Of a stretch of DNA of 64,000 nucleotides, positions 1 through 64,000 are shown piece after piece. Origin of the DNA: a virus; the IMG/VR virus record IMGVR_UViG_3300032240_002575, positions 13,606 through 77,605 of that record; one strand, given 5' to 3'. Position 1 is the stretch's first letter; every line of letters starts with the position of its first letter. Below the pieces are notes generated by a model. It searched no databases, was not told the DNA's origin, and saw only the letters and a list, made by a program, of their open reading frames with translations. The position numbers and the translations under genes are program-made.

Positions 1-867
1 TCCGTATTCATTTTGTTGTGGGACTTGGAATGCCGCAGTATATTCAGGTCTAACCAATCTGTTAACCAAGAATTTTTCAACTTCATCAAATGATTCTTGG
101 AAAACTTTATCAACAATATAATCATTTGGTCTGATTTGATAATCGTCAGTTATTGTTGTTGCACTTGTTCCAAAAGGAGCGCCCGAAACATAAAATTGTA
201 GGTAACCCAAAGATAGAGTTTCTGATGGAACAAACGATAGTACTTGATAAATGTTATCATTTATACTAACACAATAATCCAAGTAAGTGTTATATAAGTT
301 TCTGTATTGTGAAACTGTTATTTCCCTAACGGATAAGTTAGTTGCTGCACTTACAGAATAATCAATGTCAAATGGATTATTAAATCTGTCAACATTAACT
401 TTGAAATATGTTTCGTCTGTTTGTATATCATATGATATGTCGTACGCGGTAAAACCTGTATTGAACGAGTCGTTATTAAACATAACGTCTACAGACGCAG
501 GGAAATAATTAATAATTCTTGTAATTGAAACACTAAATCTTTTTGACAAGGAACCATACATCGAAAAGTTAAGAACTTGGGAAACATCGTAATTTGGATA
601 AACTCGGAACTGTGTTGCAAGAATTGCCCTACTTTGTTCCAAACTATCAATGTTCATCATATCCAATGACATTGGTTCGGAGAATGCTCCTACGTTGAAT
701 GTTCTATTTACCTTTTCCGTAACTCCAGTTGTAAACTCGAAGTTACCTTGCGTAAGTCCTCCACCCTCAACAGTTTGTAATCCTACAATATTGTCGGAGA
801 AGGTTCCCGCACCGTTTCCTGGTCTTGGTGGGTAAAAGTATTTAGTATTTTTTGTTGTTACCGCCAT
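1..867 (-). CDS. Partial hypothetical protein, probable virion structural protein (runs off the left edge; not in the ORF track)
   Basis: ATG at 867-865 overlaps the TAA of the upstream gene (TAATG). The open frame MAVTTKNTKYFYPPRPGNGAGTFSDNIVG... continues to the window edge. Confidence 0.75.
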   Translation of the reverse strand, partial: MAVTTKNTKYFYPPRPGNGAGTFSDNIVGLQTVEGGGLTQGNFEFTTGVTEKVNRTFNVGAFSEPMSLDMMNIDSLEQSRAILATQFRVYPNYDVSQVLNFSMYGSLSKRFSVSITRIINYFPASVDVMFNNDSFNTGFTAYDISYDIQTDETYFKVNVDRFNNPFDIDYSVSAATNLSVREITVSQYRNLYNTYLDYCVSINDNIYQVLSFVPSETLSLGYLQFYVSGAPFGTSATTITDDYQIRPNDYIVDKVFQESFDEVEKFLVNRLVRPEYTAAFQVPQQNEYG

Positions 868-1775
868 TAACCTGTGATTGTTGTGAAGTTTTTACTAAAA
901 TCAATATTATTACCTCTACTCTGTCTAACTTCATACAACAATGCGTTGAATTGGTCTCTAATTTCGTACAAGTTGTATTGTCTGTAGATATTGTTTTGAG
1001 TATCGTAGATAGTGTAAATACCGTCATCAATAGATTTAGTTTGATTACCGTAAAGAGCAATAGCAAGAGATGAGACATCGTACTCAACCATATCAATCTC
1101 CAATGTTATTGGATTGAAATATGTATTACTGATAATAATACTCTGATTTGGTTGACCAATAAATGGAGTTGCATTTGGTTTGTTAGTCGGTGACGATGAT
1201 GGTGATAAAGTCAAAAATATTAAATTTGAATTTCCATCAACATATCTATATCTAATTGATTTTTGTGTTGTGTTAATTTCGTTTGTCACAACAGGCTCAC
1301 AGAAAAATGATGAAGTTACAACCCTAAAAAAGTTAGGAATTTTTGAACCATCAGCATTCAAGTATTCAACTCTAAATCCAACCAATCCTTGAGGAACGAA
1401 TTTGTTTTGATATTGAACGGGAACATTTGTTACATCAATAACAATCCCTTTTACGTTTGGTAATGCACTTAACACACCACAATCTGTAATCAATGTTCTT
1501 ATTTGAGCTGGTCTCAAATAAAGTGTGTAAATTCCAATCGCATTAAATTGTTCTGCAGGTAAAGTTAAGTTATATAACCCTCCCAAAATTTCAACATTTG
1601 CATTACCCCCTGTTTGTGTATTATTAAAGTAAGGTTTCAACAATGTTTGAGCATCAAGTTCAGTTAGGACATAGTTATCTGTAACATCTCTTGATGGTGT
1701 GTAATTCATTATTATTTGCACGTCTTCAGGTGAAACATCACTTGGTCGAATTGTGCCGTATGAACCGATTGCCAT
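867..1775 (-). CDS. Hypothetical protein, probable virion/baseplate structural protein
   Basis: 302 aa ORF in a structural gene run, with a TATTTATA motif just upstream. Confidence 0.6.
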   Translation of the reverse strand: MAIGSYGTIRPSDVSPEDVQIIMNYTPSRDVTDNYVLTELDAQTLLKPYFNNTQTGGNANVEILGGLYNLTLPAEQFNAIGIYTLYLRPAQIRTLITDCGVLSALPNVKGIVIDVTNVPVQYQNKFVPQGLVGFRVEYLNADGSKIPNFFRVVTSSFFCEPVVTNEINTTQKSIRYRYVDGNSNLIFLTLSPSSSPTNKPNATPFIGQPNQSIIISNTYFNPITLEIDMVEYDVSSLAIALYGNQTKSIDDGIYTIYDTQNNIYRQYNLYEIRDQFNALLYEVRQSRGNNIDFSKNFTTITG

Positions 1776-1800
1776 AATTTCTTTTTATCTTATAAATAGT

Positions 1801-2910
1801 TTAGTTCTTTTTTTCAACATTAAAAAATCCATAACCGTAGTTAATCATATCTCCAAGATTATCGACTTCTCCTAACCTCTGAATTCTTTCATATGCGGAG
1901 TTCTTTCCTCTTTCAATGAATATGCTCGATTGGATTTGTGCTTGGTCAACAACTTTTAACAATACTTCCTCTTTGGTGATTGGTGTTTGTGTTAAATTGT
2001 TTTCGGTAAATCCTGATGATGGTTCAAAAAATATTGTTGTACCATCAACATAATCATAATAATTTACGTTGTTTATCGTATACGCTGTGTATATGGAATT
2101 CATATCTGTTATTATTCCCCAAATCTGTCCATTTTTAATTACAGGTGTTCCAACTTGGTATTTTACTGAACCATATAATGCCAAATCTGTTATACTTGAT
2201 TTTGTCAGTCCTGAAACCGTATATGGTACCGTAACGTAGTTAAACGATGTTTGAGCCGACACTTCATTAACCGCATCACCTGAAAATATGTAGTTATAAC
2301 TTACAGGAGTGTTAATCCAATTACCACCCGCAGGAATAAAAAACGCTTCACCATTTGGATTATTTATCACGACGTTTGAATATGGCGTAGTGATTGTTTT
2401 ACTTACTCTTGTAACTCCCCAAGGATTTGTTTGTTCCAAAGTAATAACATATTGTGCGTTCGCCGTTGGGTAAGTATGACTTAACGAATTTGGTGTGTAA
2501 ACTGAAATAGTTTGTTTTGGTGACCCGTCACCCCAATCTACTTTATATGCCGATAAGTCCAAAAATTTTTGGAACTCACTTGATGTATTGTAGATATTAT
2601 AAACATACGGATTTGATGTGGTTGATGAAAAAATAAAATTGGCAACAACATCTTTTTGTAGTACCGCTCCATCGAATGGACTATAATATCCTGCATCAAC
2701 CGCAGTTTGAGTAATTAAAATTGGAATTGTTAAACCTGTTAATATTGAACTTCCGTTTGGCCCTGCAGACAAAACTTGTGTCATAGCAGAATAAACACCA
2801 GTCGTTTCTCCTGTATAACTGGGTCCAACATTTTGACCTTGCATGTTAACCGTAAAAATATCACCCAATATTGTTTCAGGGGATACAACGAATCTATAAA
2901 AATTTTCCAT
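1801..2910 (-). CDS. PKD-domain-containing virion structural protein
   Basis: The segment VDWGDGS...SHTYP...YVITL is a PKD/Ig-like signature. 369 aa; start overlaps the upstream stop. Confidence 0.6.
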   Translation of the reverse strand: MENFYRFVVSPETILGDIFTVNMQGQNVGPSYTGETTGVYSAMTQVLSAGPNGSSILTGLTIPILITQTAVDAGYYSPFDGAVLQKDVVANFIFSSTTSNPYVYNIYNTSSEFQKFLDLSAYKVDWGDGSPKQTISVYTPNSLSHTYPTANAQYVITLEQTNPWGVTRVSKTITTPYSNVVINNPNGEAFFIPAGGNWINTPVSYNYIFSGDAVNEVSAQTSFNYVTVPYTVSGLTKSSITDLALYGSVKYQVGTPVIKNGQIWGIITDMNSIYTAYTINNVNYYDYVDGTTIFFEPSSGFTENNLTQTPITKEEVLLKVVDQAQIQSSIFIERGKNSAYERIQRLGEVDNLGDMINYGYGFFNVEKKN

Positions 2911-3752
2911 TATTTCGGATTAACATATTCATACCATTTTATGGGTACCACCGCACCCGCTCGCTCTCCGTTGTTACTATAAATTGTTTGATGTGGATTC
3001 AAATTGAACACTTGATAGTTTCTTTTATCGTAATCCAATTTAACCCTATAATAGAAATACTGTGTACTATCAAAATTAAATTTATCGCCAACAATAGATG
3101 ATTGAGGCATGTTCATCATTTTTGTGAAATAACCATTTTTTGCATCATAAAACTTTGCTGTCATATAGAATGTATCTATATCCAAAAAGTTTCTTTTCTT
3201 CAACCAATAAATAAAAAACCCTTCTTTATCACCAACATAATCAAGAACGAAATATGGTCTTTTGATATTAACCAATGTTCGTTGCATTTGAGCTTCCATT
3301 GTTAATCCTTGTTGTGTTGGTATTATAAGTGTGATGTAATTTGTTTGTCGTTTTTCATCAGGAGTATCATATAAATCCAATTTGAAAAATGAGTTTGAAA
3401 AGTTGTTTAAGTAGTAATAAATTTCAGTTGGTGTGAAACCTTCTGACATATAGTTATTTCTCCAATTTGTATCTGTATTCAATGAACCACCAGAATAAAA
3501 ATTAAATTCATATTGTATATCAGTAACTTCGTACTTGTTGTCACTAAATGGGTCAGTTATTGTAGTTGGTGCATGTGCAAACCTATCCACTTCAAAGTCA
3601 CCATATTGTCCTGTGACCTTTTTAATTACTTCACCTTCATACTCATCAATACTTTGGTCCAAACCCAAATAATCCCAAGTAAGTTCAATTGGGATTACCA
3701 ATTGTTTGTTGGTAAATGTATCCTTCCTTATTTCAATTTTATTCACAGCCAT
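2910..3752 (-). CDS. Hypothetical protein, probable structural
   Basis: 280 aa ORF overlapping both neighbours. Confidence 0.55.
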   Translation of the reverse strand: MAVNKIEIRKDTFTNKQLVIPIELTWDYLGLDQSIDEYEGEVIKKVTGQYGDFEVDRFAHAPTTITDPFSDNKYEVTDIQYEFNFYSGGSLNTDTNWRNNYMSEGFTPTEIYYYLNNFSNSFFKLDLYDTPDEKRQTNYITLIIPTQQGLTMEAQMQRTLVNIKRPYFVLDYVGDKEGFFIYWLKKRNFLDIDTFYMTAKFYDAKNGYFTKMMNMPQSSIVGDKFNFDSTQYFYYRVKLDYDKRNYQVFNLNPHQTIYSNNGERAGAVVPIKWYEYVNPK

Positions 3753-5433
3753 CGATTAAAGGTTTTACAGGGTATGAAACTCCAAGAATTGCGGAGTTAT
3801 AGTTTATTCCTTCAGGAATTAATCTAAATTGAAATTCACTAAATGGATATTGGGCAAAGTTTAAGAAGGGATAATTTACTCCTCTTCCCAAATTATCTTT
3901 GAAACCATAAGTATATAAATCCCTCCATCTAAATTGTTGGTCAGAATTAGAGAAGTAAGCGTAGCTTGGAATGCCATCTATAAATTGTACATCACCAGTT
4001 TCAACATAATCCGAAAAAACTCTGATAGTCATAGATGAATGTGGTTGATAGTAAAATCCTGGTATATTTGTTGAAGGTGTTTTTACGGTTTTGAAGATGT
4101 TTTGGTTGTATTTTATTTTATGGAAATACGGTGATATAACTCTTTCAGCTTGGTCATAATCATTCCACTCACAAAAATCACCATCCATTGTGTCTCCTGA
4201 CATTAAGTTTTGGTTGTAATAAAATGTTTTTGTTACACCACTTGTTTTTGTATAACTTAATGTTTGAATGTTTGTATTTGAATCAAGGTTTGTTGAATCC
4301 CACCAAAAGTTTGAGCTTTTTGTTATGTTAAATTTCCATCCTTGTTTCACACCAACACCATTTGTTGGTTCATTAAAATAACCTGTATAACCTTTGTTGA
4401 TAATAGTCAAAAATAATTCACTTATTGGTCTTTTCTGATTATCTAATAATCCTTTCAAATCCAAATCTCGATTAACCGTTACACTAAATGAATTACTACT
4501 AGTTTTTTGTGAAACTCTTGAAACATTATTTGGTGTTATTGAACTGTATTCGAATTTTTTTTCTTCCAAAAACACATTTTTTTCAAAAGCATTTTTTGTC
4601 ATAACACAATCTTCAAGATTGGTTATAATTTTATGTTGTCTAACATAATATTTTGATTTTGTTTCCAAAATATTTTCAGGATTTGTAACACGTTTGAAGG
4701 TTCCTGTTACAGAATTTGCAAAAGTCGCGCCGGTGTATCCAACATTATAAATGTTAAAAACATATTCATCACTACCAAATTGACCGTTGCCCAATGAAAA
4801 CACTTGGAATAAATTTATCCCATTATAGTTAAATGAAAGTTCAACGTATTCTCCGACTGTCAAACCGTGAGGTGCAATACATTGAAATGCAACCACATTA
4901 CTACCATTTTGAACCAAGTTAGTAATCGAAAAAGGTATTCCGTCTGAAGCCTTCCAATTCAAACTTGTATTGTTCAAGTTATAATATAATTGTTTATCAT
5001 AGTCATTTTGATAAGCATAACTAACGTAATAAGTCCAATTGTATGTATAAGCACTTTTAGCTTGATAAAATATATGTTGGTCACTTACATCAGGTCTATA
5101 AAAGTCGAACTCGTAATATTGCGGAAAACCATACCAAGTATTACTTTGTTTTGAGTTGACAGGGTCTAAATAATATAAAGTATTTATAAATGGAATATAT
5201 TGGGTTGTACCACTATACGTATTCGAATAAAGATAGTTTATCTTAAATGTTGGTCTGAAGACTGTACAAGCTTGTCTTTCATCATCATAAAGTTGAGCTA
5301 AACTAATACTTTGACTACGAGCATATTCAGTCATTTCCTGACTTTGTTGTTCCAAAGATAAACTAATTTCTTGGTCAACAAATGGAGCCGACTTATATCT
5401 TAAGTTACTTGGTATTATCGTATAGTTATTCAC
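3739..5433 (-). CDS. Hypothetical protein, probable structural (beta-rich)
   Basis: 564 aa, rich in aromatic residues, Asn and Thr; overlaps both neighbours. Confidence 0.55.
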   Translation of the reverse strand: MNNYTIIPSNLRYKSAPFVDQEISLSLEQQSQEMTEYARSQSISLAQLYDDERQACTVFRPTFKINYLYSNTYSGTTQYIPFINTLYYLDPVNSKQSNTWYGFPQYYEFDFYRPDVSDQHIFYQAKSAYTYNWTYYVSYAYQNDYDKQLYYNLNNTSLNWKASDGIPFSITNLVQNGSNVVAFQCIAPHGLTVGEYVELSFNYNGINLFQVFSLGNGQFGSDEYVFNIYNVGYTGATFANSVTGTFKRVTNPENILETKSKYYVRQHKIITNLEDCVMTKNAFEKNVFLEEKKFEYSSITPNNVSRVSQKTSSNSFSVTVNRDLDLKGLLDNQKRPISELFLTIINKGYTGYFNEPTNGVGVKQGWKFNITKSSNFWWDSTNLDSNTNIQTLSYTKTSGVTKTFYYNQNLMSGDTMDGDFCEWNDYDQAERVISPYFHKIKYNQNIFKTVKTPSTNIPGFYYQPHSSMTIRVFSDYVETGDVQFIDGIPSYAYFSNSDQQFRWRDLYTYGFKDNLGRGVNYPFLNFAQYPFSEFQFRLIPEGINYNSAILGVSYPVKPLIDGCE

Positions 5434-8400
5434 TTACTGAATATTTTCTTTTGAATTGGTCTAATGCTGTATCACCTTTGATAGTTCCGAAATAGAAATG
5501 GAATGGTGCTCCAACAATAAATTTATTACCTGTAGCATTGAATGTGTTACTCGATTGATAGTTACCATTTGCATCTTTTGCAAAAATGTAACCTGTCGCG
5601 TATAAATCAGAAACGCTTGAAGTTGTTGGTCTAAAATAATTTGGTGTCCCTAAAAATGTTCTATCCAATGATTGGTATCTTTGGTTTTGAACTATATCGC
5701 TTGGTCCAGTTGCCCAATTATTCAACTGACTTCCAAAAATTAAATTATTTTGGTTGTCCTTCAGTTCCCATTTGTAATGTGGTACAACTTGTGATTTGTT
5801 ACCATATAAATAAGGATAATTTGCACTGTTGTTCGAAGTTCTAAAGTTAATTCTACCAGGTGTTAAATAATCTTTAGTTTGAATGTTTTGTGTTGTTGAT
5901 GAAAACCACACCGCCATTACTGGATTACCAGGAGTACCCAATACATTTGTCGGTGAATTTGTAGGTTTTGTTGCATAATATTCAGGTGAAAAATTAACGT
6001 TACCTATTTCAGAGTTGATTGAACAAAGTTGAACAAAATCACCATCAACCCTTGCTTTTGGCGTAAAAAACCCTAAAAACCCAGCGCCATTATCGGGTCT
6101 AGAAAAAAGTATTGCAAGTGAATCATTTAAGAAACCAAAAATTCTTGATAAAAACCCTGAATCCACCATTCTGGATATAACAAACAAGTTTACTAAATCT
6201 GAAGTATCACCATATGATGTGGATTCTAAAGTCGGTATTATATACGCATTTGTTGATGGGTCAAAAACAATTTCAGAATAAAAACTATCTTTGAAACCTA
6301 AATTAATTAATGTTGTCGGAAACATTAAATTTAATGTGTTAACCGCTCCTCCGTCTTGGTCGGACAATCTACCAACAAAGTTTTTTGTATAAACATTATA
6401 AGGACTACTTCTGAAATAAAAGTTTACGGTATTTTTATCGTAGTAAACTAATTCATCAGGAAATACGGGGTCTTCAGGTTTGTTTGACGTATCATAAAAA
6501 GTATCCACTTGTATTGGGAATAAGTACAGAGAACCGTTAACCCAATTATTTGTAAATGTTTGAGAAAGAACTCCTCTACATAACCCATACATAAATCTAA
6601 ATCTATACCCCCACTCTGACCATATTTGAACATCATAAACAATATTAAAAGGGTTCAAAGGGTCGTGAAATAAAATATAACAACCGTTTTTTACAAAATC
6701 ATAACCAGCATCAAACGCATTACAAGGTTTTTTTACTTTGAACGTACTTCCAAACCCGTCATAACATTCAAGTGGAACCATTCCCGGACAACTGAAACTT
6801 GTTAAAACTTCACCTTCGTAAGGTTGTCCTGCAATATCAGCACTTACTTGTTTAGCACCAGAACCATACCCTTGACTGACACTAGTTGGTCCACCAGTAC
6901 CCGCCAATTTATAAATGTTAAAATTAATATTTTGTTGTAATATACTTGGATTTGTGTTCCAATCTTTACCATCCAAACCATCAGAAGTCGGTAGTCTATC
7001 AGTTCTCATAACGTTTTTTGACGAGTTGTTCATAAACATATAAAACGTAGGACCAAATGCCTTTGTATAATAATCACTAAACACCGGCCATCCACCATTA
7101 TAAACAGTATTATAAGGTAAGACCGCCATAAAACTACCTCCACTGTTGTCTTCAGAGTTGTCATATTTACTACTTGATGCTGTCGAATCCCAAAACCCAT
7201 TGTTTGCCGTAGAAATTAGTTTGTTTCCACTATTTTTTAGGTATAAAGTTGGGTTGTAGTAAGGTCGATTATTAACATCCAAAGAACCATAATACCCAAT
7301 TGCTGTTGAAGTATAAGCTGTGAATTGTTGACCATAAGTTGTACTACCAGCAATACCAGGTTGAAAAAAATATGATGAGTAAAAAACCTCATTTTGTCCA
7401 TTATTTGTAAAAGGTTGAACACTGATGGCAGTTGAATTCAAAGCTTGTATTGGATAATTTAATCTTGTTTGAGCCGTAATTACAACATCGTCTTCATTAG
7501 GGAATCCTAATATTTTTCCTATACCATATTTGTTGTCATATTGAGGCGAATAAGGGTCTACTCCTCTTTGTAATATTAATATAATTTGATTGGAATAGTT
7601 TTGATATTGTTGTAAAGGGTTAACTTTCTCAGTCTTAATAATTTGGTCTGTACCAAACTCAACCCATGTATCGATGTTGGTAGGAGTGTTCAAAATGTTC
7701 GGAAAACTTTGGGTAGTACCAGTGTTCCATAGATTTGCCGCTTGAGATACTGTAATTGCGGTAACCACTTGAAAATATTCTATATCTCCAGCAAACAAGT
7801 TTGTTGTTATTGTAGAACCTGTTGGAAGACTGTATGAAACCGTTGAATTTGTTGTTTGAGTGTTTGCATAATTGATATTAACTACAGTACTACCCGATGC
7901 TTTGGTTGTACCACTAATCCCGTTAATAACACCGTTGTTTGTTGATGCAGAATAATAAAAGTTTTCATCAGTACTATTCATGGGTGAGACAAAAGTCAAT
8001 AAATCACCAGAATTATAAGTATTTCCATCGGTTGCAAGGATTGTTATTGTATTATCAAAATGAAATTTACCAACATTCGAATTTTCTGCAAAAGTTACTT
8101 TAATTCTATTTTGTCCAGTAAAGTAGTTACCTCTTTGATTGAATAAATTTATTCTTTCACCTATTGGTAAATCACGGGATGATGCGCCAATTTTTTGTCC
8201 ATTGTAATCAAATAAAGTGTGGGTTACTGGAGTTTTATAATACAGTTGTGTTTTATCATCTGAAAAACCTCCAGTTGCAATTGAATAAACAGTAGCCAAT
8301 GAGTTAATATCATTTTGAGTCCCTCCAGAAAATTTTTTCAAATAAGAGTTGAGATAATATGGTGCAAACGACAAATAACTTAAAGCCCCAGTTGCATTTG

Positions 8401-10237
8401 GTTTATTGTTATTTGTTAATGGATTGTTATCGTTTTGACTTATCGTTGAACTACAATCACAAGTGTCACAATCGGGATATGTTAACATTGTTAAACTCAT
8501 GTCGGTGTTGGTAGATTTACAATCAATTTTCAACGCAGGACACAACCATCCGAATGGACAAATACCTAAGATACAAATACCACAAAGTGCACATAAAAAT
8601 TTTATAATAACAAAATAAATAAACAAAACAATTCTGATGATGTATATAAGAGGCAAACCTATCAATTGAATTATTTGAAACAAAAAAGAGAATAGAAAAA
8701 ATAAAAGGTCAAAATTCCTGAATCCTTCGTTAACCGGAAATTTGTTAATTGTTGACTGACAATCATTATTATCAATTTCTTTAATTCCAATGAATCTACC
8801 TCTTCCACCTTTTTTGTATTCGTCAATTAATTGTGACACTGTATATACTCTGTTGAATCCGAATTCATAAAATGTATCTTCACAGTCTATTGCTTCATTT
8901 AACCTATCATAATAATCATTTCCAAAAAACCCATCAGTGTAACCGCTCCAAGCCAAACCAAAATAGTAAGAACTATTTAATTGTCTTTTGTTTGAATTGT
9001 TTGAACTGTATAAAGGGTCTGATGCAGAATTTGACCATCCGTATTCTTTGACATTCGGAATTAAGAAATATGGTCTTCTTGTTTGCTCTGACAACGTTGG
9101 TGGTTGTTGCCATTTGACTTTGAATCTGTATTTACCTTTTGTAGGAATTCCCATTGCAGGGTCATGAGATAAAACTTTTTCACCAAACTCGTTTGTGATA
9201 TAATAATCCAAATTCATTGGTAATTCTGTCAACCAAACACCACTAGCATCTATTATGTTTCCAGCTTGTTCTAATTGATATTGTTCAAGTACTGGATTTC
9301 CATCAGAATCTTGATTAATAGTTTGTCGTATTGCTAAAATTTGTCCTGGACCCGCAACTAATTGACACATATCACCCAACCTATCTTTTGGTTTTGCGGT
9401 AATGTTGATACCAAAGAGACCAGTACTTCTAACTCTCATGTTGTCAGGACTACTAAAGATTGAACCCATAAATGTCGCTGTGGGTTGTATATCTATATTA
9501 GCATCGTCCCTTAAGTCAAAATCAACTCGGTTGATTGCAATAGTACATAATTCAGGGTCTCCCCAAAGTGGTGAAACTTCAACACTTTTAACAACATTAA
9601 CTATTTGAGGTAGGGAGTTCAAGTCCGTAGAAGTTTTGAATCTGTTTCCCGCAACTTGAGCTTCTGTTGCACGACCCATCCTAATCAAATCATTTGGAGT
9701 TAGAGAAAACTCACCAATATCTGACAAGTCAACGTCCATAACTAATGAATAACTTCCTTGCGGAGCACCCATAATCATGTAATCACCACTCTCATTTGTT
9801 TTTGCGGTGAACTTGTAATACTTGTCATAAATCTCCACCGCGGTGCCACCTGTTAAAGCATCTAACCTTGAAGGTAATGTTCCAGTTGCTGCGTGGGTTG
9901 AATATGATTTTTCGTATGGTAATAAATTGTATCTGTATCCGTCTTCATTTTTATCGTTTGGTGATTTATATGGATAGATACTTGAAATAATGGGATTTGA
10001 TTGGTCAACATTTGAAATAGGTATGAATATAGAAACTCTTGCATTTGGTATTCCAAATCCGTTGTTTGCTGTTACTCTTCCGACAACAACACCATAATCA
10101 GCACAACTTTTTGAATAAACATCTTCTTGTTGTAGTGTCAATGATAAAATCTCCAAAAACTCAAAATCTTGGTCTAATTGGACATTAATTGATTTGTTAA
10201 TACCTAGTTCCGTTCTTATTCTATATGATTGACCCAT
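5426..10237 (-). CDS. Large baseplate/tail-tip-associated protein with an N-terminal carboxypeptidase-regulatory-like beta-sandwich and an internal hydrophobic, Cys-rich segment
   Basis: 1603 aa. The pattern GVVVGRV...GIPNARVSI...TNESGDYMI.G.P.G.Y.L fits the prealbumin-like fold. Adjacent to the baseplate wedge gene. Confidence 0.55.
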   Translation of the reverse strand: MGQSYRIRTELGINKSINVQLDQDFEFLEILSLTLQQEDVYSKSCADYGVVVGRVTANNGFGIPNARVSIFIPISNVDQSNPIISSIYPYKSPNDKNEDGYRYNLLPYEKSYSTHAATGTLPSRLDALTGGTAVEIYDKYYKFTAKTNESGDYMIMGAPQGSYSLVMDVDLSDIGEFSLTPNDLIRMGRATEAQVAGNRFKTSTDLNSLPQIVNVVKSVEVSPLWGDPELCTIAINRVDFDLRDDANIDIQPTATFMGSIFSSPDNMRVRSTGLFGINITAKPKDRLGDMCQLVAGPGQILAIRQTINQDSDGNPVLEQYQLEQAGNIIDASGVWLTELPMNLDYYITNEFGEKVLSHDPAMGIPTKGKYRFKVKWQQPPTLSEQTRRPYFLIPNVKEYGWSNSASDPLYSSNNSNKRQLNSSYYFGLAWSGYTDGFFGNDYYDRLNEAIDCEDTFYEFGFNRVYTVSQLIDEYKKGGRGRFIGIKEIDNNDCQSTINKFPVNEGFRNFDLLFFLFSFLFQIIQLIGLPLIYIIRIVLFIYFVIIKFLCALCGICILGICPFGWLCPALKIDCKSTNTDMSLTMLTYPDCDTCDCSSTISQNDNNPLTNNNKPNATGALSYLSFAPYYLNSYLKKFSGGTQNDINSLATVYSIATGGFSDDKTQLYYKTPVTHTLFDYNGQKIGASSRDLPIGERINLFNQRGNYFTGQNRIKVTFAENSNVGKFHFDNTITILATDGNTYNSGDLLTFVSPMNSTDENFYYSASTNNGVINGISGTTKASGSTVVNINYANTQTTNSTVSYSLPTGSTITTNLFAGDIEYFQVVTAITVSQAANLWNTGTTQSFPNILNTPTNIDTWVEFGTDQIIKTEKVNPLQQYQNYSNQIILILQRGVDPYSPQYDNKYGIGKILGFPNEDDVVITAQTRLNYPIQALNSTAISVQPFTNNGQNEVFYSSYFFQPGIAGSTTYGQQFTAYTSTAIGYYGSLDVNNRPYYNPTLYLKNSGNKLISTANNGFWDSTASSSKYDNSEDNSGGSFMAVLPYNTVYNGGWPVFSDYYTKAFGPTFYMFMNNSSKNVMRTDRLPTSDGLDGKDWNTNPSILQQNINFNIYKLAGTGGPTSVSQGYGSGAKQVSADIAGQPYEGEVLTSFSCPGMVPLECYDGFGSTFKVKKPCNAFDAGYDFVKNGCYILFHDPLNPFNIVYDVQIWSEWGYRFRFMYGLCRGVLSQTFTNNWVNGSLYLFPIQVDTFYDTSNKPEDPVFPDELVYYDKNTVNFYFRSSPYNVYTKNFVGRLSDQDGGAVNTLNLMFPTTLINLGFKDSFYSEIVFDPSTNAYIIPTLESTSYGDTSDLVNLFVISRMVDSGFLSRIFGFLNDSLAILFSRPDNGAGFLGFFTPKARVDGDFVQLCSINSEIGNVNFSPEYYATKPTNSPTNVLGTPGNPVMAVWFSSTTQNIQTKDYLTPGRINFRTSNNSANYPYLYGNKSQVVPHYKWELKDNQNNLIFGSQLNNWATGPSDIVQNQRYQSLDRTFLGTPNYFRPTTSSVSDLYATGYIFAKDANGNYQSSNTFNATGNKFIVGAPFHFYFGTIKGDTALDQFKRKYSVSE

Positions 10238-10328
10238 TAGGTTACTTTAATTTATAAATAGTTTATGCGGAATTTTTAAGAGACCGACACATCAAAATAA
10301 TAAACTAAAGAAAAATAAAATAAACTTG

Positions 10329-12167
10329 TTATGAGAAAGTTACTGATTGGAAATTTTTAACAGAAACTCTGATGTCTTTGTTAGGATATCTAACTTGGTA
10401 AACTTGTGAAGGTTGTGCAAATATTGTATCATCTACTGGTCCTATCAATCTTGTTTCAGCGTTTGTATAAGCCATAGATGTTTCCGCTGATGAATATTGC
10501 CCTCCAACTTCATTGAATACATCAATGTTCGCAACAGTCAAAACTCCATTTGTATTTTGAATAAGACTTCTAATTTCAGACAGATAAACGTTTTGACCTA
10601 ATTGTCTAATTTGAGGATTGAAATAAGTTGAAACTTTGTCAACAACACTTGAAATTACTTGTCCCGAGTTTTGAGCAGAATCCAACACGATTGATATATC
10701 TAAACTTAAGTCAATTACTTCTGCACTGAATATTGAAATGTAATCATTCATCATCCTGTAGTTTGATAAATAATTTGCAATGTTTTGTCTTAAAGTGTTT
10801 GAAACTATGTTTGTCAATTTACCTGATGTGTCGTAAGATAATATTTGTATTAAAATCTTATTGTCGTTTTCAGTAATTGAAACTTTTGCAGGTGCCCCAA
10901 ACTGAGCCGGCATGTTTCTAATCAACGATTCATAATCTTGAACCGTAACAGCTCTTTTTTGAGCTGCGAAATTAAACGATACGTAATTTCTAATTTCTTC
11001 AAGTGAAGGTATACCCGCACCACCCACAGCGGCTGTTACGTTAACACATCTTAATGAGTTAACTACCGATGAATTGGTTGTCTCGGATGGGCCATTAACA
11101 AAGAATGAAACTGTACCTATTTGGTTAATTACGTTTGTACCTAAATTTGTTGCCAATCCACCACCTACTCTGTACTGAACGAACAATGTTGAATTTGGTG
11201 TAAGTGTTGCGCCAAGTGAAAGGTTATTGGAATACTTTTGTAAATCTAAAGTGGCACCTAAAGTTGTGAATTGATTCAGTTGGTCTTGAGCAGTGTTTGT
11301 ACCACCACCAAAAGTCATTTTTTTGAATCCTTCAGGTGTATATTCTGTGATGAATCTATTTTGTGTTTGAAGATATACTCCAACTTTAATACCTGGTTGG
11401 TCAGAAACTTTTGTTGGGTCTTCAACAAATACTCTGTCTTCTGCTAATGCATCCACTTCATACCATCTGTTATCAGCCCCCAAAAACTCTGCAGTTGTTG
11501 GTGTATTTGTATAGTTTGTCCCATTTTTCAAAAGAACACTTGTAATTCCCAAAACATTTTTTTCAGGTAAAAACAACTCGAAAAATGGTTTGACATCGTT
11601 TGCATTGATAACTCTTTTGAAAACTTTAGTTATACCATTAACAACTACTTCTCTTTTTGTAATTGTGTAGTTAATCAAAACGTTATTAGCATTGAAATTT
11701 GGAATTTTCAATCTATTTGGATATCCTTGAGCGTTGTATGGTGACGCAAAATCAATGTCATAAACATTTTCAAACACAATACCACCACCAACAACTTGTG
11801 AACCTCTAGCTAAAGTTCCAAGATATCTTTCATCTTCTTTGTCACCATAAGCAGGAACCGTAATTGAAAAATCAACTAAAGCAACTGATGGTCTTTGACC
11901 CGGCAATTTCAAGCCATAGGTTCTAGCTATATTGTAAATCGATGACCTTTGTTGTGCATACTGTAATACAGTTTCTTGAATGCTTCTATCTATATTATAA
12001 TTCAAGTTATCCGCAACCGCTGCGTTCAAATCCAAGAATACCGTAAAAACTGACGCATCATTAAAATCTTGAATTAAATCAGGATAATACGTTTTAGCGT
12101 AGTTTAAGAGTTCAGTTCTGATTGACTGATAGTCCCTACTTGCATATGATATTCTGTTATTTGCCAT
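10329..12167 (-). CDS. Baseplate wedge subunit (T4 gp6 / baseplate J-like)
   Basis: Motifs RDYQSIRTEL, AQQRSSIYNIARTYG, FGGG, YRVGGG, AVGGA...EEIR and RAVTVQDYE are typical of gp6-like wedge proteins. Next to a gp25-like gene. Confidence 0.85.
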   Translation of the reverse strand: MANNRISYASRDYQSIRTELLNYAKTYYPDLIQDFNDASVFTVFLDLNAAVADNLNYNIDRSIQETVLQYAQQRSSIYNIARTYGLKLPGQRPSVALVDFSITVPAYGDKEDERYLGTLARGSQVVGGGIVFENVYDIDFASPYNAQGYPNRLKIPNFNANNVLINYTITKREVVVNGITKVFKRVINANDVKPFFELFLPEKNVLGITSVLLKNGTNYTNTPTTAEFLGADNRWYEVDALAEDRVFVEDPTKVSDQPGIKVGVYLQTQNRFITEYTPEGFKKMTFGGGTNTAQDQLNQFTTLGATLDLQKYSNNLSLGATLTPNSTLFVQYRVGGGLATNLGTNVINQIGTVSFFVNGPSETTNSSVVNSLRCVNVTAAVGGAGIPSLEEIRNYVSFNFAAQKRAVTVQDYESLIRNMPAQFGAPAKVSITENDNKILIQILSYDTSGKLTNIVSNTLRQNIANYLSNYRMMNDYISIFSAEVIDLSLDISIVLDSAQNSGQVISSVVDKVSTYFNPQIRQLGQNVYLSEIRSLIQNTNGVLTVANIDVFNEVGGQYSSAETSMAYTNAETRLIGPVDDTIFAQPSQVYQVRYPNKDIRVSVKNFQSVTFS

Positions 12168-12172
12168 CTTAA

Positions 12173-12643
12173 TTAAATATTGATAATCACAAAATCACTT
12201 TGTCCAAATGTTGAATTATTGGTTGAGTAATCGATTCTTATTTTTGCTGTGTACTCTGCGGTTCCTTTACCAGGAAATCTATATACAGGTGACTCACTAC
12301 TTCCTGCAGTATTTTGTCCCGTTGCAATATCAACTTCTTCTTGTGGGTCAGCTGGTGTGATACTCAAACTATTAACCAACAAGTTTGGCATAAAGTTTTC
12401 TATTGCATCTCTAATATCTGACTCTATCGCATTAAAAGTTAGTCCATCAAAAGGTTCAAACAAGAATTCATACAATCGAGTACCAAATTGAGGTAAAAAA
12501 TATCTTGACCCTTTTCTTGTCAACAATAAATGAATTAAATCCGCCTTAATCTCTTGGGATTGAAGTTCAGTTAATTCCAAATAGTCTCCTCTTGCAGAAT
12601 CTCTAAATGGAAAATTTATACCATATGTAGTACCGTTAGCCAT
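12173..12643 (-). CDS. Baseplate wedge/sheath initiator, gp25-like (GPW_gp25 family)
   Basis: GINFPF...IKADLIHLLLTRKGSRYFLPQFGTRLYEFLFEP is the gp25 signature. Start reassigned to the ATG at 12643 (MANGTTYG), downstream of the ORF-track start. Confidence 0.85.
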   Translation of the reverse strand: MANGTTYGINFPFRDSARGDYLELTELQSQEIKADLIHLLLTRKGSRYFLPQFGTRLYEFLFEPFDGLTFNAIESDIRDAIENFMPNLLVNSLSITPADPQEEVDIATGQNTAGSSESPVYRFPGKGTAEYTAKIRIDYSTNNSTFGQSDFVIINI

Positions 12644-12860
12644 TGTTAATAAATATAGTAGTATTCCCTTTTTTGTGAACTGGTGTAAAAGGGCAATGTT
12701 TGCATGAGTTACCACAACAAGAACCTCTTTTAATGTGGAACGACTCTTTCATTACCATTTTACCATTTTCATCAAAATAAAAATCATTCGGGTTGTGTTT
12801 AGACAACGCCGTCTTTTTAATATATTCTTGGAATATCCAATCTTCTGAACTTCTTACCAT
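12636..12860 (-). CDS. Small Cys-rich protein, DUF5522-like
   Basis: The motif FYFDENGKMV...HIKRGSCCGNSCKHCPF matches the DUF5522 pattern (RG.CCG.GCRHCPY). Confidence 0.65.
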   Translation of the reverse strand: MVRSSEDWIFQEYIKKTALSKHNPNDFYFDENGKMVMKESFHIKRGSCCGNSCKHCPFTPVHKKGNTTIFINNG

Positions 12861-12876
12861 AACATTATATAAATAA

Positions 12877-12909
12877 AAAAGGAATATGTAATTTACACAT
12901 ATTCCTTTT
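12877..12909 (-). terminator. Intrinsic terminator-like hairpin after the ribonucleotide reductase gene
   Basis: Inverted repeat AAAAGGAATATGT-N7-ACATATTCCTTTT, T-rich on the minus strand. Confidence 0.6.
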
Positions 12910-12930
12910 ATTTTGTTTAATTAAATTATT

Positions 12931-14790
12931 TTATTTGATTTCGCAAGCTCCACCAGCACATGCTAGTTCACCACTCAAATCAGTATTATCTTGTAACTCA
13001 ATAACTTTACTTAAGTCAATTGAATGAAGTTTTGAAAATAATCTTTCAAATTCTTCTTGAGTACAGTCTTCAAATGGAGCTTGGATATAACTGCCTCCGT
13101 CAAAGGGTAGTACAGAAAGACCATTATAAAAATCTCTGTTTTCCCACATCCAATCACCAGCTAACTCCCAATCTTCAGGTTTCAAACTAATTGTTGCAGA
13201 TACGTTGTGACTGTTTGAACCAGTTCTATGACCAGGTTTAACCCATTCTTGTGTAATTTTTTTAACACGTTCTAATAATTGGAATGGACTTTCAGTTCTT
13301 AATATTGCTCCTTCTGGTGCTTTTTGTGGAACTGAAATAACCGCCGTATCGTGTGGACGGAAAAATTCATCTTCAACCAATTCAGGGTGATTTGTTGCCA
13401 AATAGTTATAGATTGCTTCATTCTTACCAACACGAATTCTACGGATGTAGTAATCATTGTGCCAAGCGTGAATACCTGATGAAGTTCCCAATGTCAATGA
13501 AGTTGTTCCTGCTGGTTTAACAGTTGTCATACGAGCCGATTTGTTAATACCAATAAGTTCAGCAACTCTTGCATTTTCTTCTTTAACAACTTTTGCTGCT
13601 TCTTTCATATTGTATCCCAATACCACACCTGAACCGATACCTGTCATGGATACACCAATCAATGCATCTTTTTCAGTTGTTCTTTTCCAAACATCTCTTA
13701 AGTAATGGAAATCTGTATAACCTGCTTGAAGTGTTCCGATAAACGCCGCAGCTTTAACACGAGCGTTAAGGTCTTCTTGTGACTCAATATCAGATACATT
13801 AACCTCACATAAGTTACAGAATTGGTTTGGTCTCAACGCGATTTCACAACATGGGTTTGTTCCCCAATCTTTATCGTTTGTAAAATATATACCTGGTTCA
13901 CCAGCACCTGATGCTTCAACACGTTTCCATAAATCCAAAAAGAATTCTTTTGTAATTTTGTGTCTAACAAGTACTGCAGAGTTATTAGCTCTACCTCTTT
14001 GTGCATTTTGTTCCCACCATGCACCTGATTTACAAGCAATCATTTCACTATCATCAGCGCTGAACAAAGAAATAAGTGCCGCTCTACGGATACCACCAGC
14101 CAATACAGCATCAGCGATATGACAAACCATATCATGAACTTCGATTGGAGTTAGTTTTTCACCATCTTCTTTTGCATCCATCATACCTTTCAATTTGTGC
14201 AAACAATCTTTCAAAGGTTGAGGACCTGGAGCTTTACCACCTGATGTTACAAGTTGAGCACCTTTTGGTCTGATATCAGAAAAATCGAATTCTGGTGTTG
14301 ATAAGTTGTCACCAAAATATGATTTGAACAATACTTTAATTGCATCTGCCCATCCTTCAATTGAATCACCAATCAAAAATCTTCTAACTCTGTTTGGATT
14401 TGGTTTTCTGATTTCAGGTAATTTTTCAACATGATGTTTTTGAACTGAATACCCAACACCTGTTCCACCTAATAACAAAAACATTGCTTCAGCGAATGCA
14501 TCCAAATGGTCTATCGGTAAGTAAGCACAATTATAAATTCTGTTTGGAGAAATCTCGATTGGTTTACCACCAAATTGCATTGACCTCATTGAAGGCAATA
14601 CCTTTTTATCATATACCATTTTGTATACTTCTTTAATCTCATCTTTCAATGATGGGTATTTTTTAATATGCATGTCCATATTACGGGTTACCAATTCCTC
14701 CCATGTTTCACGTCTGTTCAATTCAGGTACGAATTTTGCGTACTTCATATAAACAGTCAAGTCTGACAATATCTTTTGTGATGCGTCCAT
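12931..14790 (-). CDS. nrdJ: Class II (adenosylcobalamin-dependent) ribonucleotide reductase
   Basis: Motifs YNCAY, GGIRRAA, TNPCCEI (catalytic NPC.E), CNL.E, VKPAGTTS and C-terminal CAGGACE. No beta-subunit gene nearby. Confidence 0.88.
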   Translation of the reverse strand: MDASQKILSDLTVYMKYAKFVPELNRRETWEELVTRNMDMHIKKYPSLKDEIKEVYKMVYDKKVLPSMRSMQFGGKPIEISPNRIYNCAYLPIDHLDAFAEAMFLLLGGTGVGYSVQKHHVEKLPEIRKPNPNRVRRFLIGDSIEGWADAIKVLFKSYFGDNLSTPEFDFSDIRPKGAQLVTSGGKAPGPQPLKDCLHKLKGMMDAKEDGEKLTPIEVHDMVCHIADAVLAGGIRRAALISLFSADDSEMIACKSGAWWEQNAQRGRANNSAVLVRHKITKEFFLDLWKRVEASGAGEPGIYFTNDKDWGTNPCCEIALRPNQFCNLCEVNVSDIESQEDLNARVKAAAFIGTLQAGYTDFHYLRDVWKRTTEKDALIGVSMTGIGSGVVLGYNMKEAAKVVKEENARVAELIGINKSARMTTVKPAGTTSLTLGTSSGIHAWHNDYYIRRIRVGKNEAIYNYLATNHPELVEDEFFRPHDTAVISVPQKAPEGAILRTESPFQLLERVKKITQEWVKPGHRTGSNSHNVSATISLKPEDWELAGDWMWENRDFYNGLSVLPFDGGSYIQAPFEDCTQEEFERLFSKLHSIDLSKVIELQDNTDLSGELACAGGACEIK

Positions 14791-14810
14791 AATTGTGTTT
14801 TAAGTTTATT

Positions 14811-16196
14811 TTAATTTGTGTTATTGTTTTGTTGTTCTCTTTGTTTTCTTTTTTCCAATAGTTCTTTAACCCTATCTCTTTTTCTTTCTTCTTGTTGTTC
14901 TTCAAAACCCAAGAATGTTACTGAACTTTCGGTATCAATTTCCAAAAGTTCGTTGTTGAATTTGCAGTTTTCAAAAACCACACCATCTTTTCCGATACGT
15001 GATTTTGTGATTGCAATAGTTGCCAAATTCATTTCTTTTTGTTGCAATGTTTTTGCAACTGATATAATAACGTGACCAACTTGAGCCTTCTTAATAGAAC
15101 CACCCATTTGGTCTGTAGTTACAACTTCTGATGAAATTGATGACCTGTTACCTTGTGTTGCAGTCCAACCTACCAACGATAACTCATGACACATCGCCTC
15201 AAATCCTCTCATCACAGAACCCTCTGCTTTCCATTCATCCTTACTTGAACTTTCAGGTACCACACAATCGATATAGTCCAACAATACCAAATCAATTTTC
15301 GTTCCATCAGCAATCATCTTTCTGATTTGGTTTTTGATTTGATTCATAGACATTGAATCTGAAGGGAGTTTTTTCAATATCAACTCATTCTTCATTGTTT
15401 CTTTAATCTCTGTAATTTTACCCATTACAGTTTCTTTGTGCTGAACCAAATTGTCTGGTTCAATACCTGTCCAAAGGGTAAAGTGTTTACGTTGAACAAT
15501 CTTTGGATTGTCCTCAAAAAAGATTTGAAGAACATTATATCCAAGATTAAATGCAGTGTTTGCAATCTTTGTGAGGATAGTTGTCTTACCAACACCTGTT
15601 GGTGCCAATATAACACCTATTTCCCCTTTTGCAAGACCACCTTTAAGTAATCTGTCTATACCTGGTATTCCCATTGGAATTGGGTGTCTAAAATCCTCAT
15701 CGAGTACAGTATCCAAGTTGGAAAAGATGTCTGTTAAACCAGTGTCTCTTTCCCCAACTTGTAATGCTTCACGTACCAACCCTTCAACTTTATCATAAGA
15801 TTCAAAGTCACCTTCAGTGATAATCTTTTGTGCCTTGTCCATCGCCTTTTGAAGTTCTTGTTGTTTACAAAACTTCAAAGCCTTTTCCTGAACAAATTGG
15901 GTTCCTTCGAATGGTGCTCCCTTAACTTGGGTTATGGTGTCAAGAACTATTTTGGCAACCAGTTCTTGTGAAATTTCTGATTTTACGATTTGCTCAAGAG
16001 TTTCAAAGTTAGGGGTAGATTGGTATTTTACATAATATTCCTTAATCATCTGTAAAATGATTTTGAAATATTTGTTATCAAAATACGAACTCTCAATAAC
16101 GTCCATTATAGACATCGAAAATTCTTTATCTACAATAAGTTGGTTTAATAATTGTATTTGAAATGTGTTCCCTAAATAATCAAAATTCTTGTTCAT
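14811..16196 (-). CDS. Replicative DNA helicase (DnaB / T4 gp41-like)
   Basis: Walker A APTGVGKT, Walker B LLDYID, TATQGNR, KSRIG arginine finger. Confidence 0.88.
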   Translation of the reverse strand: MNKNFDYLGNTFQIQLLNQLIVDKEFSMSIMDVIESSYFDNKYFKIILQMIKEYYVKYQSTPNFETLEQIVKSEISQELVAKIVLDTITQVKGAPFEGTQFVQEKALKFCKQQELQKAMDKAQKIITEGDFESYDKVEGLVREALQVGERDTGLTDIFSNLDTVLDEDFRHPIPMGIPGIDRLLKGGLAKGEIGVILAPTGVGKTTILTKIANTAFNLGYNVLQIFFEDNPKIVQRKHFTLWTGIEPDNLVQHKETVMGKITEIKETMKNELILKKLPSDSMSMNQIKNQIRKMIADGTKIDLVLLDYIDCVVPESSSKDEWKAEGSVMRGFEAMCHELSLVGWTATQGNRSSISSEVVTTDQMGGSIKKAQVGHVIISVAKTLQQKEMNLATIAITKSRIGKDGVVFENCKFNNELLEIDTESSVTFLGFEEQQEERKRDRVKELLEKRKQREQQNNNTN

Positions 16197-16231
16197 ATAT
16201 CGTTTTTGTCTCCCCCTGTTTTATTAAATAT

Positions 16232-16684
16232 TCACTTACTCAAGTCAATTCCCAAATAATCAAAACTTAATTTTTGGGCTGAAAAAATGTCAGTCAACTC
16301 TCGAAGAATATCTTTCAAAATTGGTCGTACGTCAACGGTATAACGAACCTTCGGCGGAAATAATTTTCCATCAAAATATCTATGACAAATTGTCTGTTCG
16401 CCAATTTTGATGTAAAGATTGAATTGTTCACTTCCTTCAGTAAAAGAAGTATTCATGATTGCTGGGTCAGCAACGATTGATTCTTTGTTGTCAATCATAT
16501 AGATAACCGTTTTCATTTTGAGTTGATACTCAAGTTCATTCTTGAGATGTTTCATGTAATAATACAACTCTAATGAATTTTTTGCCTTTGGATTAAAACC
16601 TCTAACGTTGAAAAATCTTTGAACTACAATGTTGTCGTTCAACGTTAAAAGGAACTCCATTTTGGTGCTGTCTTGTTCTTTCAT
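16232..16684 (-). CDS. Hypothetical protein in the replication block
   Basis: 150 aa ORF between the helicase and exonuclease genes. Confidence 0.55.
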   Translation of the reverse strand: MKEQDSTKMEFLLTLNDNIVVQRFFNVRGFNPKAKNSLELYYYMKHLKNELEYQLKMKTVIYMIDNKESIVADPAIMNTSFTEGSEQFNLYIKIGEQTICHRYFDGKLFPPKVRYTVDVRPILKDILRELTDIFSAQKLSFDYLGIDLSK

Positions 16685-16687
16685 AAT

Positions 16688-17689
16688 TTAATTTTTATTT
16701 GTGTTACGTTTTTCTTTTCTTGTCAATTTCATGAATGGTTTTAGGAAGTTAACCCAAGCTTCATCGTCTTTAGGTAGGTACTTAAATAGTCCATCTTCCA
16801 TCATCATTCTCATTAAGTTTTTGTATCCCCTATCTGTTGGGTCAATTGTGTCAGTTAATATTTGTTCAACCAATTCTTTACCATCTTCAGTAATAAGTGG
16901 ATTTGTCAAGTCAACAATCGTTTTATTAGTGCGGTAAAATAACTCTCCAATTATAGTTGATTTTGTTTTTCCAGACAAAATATTGTTGAGTGTTTTTATA
17001 GGTTTCTTTTGCGGGATGTTTCGGGCATAATCCAATATTTCTTCGATAGTGCATGGTTTTTCCTGCACTTGTGGAAATAATTTGACTAAAGTTTTTTCTC
17101 CAAGTCCTTCAATACCACTAATGTTATCAGATTTGTCGCCAGTAAAGATTTTGGTAAGCAAAACATTATAGTGGGGAATTTCAACTTTATTAATTAAAAT
17201 CATATCCCCATTCTTATAATATTGTTTTGATGTGGGTGAATATATGGTTACCCTTTCTGAAATTAATTGGGTTAAATCTTTATCTGCGGAAAATATAATG
17301 ATATCCTCGTTGTTGGATATTTTACAATAATAAGCAATCAAGTCGTCAGCCTCGTTGTTACTCATTTCAACTTGACGAACAAATATTTCCTCCAAGTATT
17401 GTTTTACTCGAGATTTTTGTTCAAGATACGATTCATACTTAAACTCATTCATATCTTGTCTTCTGTTTGCCTTATATTGGGGATAAAGAGATTTTCTCAT
17501 GGACGAATTGGAATCACCATCCCAAAATACAACAACCTTATCATGGTTGTGTTCTTCAAGGAATTTGCGGAGTATATTCACAAAGTGATATACCCCACCC
17601 ACATGAGCTCCGTCGTTATATACGTCTTTCGCCCCGTGAAACCCTATCTTAAATAAGTTGTCCCCGTCTACTAATAATGTTTTAATCAC
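16688..17689 (-). CDS. 5'-3' exonuclease / flap endonuclease (T4 RNase H / Pol I N-terminal-like)
   Basis: Motifs LLVDGDN, YKANR, EADDLIA, SADKDLTQL and GDKSDNISGIEGLGEKT (helix-3-turn-helix). Confidence 0.9.
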   Translation of the reverse strand: MIKTLLVDGDNLFKIGFHGAKDVYNDGAHVGGVYHFVNILRKFLEEHNHDKVVVFWDGDSNSSMRKSLYPQYKANRRQDMNEFKYESYLEQKSRVKQYLEEIFVRQVEMSNNEADDLIAYYCKISNNEDIIIFSADKDLTQLISERVTIYSPTSKQYYKNGDMILINKVEIPHYNVLLTKIFTGDKSDNISGIEGLGEKTLVKLFPQVQEKPCTIEEILDYARNIPQKKPIKTLNNILSGKTKSTIIGELFYRTNKTIVDLTNPLITEDGKELVEQILTDTIDPTDRGYKNLMRMMMEDGLFKYLPKDDEAWVNFLKPFMKLTRKEKRNTNKN

Positions 17690-17718
17690 GTTTGTGATTT
17701 ATAGTGTGATACAATATA

Positions 17719-18723
17719 CTAATCTTCTTTTTCTTCTTTCAAATCAAAATCTAACGATGTTACTCCAAGAATATCTTTCCAATAGTCGGCATATTCTTTT
17801 TTGTAAGCCTCAATAGATGCTTTTTCTTCTGATGCCTCTTTTCCTGCCAAGAAACCGTGTGGCGTTACAATTATCTTTCCATCTTCATAACCCAATCCAT
17901 TGATGTGGTTTTTCATAACAGAAACTTTTGTTCTAATTGCGAACTTAACACTTCTCTTGTCTTTTGTTGCGGTAATCTTGTTTGTTCCCGCACCTTTTTG
18001 GTTACCAAATAAGAAAACCAAAGATGAGTTTAACCAAATGGCTTCACCACCTTTTGCTTTGATTTTTGGTTGACCAAATGGATTGTCAGGTAACTCAACC
18101 CAAGGCTGATTAACAATAACCAATGTGTTTTCGTATTTTGAATCCGCTTTACGAGAACCTGAAATACGTTGGTTGATACCCATACCAATCTTGTCTGCCA
18201 ATACCGACGCGTTGTGTTGTTTACCACCTTTGCCTTCATAAGTCATCTTACAAGGAACAGAACCAACAGAATCCCATAAGAAAAGCAAACTATAATCTAA
18301 CTCACCCTTTTCTTGTGCATCCAACAATTCGTTGATATAATCTGTAATTTGCTCTATGTAGTCAAAGTCATTATTGAAGATGTAGAAACCGTCCCAATCA
18401 ACTTCACCTGATGTTTCATCAACAACTTCCTCACATTCAAAACCCATAAGTTTTGCATGTTCAAAAGACCATTTTTGTTCCGTGATAATGAACACTGGAA
18501 GAATACCTTTCTTTTGTGCATCAACTGCGGTCTTAACCAAAGCAGTTGTTTTACCCGTATCCGAGTGACCCAAGAACATATTCAAGTGTCCGATAGCCGG
18601 ACCTGGTAAACCTACCGCATCCAAGAAGTCAGGACCCAAATCAAAGAATCGTTGGGGTTTGTATTTTGCGGAAGTCGAGAATTTTTTCTTGACTGAACCG
18701 AAGTCATTTTTTTTAATTGCCAT
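17719..18723 (-). CDS. RecA/UvsX-like recombinase
   Basis: Walker A GHSDTGKT, LWDSVG (Walker B), IVNQ, KGGEA, KNH. Confidence 0.85.
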   Translation of the reverse strand: MAIKKNDFGSVKKKFSTSAKYKPQRFFDLGPDFLDAVGLPGPAIGHLNMFLGHSDTGKTTALVKTAVDAQKKGILPVFIITEQKWSFEHAKLMGFECEEVVDETSGEVDWDGFYIFNNDFDYIEQITDYINELLDAQEKGELDYSLLFLWDSVGSVPCKMTYEGKGGKQHNASVLADKIGMGINQRISGSRKADSKYENTLVIVNQPWVELPDNPFGQPKIKAKGGEAIWLNSSLVFLFGNQKGAGTNKITATKDKRSVKFAIRTKVSVMKNHINGLGYEDGKIIVTPHGFLAGKEASEEKASIEAYKKEYADYWKDILGVTSLDFDLKEEKED

Positions 18724-18747
18724 AATGTTGTTTTGTTAAAATTAAAA

Positions 18748-18782
18748 AGCATGGACACAATGTCTTTGCAAGTGTCCATGCT
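18748..18782 (-). terminator. Hairpin/terminator downstream of the SSB gene
   Basis: AGCATGGACAC-N13-GTGTCCATGCT, followed by a T-rich tract on the minus strand. Confidence 0.6.
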
Positions 18783-18790
18783 GAAAATAA

Positions 18791-19648
18791 TTAGAATGGT
18801 AAATCCGAATCTATATCATCATTTGCTTGTGGGTCAATGATTGGAGCTTTATCAGCTTTTTTACTTCCACCCATTGATGTTGTAGATTCCATGTCGTTAC
18901 CGTAAGTGTAACCACCTTTTTCACTATCCCACTTTGGAGTTTCTCCGCGAGCAATAGCTTCAAGATATTCAACAGGTTTTTTTGAATATACATCTAACCA
19001 TGTTAATTCATCGTTAATCCAAGCATTTGCTTGTTCTTTTTCTTCGTGTACAGGTGCTGGGTCATCATACATAATTGTTGATACACTTGTGTATTCTTTA
19101 CCTGCAGGTGTTTTAGATTTCGTTAATTCAATAATAAGGTCACGTCCTTTTTCAGGGTCAGTGATATCACCTTTATTTCTCCAAATTGGAATGATTTTAT
19201 CTAAAATACCGTCGTTCTTATAGTTGTGTTTGAATCTCCAAAACTTTGGACCATCTTCTTCGTGGTCTCTGTCTATAACTTTTACAATATAGAATTTACG
19301 AGATTTGTATTGTTTTGCTAATTCTTTGTCTGACTCTTTACCTGTAGACATCAATTCCTCATAAACTTCGTTTAATGGTGAACGTTCGTTGTCATTTTTT
19401 CCTGGGTCATAGAATTTTTGCCATTGTCCACCTACTTGGATTTCGTGATACCAAGCTTCTTTGAATGGTGAACTACCATCTTGTGTTGGAAGGATACGTA
19501 CTCTACGTTGTCCTGATTTCTCTTTATCACTTAAGATTAAAGCGAAATACTTTTTCATTCTTTCGTCTTGCGACATTTTACTTTGGGCCCCGCCCCCTTG
19601 TTGTGCTTTTTCGTACTGTGCCAATACGGCGTCTAATGAACTCATCAT
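18791..19648 (-). CDS. Single-stranded DNA-binding protein, T4 gp32-like
   Basis: RVRILP...PFKEAWYH, DITDPEKGRDLII and an acidic C-terminal tail DDIDSDLPF. Lies beside the recombinase gene. Confidence 0.8.
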   Translation of the reverse strand: MMSSLDAVLAQYEKAQQGGGAQSKMSQDERMKKYFALILSDKEKSGQRRVRILPTQDGSSPFKEAWYHEIQVGGQWQKFYDPGKNDNERSPLNEVYEELMSTGKESDKELAKQYKSRKFYIVKVIDRDHEEDGPKFWRFKHNYKNDGILDKIIPIWRNKGDITDPEKGRDLIIELTKSKTPAGKEYTSVSTIMYDDPAPVHEEKEQANAWINDELTWLDVYSKKPVEYLEAIARGETPKWDSEKGGYTYGNDMESTTSMGGSKKADKAPIIDPQANDDIDSDLPF

Positions 19649-19682
19649 GTTTTTTAATTTTTAATTGTTAAGTTATTGTGTA

Positions 19683-19711
19683 AATATAGTTTGATTTTGT
19701 GGGTTTGTCAA
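19683..19711 (-). promoter_or_regulatory. Host sigma70-type (early/middle) promoter upstream of the SSB-RecA-exonuclease-helicase-RNR block
   Basis: The minus strand reads TTGACA-17 nt-TATATT, immediately downstream of a terminator. Confidence 0.6.
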
Positions 19712-19713
19712 AT

Positions 19714-19739
19714 AAAAAAGCCACCTCTTGGGTGGCTTT
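19714..19739 (-). terminator. Intrinsic terminator
   Basis: Stem AAAGCCACC-N5-GGTGGCTTT, followed by TTTATT on the minus strand, after the ORF ending at 19757. Confidence 0.7.
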
Positions 19740-19756
19740 CATCTTAAATTAAAATA

Positions 19757-20431
19757 TTATTTATTGTATTTGAAATCATCTTTGAACCCGTTTCCTTGAA
19801 ATGAACTTTTGATATCATTGACGTTAATGTCAGTTACATCATCAGGAGTCAAAACATAATCATTTTTTCCTGTTTTTTCCATCTCTTCTTGTTTGTCATC
19901 AAAAAATTGTGAAAGTTTTTGGTTAAATGGATATGAATCATAACTTCTTAATTCCAATTTTTCTTGAGGTGTCTTTTCTCTGTATTTTTCAATTTTGTTT
20001 TCAAGAGCATTAAGTTTGTTCATAATTGCATCCATCTCACCTAATTTTGATTCTAATTTGTTGAGTTGCCCAAATAAGTTTTCAAAATAATCATCTTGTT
20101 TTGTTTGAATATCTTTTTGAGCCGTAACCAATTCAGTGATGTCTAATTCTTCTGAATCAGATGAATCGTCTTTTTTTTCGTCAGATTTTCCTTCATCATC
20201 AATTTTTTCAACATCAGGGTCGTTTTCAACATCAATAGGTTGTGAGCCCGTTGGTTCTGCAGGTGGTGGTGGAGGTGTTACTCCGGCACCTGCAGGTGGT
20301 GGTGGAGGTGCCGCTCCTGCTTCAGGTGCTAATGCTCCCAAATCAGGTACTGCAGCATCTTGTTCCAAGATATAATTGTTGATACTTTTGTATCTATTAA
20401 TTTCGTTTAATATTTTTCTATCTAAACTCAT
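19757..20431 (-). CDS. Hypothetical acidic, proline-rich coiled-coil protein (possible internal head or scaffold protein)
   Basis: 224 aa with two poly-Pro tracts, an acidic middle and the heptad segment LNKLESKLGEMDAIMNKLNALENKI. Confidence 0.5.
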   Translation of the reverse strand: MSLDRKILNEINRYKSINNYILEQDAAVPDLGALAPEAGAAPPPPPAGAGVTPPPPPAEPTGSQPIDVENDPDVEKIDDEGKSDEKKDDSSDSEELDITELVTAQKDIQTKQDDYFENLFGQLNKLESKLGEMDAIMNKLNALENKIEKYREKTPQEKLELRSYDSYPFNQKLSQFFDDKQEEMEKTGKNDYVLTPDDVTDINVNDIKSSFQGNGFKDDFKYNK

Positions 20432-20437
20432 TTTGGT

Positions 20438-20662
20438 TTACCCGTTTAATAATTGTTTTATTCCTTTTGAAGTTTCTACCCTAACTTTTCTGTTAGCCGT
20501 AGTTTGGTGACCAGCTCTTTCAATAAGACCATCTCTTTCTCTTACAGTGTAACAATCACCAGTATCTAAATCACACACTTGTTTAGTTCCGTCACCGTTG
20601 TCTTCTTCTGAAAATCTTATAGATTTTCCAAGATAGTTGTCTAAAGTTGCTTTTAAGTTCAT
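20438..20662 (-). CDS. Small hypothetical protein
   Basis: 74 aa with a CDLDTGDC motif; TATTTATA upstream. Confidence 0.55.
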   Translation of the reverse strand: MNLKATLDNYLGKSIRFSEEDNGDGTKQVCDLDTGDCYTVRERDGLIERAGHQTTANRKVRVETSKGIKQLLNG

Positions 20663-20703
20663 AAAATTCTTTTTATATAAATATACGATTAGAGTGATAA
20701 GTT

Positions 20704-23700
20704 TTACTTTAATAATATCGGCATAGTAAATGGAAGATAAACATCGAGAATAATGTCTTTAGGGTTGCCAGTTGTATTGAATTTTGTTAATGAGTTTGGT
20801 GACACCGCAACAAAATTAAACGTATTATAAATTCTTGATGCTGTTTTTAATTCTTCATCCGTTATAACACCTACTTTTTTTATTTTTTCTATAACTTCGT
20901 AATCCGAAACAAAGAATTTTTGTTTGTCGGCAGTAAAATTACCAACAAAATCATTTTTCATGTTTTTTTCCGAATCTATCACTCGTTCTTCAAAAGTATT
21001 GTTTGGTCCTTCAACTATCTTCACAACTTTCCAAGTCCACGTTAAATCGTAAGGAGACATTTCCCAAAGTCCTGCAGCAAGATTAACACCTACTGTAAGT
21101 TCTTCAACACTTCCAGTTAAATTAGTTTTGGTGTTCCCAGTCAAAACAATTGGACCAGTTTGTTGCGGTTGTGTGTTCACATTTGGTGGTGCGCCCGGTA
21201 TTGGTGGAGGCGCTGTTGGAGTTTTTTGATTTGGATTGTATGTGAAATTACCTAAACTAATTCCATCTCCGTGTACACCATGGACAATTATCGGGTTATT
21301 TTGTGGAAGACCCGTACTACTAAAAGGAACTATAACAGTCATATTTGTAGAACTTATACTAGTAATACCTGTTGTGGTTAAAACATTGTTGATAGTTACA
21401 CCAGTAACAGTATCCAAGTTTGCGCCTATAATTGATAAGATAGTTCCTGTAACACCAGTCAATGGACTAAAAGATTTAATTGTTGGTGGTGGACACGAAA
21501 CCACTGCTGTATTTGTTGTATTAACGTTGTTAGGCGTTGGTTTAACTCCTGCATTAGCATCAACAATCGCTTTGGTTTGTTTTGCGTTTTGTTTTTTAGC
21601 TAATGTTGTTGATTCAACGTTCAATCCAGCATGTCCTGCAGAATTAAATGCCTCTTGTAATTTTGCATCCAATGTTGTATATTGTGAAATATTTGCATCA
21701 TAATACGATTCTGCAACATTATCTACGGGCCAATGACACACATAAAATTTGGTAATACCAATAGCATTATCACCAAAAACTCTATCAACTTGAGGTGATA
21801 ATCTTGAAACCATAAAATCCATAAATTTGGTAATTGTATCAAAGTTTGCTATAGGTTGGGATGTTTGTTGTGTTGTTGAGTTAGAAATTTTAAGACATGA
21901 ATATTTGTTTTTTGAAAAATAAGAATCGGAATATCCATAATCCACGGTTAAAGTTATGTTTGCAAAATTGTTATTGTAACCATAAAATTGATTTTGTTGA
22001 AATGTTGTTACATAACTAATCATGTAAATTAAAGTTTGTAAATTTACATTGTTTGGTACTCTTTTCTTTATCTCTGCTACGAATTCTTGAGGAGAAAGTC
22101 CGACTGAAGTTGAAGTTTGAACATCTCCCCAATCTGTAAATGGTGATACTAAATTAGCTCTACATGAATTTTGTGCCGCAGCAGCATTCTTACCAGACTG
22201 GTCAACGTATTTAGATTTATCAATATTTGTTTCAGCTTTAGCTGTAACGTCATCTTTGCTTGTTTTAACAATTGCTTCAATTTTTGACAACAAGTTTTGA
22301 TTGATACTTTGTAAATAATTTTCTATCGATGGCATATCGTAGATTCCTTGTCTAATTCCTGTAAAAGCCGTCTTGAAATCACCTTGAGTAATTGTATGAT
22401 TTACTTCGGTAATTAAATAAGGCCCATTAAACATGGGTACGTGTCTTAAATTGAAATACATAGTTGGTTGTAACAAAGCGTTACCTAAACATTGAACTTG
22501 ACATTGATAACTTCTTTGTTTGTATAAGTTATATAATCCAACGTTTTGAGTTGCAACATTTCTACCTTTGGCTTGGTCAATCATGTTCAATTGTGTTTGG
22601 ATTGTTTCGGAAGTTGCTTTACCACTATCCATAGAAACGTTCAAACCATAAAATATATTTTGATTTCTAGTCCCAACATCAACATTAAATCCAACACATT
22701 TGTTTGAAATAGCCCAATCTTTTTTATTTGTTTGATTTTCTATTAAAGGGTTTTCTGAAGCTCTCCTCAACTCAAAAGCATCGTCTCTAAATCTTGAGTT
22801 ACCTTTTGGTAAATCCAAAATTGTTGATGGTTTTCCGGCATAAAAACAAATCATTTTAGGACCAGAATTTCTATAATCAACATCCAAAAAGGTTCCCCAC
22901 ATATTATCTGCAAATTCTAATTGTCCTTCAGGTTGTGGTATAGTTGTACCATCAACATCTTGTATGTTATAAAAATTTACGTATGCCGGTAATGGCATTA
23001 CATTAAATTTATTTTTAATTAACAATCCACTCATGAATGTGAAGACACTCATTTGCATGTTTAACGCATTTTCAGTGAACATGTTTTTCAAATCAAATAT
23101 ATCAACAATAATTGTGTCTCCGATATTTCTTGATGCTCTATCCAAAAACAATATGTCTTCGAACAAAGTTTTAGATTGATAGTCTGAACCAGCAATCCAT
23201 TTATCATTTAAGGCTTTGAAAACTTCATAATTTTCAACTTTACTTTGTTCTCCATCAATCACACTTGCAACTGCTTTTTCAGGTAACTCTTGTTGGTCAG
23301 GTAATTTGTTTCTCACTTGAGTTAAAACCAAATCCAAGATATTGTTTTGAAACTGTGTTGTATTGTTCAAATAAGTTTGAATATCATTTTTGAACATCGA
23401 AGGAGTTATTGATGGGTTATATAGTTTTTGTGTCGCATACATTTTAATTAATGGAGCTAGCAACACAACGTTGTTCGAACTAAACTCTATATTATTATCG
23501 ATGAAAAAATCTGTTATGTAAGAACCATTATCAGTGTATGTTAAATTTGTAATCGTTGAAAAACCAACTTCAGTTTCCAATGCCAACCACGCTTGTGAAT
23601 ATTTTGATTTAGATTGTACAATTGTTGTGGTACCTCCTTTAGAAGGTAAACTTCCTTTTACATATGGGTTAAATGTTATTGGGTCTTGGATTGGATTTGT

Positions 23701-26700
23701 TCCACCTCCTTGAGCCAAATAAGACGCAAAGATTCTTCTTTTATATTGTGCAGGATTTCCATATTTCAAAATCACATCATATTCCAAAAATGACTTTATT
23801 GTGCTTGCGAATAAACTTAATTGTTTATCACCAATGTTTTTGAAATATTCACCGTTTGTTATTGAAGGATTCTTACTTTCAATTTCCATCATACTTGTAA
23901 AAAGATATTGGAAATTCTTAAATAACGCATTCGGGTCTACAGGTGACTGACCAATTCCTACTGTTGGTTGATTACCCAAATCGATGTTTCCAACAGGTTT
24001 ACAGAAGTTCAAAAATTCTTGTTCGAATTTGTCTAATATACTTTTATCAAAGACAGAAAATATTTCTTCAATTTTTGAGTAGTCATCAGCAATCAACATC
24101 TTAAATGGAGCTTGTTGTGTGTTACCACTTGTAAATTTGTTTAGATATGAGTCTGGTTGTGGTTTTTTAATTTGGTCGTTGTTAAAATATCCATAATTTG
24201 GTGATGACCATAACAATCTAACTGAACCATTATATATTGATGGATTATCTGCAAATGGACAAACGGGTATACCTCCAACCAAACATTCAGTGTTTACTTG
24301 GTTTAGTTGAGTTCCAAATGATGGAACAACATAGTATTTTAACCCTGCAGTGTTGTTTGATGGATTACAATTAGCCCCATTTGTGATTGGGTCTAATGGA
24401 ATATTTGGTACGATTACTGACCACGTTTGTATACTAGATGTTAAAATTGGAGTGTTTTGCGGGAAAGCAATTGTTTGAGCATTTACATTTGATTCTGTAA
24501 AATTATAAACTTTAACACCATAATCTATACTAGCTTGAATTTCGGCGTCATTATAATTCACATACAAATCGTATCCATTATAAAAAACATTAAAATCGTT
24601 GATTACTTTTGGATAAAATCCTGTTTGTATTGAAGTAGAATTGCTCGATACTTTCTGAAGGGTAATGTTGTTTTTTCCCTCAAAATTGAAAGTATAAGTT
24701 TTTGTATCTGAACTCGTTATTGGGTCAAAATTTGTTTTATAGTCAAAATTTTGCCAAGCAGAGTCTAGTATATCAACATTTGTATTTTTGTAAGTTTTAT
24801 ATCTATACCATATAGAACCAAGTTTCAAAACCCAAGCATAAGGCATTTTGTGAATTGCCCCAAACTTTTTGAAACAAGACGCAATGTAATCCAAATCACT
24901 CGGAGCATTGTATGTCTTATATTTTTCTTTTAATGACGCAATTGGCAACGAGTTAATAAAAAGATAAGCGGCCTGTGTATATGGATATGGGTCTTTTTTT
25001 CTCCAATTATAAACACCGTTTTGAATTGAATTTACAAAATAAGGTGTGTTTAACATTGAGGTTGTTGTTTCAACATTAATGTTTTTATTTGGAGATAAAT
25101 AATTGACATAACTTTCTGTTGGTACAAAAACTGTTGGGTCTTTTCTTGTATCATAAAACACCGTCAATCCTACTGAATTTATTTGGTTAGTAGGATTAGA
25201 AACTTTCAAATAAGAAAAATTGGTTACAGGTCTATTTGTTGAGTAGTCATAAACACTTTCAAAATTAGAAATAACATCTCTATCTTCAAATACTGTCAAA
25301 ACTTTACTTGTGTTGTAGACAGAATTTTTAGTGTTTGTCACACTATTAGCCATGTTTTTGGAAACCCATGAAGGGTCTGTAAATGGATAAGTATCAATTA
25401 TTATTGGGTCATTTGTGCTAGTTTTTGCCAACTGAATCAATCCATCATATTTTGTATTTGTTTGTGGTTCCTTACCCAAATCGTTCAAACTCAAAATGTT
25501 AAATGAGTTTTCAGTTAAGTTTTTGATATAGGGTGTAACATAAAAATCTCTTATAAAATCTTGATAAGCTCTACCTGTTCCTTGATTTGAAATGTTTTCT
25601 AGAAATAAAGGATACTGTTTGGCGTTCAAACCATAATTTTTTAATTTGAAAGTTATGAATGGTGAACTGATTCCAAGTCCTGTAACGATGTTGTTTGTTT
25701 CAGCACTTAAGATAGTTTTTGTAAGTTGGTCTAACTGGTTGTTTGTTGCTCTGATGAAACCTGAATAATTTGCCGTCAAATATTGTCTTTCCCATATTTC
25801 GTAGAAAAATTTTACTTCTTGTTTGTTGGCGTATGCAATACCTTGTGATGGATATTCAATTGCGTTGATGTTAATTACATGTGTTGTACTCTGACTATCA
25901 ATTGGTGGTTGTGTTGTAGGTTGAATAAATTTTTGAGTTAAACCCCTCATATATTCTTCAACAAATTCAACTTCAGGCCACTTTTTATATAGGTATCCTT
26001 GAGTTATGTCTACGTTTCTTGGGTCAGCAATGTATCGTAGTTGGAATCTACCCTTTTTATCTTCAGGTGTTTCAACAAAGAATTGTGGCCATGGGTAAAC
26101 CGGTATTTGTCCGTTAACCAATCCTTGATTATCACTTTGGGCTTGTGGTGATATTTTTACATCGTCCCTTGTTTCGGTACTTGGTGCCGATGCTGGATTA
26201 TTCAAAATTGCCAACTGTCTTACAGGGTCATATCTAACATTCCATGCATTTGTATGAACCTCGTCCAGTAATCTAATAAATCCTTCGGCAGATGCCATGA
26301 TAACTGCACATACGTTTCTAACTGTGGGTTTGAATCCAAGTCCAGTTGCACTGTCTTCTATTTTCTTCGCCAAATCTGACGTTATCGCAGTTTCATATTC
26401 CGACAACTTCTGATTAGCAATCGTTTCCATTTTTGATAACAAATCTCTAAATTCACTGAAAACAAACAATGGAGGTACAACCACGTTCCCAAAAATGTTT
26501 TCAAATCTTGTGTCTGCGGTGTCCTTTTCTAAAACAGGTTTAATTTGTTTTTCTATTAAAGTTTGAGTTAGTTTTAGGTCGGCTTCCGTTGGGGTTAAAA
26601 TACCTGTCTGAGCTGTTGTAGTTTTTACTAAATCAATATCCGTTAAAGCAACTTGTTTTATGAACGTGTTTTTAGTAATACTATTCTTGATTGGTGTTTT

Positions 26701-28035
26701 ACCATAAATCCCAAGTGTTTGGTTGTCAGCCAAAAGTTTGTTGAAATCTGTGGTCATTCCACTCAACTTACTAGCGGCATCTTGTTTTTTTACTGGGTCG
26801 TCTATATACTCTTGTCTGAAAATATAAACTTCTTGTCCTGTACCTTTTAATATTACAGGTTTGGTATTCATGTATTTGTTGAACCAAGAATCTTTGTTAC
26901 CATAAATTTCGTTATAATAATTCCCTAAAGTTTCTTTATAATTTCTAATATTAGTCAACGGTTCTACGTCAGCCTTTGTATATGAATTTTGAATTGTTTG
27001 TTCGAAAGTATTCAACAAGTTCATCAACTCTGCCATCGTTAATTCTGGAAAATCAGGGCTTATTAAACCTTTAGCTTTATATTCACTATAAACTTCTAAA
27101 ATTTTTTGATAACCTTTTTCTGTAACTAATTCGGTTGTAACATTACTTGTTGAATTCGTCGCAGTTTTTGCAACAGCTTTATCAACCAAATTTAATTGTG
27201 CCTGAATTGTTGCTCCACCAGCTCCTTCTGATGCTGTTGGCGATTGTGAAACATTGAACGTTTTATTATACATGTGTGGTGTAGCAAATAAACTACCCAT
27301 CGATATTTCATTCAAAATGTTGAATTTATAACCAACAAATTCTAAATCAATTTGATAGTTACCACTAAACGTGTTGAATCGTGCATTGAATTTAAGAAGG
27401 TTTAATTGAAACCTCACAGCTTGACCATAGTATCCTTTGAGTGTTAAATAAAATGGGCAGTATGGTAAATTGAAAAATGCGGAATATGGTGAATAATCTC
27501 CAAGTTGGAATAATGCTCTGCCTTGGATATCCTCTAACGTCATGGTGACACTTGGTACGAATGAAGTGTTTGTTTTTACGTTTATACTCGTAATTCCTAA
27601 CAATCCGTTGTCGGTTGCCTTCCCACCTGGGTCAGTAACAACCATTTTGTGATATGGTTTGGTTCCATCTTTTGGGTCAATTATTTTGTCCTCCATTTGA
27701 TTAACCCCTAAACCGTTTACAGTGTTTTCACCAGTCAGTTCGTCATAATATCCTGTTGTTAAATTTTTACCTTCTGTTGGTCTCAAAAAATTCATTTTTG
27801 CAACAGAAATTGTTCTAACTCTATCTTCAGGACTTCCACCTACAGATAGTTTTGTTCTTGGCACAACTTCAGCCTCAAGATTGGCAAACATGACCAAATT
27901 TTCATGGTCAACCAATCTTTCTCTAATGTTTCCAAATGCATCAATAGTTTTGTTTGGGTCAACCACAATAATATTATTATAGTCAAACTCAACTAAAATA
28001 TTTCCGCTGTTGTCTCCTTGAACGTTACCTGCCAT
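20704..28035 (-). CDS. Giant baseplate hub/tail-associated protein with an IPT/TIG domain near the C-terminus
   Basis: 2443 aa. GITSINVK...VTMTLEDIQG and GNALLQPTMYFNL...FNGPYLITEVNHTI...F.T.F.G are hub (gp27/GpD-like) patterns. PTIKSFSPLTG..GT.LSI.GANL...FTY is an IPT/TIG domain. Confidence 0.6.
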   Translation of the reverse strand: MAGNVQGDNSGNILVEFDYNNIIVVDPNKTIDAFGNIRERLVDHENLVMFANLEAEVVPRTKLSVGGSPEDRVRTISVAKMNFLRPTEGKNLTTGYYDELTGENTVNGLGVNQMEDKIIDPKDGTKPYHKMVVTDPGGKATDNGLLGITSINVKTNTSFVPSVTMTLEDIQGRALFQLGDYSPYSAFFNLPYCPFYLTLKGYYGQAVRFQLNLLKFNARFNTFSGNYQIDLEFVGYKFNILNEISMGSLFATPHMYNKTFNVSQSPTASEGAGGATIQAQLNLVDKAVAKTATNSTSNVTTELVTEKGYQKILEVYSEYKAKGLISPDFPELTMAELMNLLNTFEQTIQNSYTKADVEPLTNIRNYKETLGNYYNEIYGNKDSWFNKYMNTKPVILKGTGQEVYIFRQEYIDDPVKKQDAASKLSGMTTDFNKLLADNQTLGIYGKTPIKNSITKNTFIKQVALTDIDLVKTTTAQTGILTPTEADLKLTQTLIEKQIKPVLEKDTADTRFENIFGNVVVPPLFVFSEFRDLLSKMETIANQKLSEYETAITSDLAKKIEDSATGLGFKPTVRNVCAVIMASAEGFIRLLDEVHTNAWNVRYDPVRQLAILNNPASAPSTETRDDVKISPQAQSDNQGLVNGQIPVYPWPQFFVETPEDKKGRFQLRYIADPRNVDITQGYLYKKWPEVEFVEEYMRGLTQKFIQPTTQPPIDSQSTTHVININAIEYPSQGIAYANKQEVKFFYEIWERQYLTANYSGFIRATNNQLDQLTKTILSAETNNIVTGLGISSPFITFKLKNYGLNAKQYPLFLENISNQGTGRAYQDFIRDFYVTPYIKNLTENSFNILSLNDLGKEPQTNTKYDGLIQLAKTSTNDPIIIDTYPFTDPSWVSKNMANSVTNTKNSVYNTSKVLTVFEDRDVISNFESVYDYSTNRPVTNFSYLKVSNPTNQINSVGLTVFYDTRKDPTVFVPTESYVNYLSPNKNINVETTTSMLNTPYFVNSIQNGVYNWRKKDPYPYTQAAYLFINSLPIASLKEKYKTYNAPSDLDYIASCFKKFGAIHKMPYAWVLKLGSIWYRYKTYKNTNVDILDSAWQNFDYKTNFDPITSSDTKTYTFNFEGKNNITLQKVSSNSTSIQTGFYPKVINDFNVFYNGYDLYVNYNDAEIQASIDYGVKVYNFTESNVNAQTIAFPQNTPILTSSIQTWSVIVPNIPLDPITNGANCNPSNNTAGLKYYVVPSFGTQLNQVNTECLVGGIPVCPFADNPSIYNGSVRLLWSSPNYGYFNNDQIKKPQPDSYLNKFTSGNTQQAPFKMLIADDYSKIEEIFSVFDKSILDKFEQEFLNFCKPVGNIDLGNQPTVGIGQSPVDPNALFKNFQYLFTSMMEIESKNPSITNGEYFKNIGDKQLSLFASTIKSFLEYDVILKYGNPAQYKRRIFASYLAQGGGTNPIQDPITFNPYVKGSLPSKGGTTTIVQSKSKYSQAWLALETEVGFSTITNLTYTDNGSYITDFFIDNNIEFSSNNVVLLAPLIKMYATQKLYNPSITPSMFKNDIQTYLNNTTQFQNNILDLVLTQVRNKLPDQQELPEKAVASVIDGEQSKVENYEVFKALNDKWIAGSDYQSKTLFEDILFLDRASRNIGDTIIVDIFDLKNMFTENALNMQMSVFTFMSGLLIKNKFNVMPLPAYVNFYNIQDVDGTTIPQPEGQLEFADNMWGTFLDVDYRNSGPKMICFYAGKPSTILDLPKGNSRFRDDAFELRRASENPLIENQTNKKDWAISNKCVGFNVDVGTRNQNIFYGLNVSMDSGKATSETIQTQLNMIDQAKGRNVATQNVGLYNLYKQRSYQCQVQCLGNALLQPTMYFNLRHVPMFNGPYLITEVNHTITQGDFKTAFTGIRQGIYDMPSIENYLQSINQNLLSKIEAIVKTSKDDVTAKAETNIDKSKYVDQSGKNAAAAQNSCRANLVSPFTDWGDVQTSTSVGLSPQEFVAEIKKRVPNNVNLQTLIYMISYVTTFQQNQFYGYNNNFANITLTVDYGYSDSYFSKNKYSCLKISNSTTQQTSQPIANFDTITKFMDFMVSRLSPQVDRVFGDNAIGITKFYVCHWPVDNVAESYYDANISQYTTLDAKLQEAFNSAGHAGLNVESTTLAKKQNAKQTKAIVDANAGVKPTPNNVNTTNTAVVSCPPPTIKSFSPLTGVTGTILSIIGANLDTVTGVTINNVLTTTGITSISSTNMTVIVPFSSTGLPQNNPIIVHGVHGDGISLGNFTYNPNQKTPTAPPPIPGAPPNVNTQPQQTGPIVLTGNTKTNLTGSVEELTVGVNLAAGLWEMSPYDLTWTWKVVKIVEGPNNTFEERVIDSEKNMKNDFVGNFTADKQKFFVSDYEVIEKIKKVGVITDEELKTASRIYNTFNFVAVSPNSLTKFNTTGNPKDIILDVYLPFTMPILLK

Positions 28036-28348
28036 AATAATAAAAATAATTTGCTAATGCTGCTTTGTAATCTTGTAATGAAGGTAATAGAGGAAATGGA
28101 ATAATCAATACAGCACCATCATATATGTAATTTTCAAGACCTCCAAACTCTGGATTTGCTTGCAAAATTAACCAACCAAAATATGGTGAGTTATAAAATT
28201 CTTGCGATATAACGTCCAACCTACTTCTCCCAACTTTATAAATGTAAGTTTTATCAGTTGTTTTTTGGGGTATATTAACAAACGGAACAACAGTTTGTTC
28301 ACCATTTATTAAAAAATCACTATATCGGTTCCAATATTGATATGCCAT
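28025..28348 (-). CDS. Small baseplate protein, LysM/GpX (gp53)-like
   Basis: Pattern RLDVISQEFYNSPYFGWLILQANP...G..L.IP. Confidence 0.7.
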   Translation of the reverse strand: MAYQYWNRYSDFLINGEQTVVPFVNIPQKTTDKTYIYKVGRSRLDVISQEFYNSPYFGWLILQANPEFGGLENYIYDGAVLIIPFPLLPSLQDYKAALANYFYYYGR

Positions 28349-31300
28349 TAGTTAAGTTTTGCTTTTGATATAAATACGTTTGCAGGATTTTCGTCAGTCC
28401 AAGTTTTATTGTTTGTGTTTTGATTTTCAATCCAACCCAATCCTTTTATTAATTTTTGTTGTGCATCTGTGTTTGCCCCTTCTGTTGTATATTCAAACGT
28501 TCTTTTCTTTTTCAAAGTAAACGGAGTGTATTTCAAGAATTTTTGTAATTTTTCTTTTTCCATGTAATCCAAAAATTCTTTAGTTATATTGTTTTCTTCA
28601 ACAAAGGCCGGTTTTGCAATTGTGTCCCAATATACGTTGAACTCCTCTGCAATATTTTGTGCCCCTTTTCCTATAATACCGTTATTATTAATAATATTAC
28701 CAATCAAAGCATTTTTGAAGGTTTCGTATTTTTTTGAATCAACATCATCAGAAACACACATATATACTCTTCTGAAAATTTTATCTTGATATAAAGAACT
28801 TGTACTGAATGGCTTAAACACGTCTGATGTTGAAAACTTATATGATTGTTCAAAGACCATTATTCCCGTATATTTTTGTTTATCCCCTGTATATGTAAAT
28901 TCCGTTGGTGTATAAACAACATCGTTAAATTCTTTGATGTTAGTGTTGATTTGGATAACATCATTTTGAAATTCAACTAAAGTATTGTTAGCCCCCGTAG
29001 ATGTTGGGTCAATATCTTTTGTTGGATACAACACGTACGAAGTTACTTTTCCATCTTTTAATTGGTATCCATCTGTGAAAGTGTCTGCAATTGCAGGATA
29101 ATTAATGGTATTGATTCTTCCCAAATATCCAATATAACTTTGTTGAACATCTACCATATTATTAATAATTGTTGTGATGCCGTTTTGGAATGTACTTCTT
29201 TTATTTTTTACAAAATTTGAGTAATTTTCTTGTACTTGTTTTATTAAACGTTTTGAAAAATTCAACTTGTCTTGCGAAATGAATTGAATGAACCCTTCGT
29301 CTCCGTTTTTAATGTTTTTAACAAGTTCATCAAAAATTTCATTTGTTCTTTTTTCAATGTTATATGATTTACCGAATAAAGTGGTTGGTAAGTCTTTTGT
29401 AATTAAAAAATGGCCGTCCGTATAAGTTCTTTCCATCATCCATTGTTGACGAACTGCGTTATTATATTGATTTACCGTTTCTTTAGATTTATTCAAAACG
29501 TTAGTAAAATAGTTTTGAGTTTCTCCAACTACTTTATCCATAAACACACTATAGTTTATAGTACCAGTTTGTCCTGTTTGTGATACAACATTACTTGTTA
29601 CGTCACCTATCGGTTTATCATTACTTTGGCCGTTGTTTGGTGTTGACTGATTAATAGTTGGAGGTGCTTGGTTACTTGCGCCCAATTTCAAAAATTCAGC
29701 ATCGATAACTTGATAACTCAAATCTGTTGCATCTGCTCTATCATCATATATTTCCGTGTTTGCATAATAGTTAAATGTCAAAGCATTTTGGAGTTTGTCA
29801 ACTGACTCTTTAAGTCCACTTCCTCCAACAAAGTTGAACGCCAAAGTTACATTTGCAATCATTGGTTGGACACCGATACCTTCCGGATTTATATCCAAAT
29901 TTTCGTAACTAAGAGAAAGTGAAGTTGGTATAATTTTAGTATTATAAAAATCCCCAACTCTCAAAATTAACACAGGTGGAGCACCAAAAGCAGTGTTTGT
30001 AGCATTACTGTAATCAGGTGAAGGCGTACCATTAATTGCTTTAATTGTTGGTATTGTATCACCTGGTCTCATACATTGTTGTAAAAATGTCAATCTAGAA
30101 TTAAGCCCTTCTGGGGTAATTGAATGAAATGCTGGTTGAAAAAACCTGAGTTTATCTCTCAAATTATCGTATACCATCGGGGTATCTTGTTTTATTGTTT
30201 CAAAATAATCACACTCTGAAAGCAAAGCTCTCAAAACTCTTTTACTTATGTTATCTCTATCTACAATTTTAGTTTCTGTAGTTGGTTTCGTCTCTGTTTT
30301 TGTAACAACATTTCCAGTTACCACAGTTGTTTTTTTCGGTGGTAGTACCGTGTTTGGTGCCTTTAACGTAGATTTAATACTAGAAATGTAGGCCCTTCTA
30401 CAAGCCATCGCGTTTGTGGTGTATATTTCTTTGTTTGGACTTACTTGGTCGTCATTATCAGTACAAGTTACATTTCCTTTAGGGAAAAAAGATTTCGTTT
30501 TTTCATCATACGAAAGTGGTTGTGCACTTTCACCAAGATTTTTACCAGGTACAACTATAAGTCTTTTTTCTTTAACATATTGGGAAACTTTAGTATTACC
30601 TGTAATATAAATTGCTGCTGAATCTATTCTTCTTGAAGCTAACTTTTTGTTATAGTCTTTTTTTGCCGCAGCTGAAGTTGTTGCGTCTATAGTTATTGTG
30701 ATGGTTCCCTCTTTGTCTTGACTATTTGTAAATTGTTTCACAATTTCATTAATTAAACCATCAATTTTATCTTTGTTTGCGGTAACAACACTACCAAAAA
30801 ATGAACTAGTTTGAGTCGCAGTACTAGGTGATTGTTTCGCATAATAGTCTTTTTGTGAAACATAAGGTCCATAAACATCTCCAAAGTTCACTTGGTACTT
30901 TGTTGGGATGTCATTGTCAAAATAAAATCCTAGTTGTTCGTAACTTTTTAAGGTTGTTTCGGGCGCACCTCCAATACTGTTGTCGCTTGATAATTGGTCA
31001 TCAGTTTTGAGTGTACTTACAGTGTATTCTAATTGTTCTTTAGTTAATTGTTTAGATGAAATTGCTTGTTGAATATCATATAAGTCGTTAGGTGAAATCA
31101 TATAATATTTTTTTGCCAATTCATACAAATCATATTTTCTACATCCTGCAAAAAACGACTCTAAAATACTGTCTATTCTGACTTTGTTTGTTTCATTTCC
31201 GAGTACTTTATTTACAATAACATTCAGAACTGAAGGGTGGTCTACAACTATTTTCCAACTTAAACTGCCAGTTCTATTAGTATTTTTGTATGTATAGATT

Positions 31301-33348
31301 GGTTCAGGTCTTCCAATAAAATCATTTCCTTGCCAATTTGCGGAAACACTTTCTGAAAATTTCAAATCATACGGTGGAAACCACATAACTCTACCTCCGT
31401 TTGGTCCTCTTTCACAAACAGGTAAATCACCTACAGAATAACCAGGTGTGTTTGAAGTTCTCCAAGCCAAATTTTCTAAAGAAAACATGTACTTTTTTGC
31501 TTTGGCATTATTATAACTTCCAATTAAGTTGGTGGAATCTTGTCCACCTTCTTGTTTGTTAGGCGCAATGTTAAGATTATATGTTTTATCTAAAACCGAG
31601 TATGAGAATCTCCTTCCCTCTGTTACTATACCATCTTGTTTTTGTAAGTCATTGTATTGAAGATATGGTATATCTTTAGCAAAAACCCTACAATACTCTG
31701 TCCCCACTTCTTGTCCGATACTTCCAGTGTATCGTAGAACCCTAGAACCTTTTGTTAATTCTTTGTACCCATCATTGAAAACTTTACTTACTTGGTCAAT
31801 CGCATTACCTACGTGTTGTAGTCTTTTACCACCTTGTGGTTGGCTATCAATTATTCTTTGTGTTTTATCAAGTATTGAACCTTGTTTGAATGTTCTTTCG
31901 GTTGATTCTGTTGAATTGTAAGATGATGGTTTGAAATCAGCATCCTGATTAGTTATTTCACCACCAATACCAACTTTTTTTCCGGCATTACCTTTGTATT
32001 TTGGAGATACCCATGTGAATCCACCTTCGATACCACCACCATCACTGTAAGTTGGTCCGTTAGCACCTAAACGTATATCTTTACTTGGTCCTTCATATAG
32101 TTGAGCTAATTCAGAAGGCCCATAAACAGGTGTTTGTTGTTCGTTACCAAACGGGTCAACTGGAAGTGCTCTACTTGGTGAAAATACTCTTGATGGGTCA
32201 GATGTATCCGAACCCACATAAAAATTAGAATTGTTAGTTTGGGTTCCAACAACCACACCACCAAGTCTGTCTAATAAAGTTCTATCGTAGTTTGGTTTAT
32301 ATCTATTGTAATTTATGTTTTTCCACAATATAGATTTTTGACCCGCACCCGTGTTGTTATAAAAAATTTGAGTACCAGTTTTTCCCGCACCCAACAGATT
32401 ACTTACAAAATTACCAACAGCAGCAATCGGGTTTGCAATTAAAGATTGTGCAATTGTTGATGGTGTTGGTGGGTTGATGTTTGGGTCAAAGTACGAACCG
32501 GGTATTAATGAAAATGGAACTATACTACCTTCTAATCTCAACAAGAAATCCGCAGATGCTGTTAAAGGATTTGACGGTACCGTAATTTGATAATTTGGTT
32601 CAATTAACGGTACCCTTCCCGTTAATATATTTGTTAAGTTTGTACTACTATTAATGTTTAATATGTTCGCACGACCTATAGTTTCCCTAATAATAGCTCT
32701 ACCGATACGGTCTTCAAACTCTTTCTTAAGAGTTTTGGCACCCAAACGTGCAATGAATGAATCTGAACTTAATAAACCATCACTTCCTTGTGGGTCTGGA
32801 TTTAATAAAATCGACGAAGGTGTGTAAGTTGATGGTACAAATATTGACGGATATGGTTGATTGTTGTATAACTGTCTAGCGCCGCCAGGTATAGCATTTG
32901 ATATACTTTGTGGGGTTGTGATAAAAACTCCGGCATCATATTGTTGTAGTCCTCCACTACCAAATGCATTCAGTGGTTGCCACGGTGGTGAGATTGTCCC
33001 AAAACCTTGTTTTGCGGCAATTTGAGCCTCGTCTATCAAGTGTGCGTTTTGTTGTCCTGGTCCGTATTCACCTTGGTTTGAAACGTTATTATTCAGACCG
33101 GTTGGGTCAATTACTTGTTGGTATCCCCCGTTTGCGCCCCATTCATTTAATGGATATAAATTATTTGCAAATATTGGGCTGTCAATCAAACTATCAGGAC
33201 TGTCAACTACAGAATAGTCAGATTGTGTTACTTCGTAGGTAATTGGTGGCGTAGCAGGGTTTGGAGATTTAGCATAAGGTACTAAATTCCTTGTTATAAG
33301 TTTTTTTCTAAAAACTTCACTACTGATATAATCTAAAGGACTACCCAT
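28348..33348 (-). CDS. Large baseplate/tube-initiator-like protein with an inserted OmpA-like domain
   Basis: 1666 aa. The segments FSESVSANW...FIGRPEPIYTYKNT.R.G.L and PPVLILRVGDFYNTKII..SLS.SY are tube-initiator-like and flank YFDND...YNKKLASRR...CRR. Confidence 0.55.
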   Translation of the reverse strand: MGSPLDYISSEVFRKKLITRNLVPYAKSPNPATPPITYEVTQSDYSVVDSPDSLIDSPIFANNLYPLNEWGANGGYQQVIDPTGLNNNVSNQGEYGPGQQNAHLIDEAQIAAKQGFGTISPPWQPLNAFGSGGLQQYDAGVFITTPQSISNAIPGGARQLYNNQPYPSIFVPSTYTPSSILLNPDPQGSDGLLSSDSFIARLGAKTLKKEFEDRIGRAIIRETIGRANILNINSSTNLTNILTGRVPLIEPNYQITVPSNPLTASADFLLRLEGSIVPFSLIPGSYFDPNINPPTPSTIAQSLIANPIAAVGNFVSNLLGAGKTGTQIFYNNTGAGQKSILWKNINYNRYKPNYDRTLLDRLGGVVVGTQTNNSNFYVGSDTSDPSRVFSPSRALPVDPFGNEQQTPVYGPSELAQLYEGPSKDIRLGANGPTYSDGGGIEGGFTWVSPKYKGNAGKKVGIGGEITNQDADFKPSSYNSTESTERTFKQGSILDKTQRIIDSQPQGGKRLQHVGNAIDQVSKVFNDGYKELTKGSRVLRYTGSIGQEVGTEYCRVFAKDIPYLQYNDLQKQDGIVTEGRRFSYSVLDKTYNLNIAPNKQEGGQDSTNLIGSYNNAKAKKYMFSLENLAWRTSNTPGYSVGDLPVCERGPNGGRVMWFPPYDLKFSESVSANWQGNDFIGRPEPIYTYKNTNRTGSLSWKIVVDHPSVLNVIVNKVLGNETNKVRIDSILESFFAGCRKYDLYELAKKYYMISPNDLYDIQQAISSKQLTKEQLEYTVSTLKTDDQLSSDNSIGGAPETTLKSYEQLGFYFDNDIPTKYQVNFGDVYGPYVSQKDYYAKQSPSTATQTSSFFGSVVTANKDKIDGLINEIVKQFTNSQDKEGTITITIDATTSAAAKKDYNKKLASRRIDSAAIYITGNTKVSQYVKEKRLIVVPGKNLGESAQPLSYDEKTKSFFPKGNVTCTDNDDQVSPNKEIYTTNAMACRRAYISSIKSTLKAPNTVLPPKKTTVVTGNVVTKTETKPTTETKIVDRDNISKRVLRALLSECDYFETIKQDTPMVYDNLRDKLRFFQPAFHSITPEGLNSRLTFLQQCMRPGDTIPTIKAINGTPSPDYSNATNTAFGAPPVLILRVGDFYNTKIIPTSLSLSYENLDINPEGIGVQPMIANVTLAFNFVGGSGLKESVDKLQNALTFNYYANTEIYDDRADATDLSYQVIDAEFLKLGASNQAPPTINQSTPNNGQSNDKPIGDVTSNVVSQTGQTGTINYSVFMDKVVGETQNYFTNVLNKSKETVNQYNNAVRQQWMMERTYTDGHFLITKDLPTTLFGKSYNIEKRTNEIFDELVKNIKNGDEGFIQFISQDKLNFSKRLIKQVQENYSNFVKNKRSTFQNGITTIINNMVDVQQSYIGYLGRINTINYPAIADTFTDGYQLKDGKVTSYVLYPTKDIDPTSTGANNTLVEFQNDVIQINTNIKEFNDVVYTPTEFTYTGDKQKYTGIMVFEQSYKFSTSDVFKPFSTSSLYQDKIFRRVYMCVSDDVDSKKYETFKNALIGNIINNNGIIGKGAQNIAEEFNVYWDTIAKPAFVEENNITKEFLDYMEKEKLQKFLKYTPFTLKKKRTFEYTTEGANTDAQQKLIKGLGWIENQNTNNKTWTDENPANVFISKAKLN

Positions 33349-33394
33349 CTATGTTTTCTTAATAAATAGGTTGATGGTTATTTTTTAAGACCAT

Positions 33395-35242
33395 TTATTT
33401 ATGTTTTTCCAACTCTTTCGATTTTTGGGTGAAGTATTCATAAATTTTCTTTTTGAACTCTTCTGACTCAAAATATGTTTTGAATTGTTGTTCACTTACT
33501 CCTGCAGGTGCATCAACTTTAATTGTTATTGTACCTCCAAAGTCAACTTGTGAATTCACTTGAGTTGTTTTGGTTTTGGTGTCCGCTCCTGTTGATGAAG
33601 CACCTTTTCCAAATACGGCGCTTCTTGTTAAAGGTTCCGCTGTTGTGGTTCCTTTAATAGGTGTGGTTTGTTTAGGAACTTTTGTTGCACTTTTGGTTCC
33701 TGTTAAAATTTCTGAAGTATATCTTTTGAATTCTTTTTCTATTTCACTATTACCCGTTATTTTTTTGTTAGTTTCTTGTAAAATATCTTTGAGAGCGTTA
33801 ATTCCCTTTTCACCATATAAGTTAGCTTTACCTCTTATTTGGTCTTCCAAATCAGATATTTTTTTTGTAAAGTCCGCGTCACTTATTTTTCCCATATCTT
33901 TTTTGCTGAACAATTCAACCATCTGTGAAACAGAATTGTTCACACTTTTGGTTATTTCAGAACTTTCAGGAATATTTTTATCAACAGCACCGGTTACCGC
34001 TCTTGTAATTCTTTCTGCACCCACCAGATTTCCTCTTATAATTGAAGAGCCTGCAATACCGAAAGTACCTTTGGCAATGTTTGCATCCAAAGAAGCTTGT
34101 ATGTTTTTTAATACATCTAATTGGCTTTCTTGAATTTCTTCCAAAGTTTGTGGTCCTTCTTCTTGCGCTTTCCTTAATTTTTGAAACTCTTCTTGTGTAA
34201 TGTCAGTCAATTTCTTTTGTTCAAATTCACCCTTTTCGTTTTTAAGTCTGACTGTATATTCACCTTCACTGTTCATTGTAGCCATATTGGCTAAAAATTC
34301 TTTGTCTTCAGGTTTTTCAAATTTTAATGATGGGCTAATTTTAGAAATTCTATTATCTAAATCAGCAGCGGCAAGTGCAGTTTTGGACAGTTCTTTAGCA
34401 CTTATGCCCGTTACATCGGCCATTTCTTTTAACATTAAAATACCCTGTGGGTTAATTTTGAATGTTTTTGTTTTTTCATCGAATTCTGTAAACTGTTTTG
34501 TTGCTTTAATAATACTATCTTGTAATGCTCCAGGGTCATTGATAGCATCATTCATCAAAGAGAATGGGTCAACTAAATTTCCTATGTTGACACCCAATCT
34601 TTGGAAACCCGCAGCTGCCTCTATAGCTTTTTCAGGAGACATAACTTTGTCAGCAAATTCTGCAGTTCTATTCATATCAAATCTCAACATTGATGCTTGA
34701 GCTGCCATTTTAGTTAATCCTTGAACTCCATCGGCAAAATTGAATCTGTTCATCATATCCATATTTTGCACTACGTCTTTTGTCACTACTTTTGCATTCA
34801 ACCCAATACTTTGGACATACTGAATTGACCCTTCTAAATTTTTACCTATCAATGCTGCGTCAATACCTGCACTCTCAAAATTTTCTACTAAAGTGGCGGA
34901 ACTAGTTCCTAAAATTTTGGATGCTGCATAAAGTTTGCTAACTTGTTCTTCGGTTGCAATGACGTTTCGTCTTGCTCCTTCAGAAATTTCTTGCATGGTT
35001 TCACTAACGTTGGTTATATCACCACCTAATCGAATTACACCCGCCGCGGCTTTTGAAACCGCATCGTTCATTTCTTCTAACCTTGTTCTTCCTTGAAGGA
35101 ACGCATTGTTAAGTTTATCGGCCTCACTATACATGTCGCCAATAGCATTCAATATTTCCGTTACAGGTTGACCAAGTTTTTTTATACTTTCTTCAAGGTC
35201 CTTTGCACTACCTCTGTCGTTGGGGTTGTCGTTAACTGCCAT
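33395..35242 (-). CDS. Tape measure-like protein
   Basis: 615 aa, predicted alpha-helical and Ala/Lys/Glu-rich, at the canonical position after the tube and chaperone genes. Confidence 0.55.
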   Translation of the reverse strand: MAVNDNPNDRGSAKDLEESIKKLGQPVTEILNAIGDMYSEADKLNNAFLQGRTRLEEMNDAVSKAAAGVIRLGGDITNVSETMQEISEGARRNVIATEEQVSKLYAASKILGTSSATLVENFESAGIDAALIGKNLEGSIQYVQSIGLNAKVVTKDVVQNMDMMNRFNFADGVQGLTKMAAQASMLRFDMNRTAEFADKVMSPEKAIEAAAGFQRLGVNIGNLVDPFSLMNDAINDPGALQDSIIKATKQFTEFDEKTKTFKINPQGILMLKEMADVTGISAKELSKTALAAADLDNRISKISPSLKFEKPEDKEFLANMATMNSEGEYTVRLKNEKGEFEQKKLTDITQEEFQKLRKAQEEGPQTLEEIQESQLDVLKNIQASLDANIAKGTFGIAGSSIIRGNLVGAERITRAVTGAVDKNIPESSEITKSVNNSVSQMVELFSKKDMGKISDADFTKKISDLEDQIRGKANLYGEKGINALKDILQETNKKITGNSEIEKEFKRYTSEILTGTKSATKVPKQTTPIKGTTTAEPLTRSAVFGKGASSTGADTKTKTTQVNSQVDFGGTITIKVDAPAGVSEQQFKTYFESEEFKKKIYEYFTQKSKELEKHK

Positions 35243-35282
35243 AGTTTACTTTTTCTATATAAATAGAAGAAGGACTAAAAAT

Positions 35283-35438
35283 TTAGTCCTTCCTGTTATC
35301 TTCAATCCATTTATCCAATAAATATTTTCTTACAAAAATCGGCATTTGGACAAAATCTTGATACGTAATTTTCATTAAATTATTCAAATAATAAAACTCA
35401 TCTATTTGACTTTTCCTATAATCAGAAGAAAGGGCGAA
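35283..35438 (-). CDS. Alternative-frame extension of the upstream gp26-like/chaperone gene (candidate frameshift product, 51 aa)
   Basis: Open +1 frame FALSSDYRKSQIDEFYYLNNLMKITYQDFVQMPIFVRKYLLDKWIEDNRKD* begins at TTTTTTCGC and overlaps the upstream stop. Confidence 0.55.
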   Translation of the reverse strand, partial: FALSSDYRKSQIDEFYYLNNLMKITYQDFVQMPIFVRKYLLDKWIEDNRKD

Positions 35439-36165
35439 AAAATTCGACCCCAAACCCAACATTCACTGTTAGTTTTTCTCCAGACGGGGCCATAATAGTT
35501 TTATTCATATCCAATCTTGGTTCGTTTTCATTCATAAAGTTTCGGATGAATTTTGAATCGGAAATTGGCATTGATTCAATAAATTTTGCAATCGTTGCTT
35601 TATCTGTTGAACCATCAACTTCGACCATTTCCTTTTGCATTCTCCATGTAACCTTGGGAACAACCCTTCCTTGAGGGTAAGTTTCCGCCATTTTACTAAT
35701 TTCCATAATTTCACCGTATGTCAATGGTTTCAACTTTATAGTTGATTGACTTTTTGGTAAAGTAACCGTAAACGTACCATCTTCATTTGGTTGTTGTCCA
35801 TTAATAATTGTAAGTTGGTCCAACATTACCGTTGTTTGAAATGTTTTTTTAGTTGCCGGGTCAGTCAAATTTAATGTAATATCAGGACCAAATCCTGTGT
35901 TTCTTAAAAATATCAAAATCGCTTCAACATCGCCCTCAATCAAATCTTCAACTCTGATATCTGGTTCATATATTTTAGCTCTCAACAAATTTAATGTTAA
36001 ATCGTTTGAACCGCCCATGATGATGTTTTCATCTGCGGCTGTTAAATAACCAACTTTTATTGATTTTTTTTTGTTTCTGTAAAAAATACCTTGTGATGGT
36101 AAAGGAACCACATCGTGTGGTAGTGTGAAATTTTGTTGACCGTAGTCATTTGTTTGATTATCCAT
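35422..36165 (-). CDS. Baseplate hub assembly protein / tail assembly chaperone (T4 gp26-like)
   Basis: Motifs VPLPSQG.FY, LTAADENI, GDVEAILIFLRNTGFG and C-terminal FFRP. Located between tube and tape measure genes. Confidence 0.7.
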   Translation of the reverse strand: MDNQTNDYGQQNFTLPHDVVPLPSQGIFYRNKKKSIKVGYLTAADENIIMGGSNDLTLNLLRAKIYEPDIRVEDLIEGDVEAILIFLRNTGFGPDITLNLTDPATKKTFQTTVMLDQLTIINGQQPNEDGTFTVTLPKSQSTIKLKPLTYGEIMEISKMAETYPQGRVVPKVTWRMQKEMVEVDGSTDKATIAKFIESMPISDSKFIRNFMNENEPRLDMNKTIMAPSGEKLTVNVGFGVEFFRPFF

Positions 36166-36174
36166 ATAAAAAAA

Positions 36175-36205
36175 TTAACCGTAAAGTTTATCGCTTTACG
36201 GTTAA
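36175..36205 (-). terminator. Intrinsic terminator after the tail tube gene
   Basis: TTAACCGTAAAG-N7-CTTTACGGTTAA, followed by a T-run on the minus strand. Confidence 0.65.
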
Positions 36206-36237
36206 ATATAATTAGAATTGGTTTTTTGTAAATACTA

Positions 36238-36726
36238 TTAGTATACTAAAACACATCTGTCCATTCTCAATGTTGCAGATATTGTAGCTAACCCGTCAGT
36301 ATTATATGCTAACGAATCAAAGTTAACGTCAGTTAAAAATGTACCATATAAAATCCATTTTTCAACAACAACACCTGTTGGGTCCAACATTTCGAGGTCA
36401 ATATCTTTTTTGTAACCCGCAGCATAACCCATACGACCTGTTACTGATTCAGCATGTAAACGAACCCACTCCATAAGAGCTTGAGCTGCAGAAGGACCAA
36501 TTGGGTCACGAAATTTAACTGGAATTGTTTGCCAAGTAAATCTACCCGCAACGTACGTAGACGTATTCAAAAACGGAATTTCTGTAGCAACAATTTGAAT
36601 GTGTGGTCTAGCCGTTGATTCTACGAACCATTCGTTAATACCCAAACTTGATGGAAACCTTAAGATGAAACGATTCTGTCGTTTCGGTTCGTAAGGTATC
36701 GGCATTTTCATTAATAAATCAGCCAT
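36238..36726 (-). CDS. Tail tube protein (T4 gp19-like)
   Basis: Motifs EPKRQNRF, YVAGRFTW, MEWVRL, YKKDI.LEMLDPTG.VVEKW.L.G.F. 162 aa, near the sheath gene. Confidence 0.85.
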   Translation of the reverse strand: MADLLMKMPIPYEPKRQNRFILRFPSSLGINEWFVESTARPHIQIVATEIPFLNTSTYVAGRFTWQTIPVKFRDPIGPSAAQALMEWVRLHAESVTGRMGYAAGYKKDIDLEMLDPTGVVVEKWILYGTFLTDVNFDSLAYNTDGLATISATLRMDRCVLVY

Positions 36727-36762
36727 GTTATTTTAATTTTTTGTTTCTTTTTTGTTTATAAC

Positions 36763-36770
36763 TATAAATA
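36763..36770 (-). promoter_or_regulatory. TATTTATA leader motif upstream of the tail tube gene
   Basis: Exact copy of the recurrent motif. Confidence 0.5.
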
Positions 36771-36822
36771 TAGCACTATCAAAAAATTTTTCCCTTTACT
36801 TTTTTTTTTGAAAAATTATTCT

Positions 36823-37653
36823 TTATTTATACTCCTTCTTAATGCCTCCAGCAGTAGAATAAGTCTTAACTATATTATCTGGTTTGTTTTTGAAATGTTT
36901 ACTCATTACTTCTACATTCTTTATATCATCATCTGAAAATCCTATAACTGGTCGCTCTGGTATAAATTCATTGGATATTTTATTTTTTATATAAGCTTTT
37001 TTGTGTAGTATTCCGGCTAAACCCTTGATATAAGCAACAAAATCTTCCATTGCTCGAACTTTTGCTTCTTCAGGATTTGTTGCACCTTGTTCGTCACCAA
37101 AAGACACGGGGTGGAATTTACAAAGTTCTAAATAAGACTTTATCAAATCATCATCACTCATATCCTCCTCATCGACAAACGTCCTATACTTTTTTAAGTT
37201 TTTCACTAGTTGTTCTTTGTCTATACCATTGAAACCACTAATGATGTAATTGTACACCGCTTGTTTTATAGTTTCAGGATTGTGTCCTCTAGCTGTGATT
37301 ATTGAAAAAATGGAACCATTGTTGATAGCTTCTCTAAAATCACCAAAAGCAGGACCTTCTTTAGCTCTCATTGAGTCAATTAAAAAATCTTTATCTCCTT
37401 CAGTTCTAAAATTTCTGAAAGGGTTTTCAGCAAATTCTACAATAGTTTCCCCTTTGTATTCAAAAGGTTTTTTTCCAATCTCACTTCTATATTCGGCAAA
37501 GTCATCAGTACTCATACCAATCTCATCACCATTGTCATTTTTTAATATTATTTTTGTCGGCATATGAACAATATTATCATCCCAATCAAAGGCATAATAT
37601 TTCATATCTGGTGTTCCTTCACCCTTAAATCCTTCTTTAAGTTGTCTTTTCAT
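36823..37653 (-). CDS. HAD-superfamily-like protein (possible phosphatase)
   Basis: Motif I YAFDWDDNI, motif II IITARG, a Lys, and motif IV GFSDDD..N. The ATG at 37653 is preferred to the TTG at 37662. Confidence 0.55.
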   Translation of the reverse strand: MKRQLKEGFKGEGTPDMKYYAFDWDDNIVHMPTKIILKNDNGDEIGMSTDDFAEYRSEIGKKPFEYKGETIVEFAENPFRNFRTEGDKDFLIDSMRAKEGPAFGDFREAINNGSIFSIITARGHNPETIKQAVYNYIISGFNGIDKEQLVKNLKKYRTFVDEEDMSDDDLIKSYLELCKFHPVSFGDEQGATNPEEAKVRAMEDFVAYIKGLAGILHKKAYIKNKISNEFIPERPVIGFSDDDIKNVEVMSKHFKNKPDNIVKTYSTAGGIKKEYK

Positions 37654-37697
37654 ATTTGGCAATTAAAGGGGATACCAAAGTACCCCCATTAAATTTA

Positions 37698-40600
37698 TTA
37701 GATGTTTTCAAACGAAGCACCTGTTGGTGTGATAAAGAATTCAATATCGATGAACTCTAAAGCTTTTGTAGGTTTTAAGTATATTTTACCAACCAATCTG
37801 TTAGCATCCAAATCTTCAGGTGTAGAAGATACTGTTACACGGAAATCGTAAAGACCTCTATCTCTTCTGATTGAATCCAAAATTGGATTAACACTATCCA
37901 AGAATTGTTGTCTAACAATTTGGTCGTTTTGTTCGAACAATAATCTTACCGCAACTGCTGAAATCAATTTACGAGCTTGAAGTAATAATCTTCTTACGTT
38001 CAATCTGTTAAGTGCTGTGTCAGCAACTTGTAAAGTTTTGTTACCCCAAATTACAGTTCCAACATCAGAGAACGTTGCGATAGGGTTAATTCTACCTTGA
38101 TATAATGTATCTCTGTCAGTTTGTGTTAGTTTTTGTCTAGCTTTGATAGAATTTACAAGACCTCTTGTGTAACCCGCTGACGCGAACCAAGGGAATGAAA
38201 TGTTATCAGTTAGAGCCAAGTTTCTACAAACTTCACCTGTTGGAGGTAAATAAATTTGTGTATTGTTAACTGTATCACGAACTAATATCCAAGGATAATA
38301 TGTAGCGGTATAGTTAGAGTCAATTCCTGTGTTATCCAAGTTATCAACAGCTTCTTGTGAGTAAATGATATCTTGAGGATTTGTTGAATCTGGTGTGTAC
38401 ATGTTGTAGTCAGGAGTTGTAGCGATATAAACCGAGTCAGCTCTTGAGTATTGTACCATGTCAATTGCCTCTTCAACAAGGTTTGAGTTATTTACATAAT
38501 CAATTGCCGTTGTTGCAAAAACGTTGATGTTAGTTGATTCAGGATTTGCAAATGTTAAGATACCAAGTAAGTAAGCGTAGTAGTCGGTGTTTGCAAAATC
38601 TTGTGTATTATTTTGAACCACAATTCTTTTGAATAAACCATCACCTGTTGCCGTTGGGTATCTTGAGGATGCCGCAGCACCTGCTAAATAACCTGAAGCT
38701 CCTAATTGGAATCTATCTTCATTTGTTCTCCATTCTCTGTAGATATCCCATCCATCAAATCCACCCGCGAAACATACTGTATATTTTCTTGAGTAAATGA
38801 AGTAGTATGGATTTTCTTGAGTTGCAGGGTCTTCTCTGAATTCTGCAACACCACATTCGAATGCTGTTTGTCCACTTGACATAGCAGTATTTGCAATTGT
38901 TACCACAGTTGCACCAGAGTCCATGTGGAAACCTTTACTTAATACGTTCCAAGGTTGACCCTCAACCAATGGATTTGAAATCCAACCTGGAGGGGTTTGT
39001 TTACCTTTGTAAGTTAAGAAAGATTCATCAATTCCAAATTGACTTGAAAAACCTAAATAACTTCTTCTTATGATGTCACCTGCAGATTCTACAGGAGCAC
39101 CTCCAGCATTAGCACCAAATGGAGGATTATAAATTACCTCACCTGGGTAATAATATTTAGTTTTGAATTTTGGATATGGTGAAGGGTAAACATCAAAACT
39201 TTCATATTCTCTTTGAGTGTATCCGTAGAAACCACAAGGTAATGAATCGATAGGATAGTTTGGAGCCATCTCAATCATTATATATTTTGAAATTAACGCA
39301 AACTCACCATTCGAAGAACCAATTTTTTTAGCGACAAAGTTATTTGAAGCCGGGTCCATTGTACAGTTTGTGAATTTTTCAATTACGACAGGATTTGCAT
39401 CTGTATCATAAAAGTTTCTAACCAAAACATCAAATGACATACTGTTGAATGATAAGTTAGCTATTGAAACTTTAATTTCAGTGTTTGCTGAATCTCCGTC
39501 AGAAATTGATATAAATTTGAATAAGTTATATACTTTATTACCTCTCAATTCAGAAACCAAATAAGGAGTTTCAGGTGATTGGTATCTTTCCAAGTTATAC
39601 GCTATTGAAGATGTGTTTTGACTTCTTGCGTCTGGTAAAGCAATTAAATCACATGCTAAACCACGAATATAACCTTGATTGTATGCGTAATCTAAAGAAC
39701 CTTGATAAGCTTCTTCAACAAAGATAGGAGTTTGGAATCTTGACTTACCAAAATTGTCAACACCTAATACTTTTGTAATGTATTTTGCGGAAGACGCTAA
39801 CAAAGATGTTTCAAGAGAAAATACGTTGTTATCTTTAGTAACACCTGACAACAAGAAAGTTGCGTAAGGTGAATTAGTAATTCCTGAATATTGACCTGTA
39901 CAAATTAATTGAAGATTGTTAGGAACCCATGCATTACTATTATTGTAATCAATACCTACTTCATAAACAGGTCCATGATTTATACTTGAACTACTATTAG
40001 AGTATTCTGAAATACCTCTCGAACGTAAAGTTCCAACAACCATGTTGTTAAATTCAGAATAAGCAGTTCCTGTAAATGTATAAGAATTACCAGTAACTGT
40101 ACCTGTAAATGAATTTGAAGCTCCTGAAGTCAAACTTGATACCGCATAGTAAAAAGAATAACCTGTATAATTACCTGTTAAAGAATCATAATTTTGGAAC
40201 TCAAAGTTAGCATAAAACCAAGAGTCATTACTACCAGCAGTCAAATCGTTTTCAAAAAAGTTGTTTTCACAACCAAATGGATTTTTAATTGTTGAATATT
40301 CACCAGTTACTGTAAAGTAATCCGTACTTGGTATTGCTCCGTAAATTACTGCAGTAGTTGCTGAAGTAGAAGGAGAGTCCAATATTCCACCTAAATAATT
40401 GTTAAAGTCAGTTTGTAAAGTTGAAGTACTTCCGTCAAGTAATCTATACTGAACATTCAAATTTGCACTTACTTCAATTGGTAAAGCCCCACTAACAAAA
40501 GTCACTGTGTTTCCAGTTGAGTTTCCTGTGAATGTTGCAGAGAATGGTGTTGCCGATGATGGGTCACCAATAGTTGTTGGGTCTACATTGGCAGTAACAG

Positions 40601-40940
40601 TAAGTGACCATGATGGACCTGCATCATAACCTGACAATCCCAAAACTCTTGTTACAAACAATTGATTTGATTGTTGTAAATATGATTTAGCAATATATGC
40701 AGCTTCATATTTTGGTATTTGAGTGTTATAAAATTTTACGGGTTCGGTCCCACCAAAGTAAGCTTGGAACTCATCATAATTCGTTATGAATACTGGTTCG
40801 AATGCTGGACCCTTAATTGTTTCTCCAACAAGACCTAATGTCGTTACACCCACACTTTGGGCTACGAACGATAAGTCGGTTTCAGATGTGTAAACGCCTG
40901 GTGATACGAATACTTTTTGATTTGCTTGTGCTGTTGCCAT
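37698..40940 (-). CDS. Tail sheath protein (gp18-like)
   Basis: Motifs SPGVYTSETDLS, GPAFEP, PWFASAGYTRG, LYQGRINPI, WGNKTL, LNVRRLL and KPTKALEFI. Confidence 0.93.
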   Translation of the reverse strand: MATAQANQKVFVSPGVYTSETDLSFVAQSVGVTTLGLVGETIKGPAFEPVFITNYDEFQAYFGGTEPVKFYNTQIPKYEAAYIAKSYLQQSNQLFVTRVLGLSGYDAGPSWSLTVTANVDPTTIGDPSSATPFSATFTGNSTGNTVTFVSGALPIEVSANLNVQYRLLDGSTSTLQTDFNNYLGGILDSPSTSATTAVIYGAIPSTDYFTVTGEYSTIKNPFGCENNFFENDLTAGSNDSWFYANFEFQNYDSLTGNYTGYSFYYAVSSLTSGASNSFTGTVTGNSYTFTGTAYSEFNNMVVGTLRSRGISEYSNSSSSINHGPVYEVGIDYNNSNAWVPNNLQLICTGQYSGITNSPYATFLLSGVTKDNNVFSLETSLLASSAKYITKVLGVDNFGKSRFQTPIFVEEAYQGSLDYAYNQGYIRGLACDLIALPDARSQNTSSIAYNLERYQSPETPYLVSELRGNKVYNLFKFISISDGDSANTEIKVSIANLSFNSMSFDVLVRNFYDTDANPVVIEKFTNCTMDPASNNFVAKKIGSSNGEFALISKYIMIEMAPNYPIDSLPCGFYGYTQREYESFDVYPSPYPKFKTKYYYPGEVIYNPPFGANAGGAPVESAGDIIRRSYLGFSSQFGIDESFLTYKGKQTPPGWISNPLVEGQPWNVLSKGFHMDSGATVVTIANTAMSSGQTAFECGVAEFREDPATQENPYYFIYSRKYTVCFAGGFDGWDIYREWRTNEDRFQLGASGYLAGAAASSRYPTATGDGLFKRIVVQNNTQDFANTDYYAYLLGILTFANPESTNINVFATTAIDYVNNSNLVEEAIDMVQYSRADSVYIATTPDYNMYTPDSTNPQDIIYSQEAVDNLDNTGIDSNYTATYYPWILVRDTVNNTQIYLPPTGEVCRNLALTDNISFPWFASAGYTRGLVNSIKARQKLTQTDRDTLYQGRINPIATFSDVGTVIWGNKTLQVADTALNRLNVRRLLLQARKLISAVAVRLLFEQNDQIVRQQFLDSVNPILDSIRRDRGLYDFRVTVSSTPEDLDANRLVGKIYLKPTKALEFIDIEFFITPTGASFENI

Positions 40941-41060
40941 TATTAAATTATTCTGTTACAGATTTATTTTATTGATAAATATTAGATATTATATGAAAAA
41001 ACTTTACTTTTACATAAGTATTTATAAACGGTAGGAATATTTTCTGCCTTTTTTCATACC

Positions 41061-41222
41061 ATGAAAACCAAGAAAGAAATCAAAAACATAAAAATATCCC
41101 CCGAGTCCCACGAAATACTAAAAAAGTACTGTGATAAGAGGGGGATAAAAATTTATAAGTTTTTAGAAAACTTAATTATCGAAAAGTGTAAAGAAAAAAA
41201 AGATATATACGGAGAAGATTAA
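41061..41222 (+). CDS. Small ribbon-helix-helix-like DNA-binding protein (53 aa, below the ORF-track cutoff)
   Basis: MKTKKEIKNIKISPESHEILKKYCDKRGIKIYKFLENLIIEKC has an alternating beta strand, a helix, a Gly turn and a second helix. TATTTATA lies at 41019-41026. Confidence 0.6.
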   Translation: MKTKKEIKNIKISPESHEILKKYCDKRGIKIYKFLENLIIEKCKEKKDIYGED

Positions 41223-42262
41223 ACTAACTTGTTATCGAAAGTTATTTTAGATTCTTTTGAGTTGTCTATTTTGGTCACTTCTATTCTTAATATATCATTT
41301 GTGGTAATTTGAATTACATTAACATCACTACCATAATAATCATCATTAATATATACATCATAAGTTGATACGTTATCGGAACCAACAATTGACATGTTAG
41401 CTGTAAAATCAATCATATCAACTAATGTGGTATTACCCGATACAAATAAAAAATTGGTTTCAAACTCATTTGGGTTTTCAGGGTATTTGTTTCTTCTTTG
41501 TTTTCTTGTTGATGTATCTAACTCAAATAATTGTGTAATCCTTTGAATTGCGGGTTTAACTTCAAATTCATCCTCATCTATCAAATAACCCAACATTGTA
41601 AAGTCATAATTTTGAATATAATATTTTCTTGAATCAATAGTCAGTTGAGATTCATCAGATACATTATCTAATATAATTGGTACGTATTGACCTTTAATAA
41701 ATGTATAAGCTTGTCTTGATGCAAAGGTTTGCATTACCGTCTTATTAAGTTGGTTCAATTCTCTCATTCTATTACAAATGATTTTCATACTATATTTTAA
41801 ATCGATTGGAACTGGTTGCGGAATTGTATAAATGTCCATACCTTGTTCATTACCATTCCAAGTTGGAACCGACGCATAGTAAAATTGTTTTCTGTTTGGG
41901 ATATTATAAACTAAAGCAGGATTTGAACCGTACTTTACTTCAGGAATTCTAACCAAAGTAATAAATGGAGGTGATGGGTTAAAATCCAAATCTGTAAATA
42001 AAGCAGTTTCAGTATATTGTGCCCAATTTTGAGTTGTGATTATAATATCTAAAAAAGGAACCGTTTGTCCCGCGGTTACTACTTTCAACTCTTCTTTGCA
42101 AAAATTCAACATACCCTTATCCAAGTCAGCATGCAATACCGACTTTGGAAGGTAAGTTCCGTCATCTTTAATATATTCCAAAAGTTGTTCTCTTCTTGCA
42201 GATAACTCTTTCTTTGGAACTAAAGGTAATGTTGGTTTAACTATGTTTCTTGGTAACGGCAT
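41219..42262 (-). CDS. Tail terminator / sheath stabiliser-like (gp15-like) structural protein
   Basis: Pattern PVPIDLKY.M.I...RMRELNQL...F.MLGYL; positioned between neck and sheath genes. Confidence 0.55.
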   Translation of the reverse strand: MPLPRNIVKPTLPLVPKKELSARREQLLEYIKDDGTYLPKSVLHADLDKGMLNFCKEELKVVTAGQTVPFLDIIITTQNWAQYTETALFTDLDFNPSPPFITLVRIPEVKYGSNPALVYNIPNRKQFYYASVPTWNGNEQGMDIYTIPQPVPIDLKYSMKIICNRMRELNQLNKTVMQTFASRQAYTFIKGQYVPIILDNVSDESQLTIDSRKYYIQNYDFTMLGYLIDEDEFEVKPAIQRITQLFELDTSTRKQRRNKYPENPNEFETNFLFVSGNTTLVDMIDFTANMSIVGSDNVSTYDVYINDDYYGSDVNVIQITTNDILRIEVTKIDNSKESKITFDNKLV

Positions 42263-42266
42263 TTTA

Positions 42267-42677
42267 TTATTTTACAACAAACAGTTTATCTTTTGAATTT
42301 ATCATATCAATTTCCTGAGCTCGATATACAGGTTCTTCTGTATTTTTAAATACAAAAGTATCATATTTGTATGGGTTATAAGTTACAATCTTATCGGATG
42401 ACGGGTTTGGTATTTCATCACATGGATATTCACAATAATCTAACAATTTACCTATCACAAAGGCATGAACATTTTTCCTTTGTTCATCCCTAACTTTTTC
42501 TTTCCCTACTTGTCTAACTCTAAACTCAACGTCACCAAGTTTAACATAATCAGCATACATAATAACCTTACTATCGTATGTAACTGAAAAAGTATGTTTA
42601 TGTAAATTGTAATATACCATTACTTTTTTACCTAAAAACAAATTATCAAATTGTGATTCTGTAATAACAACTTTCAT
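42267..42677 (-). CDS. Hypothetical protein
   Basis: 136 aa with N-terminal MKVVITESQ and the motif VYYNLHK...KNVHAFV.G. Confidence 0.55.
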   Translation of the reverse strand: MKVVITESQFDNLFLGKKVMVYYNLHKHTFSVTYDSKVIMYADYVKLGDVEFRVRQVGKEKVRDEQRKNVHAFVIGKLLDYCEYPCDEIPNPSSDKIVTYNPYKYDTFVFKNTEEPVYRAQEIDMINSKDKLFVVK

Positions 42678-43189
42678 TATAATCCTCTAAATTCATTTTC
42701 ACTTACGTATGTTGCTGTTATAGTTCTATAAAAAGGTTTATAACCACCATAAGTATGTTTATTATCCGACTTAACAAGCCCGTCATCAATTACTGTGTAA
42801 TATCTAACTCGGTCTTCACTTTCATAATATCCAAAATAGTCACCCATATAAATGTTAACACCTAAATCATCAAGTGTTTTTTGATAAATAGAAAATTTCA
42901 TATTACCAGGTTCACCTTGTAATACTTTTGAACTACCAAGTAATTTGTTTGTTGGAGCCATAACTTGGACATAACCTTTAAGTTCAATCGGTGCCATAAA
43001 CTGAATGCCGTCCTCTAAAACTTCACCATAGACATCATCAGTTTTTGTCCTATATCTATCAACACGATATAATATTACGGTAAAGTTCATATCACCTAAC
43101 AACCACTCCTCACCCATACTAATATCCAAGGCATAATCTTCGGCTCCGAAGAATTTACCTAATCTTGTAATTGGAACTAATTTTTGCAT
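42677..43189 (-). CDS. Head closure / neck protein (gp14-like)
   Basis: Pattern TKTDDVYGE...PIEL...GDYF; lies near the tail terminator and neck genes. Confidence 0.5.
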   Translation of the reverse strand: MQKLVPITRLGKFFGAEDYALDISMGEEWLLGDMNFTVILYRVDRYRTKTDDVYGEVLEDGIQFMAPIELKGYVQVMAPTNKLLGSSKVLQGEPGNMKFSIYQKTLDDLGVNIYMGDYFGYYESEDRVRYYTVIDDGLVKSDNKHTYGGYKPFYRTITATYVSENEFRGL

Positions 43190-43245
43190 ATATTGATAAA
43201 TACTTTATTTTCACTTATATTTATTCAAACGTTTATTAAAAAAGA

Positions 43246-44997
43246 ATGGAAGTAAGTTTGGAGTCGAAAGCGATGGCGATTCTTGAAACATATGAAGGTG
43301 GTAACAACTACCTTTTAGAATTAAAACGTAAATCACAGATTAACAAAAAATTCTACCCGACAAGAAGCCAATCCGAATACATTATATCATTCCACGATAA
43401 GCAACCAAAGGTTGCCAAGAAGTGGGTGATTCTTGATGCTTACTTTGCCCAAAAGATGGCTGACGACAAGTTATACACAGAAATTCCGCAGAAAGTTTGG
43501 GTTGAAAAATTATTAGCAGATAAAGAAAAGGCTTACCATATTTGGGGAAAAGTTTTTGATAATGAAGAACTTCACGATTTTTGGTTACCAAAGGCTGCGA
43601 TTATTAAAGACAATTCTGTAAAGGATGTTGTTATCGATTATTCAAAATATTCCAAACGTCCTCCTCTCAACCACCAAAAAGAATCAATTCAAAAGTTAGT
43701 TGAAAACAAAAAATTTATTCTGGCTGACGACATGGGTCTTGGTAAAACAACTTCGACGATAATTGCGGCGTTAGAAACAGGAGCAAAAAAAGTTTTGATT
43801 ATTTGTCCAGCAACATTAAAAATTAACTGGAAAAGAGAAATTGAAAACTATTCAGACAGAAGTATTTTCATTGCTGAAGGTAAAAATTTCAGTACTGAAG
43901 CTGACTTCGTAATTACCAATTACGACATTATTAAAAATTTTCACGACCCGAAGAAAAAAGATGATTCACAAATTTTGGCATCAAATTTTGATTTGGTAAT
44001 TGTTGACGAAGCTCATTACATCAAGAACGCAACTGCTCAAAGAACAAAACTTATCAATGACATTGTTAAAAAAACTGAAAGGTTATGGATGTTGACAGGA
44101 ACCCCAATGACATCAAGACCGATGGATTATTTCAATTTGTTGAGTTTGGTTGAATCACCTGTCGCCAAGAACTGGATGGCCTACGCTATTAGATACTGCG
44201 CGGGTTATCAATTCAAAGTTGGGAACCGTAAAGTTTGGAACGTCACAGGTGCTTCAAATTTGGAAGAATTAAGAGACCGAACTTCAGGATTAACATTAAG
44301 ACGATTAAAAGAAAACGTTTTGGATTTACCTGACAAAATTATCACACCAGTTTACTTGAGACTAAAATCAAAACAATATGAAGAGGTCATGGGTGAATAC
44401 TATGATTGGTACGACAAAAACCCCGAAGAATCAAAATCACTAACGGTTCAGTTTTCCAAATTAACAAAAGTTAGACAAATCATTGCTGACGAAAAAATTG
44501 CACAAACAATTGAAATTGCGGAAAACATTTTGGAACAAGATAAAAAAGTAATCATCTTCTGTAACTTTACCGATTCGTTAAATAAAATTACCGAACATTT
44601 TGGAAAAGCTGCGGTTAAATTAGATGGTTCTATGACAAAACCTGAAAGACAACACTCGGTAGACCAATTCCAAGAAAACCCAAAGGTAAAAGTTTTTGTG
44701 GGTAATATTAAAGCTGCAGGTGTGGGAATTACATTGACCGCTGCGGAAGCTGTTATTATGAACGACCTGTCTTTTTTACCTTCAGACCATGCCCAAGCGG
44801 AAGACCGAGCGTACAGATACGGACAAAAAAATAATGTATTGGTTTATTACCCAATATTTGAAAACACAATCGAAGGTATTATCTACGATATTCTTAACAA
44901 CAAAAAACAAGTGATTGCTACCGTGATGGGTGATAACTTAAACCCAGCCGACGCAGCAGAAGAAATTCTTAAAAGAATTAACGACTTGCGAAAATAA
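43246..44997 (+). CDS. SNF2-family helicase/ATPase (SMARCAL1/HARP-like)
   Basis: Motifs LADDMGLGKT, DEAH, LTGTP, GVGITLTAA and QAEDRAYRYGQ. Confidence 0.9.
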   Translation: MEVSLESKAMAILETYEGGNNYLLELKRKSQINKKFYPTRSQSEYIISFHDKQPKVAKKWVILDAYFAQKMADDKLYTEIPQKVWVEKLLADKEKAYHIWGKVFDNEELHDFWLPKAAIIKDNSVKDVVIDYSKYSKRPPLNHQKESIQKLVENKKFILADDMGLGKTTSTIIAALETGAKKVLIICPATLKINWKREIENYSDRSIFIAEGKNFSTEADFVITNYDIIKNFHDPKKKDDSQILASNFDLVIVDEAHYIKNATAQRTKLINDIVKKTERLWMLTGTPMTSRPMDYFNLLSLVESPVAKNWMAYAIRYCAGYQFKVGNRKVWNVTGASNLEELRDRTSGLTLRRLKENVLDLPDKIITPVYLRLKSKQYEEVMGEYYDWYDKNPEESKSLTVQFSKLTKVRQIIADEKIAQTIEIAENILEQDKKVIIFCNFTDSLNKITEHFGKAAVKLDGSMTKPERQHSVDQFQENPKVKVFVGNIKAAGVGITLTAAEAVIMNDLSFLPSDHAQAEDRAYRYGQKNNVLVYYPIFENTIEGIIYDILNNKKQVIATVMGDNLNPADAAEEILKRINDLRK

Positions 44998-45038
44998 GAA
45001 ACAACGGATTATTTATATAAAACGGATAATCCAATTTT

Positions 45039-46565
45039 ATGAAAAAAACAGAAGAAAAAATCCAACAACTCGAAACACAAATACTTGAAAACCACGTTAA
45101 CAAAGAGAAGGAGTTGTTGATTACAGAAATGAAAAAAATAGGGATAGAAAAATTACCTTACTCCTATTCAGCCTTGAAACAGTTTATTGACCCAGAAACA
45201 ATGAACTTCCATTACAACAAACATTACAAGGGATACGTGGATAAACTTAACGATGCGTTATCAAAAAAGAAATACGGGGATTTAGATTTAGAAAAAATCA
45301 TCAAGACCATAAGTCGTTTTGATAAGGATATAAGAAATAATGCTGGTGGAGCATTTAACCACGCACTGTTTTGGAACATGTTAACCCCTGAACCAAAAAA
45401 ATTAGATGGTGAACTTTATAAAAAGATAACCAAACAATGGGGAACCTTTACAAATTTCAAAAAGGAATTTGAAAAACAAGCCAAAGATAGATTCGGGTCA
45501 GGATGGGTATGGTTAGTATTAACTTCAAAAAATACTTTGAAAATTATGTCTACTCCCAACCAAGACAATCCTTTAATGAATGTGATTGAAAATGGTGGAT
45601 TCCCATTACTTGGGTTAGACTTGTGGGAACACGCTTATTATTTGAAATATAAAAACAAAAGAGACGAGTACATCGCAAACTTTTGGAAAGTAGTCAATTG
45701 GGATTTTGTAAGTAAAATGTACGAAATGAAAATTGAAACAAAGTTAGCCGAATCTACAAAAATGAAACAAGTTTTGAGTGAAGGAAAATCTGAAATGTGC
45801 TCCCAATCGGAAAATGAATTTTACAGAGTTTTGTTTAATGTAAATTCAGATGTTAAATGGACATTCATGAATGGTATAAACAAAATCATAAAAGAAGTTT
45901 TCCCTGAAAACTACATATCAAATCCTGAAAACGATGAACTTCCAGGTGTTTATAATCTTGAAGGACCCGGTAGGTCTGTAATAAATAAATTGAACACGAA
46001 TTATACTGCATTTTGTATTTTAGTCAAAGACATCAACAAAGTCATTGCAACAATTCCAATCAAATTTACCGATAAAACACCAGCACAACAAAGAAAAGAA
46101 GTTGAAAGATTTGTAAAAACCATTGACCATTTCAAATATAGAATATTTGATAAAGACAGCTCAACTTTACATAACTTATTAAGAACCCTAACGGAAAAAA
46201 ATAAAGCCGGTTCAAAAAGAGAGGAAATCACCGCAGCAATCATGAGACGATATTTTGGTGACAAAGTTCAAGTTGATGTTGTTGGAGAGTTGGGAAGTAA
46301 AAAAGATGCGATTCAAGGAGTAGATTTGGAACTGACAAAAGAAGATGGTCAAAAATACACAGCTCAAATCAAACCTTTTAGGAATATGATTGTTGGTGAA
46401 GACGGGATAACTTTGGAAGGGACTGCAAGTGTTAAAATTTACAACACCGATTTGATGATTTTCCAAAAAGGAAAAAATGTTTTGATATTCAATAAAAAAC
46501 CAAAAATAGTAAAAGGTAATTTTGTTTTTCCTGTTGATTCGTTGATGTATAATATACAATCATAA
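45039..46565 (+). CDS. Fe/Mn superoxide dismutase fused to a C-terminal PD-(D/E)XK-like domain
   Basis: SOD motifs LPYSYSAL, HYNKH, NHALFW, FGSGW and DLWEHAYY contain all four metal ligands. The roughly 280 aa extension carries E...D..QGVD...AQIK. Confidence 0.85.
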   Translation: MKKTEEKIQQLETQILENHVNKEKELLITEMKKIGIEKLPYSYSALKQFIDPETMNFHYNKHYKGYVDKLNDALSKKKYGDLDLEKIIKTISRFDKDIRNNAGGAFNHALFWNMLTPEPKKLDGELYKKITKQWGTFTNFKKEFEKQAKDRFGSGWVWLVLTSKNTLKIMSTPNQDNPLMNVIENGGFPLLGLDLWEHAYYLKYKNKRDEYIANFWKVVNWDFVSKMYEMKIETKLAESTKMKQVLSEGKSEMCSQSENEFYRVLFNVNSDVKWTFMNGINKIIKEVFPENYISNPENDELPGVYNLEGPGRSVINKLNTNYTAFCILVKDINKVIATIPIKFTDKTPAQQRKEVERFVKTIDHFKYRIFDKDSSTLHNLLRTLTEKNKAGSKREEITAAIMRRYFGDKVQVDVVGELGSKKDAIQGVDLELTKEDGQKYTAQIKPFRNMIVGEDGITLEGTASVKIYNTDLMIFQKGKNVLIFNKKPKIVKGNFVFPVDSLMYNIQS

Positions 46566-46586
46566 ACTAAAAGATATTTATTAGAT

Positions 46587-47708
46587 ATGTCAGTTATACC
46601 AGAACCAGAAAGGTCAAAAATTTATACCAGAATTAAACACTTGTTGGGCGCACCAATTAGAAGTGTAGAAATCGAAGATGAGATGATGGATTCTTTGATG
46701 GAATTATCTATTCAAGATTATGAAGAATATGTTTTGAATTGGTTAATTGATAGTCAATGGGTTAACTTAGTTAATCTTAATATGACTGAGAAATCTGTTG
46801 CAAAAGCATTGATTACAAGAACAATGGATTTTGAACAACAGTTTTCATACGCATATTCAAAGATTGTTGGATTACAAGCTCAAGGGCCTTGGGTATTAAA
46901 GAAAGATTATATCATTCTTGAAGAGAATAAACAAAACTACGAAATTCCAGCTGGTCGTGAAATTAATGAAGTTTTATGGTTCAGTAATCAACCGTGGACC
47001 GCATTTGGTTTAGGTGGTATTGGTGGATTTGGTGGTGTTGGTTTAGGTGCCAACGAAGCAGGTTTCGCCCAAATGGGTTATCAAGGTTCTTACTTTATGA
47101 TGTCAGGTTTTGACTACTTAATAAGAATGCAAGAAGCAAATATTTTGAACAGAATTCTTGGTGGTCAATTAACTTATAGAATTACCGCATTACCTGACGG
47201 TAAAAAAGATTTACAACTATACAACGCTCCTGGTAATAATTTTAATTGGAATAATTATAGTGGTTATGTTGGTAAAGCAGTTTGGTATTGGTATTATGAT
47301 GTAACTCCTGATAGTAGAGCAGATTGTTTGAAAAACAACCCTGACGTAATCAAAATGCCAAATGATGTTCCTTTGCAAGAACTTACTTGGACGGACTTGA
47401 ATGTTCCGGCACAACAATGGGTAAGAAGATGGTTTACCGCTTATGTGAAAGAAACTTTAGCTAGAGTTAGAGGAAAATATAGTGGTAATTTGAAAACACC
47501 TGATTCTGAAATTACAATGGACTACACAAGTTTATTGACAGAAGCAAAAGATGAGAAATCAAAATTATTAGAAGAACTAACAGGTCCTGAAGGTTGGTTA
47601 ACAAGATTAAGACCTGAAAAAGTTATGGAAAGAGAAGCATTGATTGCAGAGAACTTAAACAAACAAATGAAGTTCAGAGCAATGCCTCGTCAAATATATG
47701 TAATTTAA
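46587..47708 (+). CDS. Neck / head-tail adaptor protein (gp13-like)
   Basis: N-terminal IKHLLGAPIRSVEIEDE and C-terminal WVRRW..A.VKE.LARVRGKY...EAK.EK..L.EEL are typical of gp13-like proteins. Confidence 0.7.
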   Translation: MSVIPEPERSKIYTRIKHLLGAPIRSVEIEDEMMDSLMELSIQDYEEYVLNWLIDSQWVNLVNLNMTEKSVAKALITRTMDFEQQFSYAYSKIVGLQAQGPWVLKKDYIILEENKQNYEIPAGREINEVLWFSNQPWTAFGLGGIGGFGGVGLGANEAGFAQMGYQGSYFMMSGFDYLIRMQEANILNRILGGQLTYRITALPDGKKDLQLYNAPGNNFNWNNYSGYVGKAVWYWYYDVTPDSRADCLKNNPDVIKMPNDVPLQELTWTDLNVPAQQWVRRWFTAYVKETLARVRGKYSGNLKTPDSEITMDYTSLLTEAKDEKSKLLEELTGPEGWLTRLRPEKVMEREALIAENLNKQMKFRAMPRQIYVI

Positions 47709-47712
47709 TATT

Positions 47713-48048
47713 ATGGCAATTATAAGAACAATACCCTCAAGGAGAATTATAAACGGAGAAGTTATAAATACATCAGAAATTTCTATAGTTTCTGAAAAAG
47801 AATACGTTACAAACGGTGAAGAATGTATCATTGTAAGAAATGTTGCAGAATCTACAATCATTTTGGATTCTAAAACAACTGACCACACTGTGGTAAAAGC
47901 AATGACAAGAATAACAATCAAACCGGACACTGGTAAAATAGATGAGGACTACGATGAAATCGTTGCCGACAAATACGCTTGTATTGAGTTTAGATTCTGC
48001 TCGGGTAACTGGTACATCTTATCTTCAGACGGTCTGAAGAACTCCTAA
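47713..48048 (+). CDS. Hypothetical protein (beta-rich, tail-fibre-like module)
   Basis: 111 aa ending in WYILS; overlaps the convergent polymerase stop. Confidence 0.5.
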   Translation: MAIIRTIPSRRIINGEVINTSEISIVSEKEYVTNGEECIIVRNVAESTIILDSKTTDHTVVKAMTRITIKPDTGKIDEDYDEIVADKYACIEFRFCSGNWYILSSDGLKNS

Positions 48049-50754
48049 TTTAGTTTCCCAACCTTCTTCCGCTAAATCATACATGTAATTAGGTTTCAAA
48101 CCTCGTTTTTCCCAGTATGACATTTCAGCATCTGTAATGGTTAATACATCTTCCAATTTATCTTGGTCTGCTTCTTCAAAAGGTTGACCATTAATAAGCT
48201 CACATTGTGATGTGGTAAATATTCCTCTTTTTTCGGGTTCATTTACAATCAAACCATTTCTAACATCTTCCTTGAAACAAACCAACAAAGGCTCAATTCT
48301 TTTATTGAACGTTGTTATTGCTCTTGGAACATTGTAGTCACCTGTTAAGTTAGGGTCATTATCCAAAATGTCTTTATCCAACATATAACAATTAATCTGA
48401 ACACCGTCACCTTTCTTCTGAACATCACCATGTGAGGCTTTAACTCCGTTGTTAACATACATGATTACATCACCCAAACTAACATTAAGATTAGCAGCCA
48501 TTGCAAGTTCCATATGAGCCATACGACTCATACTGTTACCTGCTTTAGTTTTTTCTGTTAGACGTTTTTTGTAATCTTCCATAGTCAATTTGACTTTGGC
48601 TCTTTGTGCAATTTTACTCAAAGGAATTTGTTTGTCATAAATCTTTTGTAAGTATTCATAATAATATTCAACAAAAGACTTACCATCACCTTCCAATAAC
48701 ATCTTCACTCCTTTATCCAAAAATTCCTCTATGTATAGTGGTAGTTTCTTGGATTTGATACTATTACCTGTTAATTTGATTTTTCCTTTGGCATCCATAA
48801 CCGCATAATTTTTACGAGCCAAGTTAATACATGAAGGCCAAACCCCATCCGTATCAAGAGCCATTTCACCTCTCATGAATATATCGTTGTACTCGGCAAC
48901 ATCAGCCTCAGGACCATAATACTCTTTACCTAACTTAACTTTCCAATTTAGACCACGACCAACATAAACTCGGTCTTTTGCTTCAGGAGGAGTTGAGAAG
49001 TTAACACCGTCCGTATCCATTACCAATGGAACATATCCTTTGGACATAAAGAACTTAATCATCTGACGAAGGTATTGTCTACCCGTACAAGTGATTTGTT
49101 CTCCCATGTACATGTCACCCCAAGCATAAACCTGTGGAGCTGACAACGCACCGAACATTGAGTTGATGAAGATTTTGATAGGTAATTGTTTGTTCCCGTA
49201 AGATTCAGATTTTTTACGGTCTGTTTCGTAGTATTGTTCGGCCAATTGTTTGTATTTGATACGGGTATCACGGAACCATTTCAACATTCCTTTCATTGCA
49301 CCTGTTACGTCACAATCAGGGAATACATCATGTACCAACTGAATAGATGGGTATAGAGACGAGAAGTCAAGTTTCAATACATCTTTAGAGTAACCAACCT
49401 TAAGTAGTCGAGAAAGACCTCCTACGAAGTCAGTTTTACCTTGTTTTGCTGGTATTGCAAGTCCATGTTTGTATGACCAAGCCAACATCAACATTTTCCA
49501 TAATGTGGCGGTACCCATGGTAGAAACCCTTTCATACGTTGTTGGAATCATCGCAGCTAGCAAGAACGAACCTTGATTGAACTCTTGGTCAACCTTTAGG
49601 GTTTCATCCAAGTCATCGTCAAGATACATTTCAACTAATTTGTCACCTGTAATCTTTTTGTATATGTCACTACGTTTTTCACAAACCTCATCAATCTTTG
49701 GGTCTGCTCCAACTTTTTTATAGTTACCATTTTTTTCATTCAACCAATATTCTTCTTTTTTTACATAGAATGGGCCGATGTCCAAATGGTCAATGTAAAC
49801 ACGGTCAGGTGCCTCGGCGTTAATGTATTTGGTTATGTATTTCAAACCTGCGGCCTTGATACTTGAGTTAATCGCTTGAGCCCTACGAACAGCATGGATA
49901 ATATCAATTACGTTATAACCCCAAATTGAAGTTTGAGTAAATGTCTCAACCTCATTTGCAAGTTTCAACATACTATCTTTTCTTGTAAATGAATGGTCTG
50001 GGTGCAGTGACTTACATATTTTTCTTGGGTCAATTCCCAAAATTTTACATCTTTCAAAAATCCAATGCCAGTCGAAGTTTGCCGAGTTATACCCACCAAT
50101 GATACTTGGTTTTAATTCATTGATAACCTTAAAGAATTCAATGATGGCATTCTTTTCTTCCGCCTCATCCATACATTCGATAACTCGGTGATATCCCTTG
50201 TTTGTCTTAATTCCAATCATGAAGATACGACCATCCTTTGGTTCAAGTGCGGTTGTTTCCAAGTCATATACAAGTCGAGTCACTTCGTCATAATTTTCGA
50301 AGCCCTTAAATAAACGTTTTTCTTTTGAGATTAGATATTGTTCTACAGGAGGTAGAATCATTACTTTGTCTTTTGTTTTCTCACCCCACGGGTCACACCC
50401 GCCGTCTCTGAAGAACTGAATAAGTTCTCTATAACCCTTTAAGGATTTAACCATAAATGTTAAACCTTTTTGTAGTCTTTCATTACCGTGAGTTTCTAAT
50501 TTATCTATAACAATTCCATATTTTGTCATAGCTTCTTTTTGCGCCGCTTTGGAATCATTATAAAACTTGATTCCACGTAAATCACCCACCCATGCAAATG
50601 GGGTAAATGTATCCTTACGGATTTCTTTTCCTTTACCAGGAATTTCTTTGATTTTGTAAATGGAGTTGGATGCGTAATCGAATTCTATTGCAACAATGAA
50701 TTCTTCGGGGTCGTTACCGTGTAAAAACGATTCGATTTCTTCGTTTGATATCAT
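48025..50754 (-). CDS. DNA polymerase, family B
   Basis: Exonuclease motifs YDLETT, GYNSANFD and YLDDD; polymerase motifs DFSSLYPS, KIFINSMFG, DTDG and KNY. Confidence 0.93.
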   Translation of the reverse strand: MISNEEIESFLHGNDPEEFIVAIEFDYASNSIYKIKEIPGKGKEIRKDTFTPFAWVGDLRGIKFYNDSKAAQKEAMTKYGIVIDKLETHGNERLQKGLTFMVKSLKGYRELIQFFRDGGCDPWGEKTKDKVMILPPVEQYLISKEKRLFKGFENYDEVTRLVYDLETTALEPKDGRIFMIGIKTNKGYHRVIECMDEAEEKNAIIEFFKVINELKPSIIGGYNSANFDWHWIFERCKILGIDPRKICKSLHPDHSFTRKDSMLKLANEVETFTQTSIWGYNVIDIIHAVRRAQAINSSIKAAGLKYITKYINAEAPDRVYIDHLDIGPFYVKKEEYWLNEKNGNYKKVGADPKIDEVCEKRSDIYKKITGDKLVEMYLDDDLDETLKVDQEFNQGSFLLAAMIPTTYERVSTMGTATLWKMLMLAWSYKHGLAIPAKQGKTDFVGGLSRLLKVGYSKDVLKLDFSSLYPSIQLVHDVFPDCDVTGAMKGMLKWFRDTRIKYKQLAEQYYETDRKKSESYGNKQLPIKIFINSMFGALSAPQVYAWGDMYMGEQITCTGRQYLRQMIKFFMSKGYVPLVMDTDGVNFSTPPEAKDRVYVGRGLNWKVKLGKEYYGPEADVAEYNDIFMRGEMALDTDGVWPSCINLARKNYAVMDAKGKIKLTGNSIKSKKLPLYIEEFLDKGVKMLLEGDGKSFVEYYYEYLQKIYDKQIPLSKIAQRAKVKLTMEDYKKRLTEKTKAGNSMSRMAHMELAMAANLNVSLGDVIMYVNNGVKASHGDVQKKGDGVQINCYMLDKDILDNDPNLTGDYNVPRAITTFNKRIEPLLVCFKEDVRNGLIVNEPEKRGIFTTSQCELINGQPFEEADQDKLEDVLTITDAEMSYWEKRGLKPNYMYDLAEEGWETKLGVLQTV

Positions 50755-50846
50755 AATTTATAAATTTAGAGTGGTTCATTAGCTTTCACACCATCGTGAA
50801 ATTTACCTTCCTCTATAAATATAAAATAAATAAACTAGTAATCAAA

Positions 50847-51224
50847 TTAACAACAAGCAGTTTGTGAAATAAAACTTGGTTGGATATTGATGTATAATTC
50901 TTCTCTGATTGGTAGAATCAAACTCCCTTCATCATTTTTAATCAAAAATTGACCTTGATATCTTCCAGGCGTGTTTGTGTCTCTTGAAGTGAATTGGAAG
51001 TAAACATAGTATTCAGGAGTCGCTCCCAAAGGTAAAATTAAAGGAACAATACTACAAGGTGCTGAAACAATTTTAGGAATTCCTGTTTCAACCTCTATCA
51101 TTGTAAAAAAAATTGTGGAAACAGCTAAATCTTCCATCAGTTGTAGATAACCTGCTCTACCATCTTTAACAACCTGCATTTTTAATACAGGAAGAGTTGC
51201 ATTTTGCTTTATGTAAAATTCCAT
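50847..51224 (-). CDS. BppU N-terminal-like beta-sandwich protein
   Basis: Pattern FYIKQNATLP.L...Y.F...DT..PG.Y.GQF.I......LP. Confidence 0.5.
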   Translation of the reverse strand: MEFYIKQNATLPVLKMQVVKDGRAGYLQLMEDLAVSTIFFTMIEVETGIPKIVSAPCSIVPLILPLGATPEYYVYFQFTSRDTNTPGRYQGQFLIKNDEGSLILPIREELYINIQPSFISQTACC

Positions 51225-51240
51225 AACAATAAATATATTG

Positions 51241-53574
51241 TTATGACTCTTTTCTTAAATTTCTATCATAATGCTCAAATCTATCATGTTCGGTAGGGGT
51301 CATCAATAAGAGACCTGGATTCAGTTTACATTCTTTCACGAGTTGGTACATATGACTCATCCATGTTTGTTCGAATGGATGTGCCCACGTAGTATCTAAA
51401 AACATTTTTTGATTACCTGTTCTTGTCACAATTTGTGGCCAATTACAATAGTATACTTCACCTGTTACGTACGGAACACCTTGATAAGTTCTAACTGAAT
51501 TATAAACTGCTTTTGGAGCATTTGGGTCTAAACCCTGAACTGGTAATCTATCTTTACCTGGCCAATATTTTTCTCTAACATTTTGAGGTACATTATACCA
51601 AGACCATTGCGTTCCGTTATCACCAAAAAACTCACTAAAATTAAGTTTAAGGAAATCAAAATTTTCTTTTTTAACAATTTGTAACGTTTTTGAATATAAA
51701 TTTGGAACATATCTATTAAACCCGTTTCTACATACCTCACCTTCTTTTGGATAAAAGAACATATCATCTTCAAAAAACAAATAAAAATCTAAATCAGTTT
51801 CATTTTGAAAATGTTCAGCAATCCATTGACGACCACCACAAATGCCTAAATTGTCTTTTTTTATATGTTCAAAATCAAATTCTTCACATAGTTCAGCATA
51901 TTCTTCAAATGTGGATTCATCTGAAGAATTATCTAATAAAAACTTTTTAGTTTTATAAATGTAGTCCCTATCGTAAGATATCATTGATTCAATCAACGTT
52001 CTAAATTGTTTTGGGCTATTAAATGTTATGACGTATAATCCAGTTTTGTTAACATTCAAATCGTCGTTTAGTGACTTTACACCCGAAGCGTTTTTAAGTT
52101 CATAAGCATCATTTTTTAAATCTTCACAAAATTTACCAATTAAACCGTTCTCGCCTATCTCAACATAATCAATCAAAGATGGATGTTTATATAACATAAT
52201 ACTAAAAATTGATTCTTCGGTACCCATATACCCATCACTAATTGTTTTGAATAAAGTATTGTAGTAAATTGTATTAATTTCTGAAATTGTATGTTTTGGA
52301 CCACCAAATAAACCTCCTCTACAAACTAACTTAATATCGTTGTTAGCGTATTGGTTTATTTCAGGGTATGAAAAACCGTGTATTTCATTATTAGCGTTAT
52401 ATGGGAATGCAACAAAGCCAAATTTACTAAAAACTTCAGGTAATTTATTTTGTATTTTATCATGAGTAAAATATCCAGGATGTATTGTGTTTGTTATACC
52501 AGCATCTAACCAAAAAAGATGTGATGAGTTAAATTGGTCAACAATTCTAGCATCATTCATTAAAAACATCTTTGACATAACTAAAGGGTTGTACCACTCT
52601 AATTTTCCTTGAGTTGATTCCGATAACCACCCTGCTTGATTATACCATTTAGAGTCTGTTCTTATTTCCTGTATTTTATCATATGGTACGGTTGTTTTAA
52701 ACCAATCTTTACTTCTAACAACAAATTGAGTATTTGACCTATCTCGTCTTTGAAATACAAACGATTGTAATTCTTCTTCACCAAAAATAATCATATTCGA
52801 CTCAATTTTTAATAATTGTTCAAACTTATCTAAATAATGTTGAAATGAACGAGACCATCCTTCGGTTAAACCATCTCTATTAATATTCCATAATCCAGTC
52901 ACAATAGTAACACCGCTGTTATTCTTCGTTTCATTAGGTACAGGTCCACCAACAATGTGTCTACCCAATTGGTCACAAACAACCTCAAGATTATATTCAA
53001 TATTTCTTTCTTTAAAGAAATCACGTATTGCCGCGTCAACACCTGGTAAATCAAATCTTCTGAAATCATGGAAAAGAATAACACCACCATCAGACATTCT
53101 ATCATAAATTTGAGATAAACTATCATATATTGAATCATAAAAATCACCATCTAAAAATGCAAATGATATTTTTTCAGGTAAATCCTCACTTTTAATATCT
53201 TTAAACCATCCTTTAACAATTTTAGGTGGGGTTAAATTGTTGGTTTTAAAGTTATTAATTAAAACTTCTTCGGTTGTTTTTAATGTAAACGGCTTCCAAC
53301 CTGTATTGATTTCATATTCACTCAAAGGGGGTAACCCTTCAAAAGAATCAAAAACTGTTAAGGTTTTATTTGATTCATAAACATCTAATGTTTTTCTAAT
53401 ATATTTTGATGATTCACCCACATAACATCCTAACTCAACAACATCACCCTCAATGTTATTTTCTAATACATTTGATAGGTTTTTAACTATCTGTGTTATT
53501 TGGTCATGGTTAATGATTGAAGAATCAACTTTTTTATTATCAAAGTTTAATATTACGTTTAAAAGATTTTCCAT
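51241..53574 (-). CDS. Three-domain fusion: TylF/MycF-type O-methyltransferase + HtrL/YibB-like domain + GT-A-like glycosyltransferase domain
   Basis: TylF motifs GDVVELGCYVG, FDSFEGLP, KGWF, LDGDFYDS. HtrL-like VTGLWNINR...YNPLVMSK...FWLDAG. C-terminal LLDNS...NLGICGGR...FFEDD. Confidence 0.7.
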   Translation of the reverse strand: MENLLNVILNFDNKKVDSSIINHDQITQIVKNLSNVLENNIEGDVVELGCYVGESSKYIRKTLDVYESNKTLTVFDSFEGLPPLSEYEINTGWKPFTLKTTEEVLINNFKTNNLTPPKIVKGWFKDIKSEDLPEKISFAFLDGDFYDSIYDSLSQIYDRMSDGGVILFHDFRRFDLPGVDAAIRDFFKERNIEYNLEVVCDQLGRHIVGGPVPNETKNNSGVTIVTGLWNINRDGLTEGWSRSFQHYLDKFEQLLKIESNMIIFGEEELQSFVFQRRDRSNTQFVVRSKDWFKTTVPYDKIQEIRTDSKWYNQAGWLSESTQGKLEWYNPLVMSKMFLMNDARIVDQFNSSHLFWLDAGITNTIHPGYFTHDKIQNKLPEVFSKFGFVAFPYNANNEIHGFSYPEINQYANNDIKLVCRGGLFGGPKHTISEINTIYYNTLFKTISDGYMGTEESIFSIMLYKHPSLIDYVEIGENGLIGKFCEDLKNDAYELKNASGVKSLNDDLNVNKTGLYVITFNSPKQFRTLIESMISYDRDYIYKTKKFLLDNSSDESTFEEYAELCEEFDFEHIKKDNLGICGGRQWIAEHFQNETDLDFYLFFEDDMFFYPKEGEVCRNGFNRYVPNLYSKTLQIVKKENFDFLKLNFSEFFGDNGTQWSWYNVPQNVREKYWPGKDRLPVQGLDPNAPKAVYNSVRTYQGVPYVTGEVYYCNWPQIVTRTGNQKMFLDTTWAHPFEQTWMSHMYQLVKECKLNPGLLLMTPTEHDRFEHYDRNLRKES

Positions 53575-53607
53575 TTATTGATTTGTTTTTTTGTTTGATT
53601 TTTGTAA

Positions 53608-54237
53608 TTATTGTTTTTGTCTGCAAGTCCAAACTACATTTTCAAATGTTTCTTTATTATAATAATTCAAATTATTAGATATACAAGAATCTTTGATATT
53701 TTCGTTAGATATTTCAAACCAATTCCAAAGTTTTCTGTTAACTCTTTCTTCAAAGATTTCTTTGTTCTCACCATAATCATGAGCCATGATAAAATCACCT
53801 GATTTTATAAATTTAGATAAAACATTAAACTCACCAATTTTATTTCCACCATCACATAACACAATTGTTATTCCATCTTGTTGGATAAAATCAATAACGT
53901 CTTGTTTAACTTCTTGGTAGTTATTCATAAAAATATCTTCGACTCTAACATCTATATCACTTTTAATCATGTCTTCGTACCAACCACGTCCATATATGTC
54001 ATATGATAAGATGTCTATTGGGTGATTTATTTCGTCAGATACCCATTTTAAAAATTGTGTGAATCCACCTAGAGCGGTTCCTATTTCTAAAATTCTAACT
54101 GGTTTAACTTCATTTAAAAAGTTGTAAAAAACCTCATAAACTTCATGTGTTTGTTGGGCCGCCATACCCATGAACGAAGATAATCCATCATTTTCTTCTA
54201 AGTTAATTTTTCTTGTAATTTTGTGTTCTAGTGACAT
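53608..54237 (-). CDS. Class I SAM-dependent methyltransferase (CmcI / rhamnosyl O-methyltransferase-like)
   Basis: Motifs KPVRILEIGTALGG, SYDI, LCDGG and GDFIMAHDY. Confidence 0.7.
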   Translation of the reverse strand: MSLEHKITRKINLEENDGLSSFMGMAAQQTHEVYEVFYNFLNEVKPVRILEIGTALGGFTQFLKWVSDEINHPIDILSYDIYGRGWYEDMIKSDIDVRVEDIFMNNYQEVKQDVIDFIQQDGITIVLCDGGNKIGEFNVLSKFIKSGDFIMAHDYGENKEIFEERVNRKLWNWFEISNENIKDSCISNNLNYYNKETFENVVWTCRQKQ

Positions 54238-54238
54238 A

Positions 54239-55096
54239 TTATAGTGTTATTATTTTTTTCAATAGGTTATTTTTTTGAAAATATTTTTCTTTAATTAATT
54301 CTAACCCTTTTATTTTTTGATTATATATTTCATCGGAGTTATTTAAAATGTTATTTAACATGTTCTCAATACCGTCAATATCGTTAATATCTTCTATTAA
54401 AATGTATCCATCTTCAGGATATATTTCTTTAATGTTTTTACAACCAAAATAAATTGGGATTGTATTCGTTAATATGTTGTCGTAAAATTTTTCAGTTATC
54501 CAATTTTTTTCAAATGAATTTTCTATTGAAATATTAAATTTGTAATCAACTAAAGCATCTTTACGTTTTGGACTAGTACTACCATCAAAAACATCTATTG
54601 TACCCATCTGTCTAATTTTTTCAAGTATCCTATATCTTTGAGGATATAAACAGGTGGTACCATTATCAGTATTTAAGTTTGTTATTGAAGTTGAAATTTT
54701 TTTAGTTTTTTCAAAAACGGAGTTAGATAAATTATCATAATTCCAAAAATCTAATGTGTCAACCCAAGGACCTCTTCCACCATAAAATGTATGAGCAATA
54801 GATTCAACAAAATTACCAAAATATAACTCTTCCGAAAACCCATAAATTGTAGTATTTTTTTCAAAATGTTTTTGATGTGCTCCAGTCCAAGAAGGTTCAT
54901 GTGGGAACACAAAGGATTTTGAGTTTTCTTTAATTTCTTCGTTCACATAATTGAAAAATACGATTACATCATAAGAATCATCAAAAACAAATTCAACATT
55001 TGATAAATCAATTTCAGGTGTTTTAAATTGTCTAACTAATCTTTCGGTTAGATTTTTAGACGAGTCGTAACCAGATGATAGTTTTATTTTTCTCAT
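54239..55096 (-). CDS. Glycosyltransferase family 10 (alpha-1,3/4-fucosyltransferase-like)
   Basis: GT10 signature YKFNISIENS...WITEKFYD......IPIYFG, with an upstream HEP motif. Confidence 0.8.
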   Translation of the reverse strand: MRKIKLSSGYDSSKNLTERLVRQFKTPEIDLSNVEFVFDDSYDVIVFFNYVNEEIKENSKSFVFPHEPSWTGAHQKHFEKNTTIYGFSEELYFGNFVESIAHTFYGGRGPWVDTLDFWNYDNLSNSVFEKTKKISTSITNLNTDNGTTCLYPQRYRILEKIRQMGTIDVFDGSTSPKRKDALVDYKFNISIENSFEKNWITEKFYDNILTNTIPIYFGCKNIKEIYPEDGYILIEDINDIDGIENMLNNILNNSDEIYNQKIKGLELIKEKYFQKNNLLKKIITL

Positions 55097-55881
55097 CGTT
55101 TAATTTTTTCCCAATTATTATGATTGAACCCAACTTTAAACACTTCACACTGGTTACCCCAACCCATTTCTCCTACATTATATCCGGCAATAAGTGCGGA
55201 GATACCAATCTCAAATGATTCCATATCATAAGTGATTACATTGTTAGGGTCTTGTGTTTCAAATTTAGTACAAAACTTTTCAAACTCATCACACATCACA
55301 GGTAATTTGTCGTTGTTCTTAATCAATAAAATATGTTCACTTGGTAAAGTTGCATTCCTCCATTCAGGATTTACACCATAAAAAATGAATTTATTGTCAA
55401 ATAATTTTTTCCAAGAACTATTTTTTAAAGTATCCATGTATTCGTTTTCAGCCCACTCGTATGTTCTGTTGGCCAACAAAACTAACATGTCAAGACCACT
55501 TGATTCCCATTCATTTATTTTTGAGTCAATTGTGTTGACATCAACATTATCAGTTAACCCTGCATCACAATCTAAATAAAGAACCCAATCGTATTTACTG
55601 TCAACATCTTTTATTGCGTGAAACTTTAAAAGTTGATTAAATGCTCCAACATGAGTTTTGTGGTTTTCTAAACTATATTCTCTAATGATAACTCTATCAG
55701 GATTGTTATTGATTTCATCAACAAAATATTTTGATTGATTTGTTGATATCATTACATCATATGGTGTTTTTGTTAGAATGTCATTTATCAATCTTTTAGC
55801 AAATGTGGTATAGATTTCTGAACCTTCTCGTTGTGAATTAACGAATGATATTGCGGATACTAATATGTTTTTCATATTCAA
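55093..55881 (-). CDS. Putative GT-A-fold glycosyltransferase
   Basis: DxD motif in K...YDWVLYLDCD; lies within the glycosyltransferase operon. Confidence 0.55.
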   Translation of the reverse strand: MNMKNILVSAISFVNSQREGSEIYTTFAKRLINDILTKTPYDVMISTNQSKYFVDEINNNPDRVIIREYSLENHKTHVGAFNQLLKFHAIKDVDSKYDWVLYLDCDAGLTDNVDVNTIDSKINEWESSGLDMLVLLANRTYEWAENEYMDTLKNSSWKKLFDNKFIFYGVNPEWRNATLPSEHILLIKNNDKLPVMCDEFEKFCTKFETQDPNNVITYDMESFEIGISALIAGYNVGEMGWGNQCEVFKVGFNHNNWEKIKR

Positions 55882-55885
55882 AATT

Positions 55886-56626
55886 TTAAAACCATCTTGG
55901 GTGAAAGTAGGTTGTTTTACTACTTGTTATTCTGTAAAGTTTATTGTTTTTTAAAAAAGATGAAACTCGTTTTTCAAAAGAGTCTCCTGCGTATTTAGGA
56001 TAATGAATATCGGATAATTCGTTTTGTTCATTATAAATTTGAGATTTAAATTCATTTACAGGTATTAAAAAACACTGGTCTGAAAAGTTCATAGTGTATG
56101 ACCAATCAGGGTGATTGTTAGTTAATTCATTACCATTTGATATGTAAAAGTTTTCTTCGTCTTTAGCTTGATGATATTGTAAATTCCAAACCGGGTTAAC
56201 AACCTTAACAGTATTGTTTGTTTTCATTATTTCAATACCGTTATTTATCCAATCATAATCAGTTTTTTCAGTTAAAGAATCTCCAGTTAAATAAACCATG
56301 TAGTCAGTTTCACATAAGTAAACCGCTAAAAGTGGTGCAATAGAATACCAATATCCACCATTAAAAGAATTTTTATCAATGTTAAAGTATTCCAAAACTT
56401 TGTCAGAAAAATCATCGGTGAAGTAAAAATCATCAAGTATGTTATTATCTTTTAATTTTCTAGCTGATTCCTCAACAAGTTCTCGATTATTAACATTGGT
56501 TATTATTAAAACTCTTTTTAAAAATGGGTAATTTAGATTATCAAGTTTTTTTAAGAATCCACCCTGATTAATCATCGCATCCCAATCACCTTCAAAACAT
56601 TGAGTAAAAAAAGTAATACTATTCAT
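55886..56626 (-). CDS. Putative glycosyltransferase-like protein
   Basis: TDYMVYLTGD, FSDQCFL and a terminal YFHP are reminiscent of GT-A proteins; operon context supports this. Confidence 0.4.
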   Translation of the reverse strand: MNSITFFTQCFEGDWDAMINQGGFLKKLDNLNYPFLKRVLIITNVNNRELVEESARKLKDNNILDDFYFTDDFSDKVLEYFNIDKNSFNGGYWYSIAPLLAVYLCETDYMVYLTGDSLTEKTDYDWINNGIEIMKTNNTVKVVNPVWNLQYHQAKDEENFYISNGNELTNNHPDWSYTMNFSDQCFLIPVNEFKSQIYNEQNELSDIHYPKYAGDSFEKRVSSFLKNNKLYRITSSKTTYFHPRWF

Positions 56627-57891
56627 TAACTTACTGTATTATGGTTTAATTGACCTGTTATTCTATCACACCATCCTTTGGATTCAGAGTGAGGCCACAC
56701 AACCCAATACGATGGTAATTGGTCTGTTTGAAATTCTCTCCAAACTTTACAATAATTATCAGGGTCTCTCATAAATCCAGCAATTTCATTTTTATCCGCA
56801 TCTTTTCTGTACAATGTTTCATCTTTGTCATTATGGAACGCAACAACCCAAAAGTCATAATCAGTTTCAGGAACTTGAGAATATCCAATATCGATACAAT
56901 GTTTGAACATCATACAGAAACTATCCCTCCATTCTTGTTCTGTTTCAAAATTATATGGGTTTGGTGGATAATTTTTGTCCAAAGTATATTTGTCGATTGC
57001 TCTTTTTGAAAAAAGAATTCCAGCATATTTTTCATAATCAGTTAATGTTCTGATAGGACCAAAACCATAAGGGCCATCATGACCTTCTTGTGTTTCACCG
57101 TCCATACCAAACAATTTTCTATTTGTTAAATGGGAGTGACTATTTTTTTGTCCCCAAGTTTTGTCATCATCCCATTGTTTTGTTCTACCCTTACGAGTGT
57201 ACTCATGATATACAACAGGAATGTGTGGGTGGAATAAATCATAACCCCAAGTGTAAGCTCTCACCGCAATTGAAATTTCTTCACCATGGAAATAGTATTC
57301 AGGGTTGTGTTGAACTTCAGTTGAGAATTGTCCTAATGTAAAACAGAAGTGAGCCGAGTAAAATCTTGCGGTTACAGGTTTTTTCATTTCCATCCATCCT
57401 GGTATTGTTTCAGGTAAGAAGAATACCGCACCTTCAGGAATGAATCGGTCAAAAACCATTCTCCAAGCATCAGTTGCTCTTCCTGCAGGGTCATTGTCGG
57501 GGTCAAATGAAGGAACGTAGCCCGTAAGTAGAGGCTTCTTATATCCGTCCTTCTGTAACCCCTTTATCATCTTGATAAGGATATCGTCCCAATCCTTAAC
57601 AAATCTCATGTGAGAGTCAATTTGTAGTGTGTAAGTTTCACCTTTATAAAGTTGTTGAACCTGATGTCTTGCCCAACATACACCTTTAGCATCTTGATAT
57701 GGAATATCCAAGATTCTAAATCTCTTGTCGTTTCTATATTCATCCAAATTATCAAAACCATCTTCGTCACTGTATTGTCGTGCAATACCTAAAACAAGAT
57801 TATTTGGTTTTTTTGCGTTTGCCAACATATCTTTAATTGTTGGAACTAATTGTGGGTCTCTGTAAGAAGCTATCTGAACAAATATTTTCAT
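56626..57891 (-). CDS. GT60-type polypeptide/hydroxyproline alpha-N-acetylglucosaminyltransferase (Pfam GlcNAc family; Skp1 Gnt1-like)
   Basis: Motifs IFVQIASYRDP, KGVCWARH..Q.LY.GE.Y.LQIDSHMRF...WD, FHGEEI...R.YT.GYD...P....YH.Y are diagnostic for the Gnt1/OGNT family. Confidence 0.82.
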   Translation of the reverse strand: MKIFVQIASYRDPQLVPTIKDMLANAKKPNNLVLGIARQYSDEDGFDNLDEYRNDKRFRILDIPYQDAKGVCWARHQVQQLYKGETYTLQIDSHMRFVKDWDDILIKMIKGLQKDGYKKPLLTGYVPSFDPDNDPAGRATDAWRMVFDRFIPEGAVFFLPETIPGWMEMKKPVTARFYSAHFCFTLGQFSTEVQHNPEYYFHGEEISIAVRAYTWGYDLFHPHIPVVYHEYTRKGRTKQWDDDKTWGQKNSHSHLTNRKLFGMDGETQEGHDGPYGFGPIRTLTDYEKYAGILFSKRAIDKYTLDKNYPPNPYNFETEQEWRDSFCMMFKHCIDIGYSQVPETDYDFWVVAFHNDKDETLYRKDADKNEIAGFMRDPDNYCKVWREFQTDQLPSYWVVWPHSESKGWCDRITGQLNHNTVS

Positions 57892-57904
57892 GAATAATGT
57901 ATTT

Positions 57905-57912
57905 TATAAATA
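57905..57912 (-). promoter_or_regulatory. TATTTATA leader motif (candidate late promoter) in front of the glycosyltransferase operon
   Basis: The same 8-mer precedes many structural genes in this window. Confidence 0.5.
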
Positions 57913-57919
57913 AAAATAA

Positions 57920-57947
57920 AAAACCCTCCACAAAGGTGAAGGGTTTT
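57920..57947 (-). terminator. Intrinsic terminator between the mucin-like LamG gene and the glycosyltransferase operon
   Basis: Minus strand reads AAAACCCTTCAC-CTTT-GTGGAGGGTTTT, then TTATTTTT. Confidence 0.65.
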
Positions 57948-57968
57948 CTGAAATATATTGTTTTGATT

Positions 57969-59087
57969 TTAGTACGGAGAACTACTCGAGTAAACAACGC
58001 CATAATTGTTGTCAACTGTTTGGGTACCCGATGTATCAATAAGATAAGTACTAGATGTGTTAACGTTAAATAATAAAACCGTATTTGAACTAACAGTCAA
58101 CGGTACTGTTGGTGTAGGTATCGTTGAACTTGTTGGGTCAAGCGATGTTGAACCAACTCTAACTTTAATATCTGTAGAATTTCCTGTCATAAAGAATCCA
58201 AAATAACCGATATCAAGTGTTGTAGCACTGTAATTTCTGTTGTCCGTTTGAACGCCACACGCAGTTGCTGTTAGTCCTGTTCCCATCCAAACGTTTTCAG
58301 TTGTTCCACTTCTCGAAACTGCAAAATATGTCCAAGTATCGGGTTGTAATGTTTGTGGTAACGTGTACGTCAATGAGCTATTATATTTTCTTACAGCTAA
58401 AGTTGTGTCACTTACAATAACCGATAAAGAGTCTTTACCTGCACCACCTAATATACCACCATTATATGAACCCGCAGGGTTTGGAGTTTTATACCAAAAC
58501 TCAACCGAGAAATCATTTGTACCAACGGTAATACCAGGGGTAATAGTTAAGGACGTACCTGAGAAAAGAAGTGAACCAGGTCTTACTGGTGTTGGAGATG
58601 GAGTTGTCGTGTGAGTTGGAGTTATTGTTGGTGTAGGTGTTGTTGTGCTTGTTGGGGTTACAGTTGTTGTTGGAGTTACAGTTGTTGTTGGAGTTACGGT
58701 TGTAGTTGGTGTAGGTGTTGTTGTGCTTGTTGGGGTTACGGTTGTTGTTGGTGTAGGAGTAGTTGTTGAAGTTGGAGTTATAGTTGGAGTTACGCTCGTT
58801 GTTGGTGTTGGAGTAGGTGTCGTTGTTGATGAAGGGGTTGGGGTTGGCGTAGATGTTGAAGAAGGTGTCGGTGTTGGTGTTAAAGGGTACGTTCCATCAT
58901 TTACTAAATTAATACTTGATTCAAAAACTTTAGCAGTGCTATAAGTTCCGTTTATCAACCAAATATTTTTTGTTTGATTTGGTTCAAGATTTATCTGATA
59001 TTCCCACATGGAATCATCGCATCTTCTGTAATTAAAGTTGATTACGGTAGTTCCGGTATTCGTTAAAGTATATTTACTACATGCCAT
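57969..59087 (-). CDS. Mucin-like (Thr/Pro-repeat) protein with an N-terminal Cys-containing module and a C-terminal LamG/ConA-like domain
   Basis: About 100 aa of TPTPTT repeats. DFSVEFWYK and WTYFAVSRSG are LamG-like motifs. Confidence 0.7.
   Translation of the reverse strand: MACSKYTLTNTGTTVINFNYRRCDDSMWEYQINLEPNQTKNIWLINGTYSTAKVFESSINLVNDGTYPLTPTPTPSSTSTPTPTPSSTTTPTPTPTTSVTPTITPTSTTTPTPTTTVTPTSTTTPTPTTTVTPTTTVTPTTTVTPTSTTTPTPTITPTHTTTPSPTPVRPGSLLFSGTSLTITPGITVGTNDFSVEFWYKTPNPAGSYNGGILGGAGKDSLSVIVSDTTLAVRKYNSSLTYTLPQTLQPDTWTYFAVSRSGTTENVWMGTGLTATACGVQTDNRNYSATTLDIGYFGFFMTGNSTDIKVRVGSTSLDPTSSTIPTPTVPLTVSSNTVLLFNVNTSSTYLIDTSGTQTVDNNYGVVYSSSSPY
58585..58880 (-). repeat. Low-complexity Thr/Pro coding repeats
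   Basis: Degenerate GTTGGTGT/GTTGGAGT repeats encoding (TP)n/TTT. Confidence 0.8.
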
Positions 59088-59125
59088 AGTTTTAGTTTTT
59101 TATTATAAATATACATTAAAGTAAA

Positions 59126-59146
59126 AACCCACCATAAAGGTGGGTT
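59126..59146 (-). terminator. Hairpin/terminator after the ubiquitin-like gene
   Basis: AACCCACC-N5-GGTGGGTT, followed by TTT on the minus strand. Confidence 0.55.
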
Positions 59147-59153
59147 ATATTTT

Positions 59154-59402
59154 TTATTTTACTAAAAGAACGTATTCAAATCTCGGATTTTTTGGTAATA
59201 ACTCTGAATCATTTTTTAATTCGTCTGTACCATTCCATAAGGTTTGACTTACAACTTCATAAGGTGTTGTAATTGAGTTTCTTATTTGAGTTTTTAACTC
59301 CAAAACTGTCATAGTATCATTAACGTCAAAAGGACTTGCATATGTTGTAATTTCACCTTTTGGTTTTTCTCTATCTATTGTAATTTTTACTGATTTTTTC
59401 AT
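59154..59402 (-). CDS. Small protein with a ubiquitin-like (beta-grasp) sequence pattern
   Basis: FDVNDTMTVLELKTQI...P....QTLWNG.ELKND..L parallels ubiquitin LEVEPSDTIENVKAKI...P..QQRLIFAGKQLEDG..L. 82 aa, no C-terminal GG. Confidence 0.5.
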   Translation of the reverse strand: MKKSVKITIDREKPKGEITTYASPFDVNDTMTVLELKTQIRNSITTPYEVVSQTLWNGTDELKNDSELLPKNPRFEYVLLVK

Positions 59403-59429
59403 ATATTTAATTTTTTATTTTTAGTTTAA

Positions 59430-61511
59430 TTAATCCCACCAAATGTAGTCGTTCATAGTGTAATCGTAGTTACCCGTATCTACTAACGTTGTTGATGTAA
59501 TTGTGCTTTCACTTACCAAATATATGTAGTGACGATTGTTTTCATTAATAACAACATTAAATCTATCACCACATGCATATGTTGACCACCAAGTTGTATA
59601 AGGTGTTACTTCATTATTTAATAAGTTAAAGTTAAAATCGTATAAATTAATATTTGCATTTCCACTTGAATCTAAATACGTAAACATAAATTTATCACTA
59701 CCCATTATGATATCATAATCTGAAGTACCAGGGAGTATGTGTGTACTTGTATATCCTGTTGGTGTTAATATGTTTGCCTTTCTTGTTGAAGGTTCAAAAG
59801 TTAACATCGCACTAACTTTAAGATAATCTTCTCTGAATTGATTTTGTGGTGTATAAACATTATATGTATTTGCAGAAAGAGTTAAAGTGTTTGATGTCAA
59901 GAATAAATTTGAAGTCTCATCAATAGTATAAGTTAATCCACTATAATTAATTAATTGGAAAAGCGAACCTTGATTTGTTGTGTATGTCCCAACATTAAAT
60001 GTAATTCCTGAAACCAAACCACCAAATGAACCATCATTATTTATGTGCATTAATGTACATCCAGCATAAAAATTTGTATATATTACAGTTACAAAACCAT
60101 CACCAACATTGTATCTATCTGTATATCCTTGATTACCTCCACCACTTACTGTAACGTTTGATGAAGTATATGTAACACCAGTATGAGTTAGTGCCATTGT
60201 TGAAACGTATCCGTTACCTGTATCACAAACTGTTTGAGCAATATTACTAGTTAAGAAATATGGTTGAATTGTTTTAGTTGAACCACTACTGTTTTGGAAA
60301 GTATAAGTTGTTAAATTTGTATCACCACTTAACATATAAATAATATCACAATAATTTACGTTAGTCCCTAATCCATTATAACTTGGGGTATTATATAATG
60401 TTAACACAAATGCTTCCGCACCACCATTATTTGGGGAAAAATTAGTATTAGAATTTAATGAGAAATCCGAGTAATTAGAACCTCTATTGTGAGTTGTTGT
60501 ATTTAACACATCAGTATTACCATCATATTGGAAAACAAACCAATCAATATTGCTGTCTGAACTGTTCCATAATATTGTGACTAATTTGTTATCACCATAA
60601 AATTCTAAATTATAGTTATTGTAAGTGTCTCCTGTTGAAAAATCTAATGTTTGTAATAAGTTACCATTTGAACCATCATAAATTTTTATTGTTTCATAGT
60701 TTGAACCTGAGTTTGCATAAGTAATTTCTAATGCGAAACTACCATCAAAATATGTGTAAAAATCCACATTATAGTCGGACCCGTTAAAATTACTAAGTTC
60801 AGTTAAATCTTGACCGTTAACAAGATAGTTTGTATATACACCTGTGTTGTCATCATATTTTGCAATCACAAAATTATTATTTGACATAACACCATCCCAA
60901 CTATTATAAAAATAAATTGATTGGTAAGAAGAGTCTGCGGTTAATGTGTATACATTTGAACCGTTAAAATATTTGTATATCCCATTATAATAATCTGAAA
61001 AATACGTAAGTTTACCTGCGTTTACATCATAATCATAATTACAATTACAATCTGCATAATAGTCTTCAATTACATTACCCGCAGCATCAGTGAAAACAGC
61101 CCATTGTAAATTACAAGTGTTTTGATTTTGGAAATAATATGTGTAACCCGAATTTGTTAAAGGATATACATCATTAATATACCAACCTGTATCATCTATA
61201 CCTAAATCAATAACTTGTGCGGTGAAGTCACCAAAATATGATATTGATTCCCCATAGTTATTACTATTAACCATTTTAGAAACAAATGAAAAACTTTGAC
61301 CTGTTACTGTTGATTCATTTATCACTAATTCATATGTGTAACCATATAATGGAACGTTAATTTGATAAGTTCCAAAATAATTTGGGTTCAAATAATCGAA
61401 CGGTATTGTTTGGGTACCTAAATTAATTGTACCTCCTGATAATGGTGAAAAAGTAACATTTGCGGTATCTCCACTTAAATTGTTACTTAGTATTCTTACT
61501 CCTAGTGCCAT
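59430..61511 (-). CDS. Beta-rich (possible propeller) virion-associated protein sharing an N-terminal module with 62506-63933
   Basis: 693 aa, rich in Asn, Tyr and Thr. N-terminus GVRILSNNLSG...GGTINLG.Q.IPF.Y....YFGTY. Confidence 0.55.
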   Translation of the reverse strand: MALGVRILSNNLSGDTANVTFSPLSGGTINLGTQTIPFDYLNPNYFGTYQINVPLYGYTYELVINESTVTGQSFSFVSKMVNSNNYGESISYFGDFTAQVIDLGIDDTGWYINDVYPLTNSGYTYYFQNQNTCNLQWAVFTDAAGNVIEDYYADCNCNYDYDVNAGKLTYFSDYYNGIYKYFNGSNVYTLTADSSYQSIYFYNSWDGVMSNNNFVIAKYDDNTGVYTNYLVNGQDLTELSNFNGSDYNVDFYTYFDGSFALEITYANSGSNYETIKIYDGSNGNLLQTLDFSTGDTYNNYNLEFYGDNKLVTILWNSSDSNIDWFVFQYDGNTDVLNTTTHNRGSNYSDFSLNSNTNFSPNNGGAEAFVLTLYNTPSYNGLGTNVNYCDIIYMLSGDTNLTTYTFQNSSGSTKTIQPYFLTSNIAQTVCDTGNGYVSTMALTHTGVTYTSSNVTVSGGGNQGYTDRYNVGDGFVTVIYTNFYAGCTLMHINNDGSFGGLVSGITFNVGTYTTNQGSLFQLINYSGLTYTIDETSNLFLTSNTLTLSANTYNVYTPQNQFREDYLKVSAMLTFEPSTRKANILTPTGYTSTHILPGTSDYDIIMGSDKFMFTYLDSSGNANINLYDFNFNLLNNEVTPYTTWWSTYACGDRFNVVINENNRHYIYLVSESTITSTTLVDTGNYDYTMNDYIWWD

Positions 61512-61543
61512 AGTTTTTTATTTATAAATATTTGTTTTGTTTA

Positions 61544-61918
61544 TTATATAATTGGTTGATATGTTATATTTCCCGTTGGAATATTCAAATAGGTTAAATC
61601 ATTTGAAGGGGGCATTGGTGTTGGAGTTGGTGTAGGTGTAGGGGTCGGTGTTGTTGTCGATGAAGGTGTCGGTGTTGGTGTTGCAGTCGATGAAGGTGTT
61701 GGTGTTGGAGTAATTGGGTATACTCCATCATTGGTTAATTGTAAATTAGGTTCAAAAAGTTTTGCGATTTGGAACGTATCATTTATTAACCATATATTTT
61801 TGGTTTGATTAGGGGCAAGATTAACTTGGTATTCCCACATAGAGTCATCACATCTTCTATAATTAAAATTAATCGATGTGGTTCCAGTATTAGATAAAGT
61901 ATATTTACTACAAGCCAT
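61544..61918 (-). CDS. Short mucin-like protein, paralogue of the 57969-59087 N-terminus
   Basis: MACSKYTL.NTGTT.INFNYRRCDDSMWEYQ module followed by a TP repeat. Confidence 0.7.
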   Translation of the reverse strand: MACSKYTLSNTGTTSINFNYRRCDDSMWEYQVNLAPNQTKNIWLINDTFQIAKLFEPNLQLTNDGVYPITPTPTPSSTATPTPTPSSTTTPTPTPTPTPTPMPPSNDLTYLNIPTGNITYQPII

Positions 61919-61947
61919 TTTTATTTTTTATATAAATATCAAGTTGT

Positions 61948-62499
61948 TTAACATACGCCAACAACTACAACTTTAGTTCCGCTAAGTTGTATAAAAATTC
62001 CACCATTTGAAATGATACCTTTTGATAAAGGTGGTATTGTTAGTGCGGAATCACCATAAACATGGTCGCCAGGAACCAAAGACCCAAAAGGTTTTTCTGA
62101 ATAAACTACAGTGTTTGTTGGTGTACCAAAATGGAACGACTCACAAACGTTTTGATATGACCCACCAGTTACTAAATTATAAATGTATACCATTGTCGGT
62201 GTTATTGTTGGTGTTATTGTTGGAGTTACAGTGTTTGTTGGGGTTGGAGTTGGTGTTGGTAAGGTAGGTGTCACTGTTGGTGTAATTGTATTTGTTGGGG
62301 TTGTCGATGGACATAAACCCACATTGACAATATCAAGAGGTGCACCATAATATTCTACTACAACATTGTTAGCACAAACATATTGTGTTTGAAGTGTACC
62401 TATTTGTGTTATAGTTATGTCACCAGTACATCCTGTTGTACTATAATAACCTTCTTGTACGTTATTGTAATTTGTAATTCTAAAATAATAGCAGTCCAT
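61948..62499 (-). CDS. Mucin-like protein with Cys-containing terminal modules
   Basis: MDCYYFRITN...C...C...GLCP, then a TPT linker, then a Cys-containing C-terminal domain. Confidence 0.65.
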   Translation of the reverse strand: MDCYYFRITNYNNVQEGYYSTTGCTGDITITQIGTLQTQYVCANNVVVEYYGAPLDIVNVGLCPSTTPTNTITPTVTPTLPTPTPTPTNTVTPTITPTITPTMVYIYNLVTGGSYQNVCESFHFGTPTNTVVYSEKPFGSLVPGDHVYGDSALTIPPLSKGIISNGGIFIQLSGTKVVVVGVC

Positions 62500-62505
62500 A
62501 TTTTA

Positions 62506-63933
62506 TTATGTAAATGTTCCGTTGAACGTTGTTAGGTTATATGTTAAACTTCTCACATCTTCCCCATCAATACAACTTGTCATTAAATCTAAAAATATGG
62601 TTTTACCTGGAGCTACTGCACCATATGCCGAAGTAAATGTGTTGTTGATAAATGTATAATTACCAGGGTCAGGAATCATTGTCCCACCTTTATATAAAGT
62701 CACCTCCAAAACAACAGGATTAGAACCTACAGTACCGTACCACCCCGCGTTCGCTAAAATTGTAATAATATTCTGTCCTGGATATTGTGTCTTGAATTCA
62801 ATCAAGTCAATTAACACACTTTCAAAACCCGTGCCTGTGTTGTCACCACCCCATGATAAAATTGGGTTACCACTTTGTGGCCATTCAGAAGAACAACACC
62901 AACCAATATAGTCAGATAATGTATTCTGCCCAATATTTGGTACAGTTACCCTCGTCCTTGTATCTAAATCGGTTCCATCAGTAAACGAATACGTGAACAC
63001 CATATAATCGGCATCGAAAGTAAAAGGACCAGGTACAAATGGTATAGGTGTCGGAGTTGGTGTGGTTGTCGGAGTATATGTTGGTGTAATACTTGGTGTT
63101 AAAGTTATTGTTGGTGTTATTGATGGAGTTATGGATGGTGTTGGTGTAGGGTTAGGAATTACAACATAAGTTAAATTTCCGTTTGGTATTGGTATTGAAT
63201 ACAAACCACTTGGAGGTGCTGGTGTTGGTGAAGGTGTTGGGGTTGGAGTGTGAGTTGGTGTATGAGTAGGAGTCAATGATATGGTAGGAGTAATTGATGG
63301 TGTTAACGATATTGTAGGTGTAATTGACGGAGTCAATGAAATTGTTGGTGTTATAGTTGGTGTTAATGTTGGAGTTGGGGTTGGGGTTGGTGGACATAAA
63401 CCTAAATCAACAACTGTTAATGAGTTAACACCTCCCGTTCTTACTACCGTGTTCTTTTTAGCACACAAAGATAAATTTGAATTTTGACGTAATATATTAC
63501 CAGTTAGTAAGTACCCATCACAATTAATATAAGAATAAATTACATTACCTCTATCAGAACTATTAATTAGATTATAATATTCACAACCCTCAAAATTTCT
63601 TGTTGGAGTTATAGTTGGAGTAATACTTGCCGTTGGTGTGGTTGTTTTAGTTGGAGTTATAGTTGGAGTAATTGTTGGTGTTAATGTAATTGTTGGGGTT
63701 ACAGTACTTGTTAGTGATGGTGTTGGTGTTGGTTCAGGGACAGTAACTGTATACGTATAATCGTATGTTGGTACATAACAACTATATGTTCCATAATAAT
63801 AACTTGAATAATACGTAAATGGTATTACTTGATTACCTAAATTAACCGTTCCTCCTGTTTCAGGAAAGAAAGTAACTTCAGTTGTTAACCCGCTTAAATT
63901 TACACTTGAAATTAATACACCACAATCTGCCAT
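62506..63933 (-). CDS. Multi-module mucin-like protein with three Thr/Pro linkers
   Basis: 475 aa: N-module, TP linker, Cys module, TP linker, short motif, TP linker, C-terminal DLDTRT domain. Confidence 0.7.
   Translation of the reverse strand: MADCGVLISSVNLSGLTTEVTFFPETGGTVNLGNQVIPFTYYSSYYYGTYSCYVPTYDYTYTVTVPEPTPTPSLTSTVTPTITLTPTITPTITPTKTTTPTASITPTITPTRNFEGCEYYNLINSSDRGNVIYSYINCDGYLLTGNILRQNSNLSLCAKKNTVVRTGGVNSLTVVDLGLCPPTPTPTPTLTPTITPTISLTPSITPTISLTPSITPTISLTPTHTPTHTPTPTPSPTPAPPSGLYSIPIPNGNLTYVVIPNPTPTPSITPSITPTITLTPSITPTYTPTTTPTPTPIPFVPGPFTFDADYMVFTYSFTDGTDLDTRTRVTVPNIGQNTLSDYIGWCCSSEWPQSGNPILSWGGDNTGTGFESVLIDLIEFKTQYPGQNIITILANAGWYGTVGSNPVVLEVTLYKGGTMIPDPGNYTFINNTFTSAYGAVAPGKTIFLDLMTSCIDGEDVRSLTYNLTTFNGTFT
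63040..63735 (-). repeat. Three Thr/Pro-rich coding repeat tracts, including (TPSITPTISL)-type 30-nt units
   Basis: Visible in the translation; the DNA units are synonymously diverged. Confidence 0.75.
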
Positions 63934-64000
63934 ATTAATAAATACTCAAAATTTTATATTATTGTTGATAACAAATCTATACTAAAAAAACGGTTAAATA

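Follow-up and report, generated by a model that had tools for sequence, protein, structure and literature searches.

The glycosyltransferase (GT) operon of an uncultured freshwater jumbo phage adjoins genes for the phage's own proteins with long threonine/proline stalks, and comparative evidence makes it most likely that the operon sugar-coats these stalks. Assignment of the 421-aa protein at the head of this glycan-building operon to GT60, with a fold related to that of mucin-initiating transferases, is well supported, and independent comparative evidence lends good support to the Thr/Pro tracts as its likely acceptors. We propose that the locus is probably a phage-encoded cytoplasmic protein O-glycosylation system acting on the phage's own tracts.

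Gene layout, transcription signals and tract proteins

The operon consists of six co-oriented ORFs (57891 to 51241) in the window, the 64,000-nt stretch of DNA analyzed here. Neighboring ORFs overlap by 1–4 nt or are separated by gaps of 1–33 nt, which bears out the original prediction of six tightly packed genes. The four Thr/Pro genes predicted directly upstream (57969, 61544, 61948 and 62506) were confirmed as well, and the window contains no other ORFs of this kind. The features of the locus are as follows.

50847–51224 (−): 125-aa protein between the GT locus and PolB, kept in nearly all relatives; system membership uncertain
51241–53574 (−): last operon ORF, 777 aa, comprising the next two features
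51241–52932 (−): conserved two-domain glycosyltransferase, residues 215–777; proposed extender of the first sugar
52933–53574 (−): TylF-type O-methyltransferase domain, residues 1–214
53608–54237 (−): class I SAM methyltransferase, 209 aa, weakly CmcI/FtsJ-like (Pfam)
54239–55096 (−): 285-aa protein with a GT10 (fucosyltransferase-family) C-terminal domain (Pfam PF00852, Glyco_transf_10)
55093–55881 (−): 262-aa cassette protein, candidate GT-A with a hydrophobic-DCD motif (weak leads)
55886–56626 (−): 246-aa cassette protein, possibly GT-A (Atlas neighbors)
56626–57891 (−): GT60 (PF11397) glycosyltransferase, 421 aa, soluble; proposed initiating polypeptide HexNAc-transferase
57906–57949 (−): terminator-like hairpin (57949–57918), then TATTTAT (57912–57906), 21 nt ahead of the GT60 start
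57969–59087 (−): 372-aa candidate substrate; 66-aa N-module, Thr/Pro/Ser tract of ~110 aa, C-terminal ConA/LamG-like domain
59154–59402 (−): 82-aa ORF inside the cluster, from the ORF list
59430–61511 (−): 693-aa Asn/Tyr/Thr-rich protein without a Thr/Pro tract
61544–61918 (−): 124-aa protein, smallest candidate substrate; N-module of the 372-aa protein plus a Thr/Pro tract
61948–62499 (−): 183-aa protein; Cys-containing N-domain, Thr/Pro tract of ~40 aa, C-domain
62506–63933 (−): 475-aa beads-on-a-string protein with three Thr/Pro tracts (phrog_24956)

The hairpin and TATTTAT before the GT60 gene mark the start of a separate transcription unit. TATTTAT lies 11–24 nt upstream of the GT60 gene and of four upstream genes (57969, 61544, 62506 and 59430), the last being the tract-free 693-aa gene; none was found upstream of the 183-aa tract gene at 61948. 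In coding orientation, the motif stands ahead of 18 of 44 gene starts, compared with 4 for its reverse complement. A leader common to the operon and the structural genes had been predicted, together with late expression. The shared motif holds for GT60 and three of the four tract genes, whereas late timing is not established, since TATTTAT also stands ahead of a helicase gene, an SOD-fusion gene and a small gene before PolB. The operon adjoins PolB, and family searches with the intervening 125-aa protein gave no match.

Modules are shared among the upstream proteins, the 372-aa protein having its N-module in common with the 124-aa protein and the 693-aa and 475-aa proteins a 64-aa N-terminal module. 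The C-terminal domain of the 372-aa protein matches Laminin_G_3 below the cut-off (E 4e-4), and the 183-aa protein keeps its size among relatives (184–191 aa). No known relatives were found for most domains of the 693-aa and tract proteins, and none of the 693-aa protein in isolate phages or the PDB; the 82-aa ORF gave no match in family searches and no detectable homolog among 80 relatives. The C-domain of the 475-aa protein is related to a crAssphage "putative tail protein," to XacN1 ORF372, which sits in a row of large ORFs, and to an ORF beside gp9 in cyanophage S-SSM7, while the tract-bearing XacN1 ORF325 comes after baseplate wedge genes. Because of this tail-protein domain homology, the positions of homologs in other phages and the presence of at least two Schiff-positive protein bands in XacN1 virions (PMC5852040), the tract proteins are most likely fiber- or baseplate-associated virion proteins. 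Yoshikawa et al. (2018; PMC5852040) ascribed the bands to XacN1 glycosyltransferases, including the GT60 homolog ORF334, without naming GT60 or the tracts. Operon and tract proteins form a soluble system: no hydrophobic segments were found in either, and the tract proteins lack signal peptides.

A conserved core and a variable cassette

The assignment of the 421-aa protein to GT60 was confirmed by Pfam (PF11397, E 1.7e-66, 225 bits; cut-off 21) and by a match to phrog_24687 (E 1.6e-167). The identity also holds at the level of predicted structure. The best 29 PDB entries for its AlphaFold model (pLDDT 94.9) are all ppGalNAc-Ts (Z 18.9–22.8, ~270 aligned residues), with an rmsd of about 3.4 Å over about 270 residues of the catalytic domain, whereas generic GT-A enzymes reach a Z of 17 or less. 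No match to GT27 chains was found at the sequence level. The residues D92-x-H94 and H229 do not vary among 48 homologs. The C-terminal part is a small β domain of about 90 residues in which no ricin lectin domain was detected, and the enzyme has no hydrophobic segment.

The other families anticipated for the operon (GT10, TylF and HtrL_YibB) were each matched as well. The proposed TylF-HtrL-GT fusion is upheld by Pfam matches to TylF (residues 15–199, E 3.7e-28) and HtrL_YibB (residues 221–469, E 6.9e-18) and by a further GT-A domain, recognized by fold, in the C-terminal third of the 777-aa protein. The HtrL_YibB domain has a GT6-like fold, and the second GT-A domain is of inverting type, with an EDD motif inside. 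Foldseek best matches are the tandem GT-A enzymes LH3, LARGE1, R699 and COLGALT1, with per-domain Z scores of 13 and 14.7. The TylF fusion is limited to a few lineages; most relatives carry a stand-alone form of roughly 557 aa without TylF. Every one of the 74 relatives whose sequence covers the locus retains this dual GT-A enzyme and GT60, which constitute a conserved core, described here for the first time, that extends to the Xanthomonas/Stenotrophomonas jumbo phages XacN1, Xoo-sp13 and CM1. The core is 38–49% identical in these phages, and dual-GT homologs (38–41% identical) end their GT60 clusters.

The genes between GT60 and the two-domain GT are newly recognized as a hypervariable cassette, with 19 architectures and about 48 protein clusters in the 74 relatives. 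Its contents include FkbM, CmcI and other methyltransferases and GT10, GT11, GT7, GT25, GT2 and PLOD-GT domains. The original prediction had envisaged a pathway of writer, extenders and cappers; a glycan-building operon stands, but its middle genes are this cassette rather than a fixed pathway, and GT60 has its conserved partner in the two-domain GT rather than in GT10 or the methyltransferases. The GT10-like protein is genuine (E 9.7e-17), and few relatives carry one. The CmcI-like methyltransferase is weaker than first described, scoring 22.2 bits against a cut-off of 23.2 and tying with FtsJ, although a relative's protein in the same cassette position matches RMNT_CmcI at E 1.4e-7. The same applies to the two "GT-A-like" proteins, for which Pfam gave no match and Atlas clusters in which 20–31% of members are GT8 or GT2 are leads only. 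The 246-aa protein, found in 1 of 80 relatives, has viral and bacterial hypothetical proteins as Atlas neighbors, with GT2 in 31% of the members of one cluster (score 0.93). The leads for the 262-aa protein are phrog_3317 (glycosyltransferase, E 0.003), GT8 (20% of members) and Mannosyl_trans3 (11%); its likelier start is the ATG at 55875, and the Atlas record begins at residue 3.

Tract association and the targets of the operon

The predicted co-occurrence of GT60 with Thr/Pro-rich genes was recovered at two levels. Of the close relatives, 53 have sufficient upstream flank, and every one of these keeps a co-oriented tract gene within 8 kb. Tract genes also cluster, as had not been recognized, within three genes of the GT60/dual-GT core in diverse prokaryote loci: across 80 such loci, tract ORFs account for 19 of 430 genes at rank 1–3 and 1 of 629 beyond that range (odds ratio 29, p 3.6e-7), with a tract gene near GT60 in only 18 of the 80. 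These neighbors are otherwise unrelated (Tat-signal small proteins, a T9SS-sorted protein, VgrG spikes, a crAss muzzle-domain protein, a LamG protein and a peptidase). PqqD-type peptide-recognition domains occur alone in one operon (L185) and fused to a tract protein (L118) or to GT60 (L163). The system is found in bacteria too and is not specific to phages. At the genome level, five GT60-positive jumbo-phage records, representing three lineages, have 14, 20, 26, 29 and 19 occurrences of TPTPTP-coding DNA, and nine GT60-negative jumbo phages (about 3.25 Mb in total), S-SSM7 included, have none; the reversed control pattern gave 0–1 occurrences. The association is significant by record (Fisher p 5e-4) and by lineage (p 0.006) in this small set of 14 records, in which kin records are not independent. 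Tract proteins are not confined to adjacent genes, as at least one more is encoded on the contig and most tract genes of G001 and Xoo-sp13 lie far from GT60, so that their proximity in the window in part reflects lineage.

In the mechanism that we infer, the soluble GT60 would place a first HexNAc, by family analogy α-GlcNAc from UDP-GlcNAc, on Thr (or Ser) hydroxyls in the long tracts. The two-domain GT would extend it by one or two sugars, and the strain-variable cassette, here the GT10-like enzyme, two small candidate GTs and the CmcI-like and TylF-type methyltransferases, would complete the glycan. The products would be glycosylated stalks whose glycan differs among closely related phages. 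A search for a prolyl hydroxylase found none, and therefore a Skp1-type hydroxyproline route is unlikely for this locus.

The tracts may instead be glycosylated mainly on host-cell or non-virion phage proteins, by a cellular system borrowed to change the cell surface or secretome, which we regard as unlikely. The closest cellular homologs, in a Saprospiraceae chromosome (GT60 69% and dual GT 62% identical), adjoin a T9SS-sorted Thr/Pro/Ser protein and a sulfotransferase, so such a host would supply cellular substrates, and the window's tract proteins are assigned to the virion by inference. Against this stand the phage's many tract proteins of its own, the constancy of neighboring tract genes among close relatives, the tail-associated domains and the glycoproteins in XacN1 virions (PMC5852040).

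It is decidedly doubtful that the operon alters a glycan of the host surface during infection, be it LPS/LOS core, O-antigen or capsule, as a means of blocking superinfection for instance, and that the Thr/Pro proteins are unrelated to it and mere neighbors. GT10, GT11, GT25, GT2 and HtrL_YibB often occur in LPS/LOS loci, the cassette is hypervariable like O-antigen loci, and polymorphic GT clusters of jumbo cyanophages have been taken as host-surface remodeling (Iyer et al., 2021; PMC7824862). However, an initiating phosphoglycosyl transferase, a flippase and a polymerase are all missing from the operon, as are membrane proteins of any kind; in fold, its invariant first enzyme most resembles polypeptide GalNAc-transferases; bacterial GT60 relatives are fused or next to PqqD domains; the tract association holds for loci and genomes; and S-SSM7, a phage covered by the host-surface interpretation, has neither GT60 nor TPTPTP-coding DNA.

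Thr/Pro linkers are common, one occurring in an endolysin-like ORF of the relative G001, and tracts in this lineage act as plain linkers as well. It is nevertheless highly improbable that all are unmodified linkers and that the operon targets phage DNA bases or a small molecule, as the adjoining PolB and the one thymidylate-synthase-family gene per complete relative (in principle a hydroxymethylase) might suggest: chance adjacency leaves the locus and genome statistics and the PqqD fusions unexplained, and known phage DNA glucosyltransferases have the GT-B fold, unlike the ppGalNAc-T-like GT-A fold of GT60. In addition, BssHII, NaeI and SpeI cut XacN1 DNA as predicted (PMC5852040), and the thymidylate-synthase-family gene of G001 lies about 100 kb from GT60.

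Comparison with known glycosylation systems

The proposed O-glycosylation of phage stalks has its nearest enzymatic counterpart in the protist polypeptide α-GlcNAc-transferases of CAZy family GT60, namely Trypanosoma cruzi OGNT, which acts on mucin Thr, and Dictyostelium/Toxoplasma Gnt1, which acts on Skp1 hydroxyproline (PMC6939170). The phage enzyme shares their PF11397 domain, GT-A fold and DxH...H pattern; it is soluble like Gnt1, and its candidate acceptors are Thr/Pro-rich like trypanosome mucins. The protist enzymes are eukaryotic, whereas those described here belong to phages and bacteria, with donor sugar and linkage suggested by analogy. After Gnt1, the Skp1 pathway continues with PgtA, a bifunctional two-domain GT (GT2/GT74). 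GT60 is likewise paired with a two-domain GT in the phage, but its domains are GT6-like and GnT-I-like, and the phage locus has no prolyl hydroxylase and no Skp1. The GT27 ppGalNAc-Ts, which initiate mucin-type O-glycans in animals and apicomplexans, are the best structural match of the phage catalytic domain (Z up to 22.8), and their acceptors, like the candidate ones here, are rich in Thr and Pro; they differ in being Golgi rather than cytoplasmic enzymes and in their ricin lectin domain, in place of which the phage enzyme has its small β domain.

Jumbo-cyanophage clusters similarly contain several paralogous GTs and vary between related phages, but they have no GT60 and are accompanied by genes for making sugar nucleotides (Iyer et al., 2021; PMC7824862). 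S-SSM7 was the one cyanophage checked for GT60 and TPTPTP-coding DNA.

Freeman et al. 2023 reportedly described mycobacteriophage virions glycosylated by phage-encoded glycosyltransferases. Those phages reportedly employ other GT families, and their targets are capsid and tail-tube C-terminal extensions, not long Thr/Pro stalks; we know of no GT60-flanked hypervariable cassette in them. Their virion glycosylation is echoed in other work (PMC11256854). As proposed for the window phage, the GTs and methyltransferases are encoded by the phage itself and act in the cytoplasm on its own structural proteins.

XacN1 differs in host and GC content, in its unrelated PolB and in a carbamoyltransferase within its cassette. 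It shares GT60 (45% identity) and the dual GT (41%), with variable genes lying between the two, and it has numerous ORFs with Thr/Pro tracts as well as Schiff-positive proteins in its virions.

The operon and its initiating enzyme

The window forms the right-hand 64 kb of a 77.6-kb IMG/VR record (completeness 25% by CheckV), and because its genes encode a tail sheath, a baseplate wedge protein, a DnaB-like helicase, a ribonucleotide reductase (RNR), a UvsX-like recombinase and a family-B polymerase (PolB), it is a fragment of a myovirus-type jumbo phage. Megablast found no DNA-level relative among isolate phages; a collinear relative of 309,177 bp, rated complete, is referred to here as G001. 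The observation behind the original prediction is confirmed, and its interpretation is partly supported. The six minus-strand genes are present as claimed, overlapping or abutting one another, as are four upstream ORFs with Thr/Pro tracts, and the window contains no other such ORF.

Features of the glycosyltransferase locus
57891-51241, minus: operon of six genes, encoding a GT60 enzyme (421 aa), a 246-aa and a 262-aa protein, a GT10-like protein (285 aa), a CmcI-like protein (209 aa) and a TylF-dual GT fusion (777 aa)
57949-57918: terminator-like hairpin with a 14-bp stem
57969-59087: 372-aa tract protein
59154-59402, minus: 82-aa ORF inside the tract-gene cluster, following a hairpin at 59146-59126; no family match and no homolog detected in 80 relatives
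61544-61918: 124-aa tract protein
61948: 183-aa tract protein
62506: 475-aa tract protein

Between the last tract gene and the GT60 gene lie the hairpin (57949-57918) and, after it, TATTTAT; the operon is therefore its own transcription unit. Across the window, TATTTAT occurs in coding orientation 11-44 nt upstream of 17 gene starts (18 of 44 including one at -67), while its reverse complement precedes 4 of 44, making it a candidate phage promoter element. Its proposed role as a sign of late expression was not borne out: the RNR, DnaB, exonuclease and UvsX genes have no TATTTAT ahead of them in this window-wide count, but it does precede a helicase gene, an SOD-fusion gene and the gene before PolB, and so cannot be called a late signal. 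Among the tract proteins, the 475-aa protein shares an N-terminal module with a 693-aa ORF of the same cluster, and another module is common to the 372-aa and 124-aa proteins.

Profile, fold and motif all place the 421-aa protein in GT60, with an activity that is predicted. It matches PF11397 with 225.5 bits (cut-off 21, E 1.7e-66) in two stretches, at profile positions 2-43 and 93-349 of 352, and its AlphaFold model has a pLDDT of 94.9 and a pTM of 0.90. The first ~47 Foldseek matches of this model are all polypeptide GalNAc-transferases (ppGalNAc-Ts; E about 5e-11), and in VIA the 29 top entries are again ppGalNAc-Ts, with Z of 18.9-22.8 over about 270 residues, as against 17 or less for other GT-A enzymes. 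These results uphold the family and fold originally assigned and refute the objection that the protein lacks the GT60 fold. D92-x-H94 and H229 are invariant in an alignment of 48 homologs, down to 33% identity, and from their spacing and the structural alignment ranges would form the Mn2+/UDP-sugar metal site. Residues 327-414 constitute a small beta domain. Searches by sequence, with the single query or a 48-sequence profile, retrieved no PDB chain. The resemblance to the GT27 ppGalNAc-transferases is confined to fold: GT27 sequences carry a GT2-type profile and a ricin lectin, whereas the 421-aa protein has no Pfam GT2 or ricin match. It would work like GT27 but is not a GT27 member.

Clustering at 50% leaves 4,547 representatives of GT60, which occurs in at least 442 IMG/VR contigs and, by profile scan, at least 563 one-per-species prokaryote genomes. 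Scans of viral contigs with the distant representatives P0199 and P0145 and with the enzyme of the Xanthomonas phage Xoo-sp13 returned nothing, and distant phage lineages were reached instead through isolate records and prokaryote genomes. Several metagenomic homologs (P0122, P0123, P0125 and others) are 900-2,461 aa long, with two to four tandem GT60-like stretches. The GT60 homolog P0091, 74% identical and on a 100.6-kb contig, is labeled as from 'Candidatus Elulimicrobium' in nr and '[bacterium]' by NCBI; given its identity to a jumbo-phage gene, its bin may contain phage contigs.

A conserved pair of enzymes flanking a variable cassette

Across 80 close relatives, in which GT60 is 85-96% identical, the genes that are kept are GT60, the C-terminal two-thirds of the 777-aa gene, a 125-aa gene and PolB. 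The genes for the CmcI-like, GT10, 262-aa and 246-aa proteins are found in only a few of these relatives, and DNA homology between the window and G001 breaks exactly between 52902 and 56614. The conserved part of the 777-aa protein (residues 215-777) is a two-domain glycosyltransferase (dual GT), which most relatives encode on its own, as a protein of about 557 aa. The TylF-HtrL fusion recognized earlier is real, with Pfam matches to both TylF and HtrL_YibB, and is limited to this window and a few other relatives. A model of the dual GT (pLDDT 80) best matches tandem GT-A proteins, namely LH3/PLOD3, LARGE1, Mimivirus R699, COLGALT1 and chondroitin polymerase. Its HtrL domain is similar to GT6 enzymes (Z about 13), and its second domain, which carries an invariant EDD motif, to GnT-I, POMGnT1 and B4GALNT1 (Z 14.7).

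The 74 loci spanning the region between GT60 and the dual GT gene display 19 cassette architectures and about 48 protein clusters. Their Pfam content clearly points to glycan building, with FkbM and other methyltransferases, GT10, GT11, GT7, GT25, GT2-like and PLOD-type GT domains, and an occasional HAD or nucleotidyltransferase. In the window itself, the 285-aa protein was correctly read as GT10 fucosyltransferase-like: it belongs to GT10 by its catalytic C-terminal domain (PF00852, positions 3-133/182, 61.6 bits, cut-off 23.9, E 9.7e-17). The CmcI-like methyltransferase itself falls just under the Pfam cut-off; a relative in the same cassette position reaches CmcI at E 1.4e-7. The 262-aa and 246-aa proteins, described as GT-A-like, match no Pfam family, and for them there are leads only: a hydrophobic-DCD motif, a weak PHROG match and Atlas neighbour clusters with GT8 or GT2 in 20-31%.

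The same pair of enzymes, 38-49% identical and with variable genes between, is present in the cultured jumbo phages XacN1 and Xoo-sp13 of Xanthomonas and CM1/RAS14 of Stenotrophomonas. The PolB of XacN1, Xoo-sp13 and CM1 is not close to that of the window phage. A carbamoyltransferase is among the variable genes of the Xanthomonas phages.

Thr/Pro tracts as predicted acceptors

The reaction predicted for the GT60 enzyme is transfer of alpha-GlcNAc from UDP-GlcNAc to a hydroxy amino acid of a polypeptide, for which PqqD fusions and the association with tracts at loci and in genomes provide indirect support. Four independent lines bear on a Thr/Pro-tract acceptor: locus statistics, PqqD domains, genome statistics and bands from XacN1 virions.

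The anticipated co-occurrence of GT60 and Thr/Pro-rich genes was found both at prokaryote loci and between five GT60-positive and nine GT60-negative jumbo-phage records. The locus comparison used the best 80 of at least 563 GT60 loci from one-per-species prokaryote genomes, with crude gene calling and tracts of 25 aa or more. By rank from the core formed by GT60 and the dual GT, tract ORFs numbered 9/157 (rank 1), 7/145 (rank 2) and 3/128 (rank 3), falling to 1/122 at rank 4 and 0/507 beyond; pooled, this is 19/430 at ranks 1-3 versus 1/629 (odds ratio 29, p 3.6e-7). Several tract neighbours are co-oriented and overlap with core genes. They are otherwise unrelated, and include small proteins with Tat-like signals, a T9SS-sorted protein of Saprospiraceae, VgrG spikes, a crAss muzzle-domain protein, a LamG protein and a sedolisin-like peptidase. 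Having the dual GT as well as GT60 did not significantly enrich loci in tract neighbours (8/29, vs 10/51 for GT60-only loci, p 0.42), so it is GT60, not the pair, with which the tracts are associated. The VgrG spikes of the T6SS (Phage_GPD, Phage_base_V, Gp5_trimer_C) end in Thr/Pro tracts of 45-135 aa and lie no more than two genes from a GT60 homolog.

VgrG genes with Thr/Pro tracts
L157 15049-17520: Achromobacter
L180 12267-15131: Ralstonia
L131 13900-16389: Paraherbaspirillum

PqqD-type domains are peptide-recognition elements of RiPP pathways. At bacterial GT60 loci, such a domain is fused to GT60 (L163), fused to a tract protein (L118) or present as a stand-alone protein (L185).

Bacterial GT60 operons with PqqD, translationally coupled to small Thr/Pro proteins
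L163 9923-12243: PqqD fused to GT60
L185 6828-13492: stand-alone PqqD
L118 5275-12267: PqqD fused to a tract protein

L118 also encodes a nucleotidyltransferase-family protein and a P-loop protein, and L185 and L135 each contain two GT60 paralogs. These arrangements recall leader-guided modification of the RiPP type. Neither the operon nor the tract proteins of the window have a PqqD match, and the phage version would have to recognize substrates in another way.

At the genome level, a degenerate TPTPTP-coding pattern occurs 14 times in the source record of the window, 20 in G001, 26 in Xoo-sp13, 29 in XacN1 and 19 in CM1, with 0-1 occurrences of a reversed-pattern control. It is absent from about 3.25 Mb of the jumbo phages Atu_ph07, SCTP-2, phiKZ, RaK2, phage G, S-SSM7, RSL1, CBB and GAP32, in which tblastn detected no GT60. 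In this small convenience sample, the association with GT60 has a Fisher p of 5e-4 by record and 0.006 by lineage. The controls are well-known jumbo phages picked by accession, because a PolB-based search for phylogenetically matched GT60-negative phages gave only distant Salinibacter and Nostoc phages. In XacN1, virions yield at least two Schiff-positive bands, which the authors attribute to ORF328 and ORF334 (PMC5852040).

Placing the tract proteins in the virion is the weakest link of the model. The C-domain of the 475-aa protein (phrog_24956) is found again in crAssphage genes annotated 'putative tail protein', in XacN1 ORF372, which stands in a row of 1,100-1,300-aa ORFs, and in cyanophage S-SSM7 directly behind gp9; a PDB sequence search gave nothing useful for this domain or for the 693-aa protein, and tblastn found no relatives of the latter in isolate phages. 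Also counted in favor of a virion role are a weak ConA/LamG-like domain at the C-terminus of the 372-aa protein and the absence of signal peptides and membrane segments from the tract proteins. The tract-bearing ORF325 of XacN1 (3,313 aa) comes after baseplate wedge genes. Fibre genes are often plastic, and the module families of the tract proteins are highly so in relatives, at 68-1,095 aa with tract totals of 0-362 aa.

The proposal that writer and substrates share one locus holds in that tract genes adjoin GT60, but not as a complete account, since in G001 and Xoo-sp13 the majority of tract genes are remote from GT60 and a 540-aa ORF with 32% Thr and 14% Pro (7284-8906 of the source contig, minus) lies about 62 kb from the operon. 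Thr/Pro-rich proteins are thus not confined to GT60 neighbours, and the substrate set, if real, is genome-wide. On the same contig, about 6 kb before the window (1-7260, minus), an open ORF, at least 2,420 aa long, consists of Gly-X-Y triplets (657 GxyGxyGxy windows). Gly makes up 29% of it, Ser 30%, Thr 20% and Asp 8%, Pro is nearly absent, and Lys and Arg are lacking; it is a candidate collagen-like, Ser/Thr-rich fibre and a conceivable further glycosylation substrate. Tracts also act as ordinary linkers in this phage lineage, as a short Thr/Pro tract in an endolysin-related 149-aa ORF of G001 (195096-195545) shows.

Competing readings and comparison with known systems

On these computational grounds, we infer that the phage probably O-glycosylates its own Thr/Pro tracts; that the tract proteins are exposed on the virion is somewhat less likely. 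Less probably, host rather than phage proteins are modified, a reading suggested by a chromosomal locus of a Saprospiraceae MAG (L111, contig CALJOK010000014.1, 6349-13092) flanked by genes for NAD kinase, a BamA-like protein, OmpA and NIF3. This locus encodes a sulfotransferase, a Thr/Pro/Ser protein with a Tat-like signal and a T9SS sorting domain, GT60 and the dual GT, and its enzymes form the closest cellular pair among the best 80 of at least 563 loci (GT60 69%, dual GT 62% identical to those of the phage). The locus is a cellular version of the system and hints at the lineage of the host or donor.

Alternatively, the operon could remodel host surface glycans, a published interpretation of glycosyltransferase clusters of jumbo cyanophages (PMC7824862) that is in keeping with the LPS-type families in the cassette. 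Wzx/Wzy- or ABC-type O-antigen and capsule loci include a membrane initiator, a flippase or transporter and a polymerase, which the operon lacks: its proteins have no transmembrane segment (highest 19-residue hydropathy 1.17 or less), and 44 cassette representatives include no initiating membrane transferase, flippase/transporter or polymerase family. Host-surface remodeling leaves this absence unexplained, along with the ppGalNAc-T-like initiator, the PqqD fusions and the tract statistics.

No prolyl 4-hydroxylase (PF13640) was found in four genomes, those of the source record (about 25% complete), G001, XacN1 and Xoo-sp13, which makes a hydroxyproline route of the Skp1 type unlikely. At a Lewinellaceae MAG locus (L113, 7374-9751), a 2OG-Fe(II) oxygenase (PF13640) adjoins a tract protein beside GT60 and the dual GT, and some cellular versions, unlike the window phage, may hydroxylate proline first. 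T4-type phage DNA glucosyltransferases have a GT-B fold and act on DNA that becomes hypermodified and restriction-resistant. DNA glycosylation is unlikely here, given the GT-A fold of the enzyme and the DNA of GT60-bearing XacN1, which three restriction enzymes (BssHII, NaeI and SpeI) cut as predicted, speaking against bulky DNA glycosylation (PMC5852040).

More tentatively, and with the balance slightly against it, GT60 and the dual GT may form the invariant core of a mucin-type O-glycosylation system that is widespread in prokaryotes and phages and acts on Thr/Pro tracts, in which the jumbo-phage cassette gives the fibre stalks of close relatives differing glycan 'serotypes', a parallel to O-antigen diversity at the glycan level but borne by the virus, and the same enzymes decorate bacterial T6SS spikes and secreted proteins. 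Mucin-type initiation would then not be a eukaryotic invention. If GT60 writes on Thr/Pro tracts, a very abundant gene would acquire a function and a predictable substrate, and the Thr/Pro 'linkers' of secreted bacterial proteins, T6SS spikes and phage fibres would need a second look as sites of glycosylation. Phages would also differ along a new dimension, the variable cassette, which would affect how they adsorb, how well they resist proteases and how hosts, grazers and immune systems recognize them. XacN1, Xoo-sp13 and CM1 are in culture and allow a direct test.

Mycobacteriophages are a known case of virion glycosylation by enzymes that the phage itself encodes. To our knowledge, glycosylation of phage-particle proteins has been documented in only a few phages, with no link to a general sequence signature. 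A full-text literature search found no paper that connects GT60/PF11397 with phages or with bacteria, apart from CAZy tallies, and the closest published work is the XacN1 paper (PMC5852040). New in this analysis are the dual GT as a conserved partner, the hypervariable cassette, the statistics by rank distance and at genome level, and the connection with the published XacN1 data. Among characterized systems, the pairing of GT60 with a two-domain glycosyltransferase recalls the Skp1 pathway, in which Gnt1 is followed by PgtA (PMC6939170).
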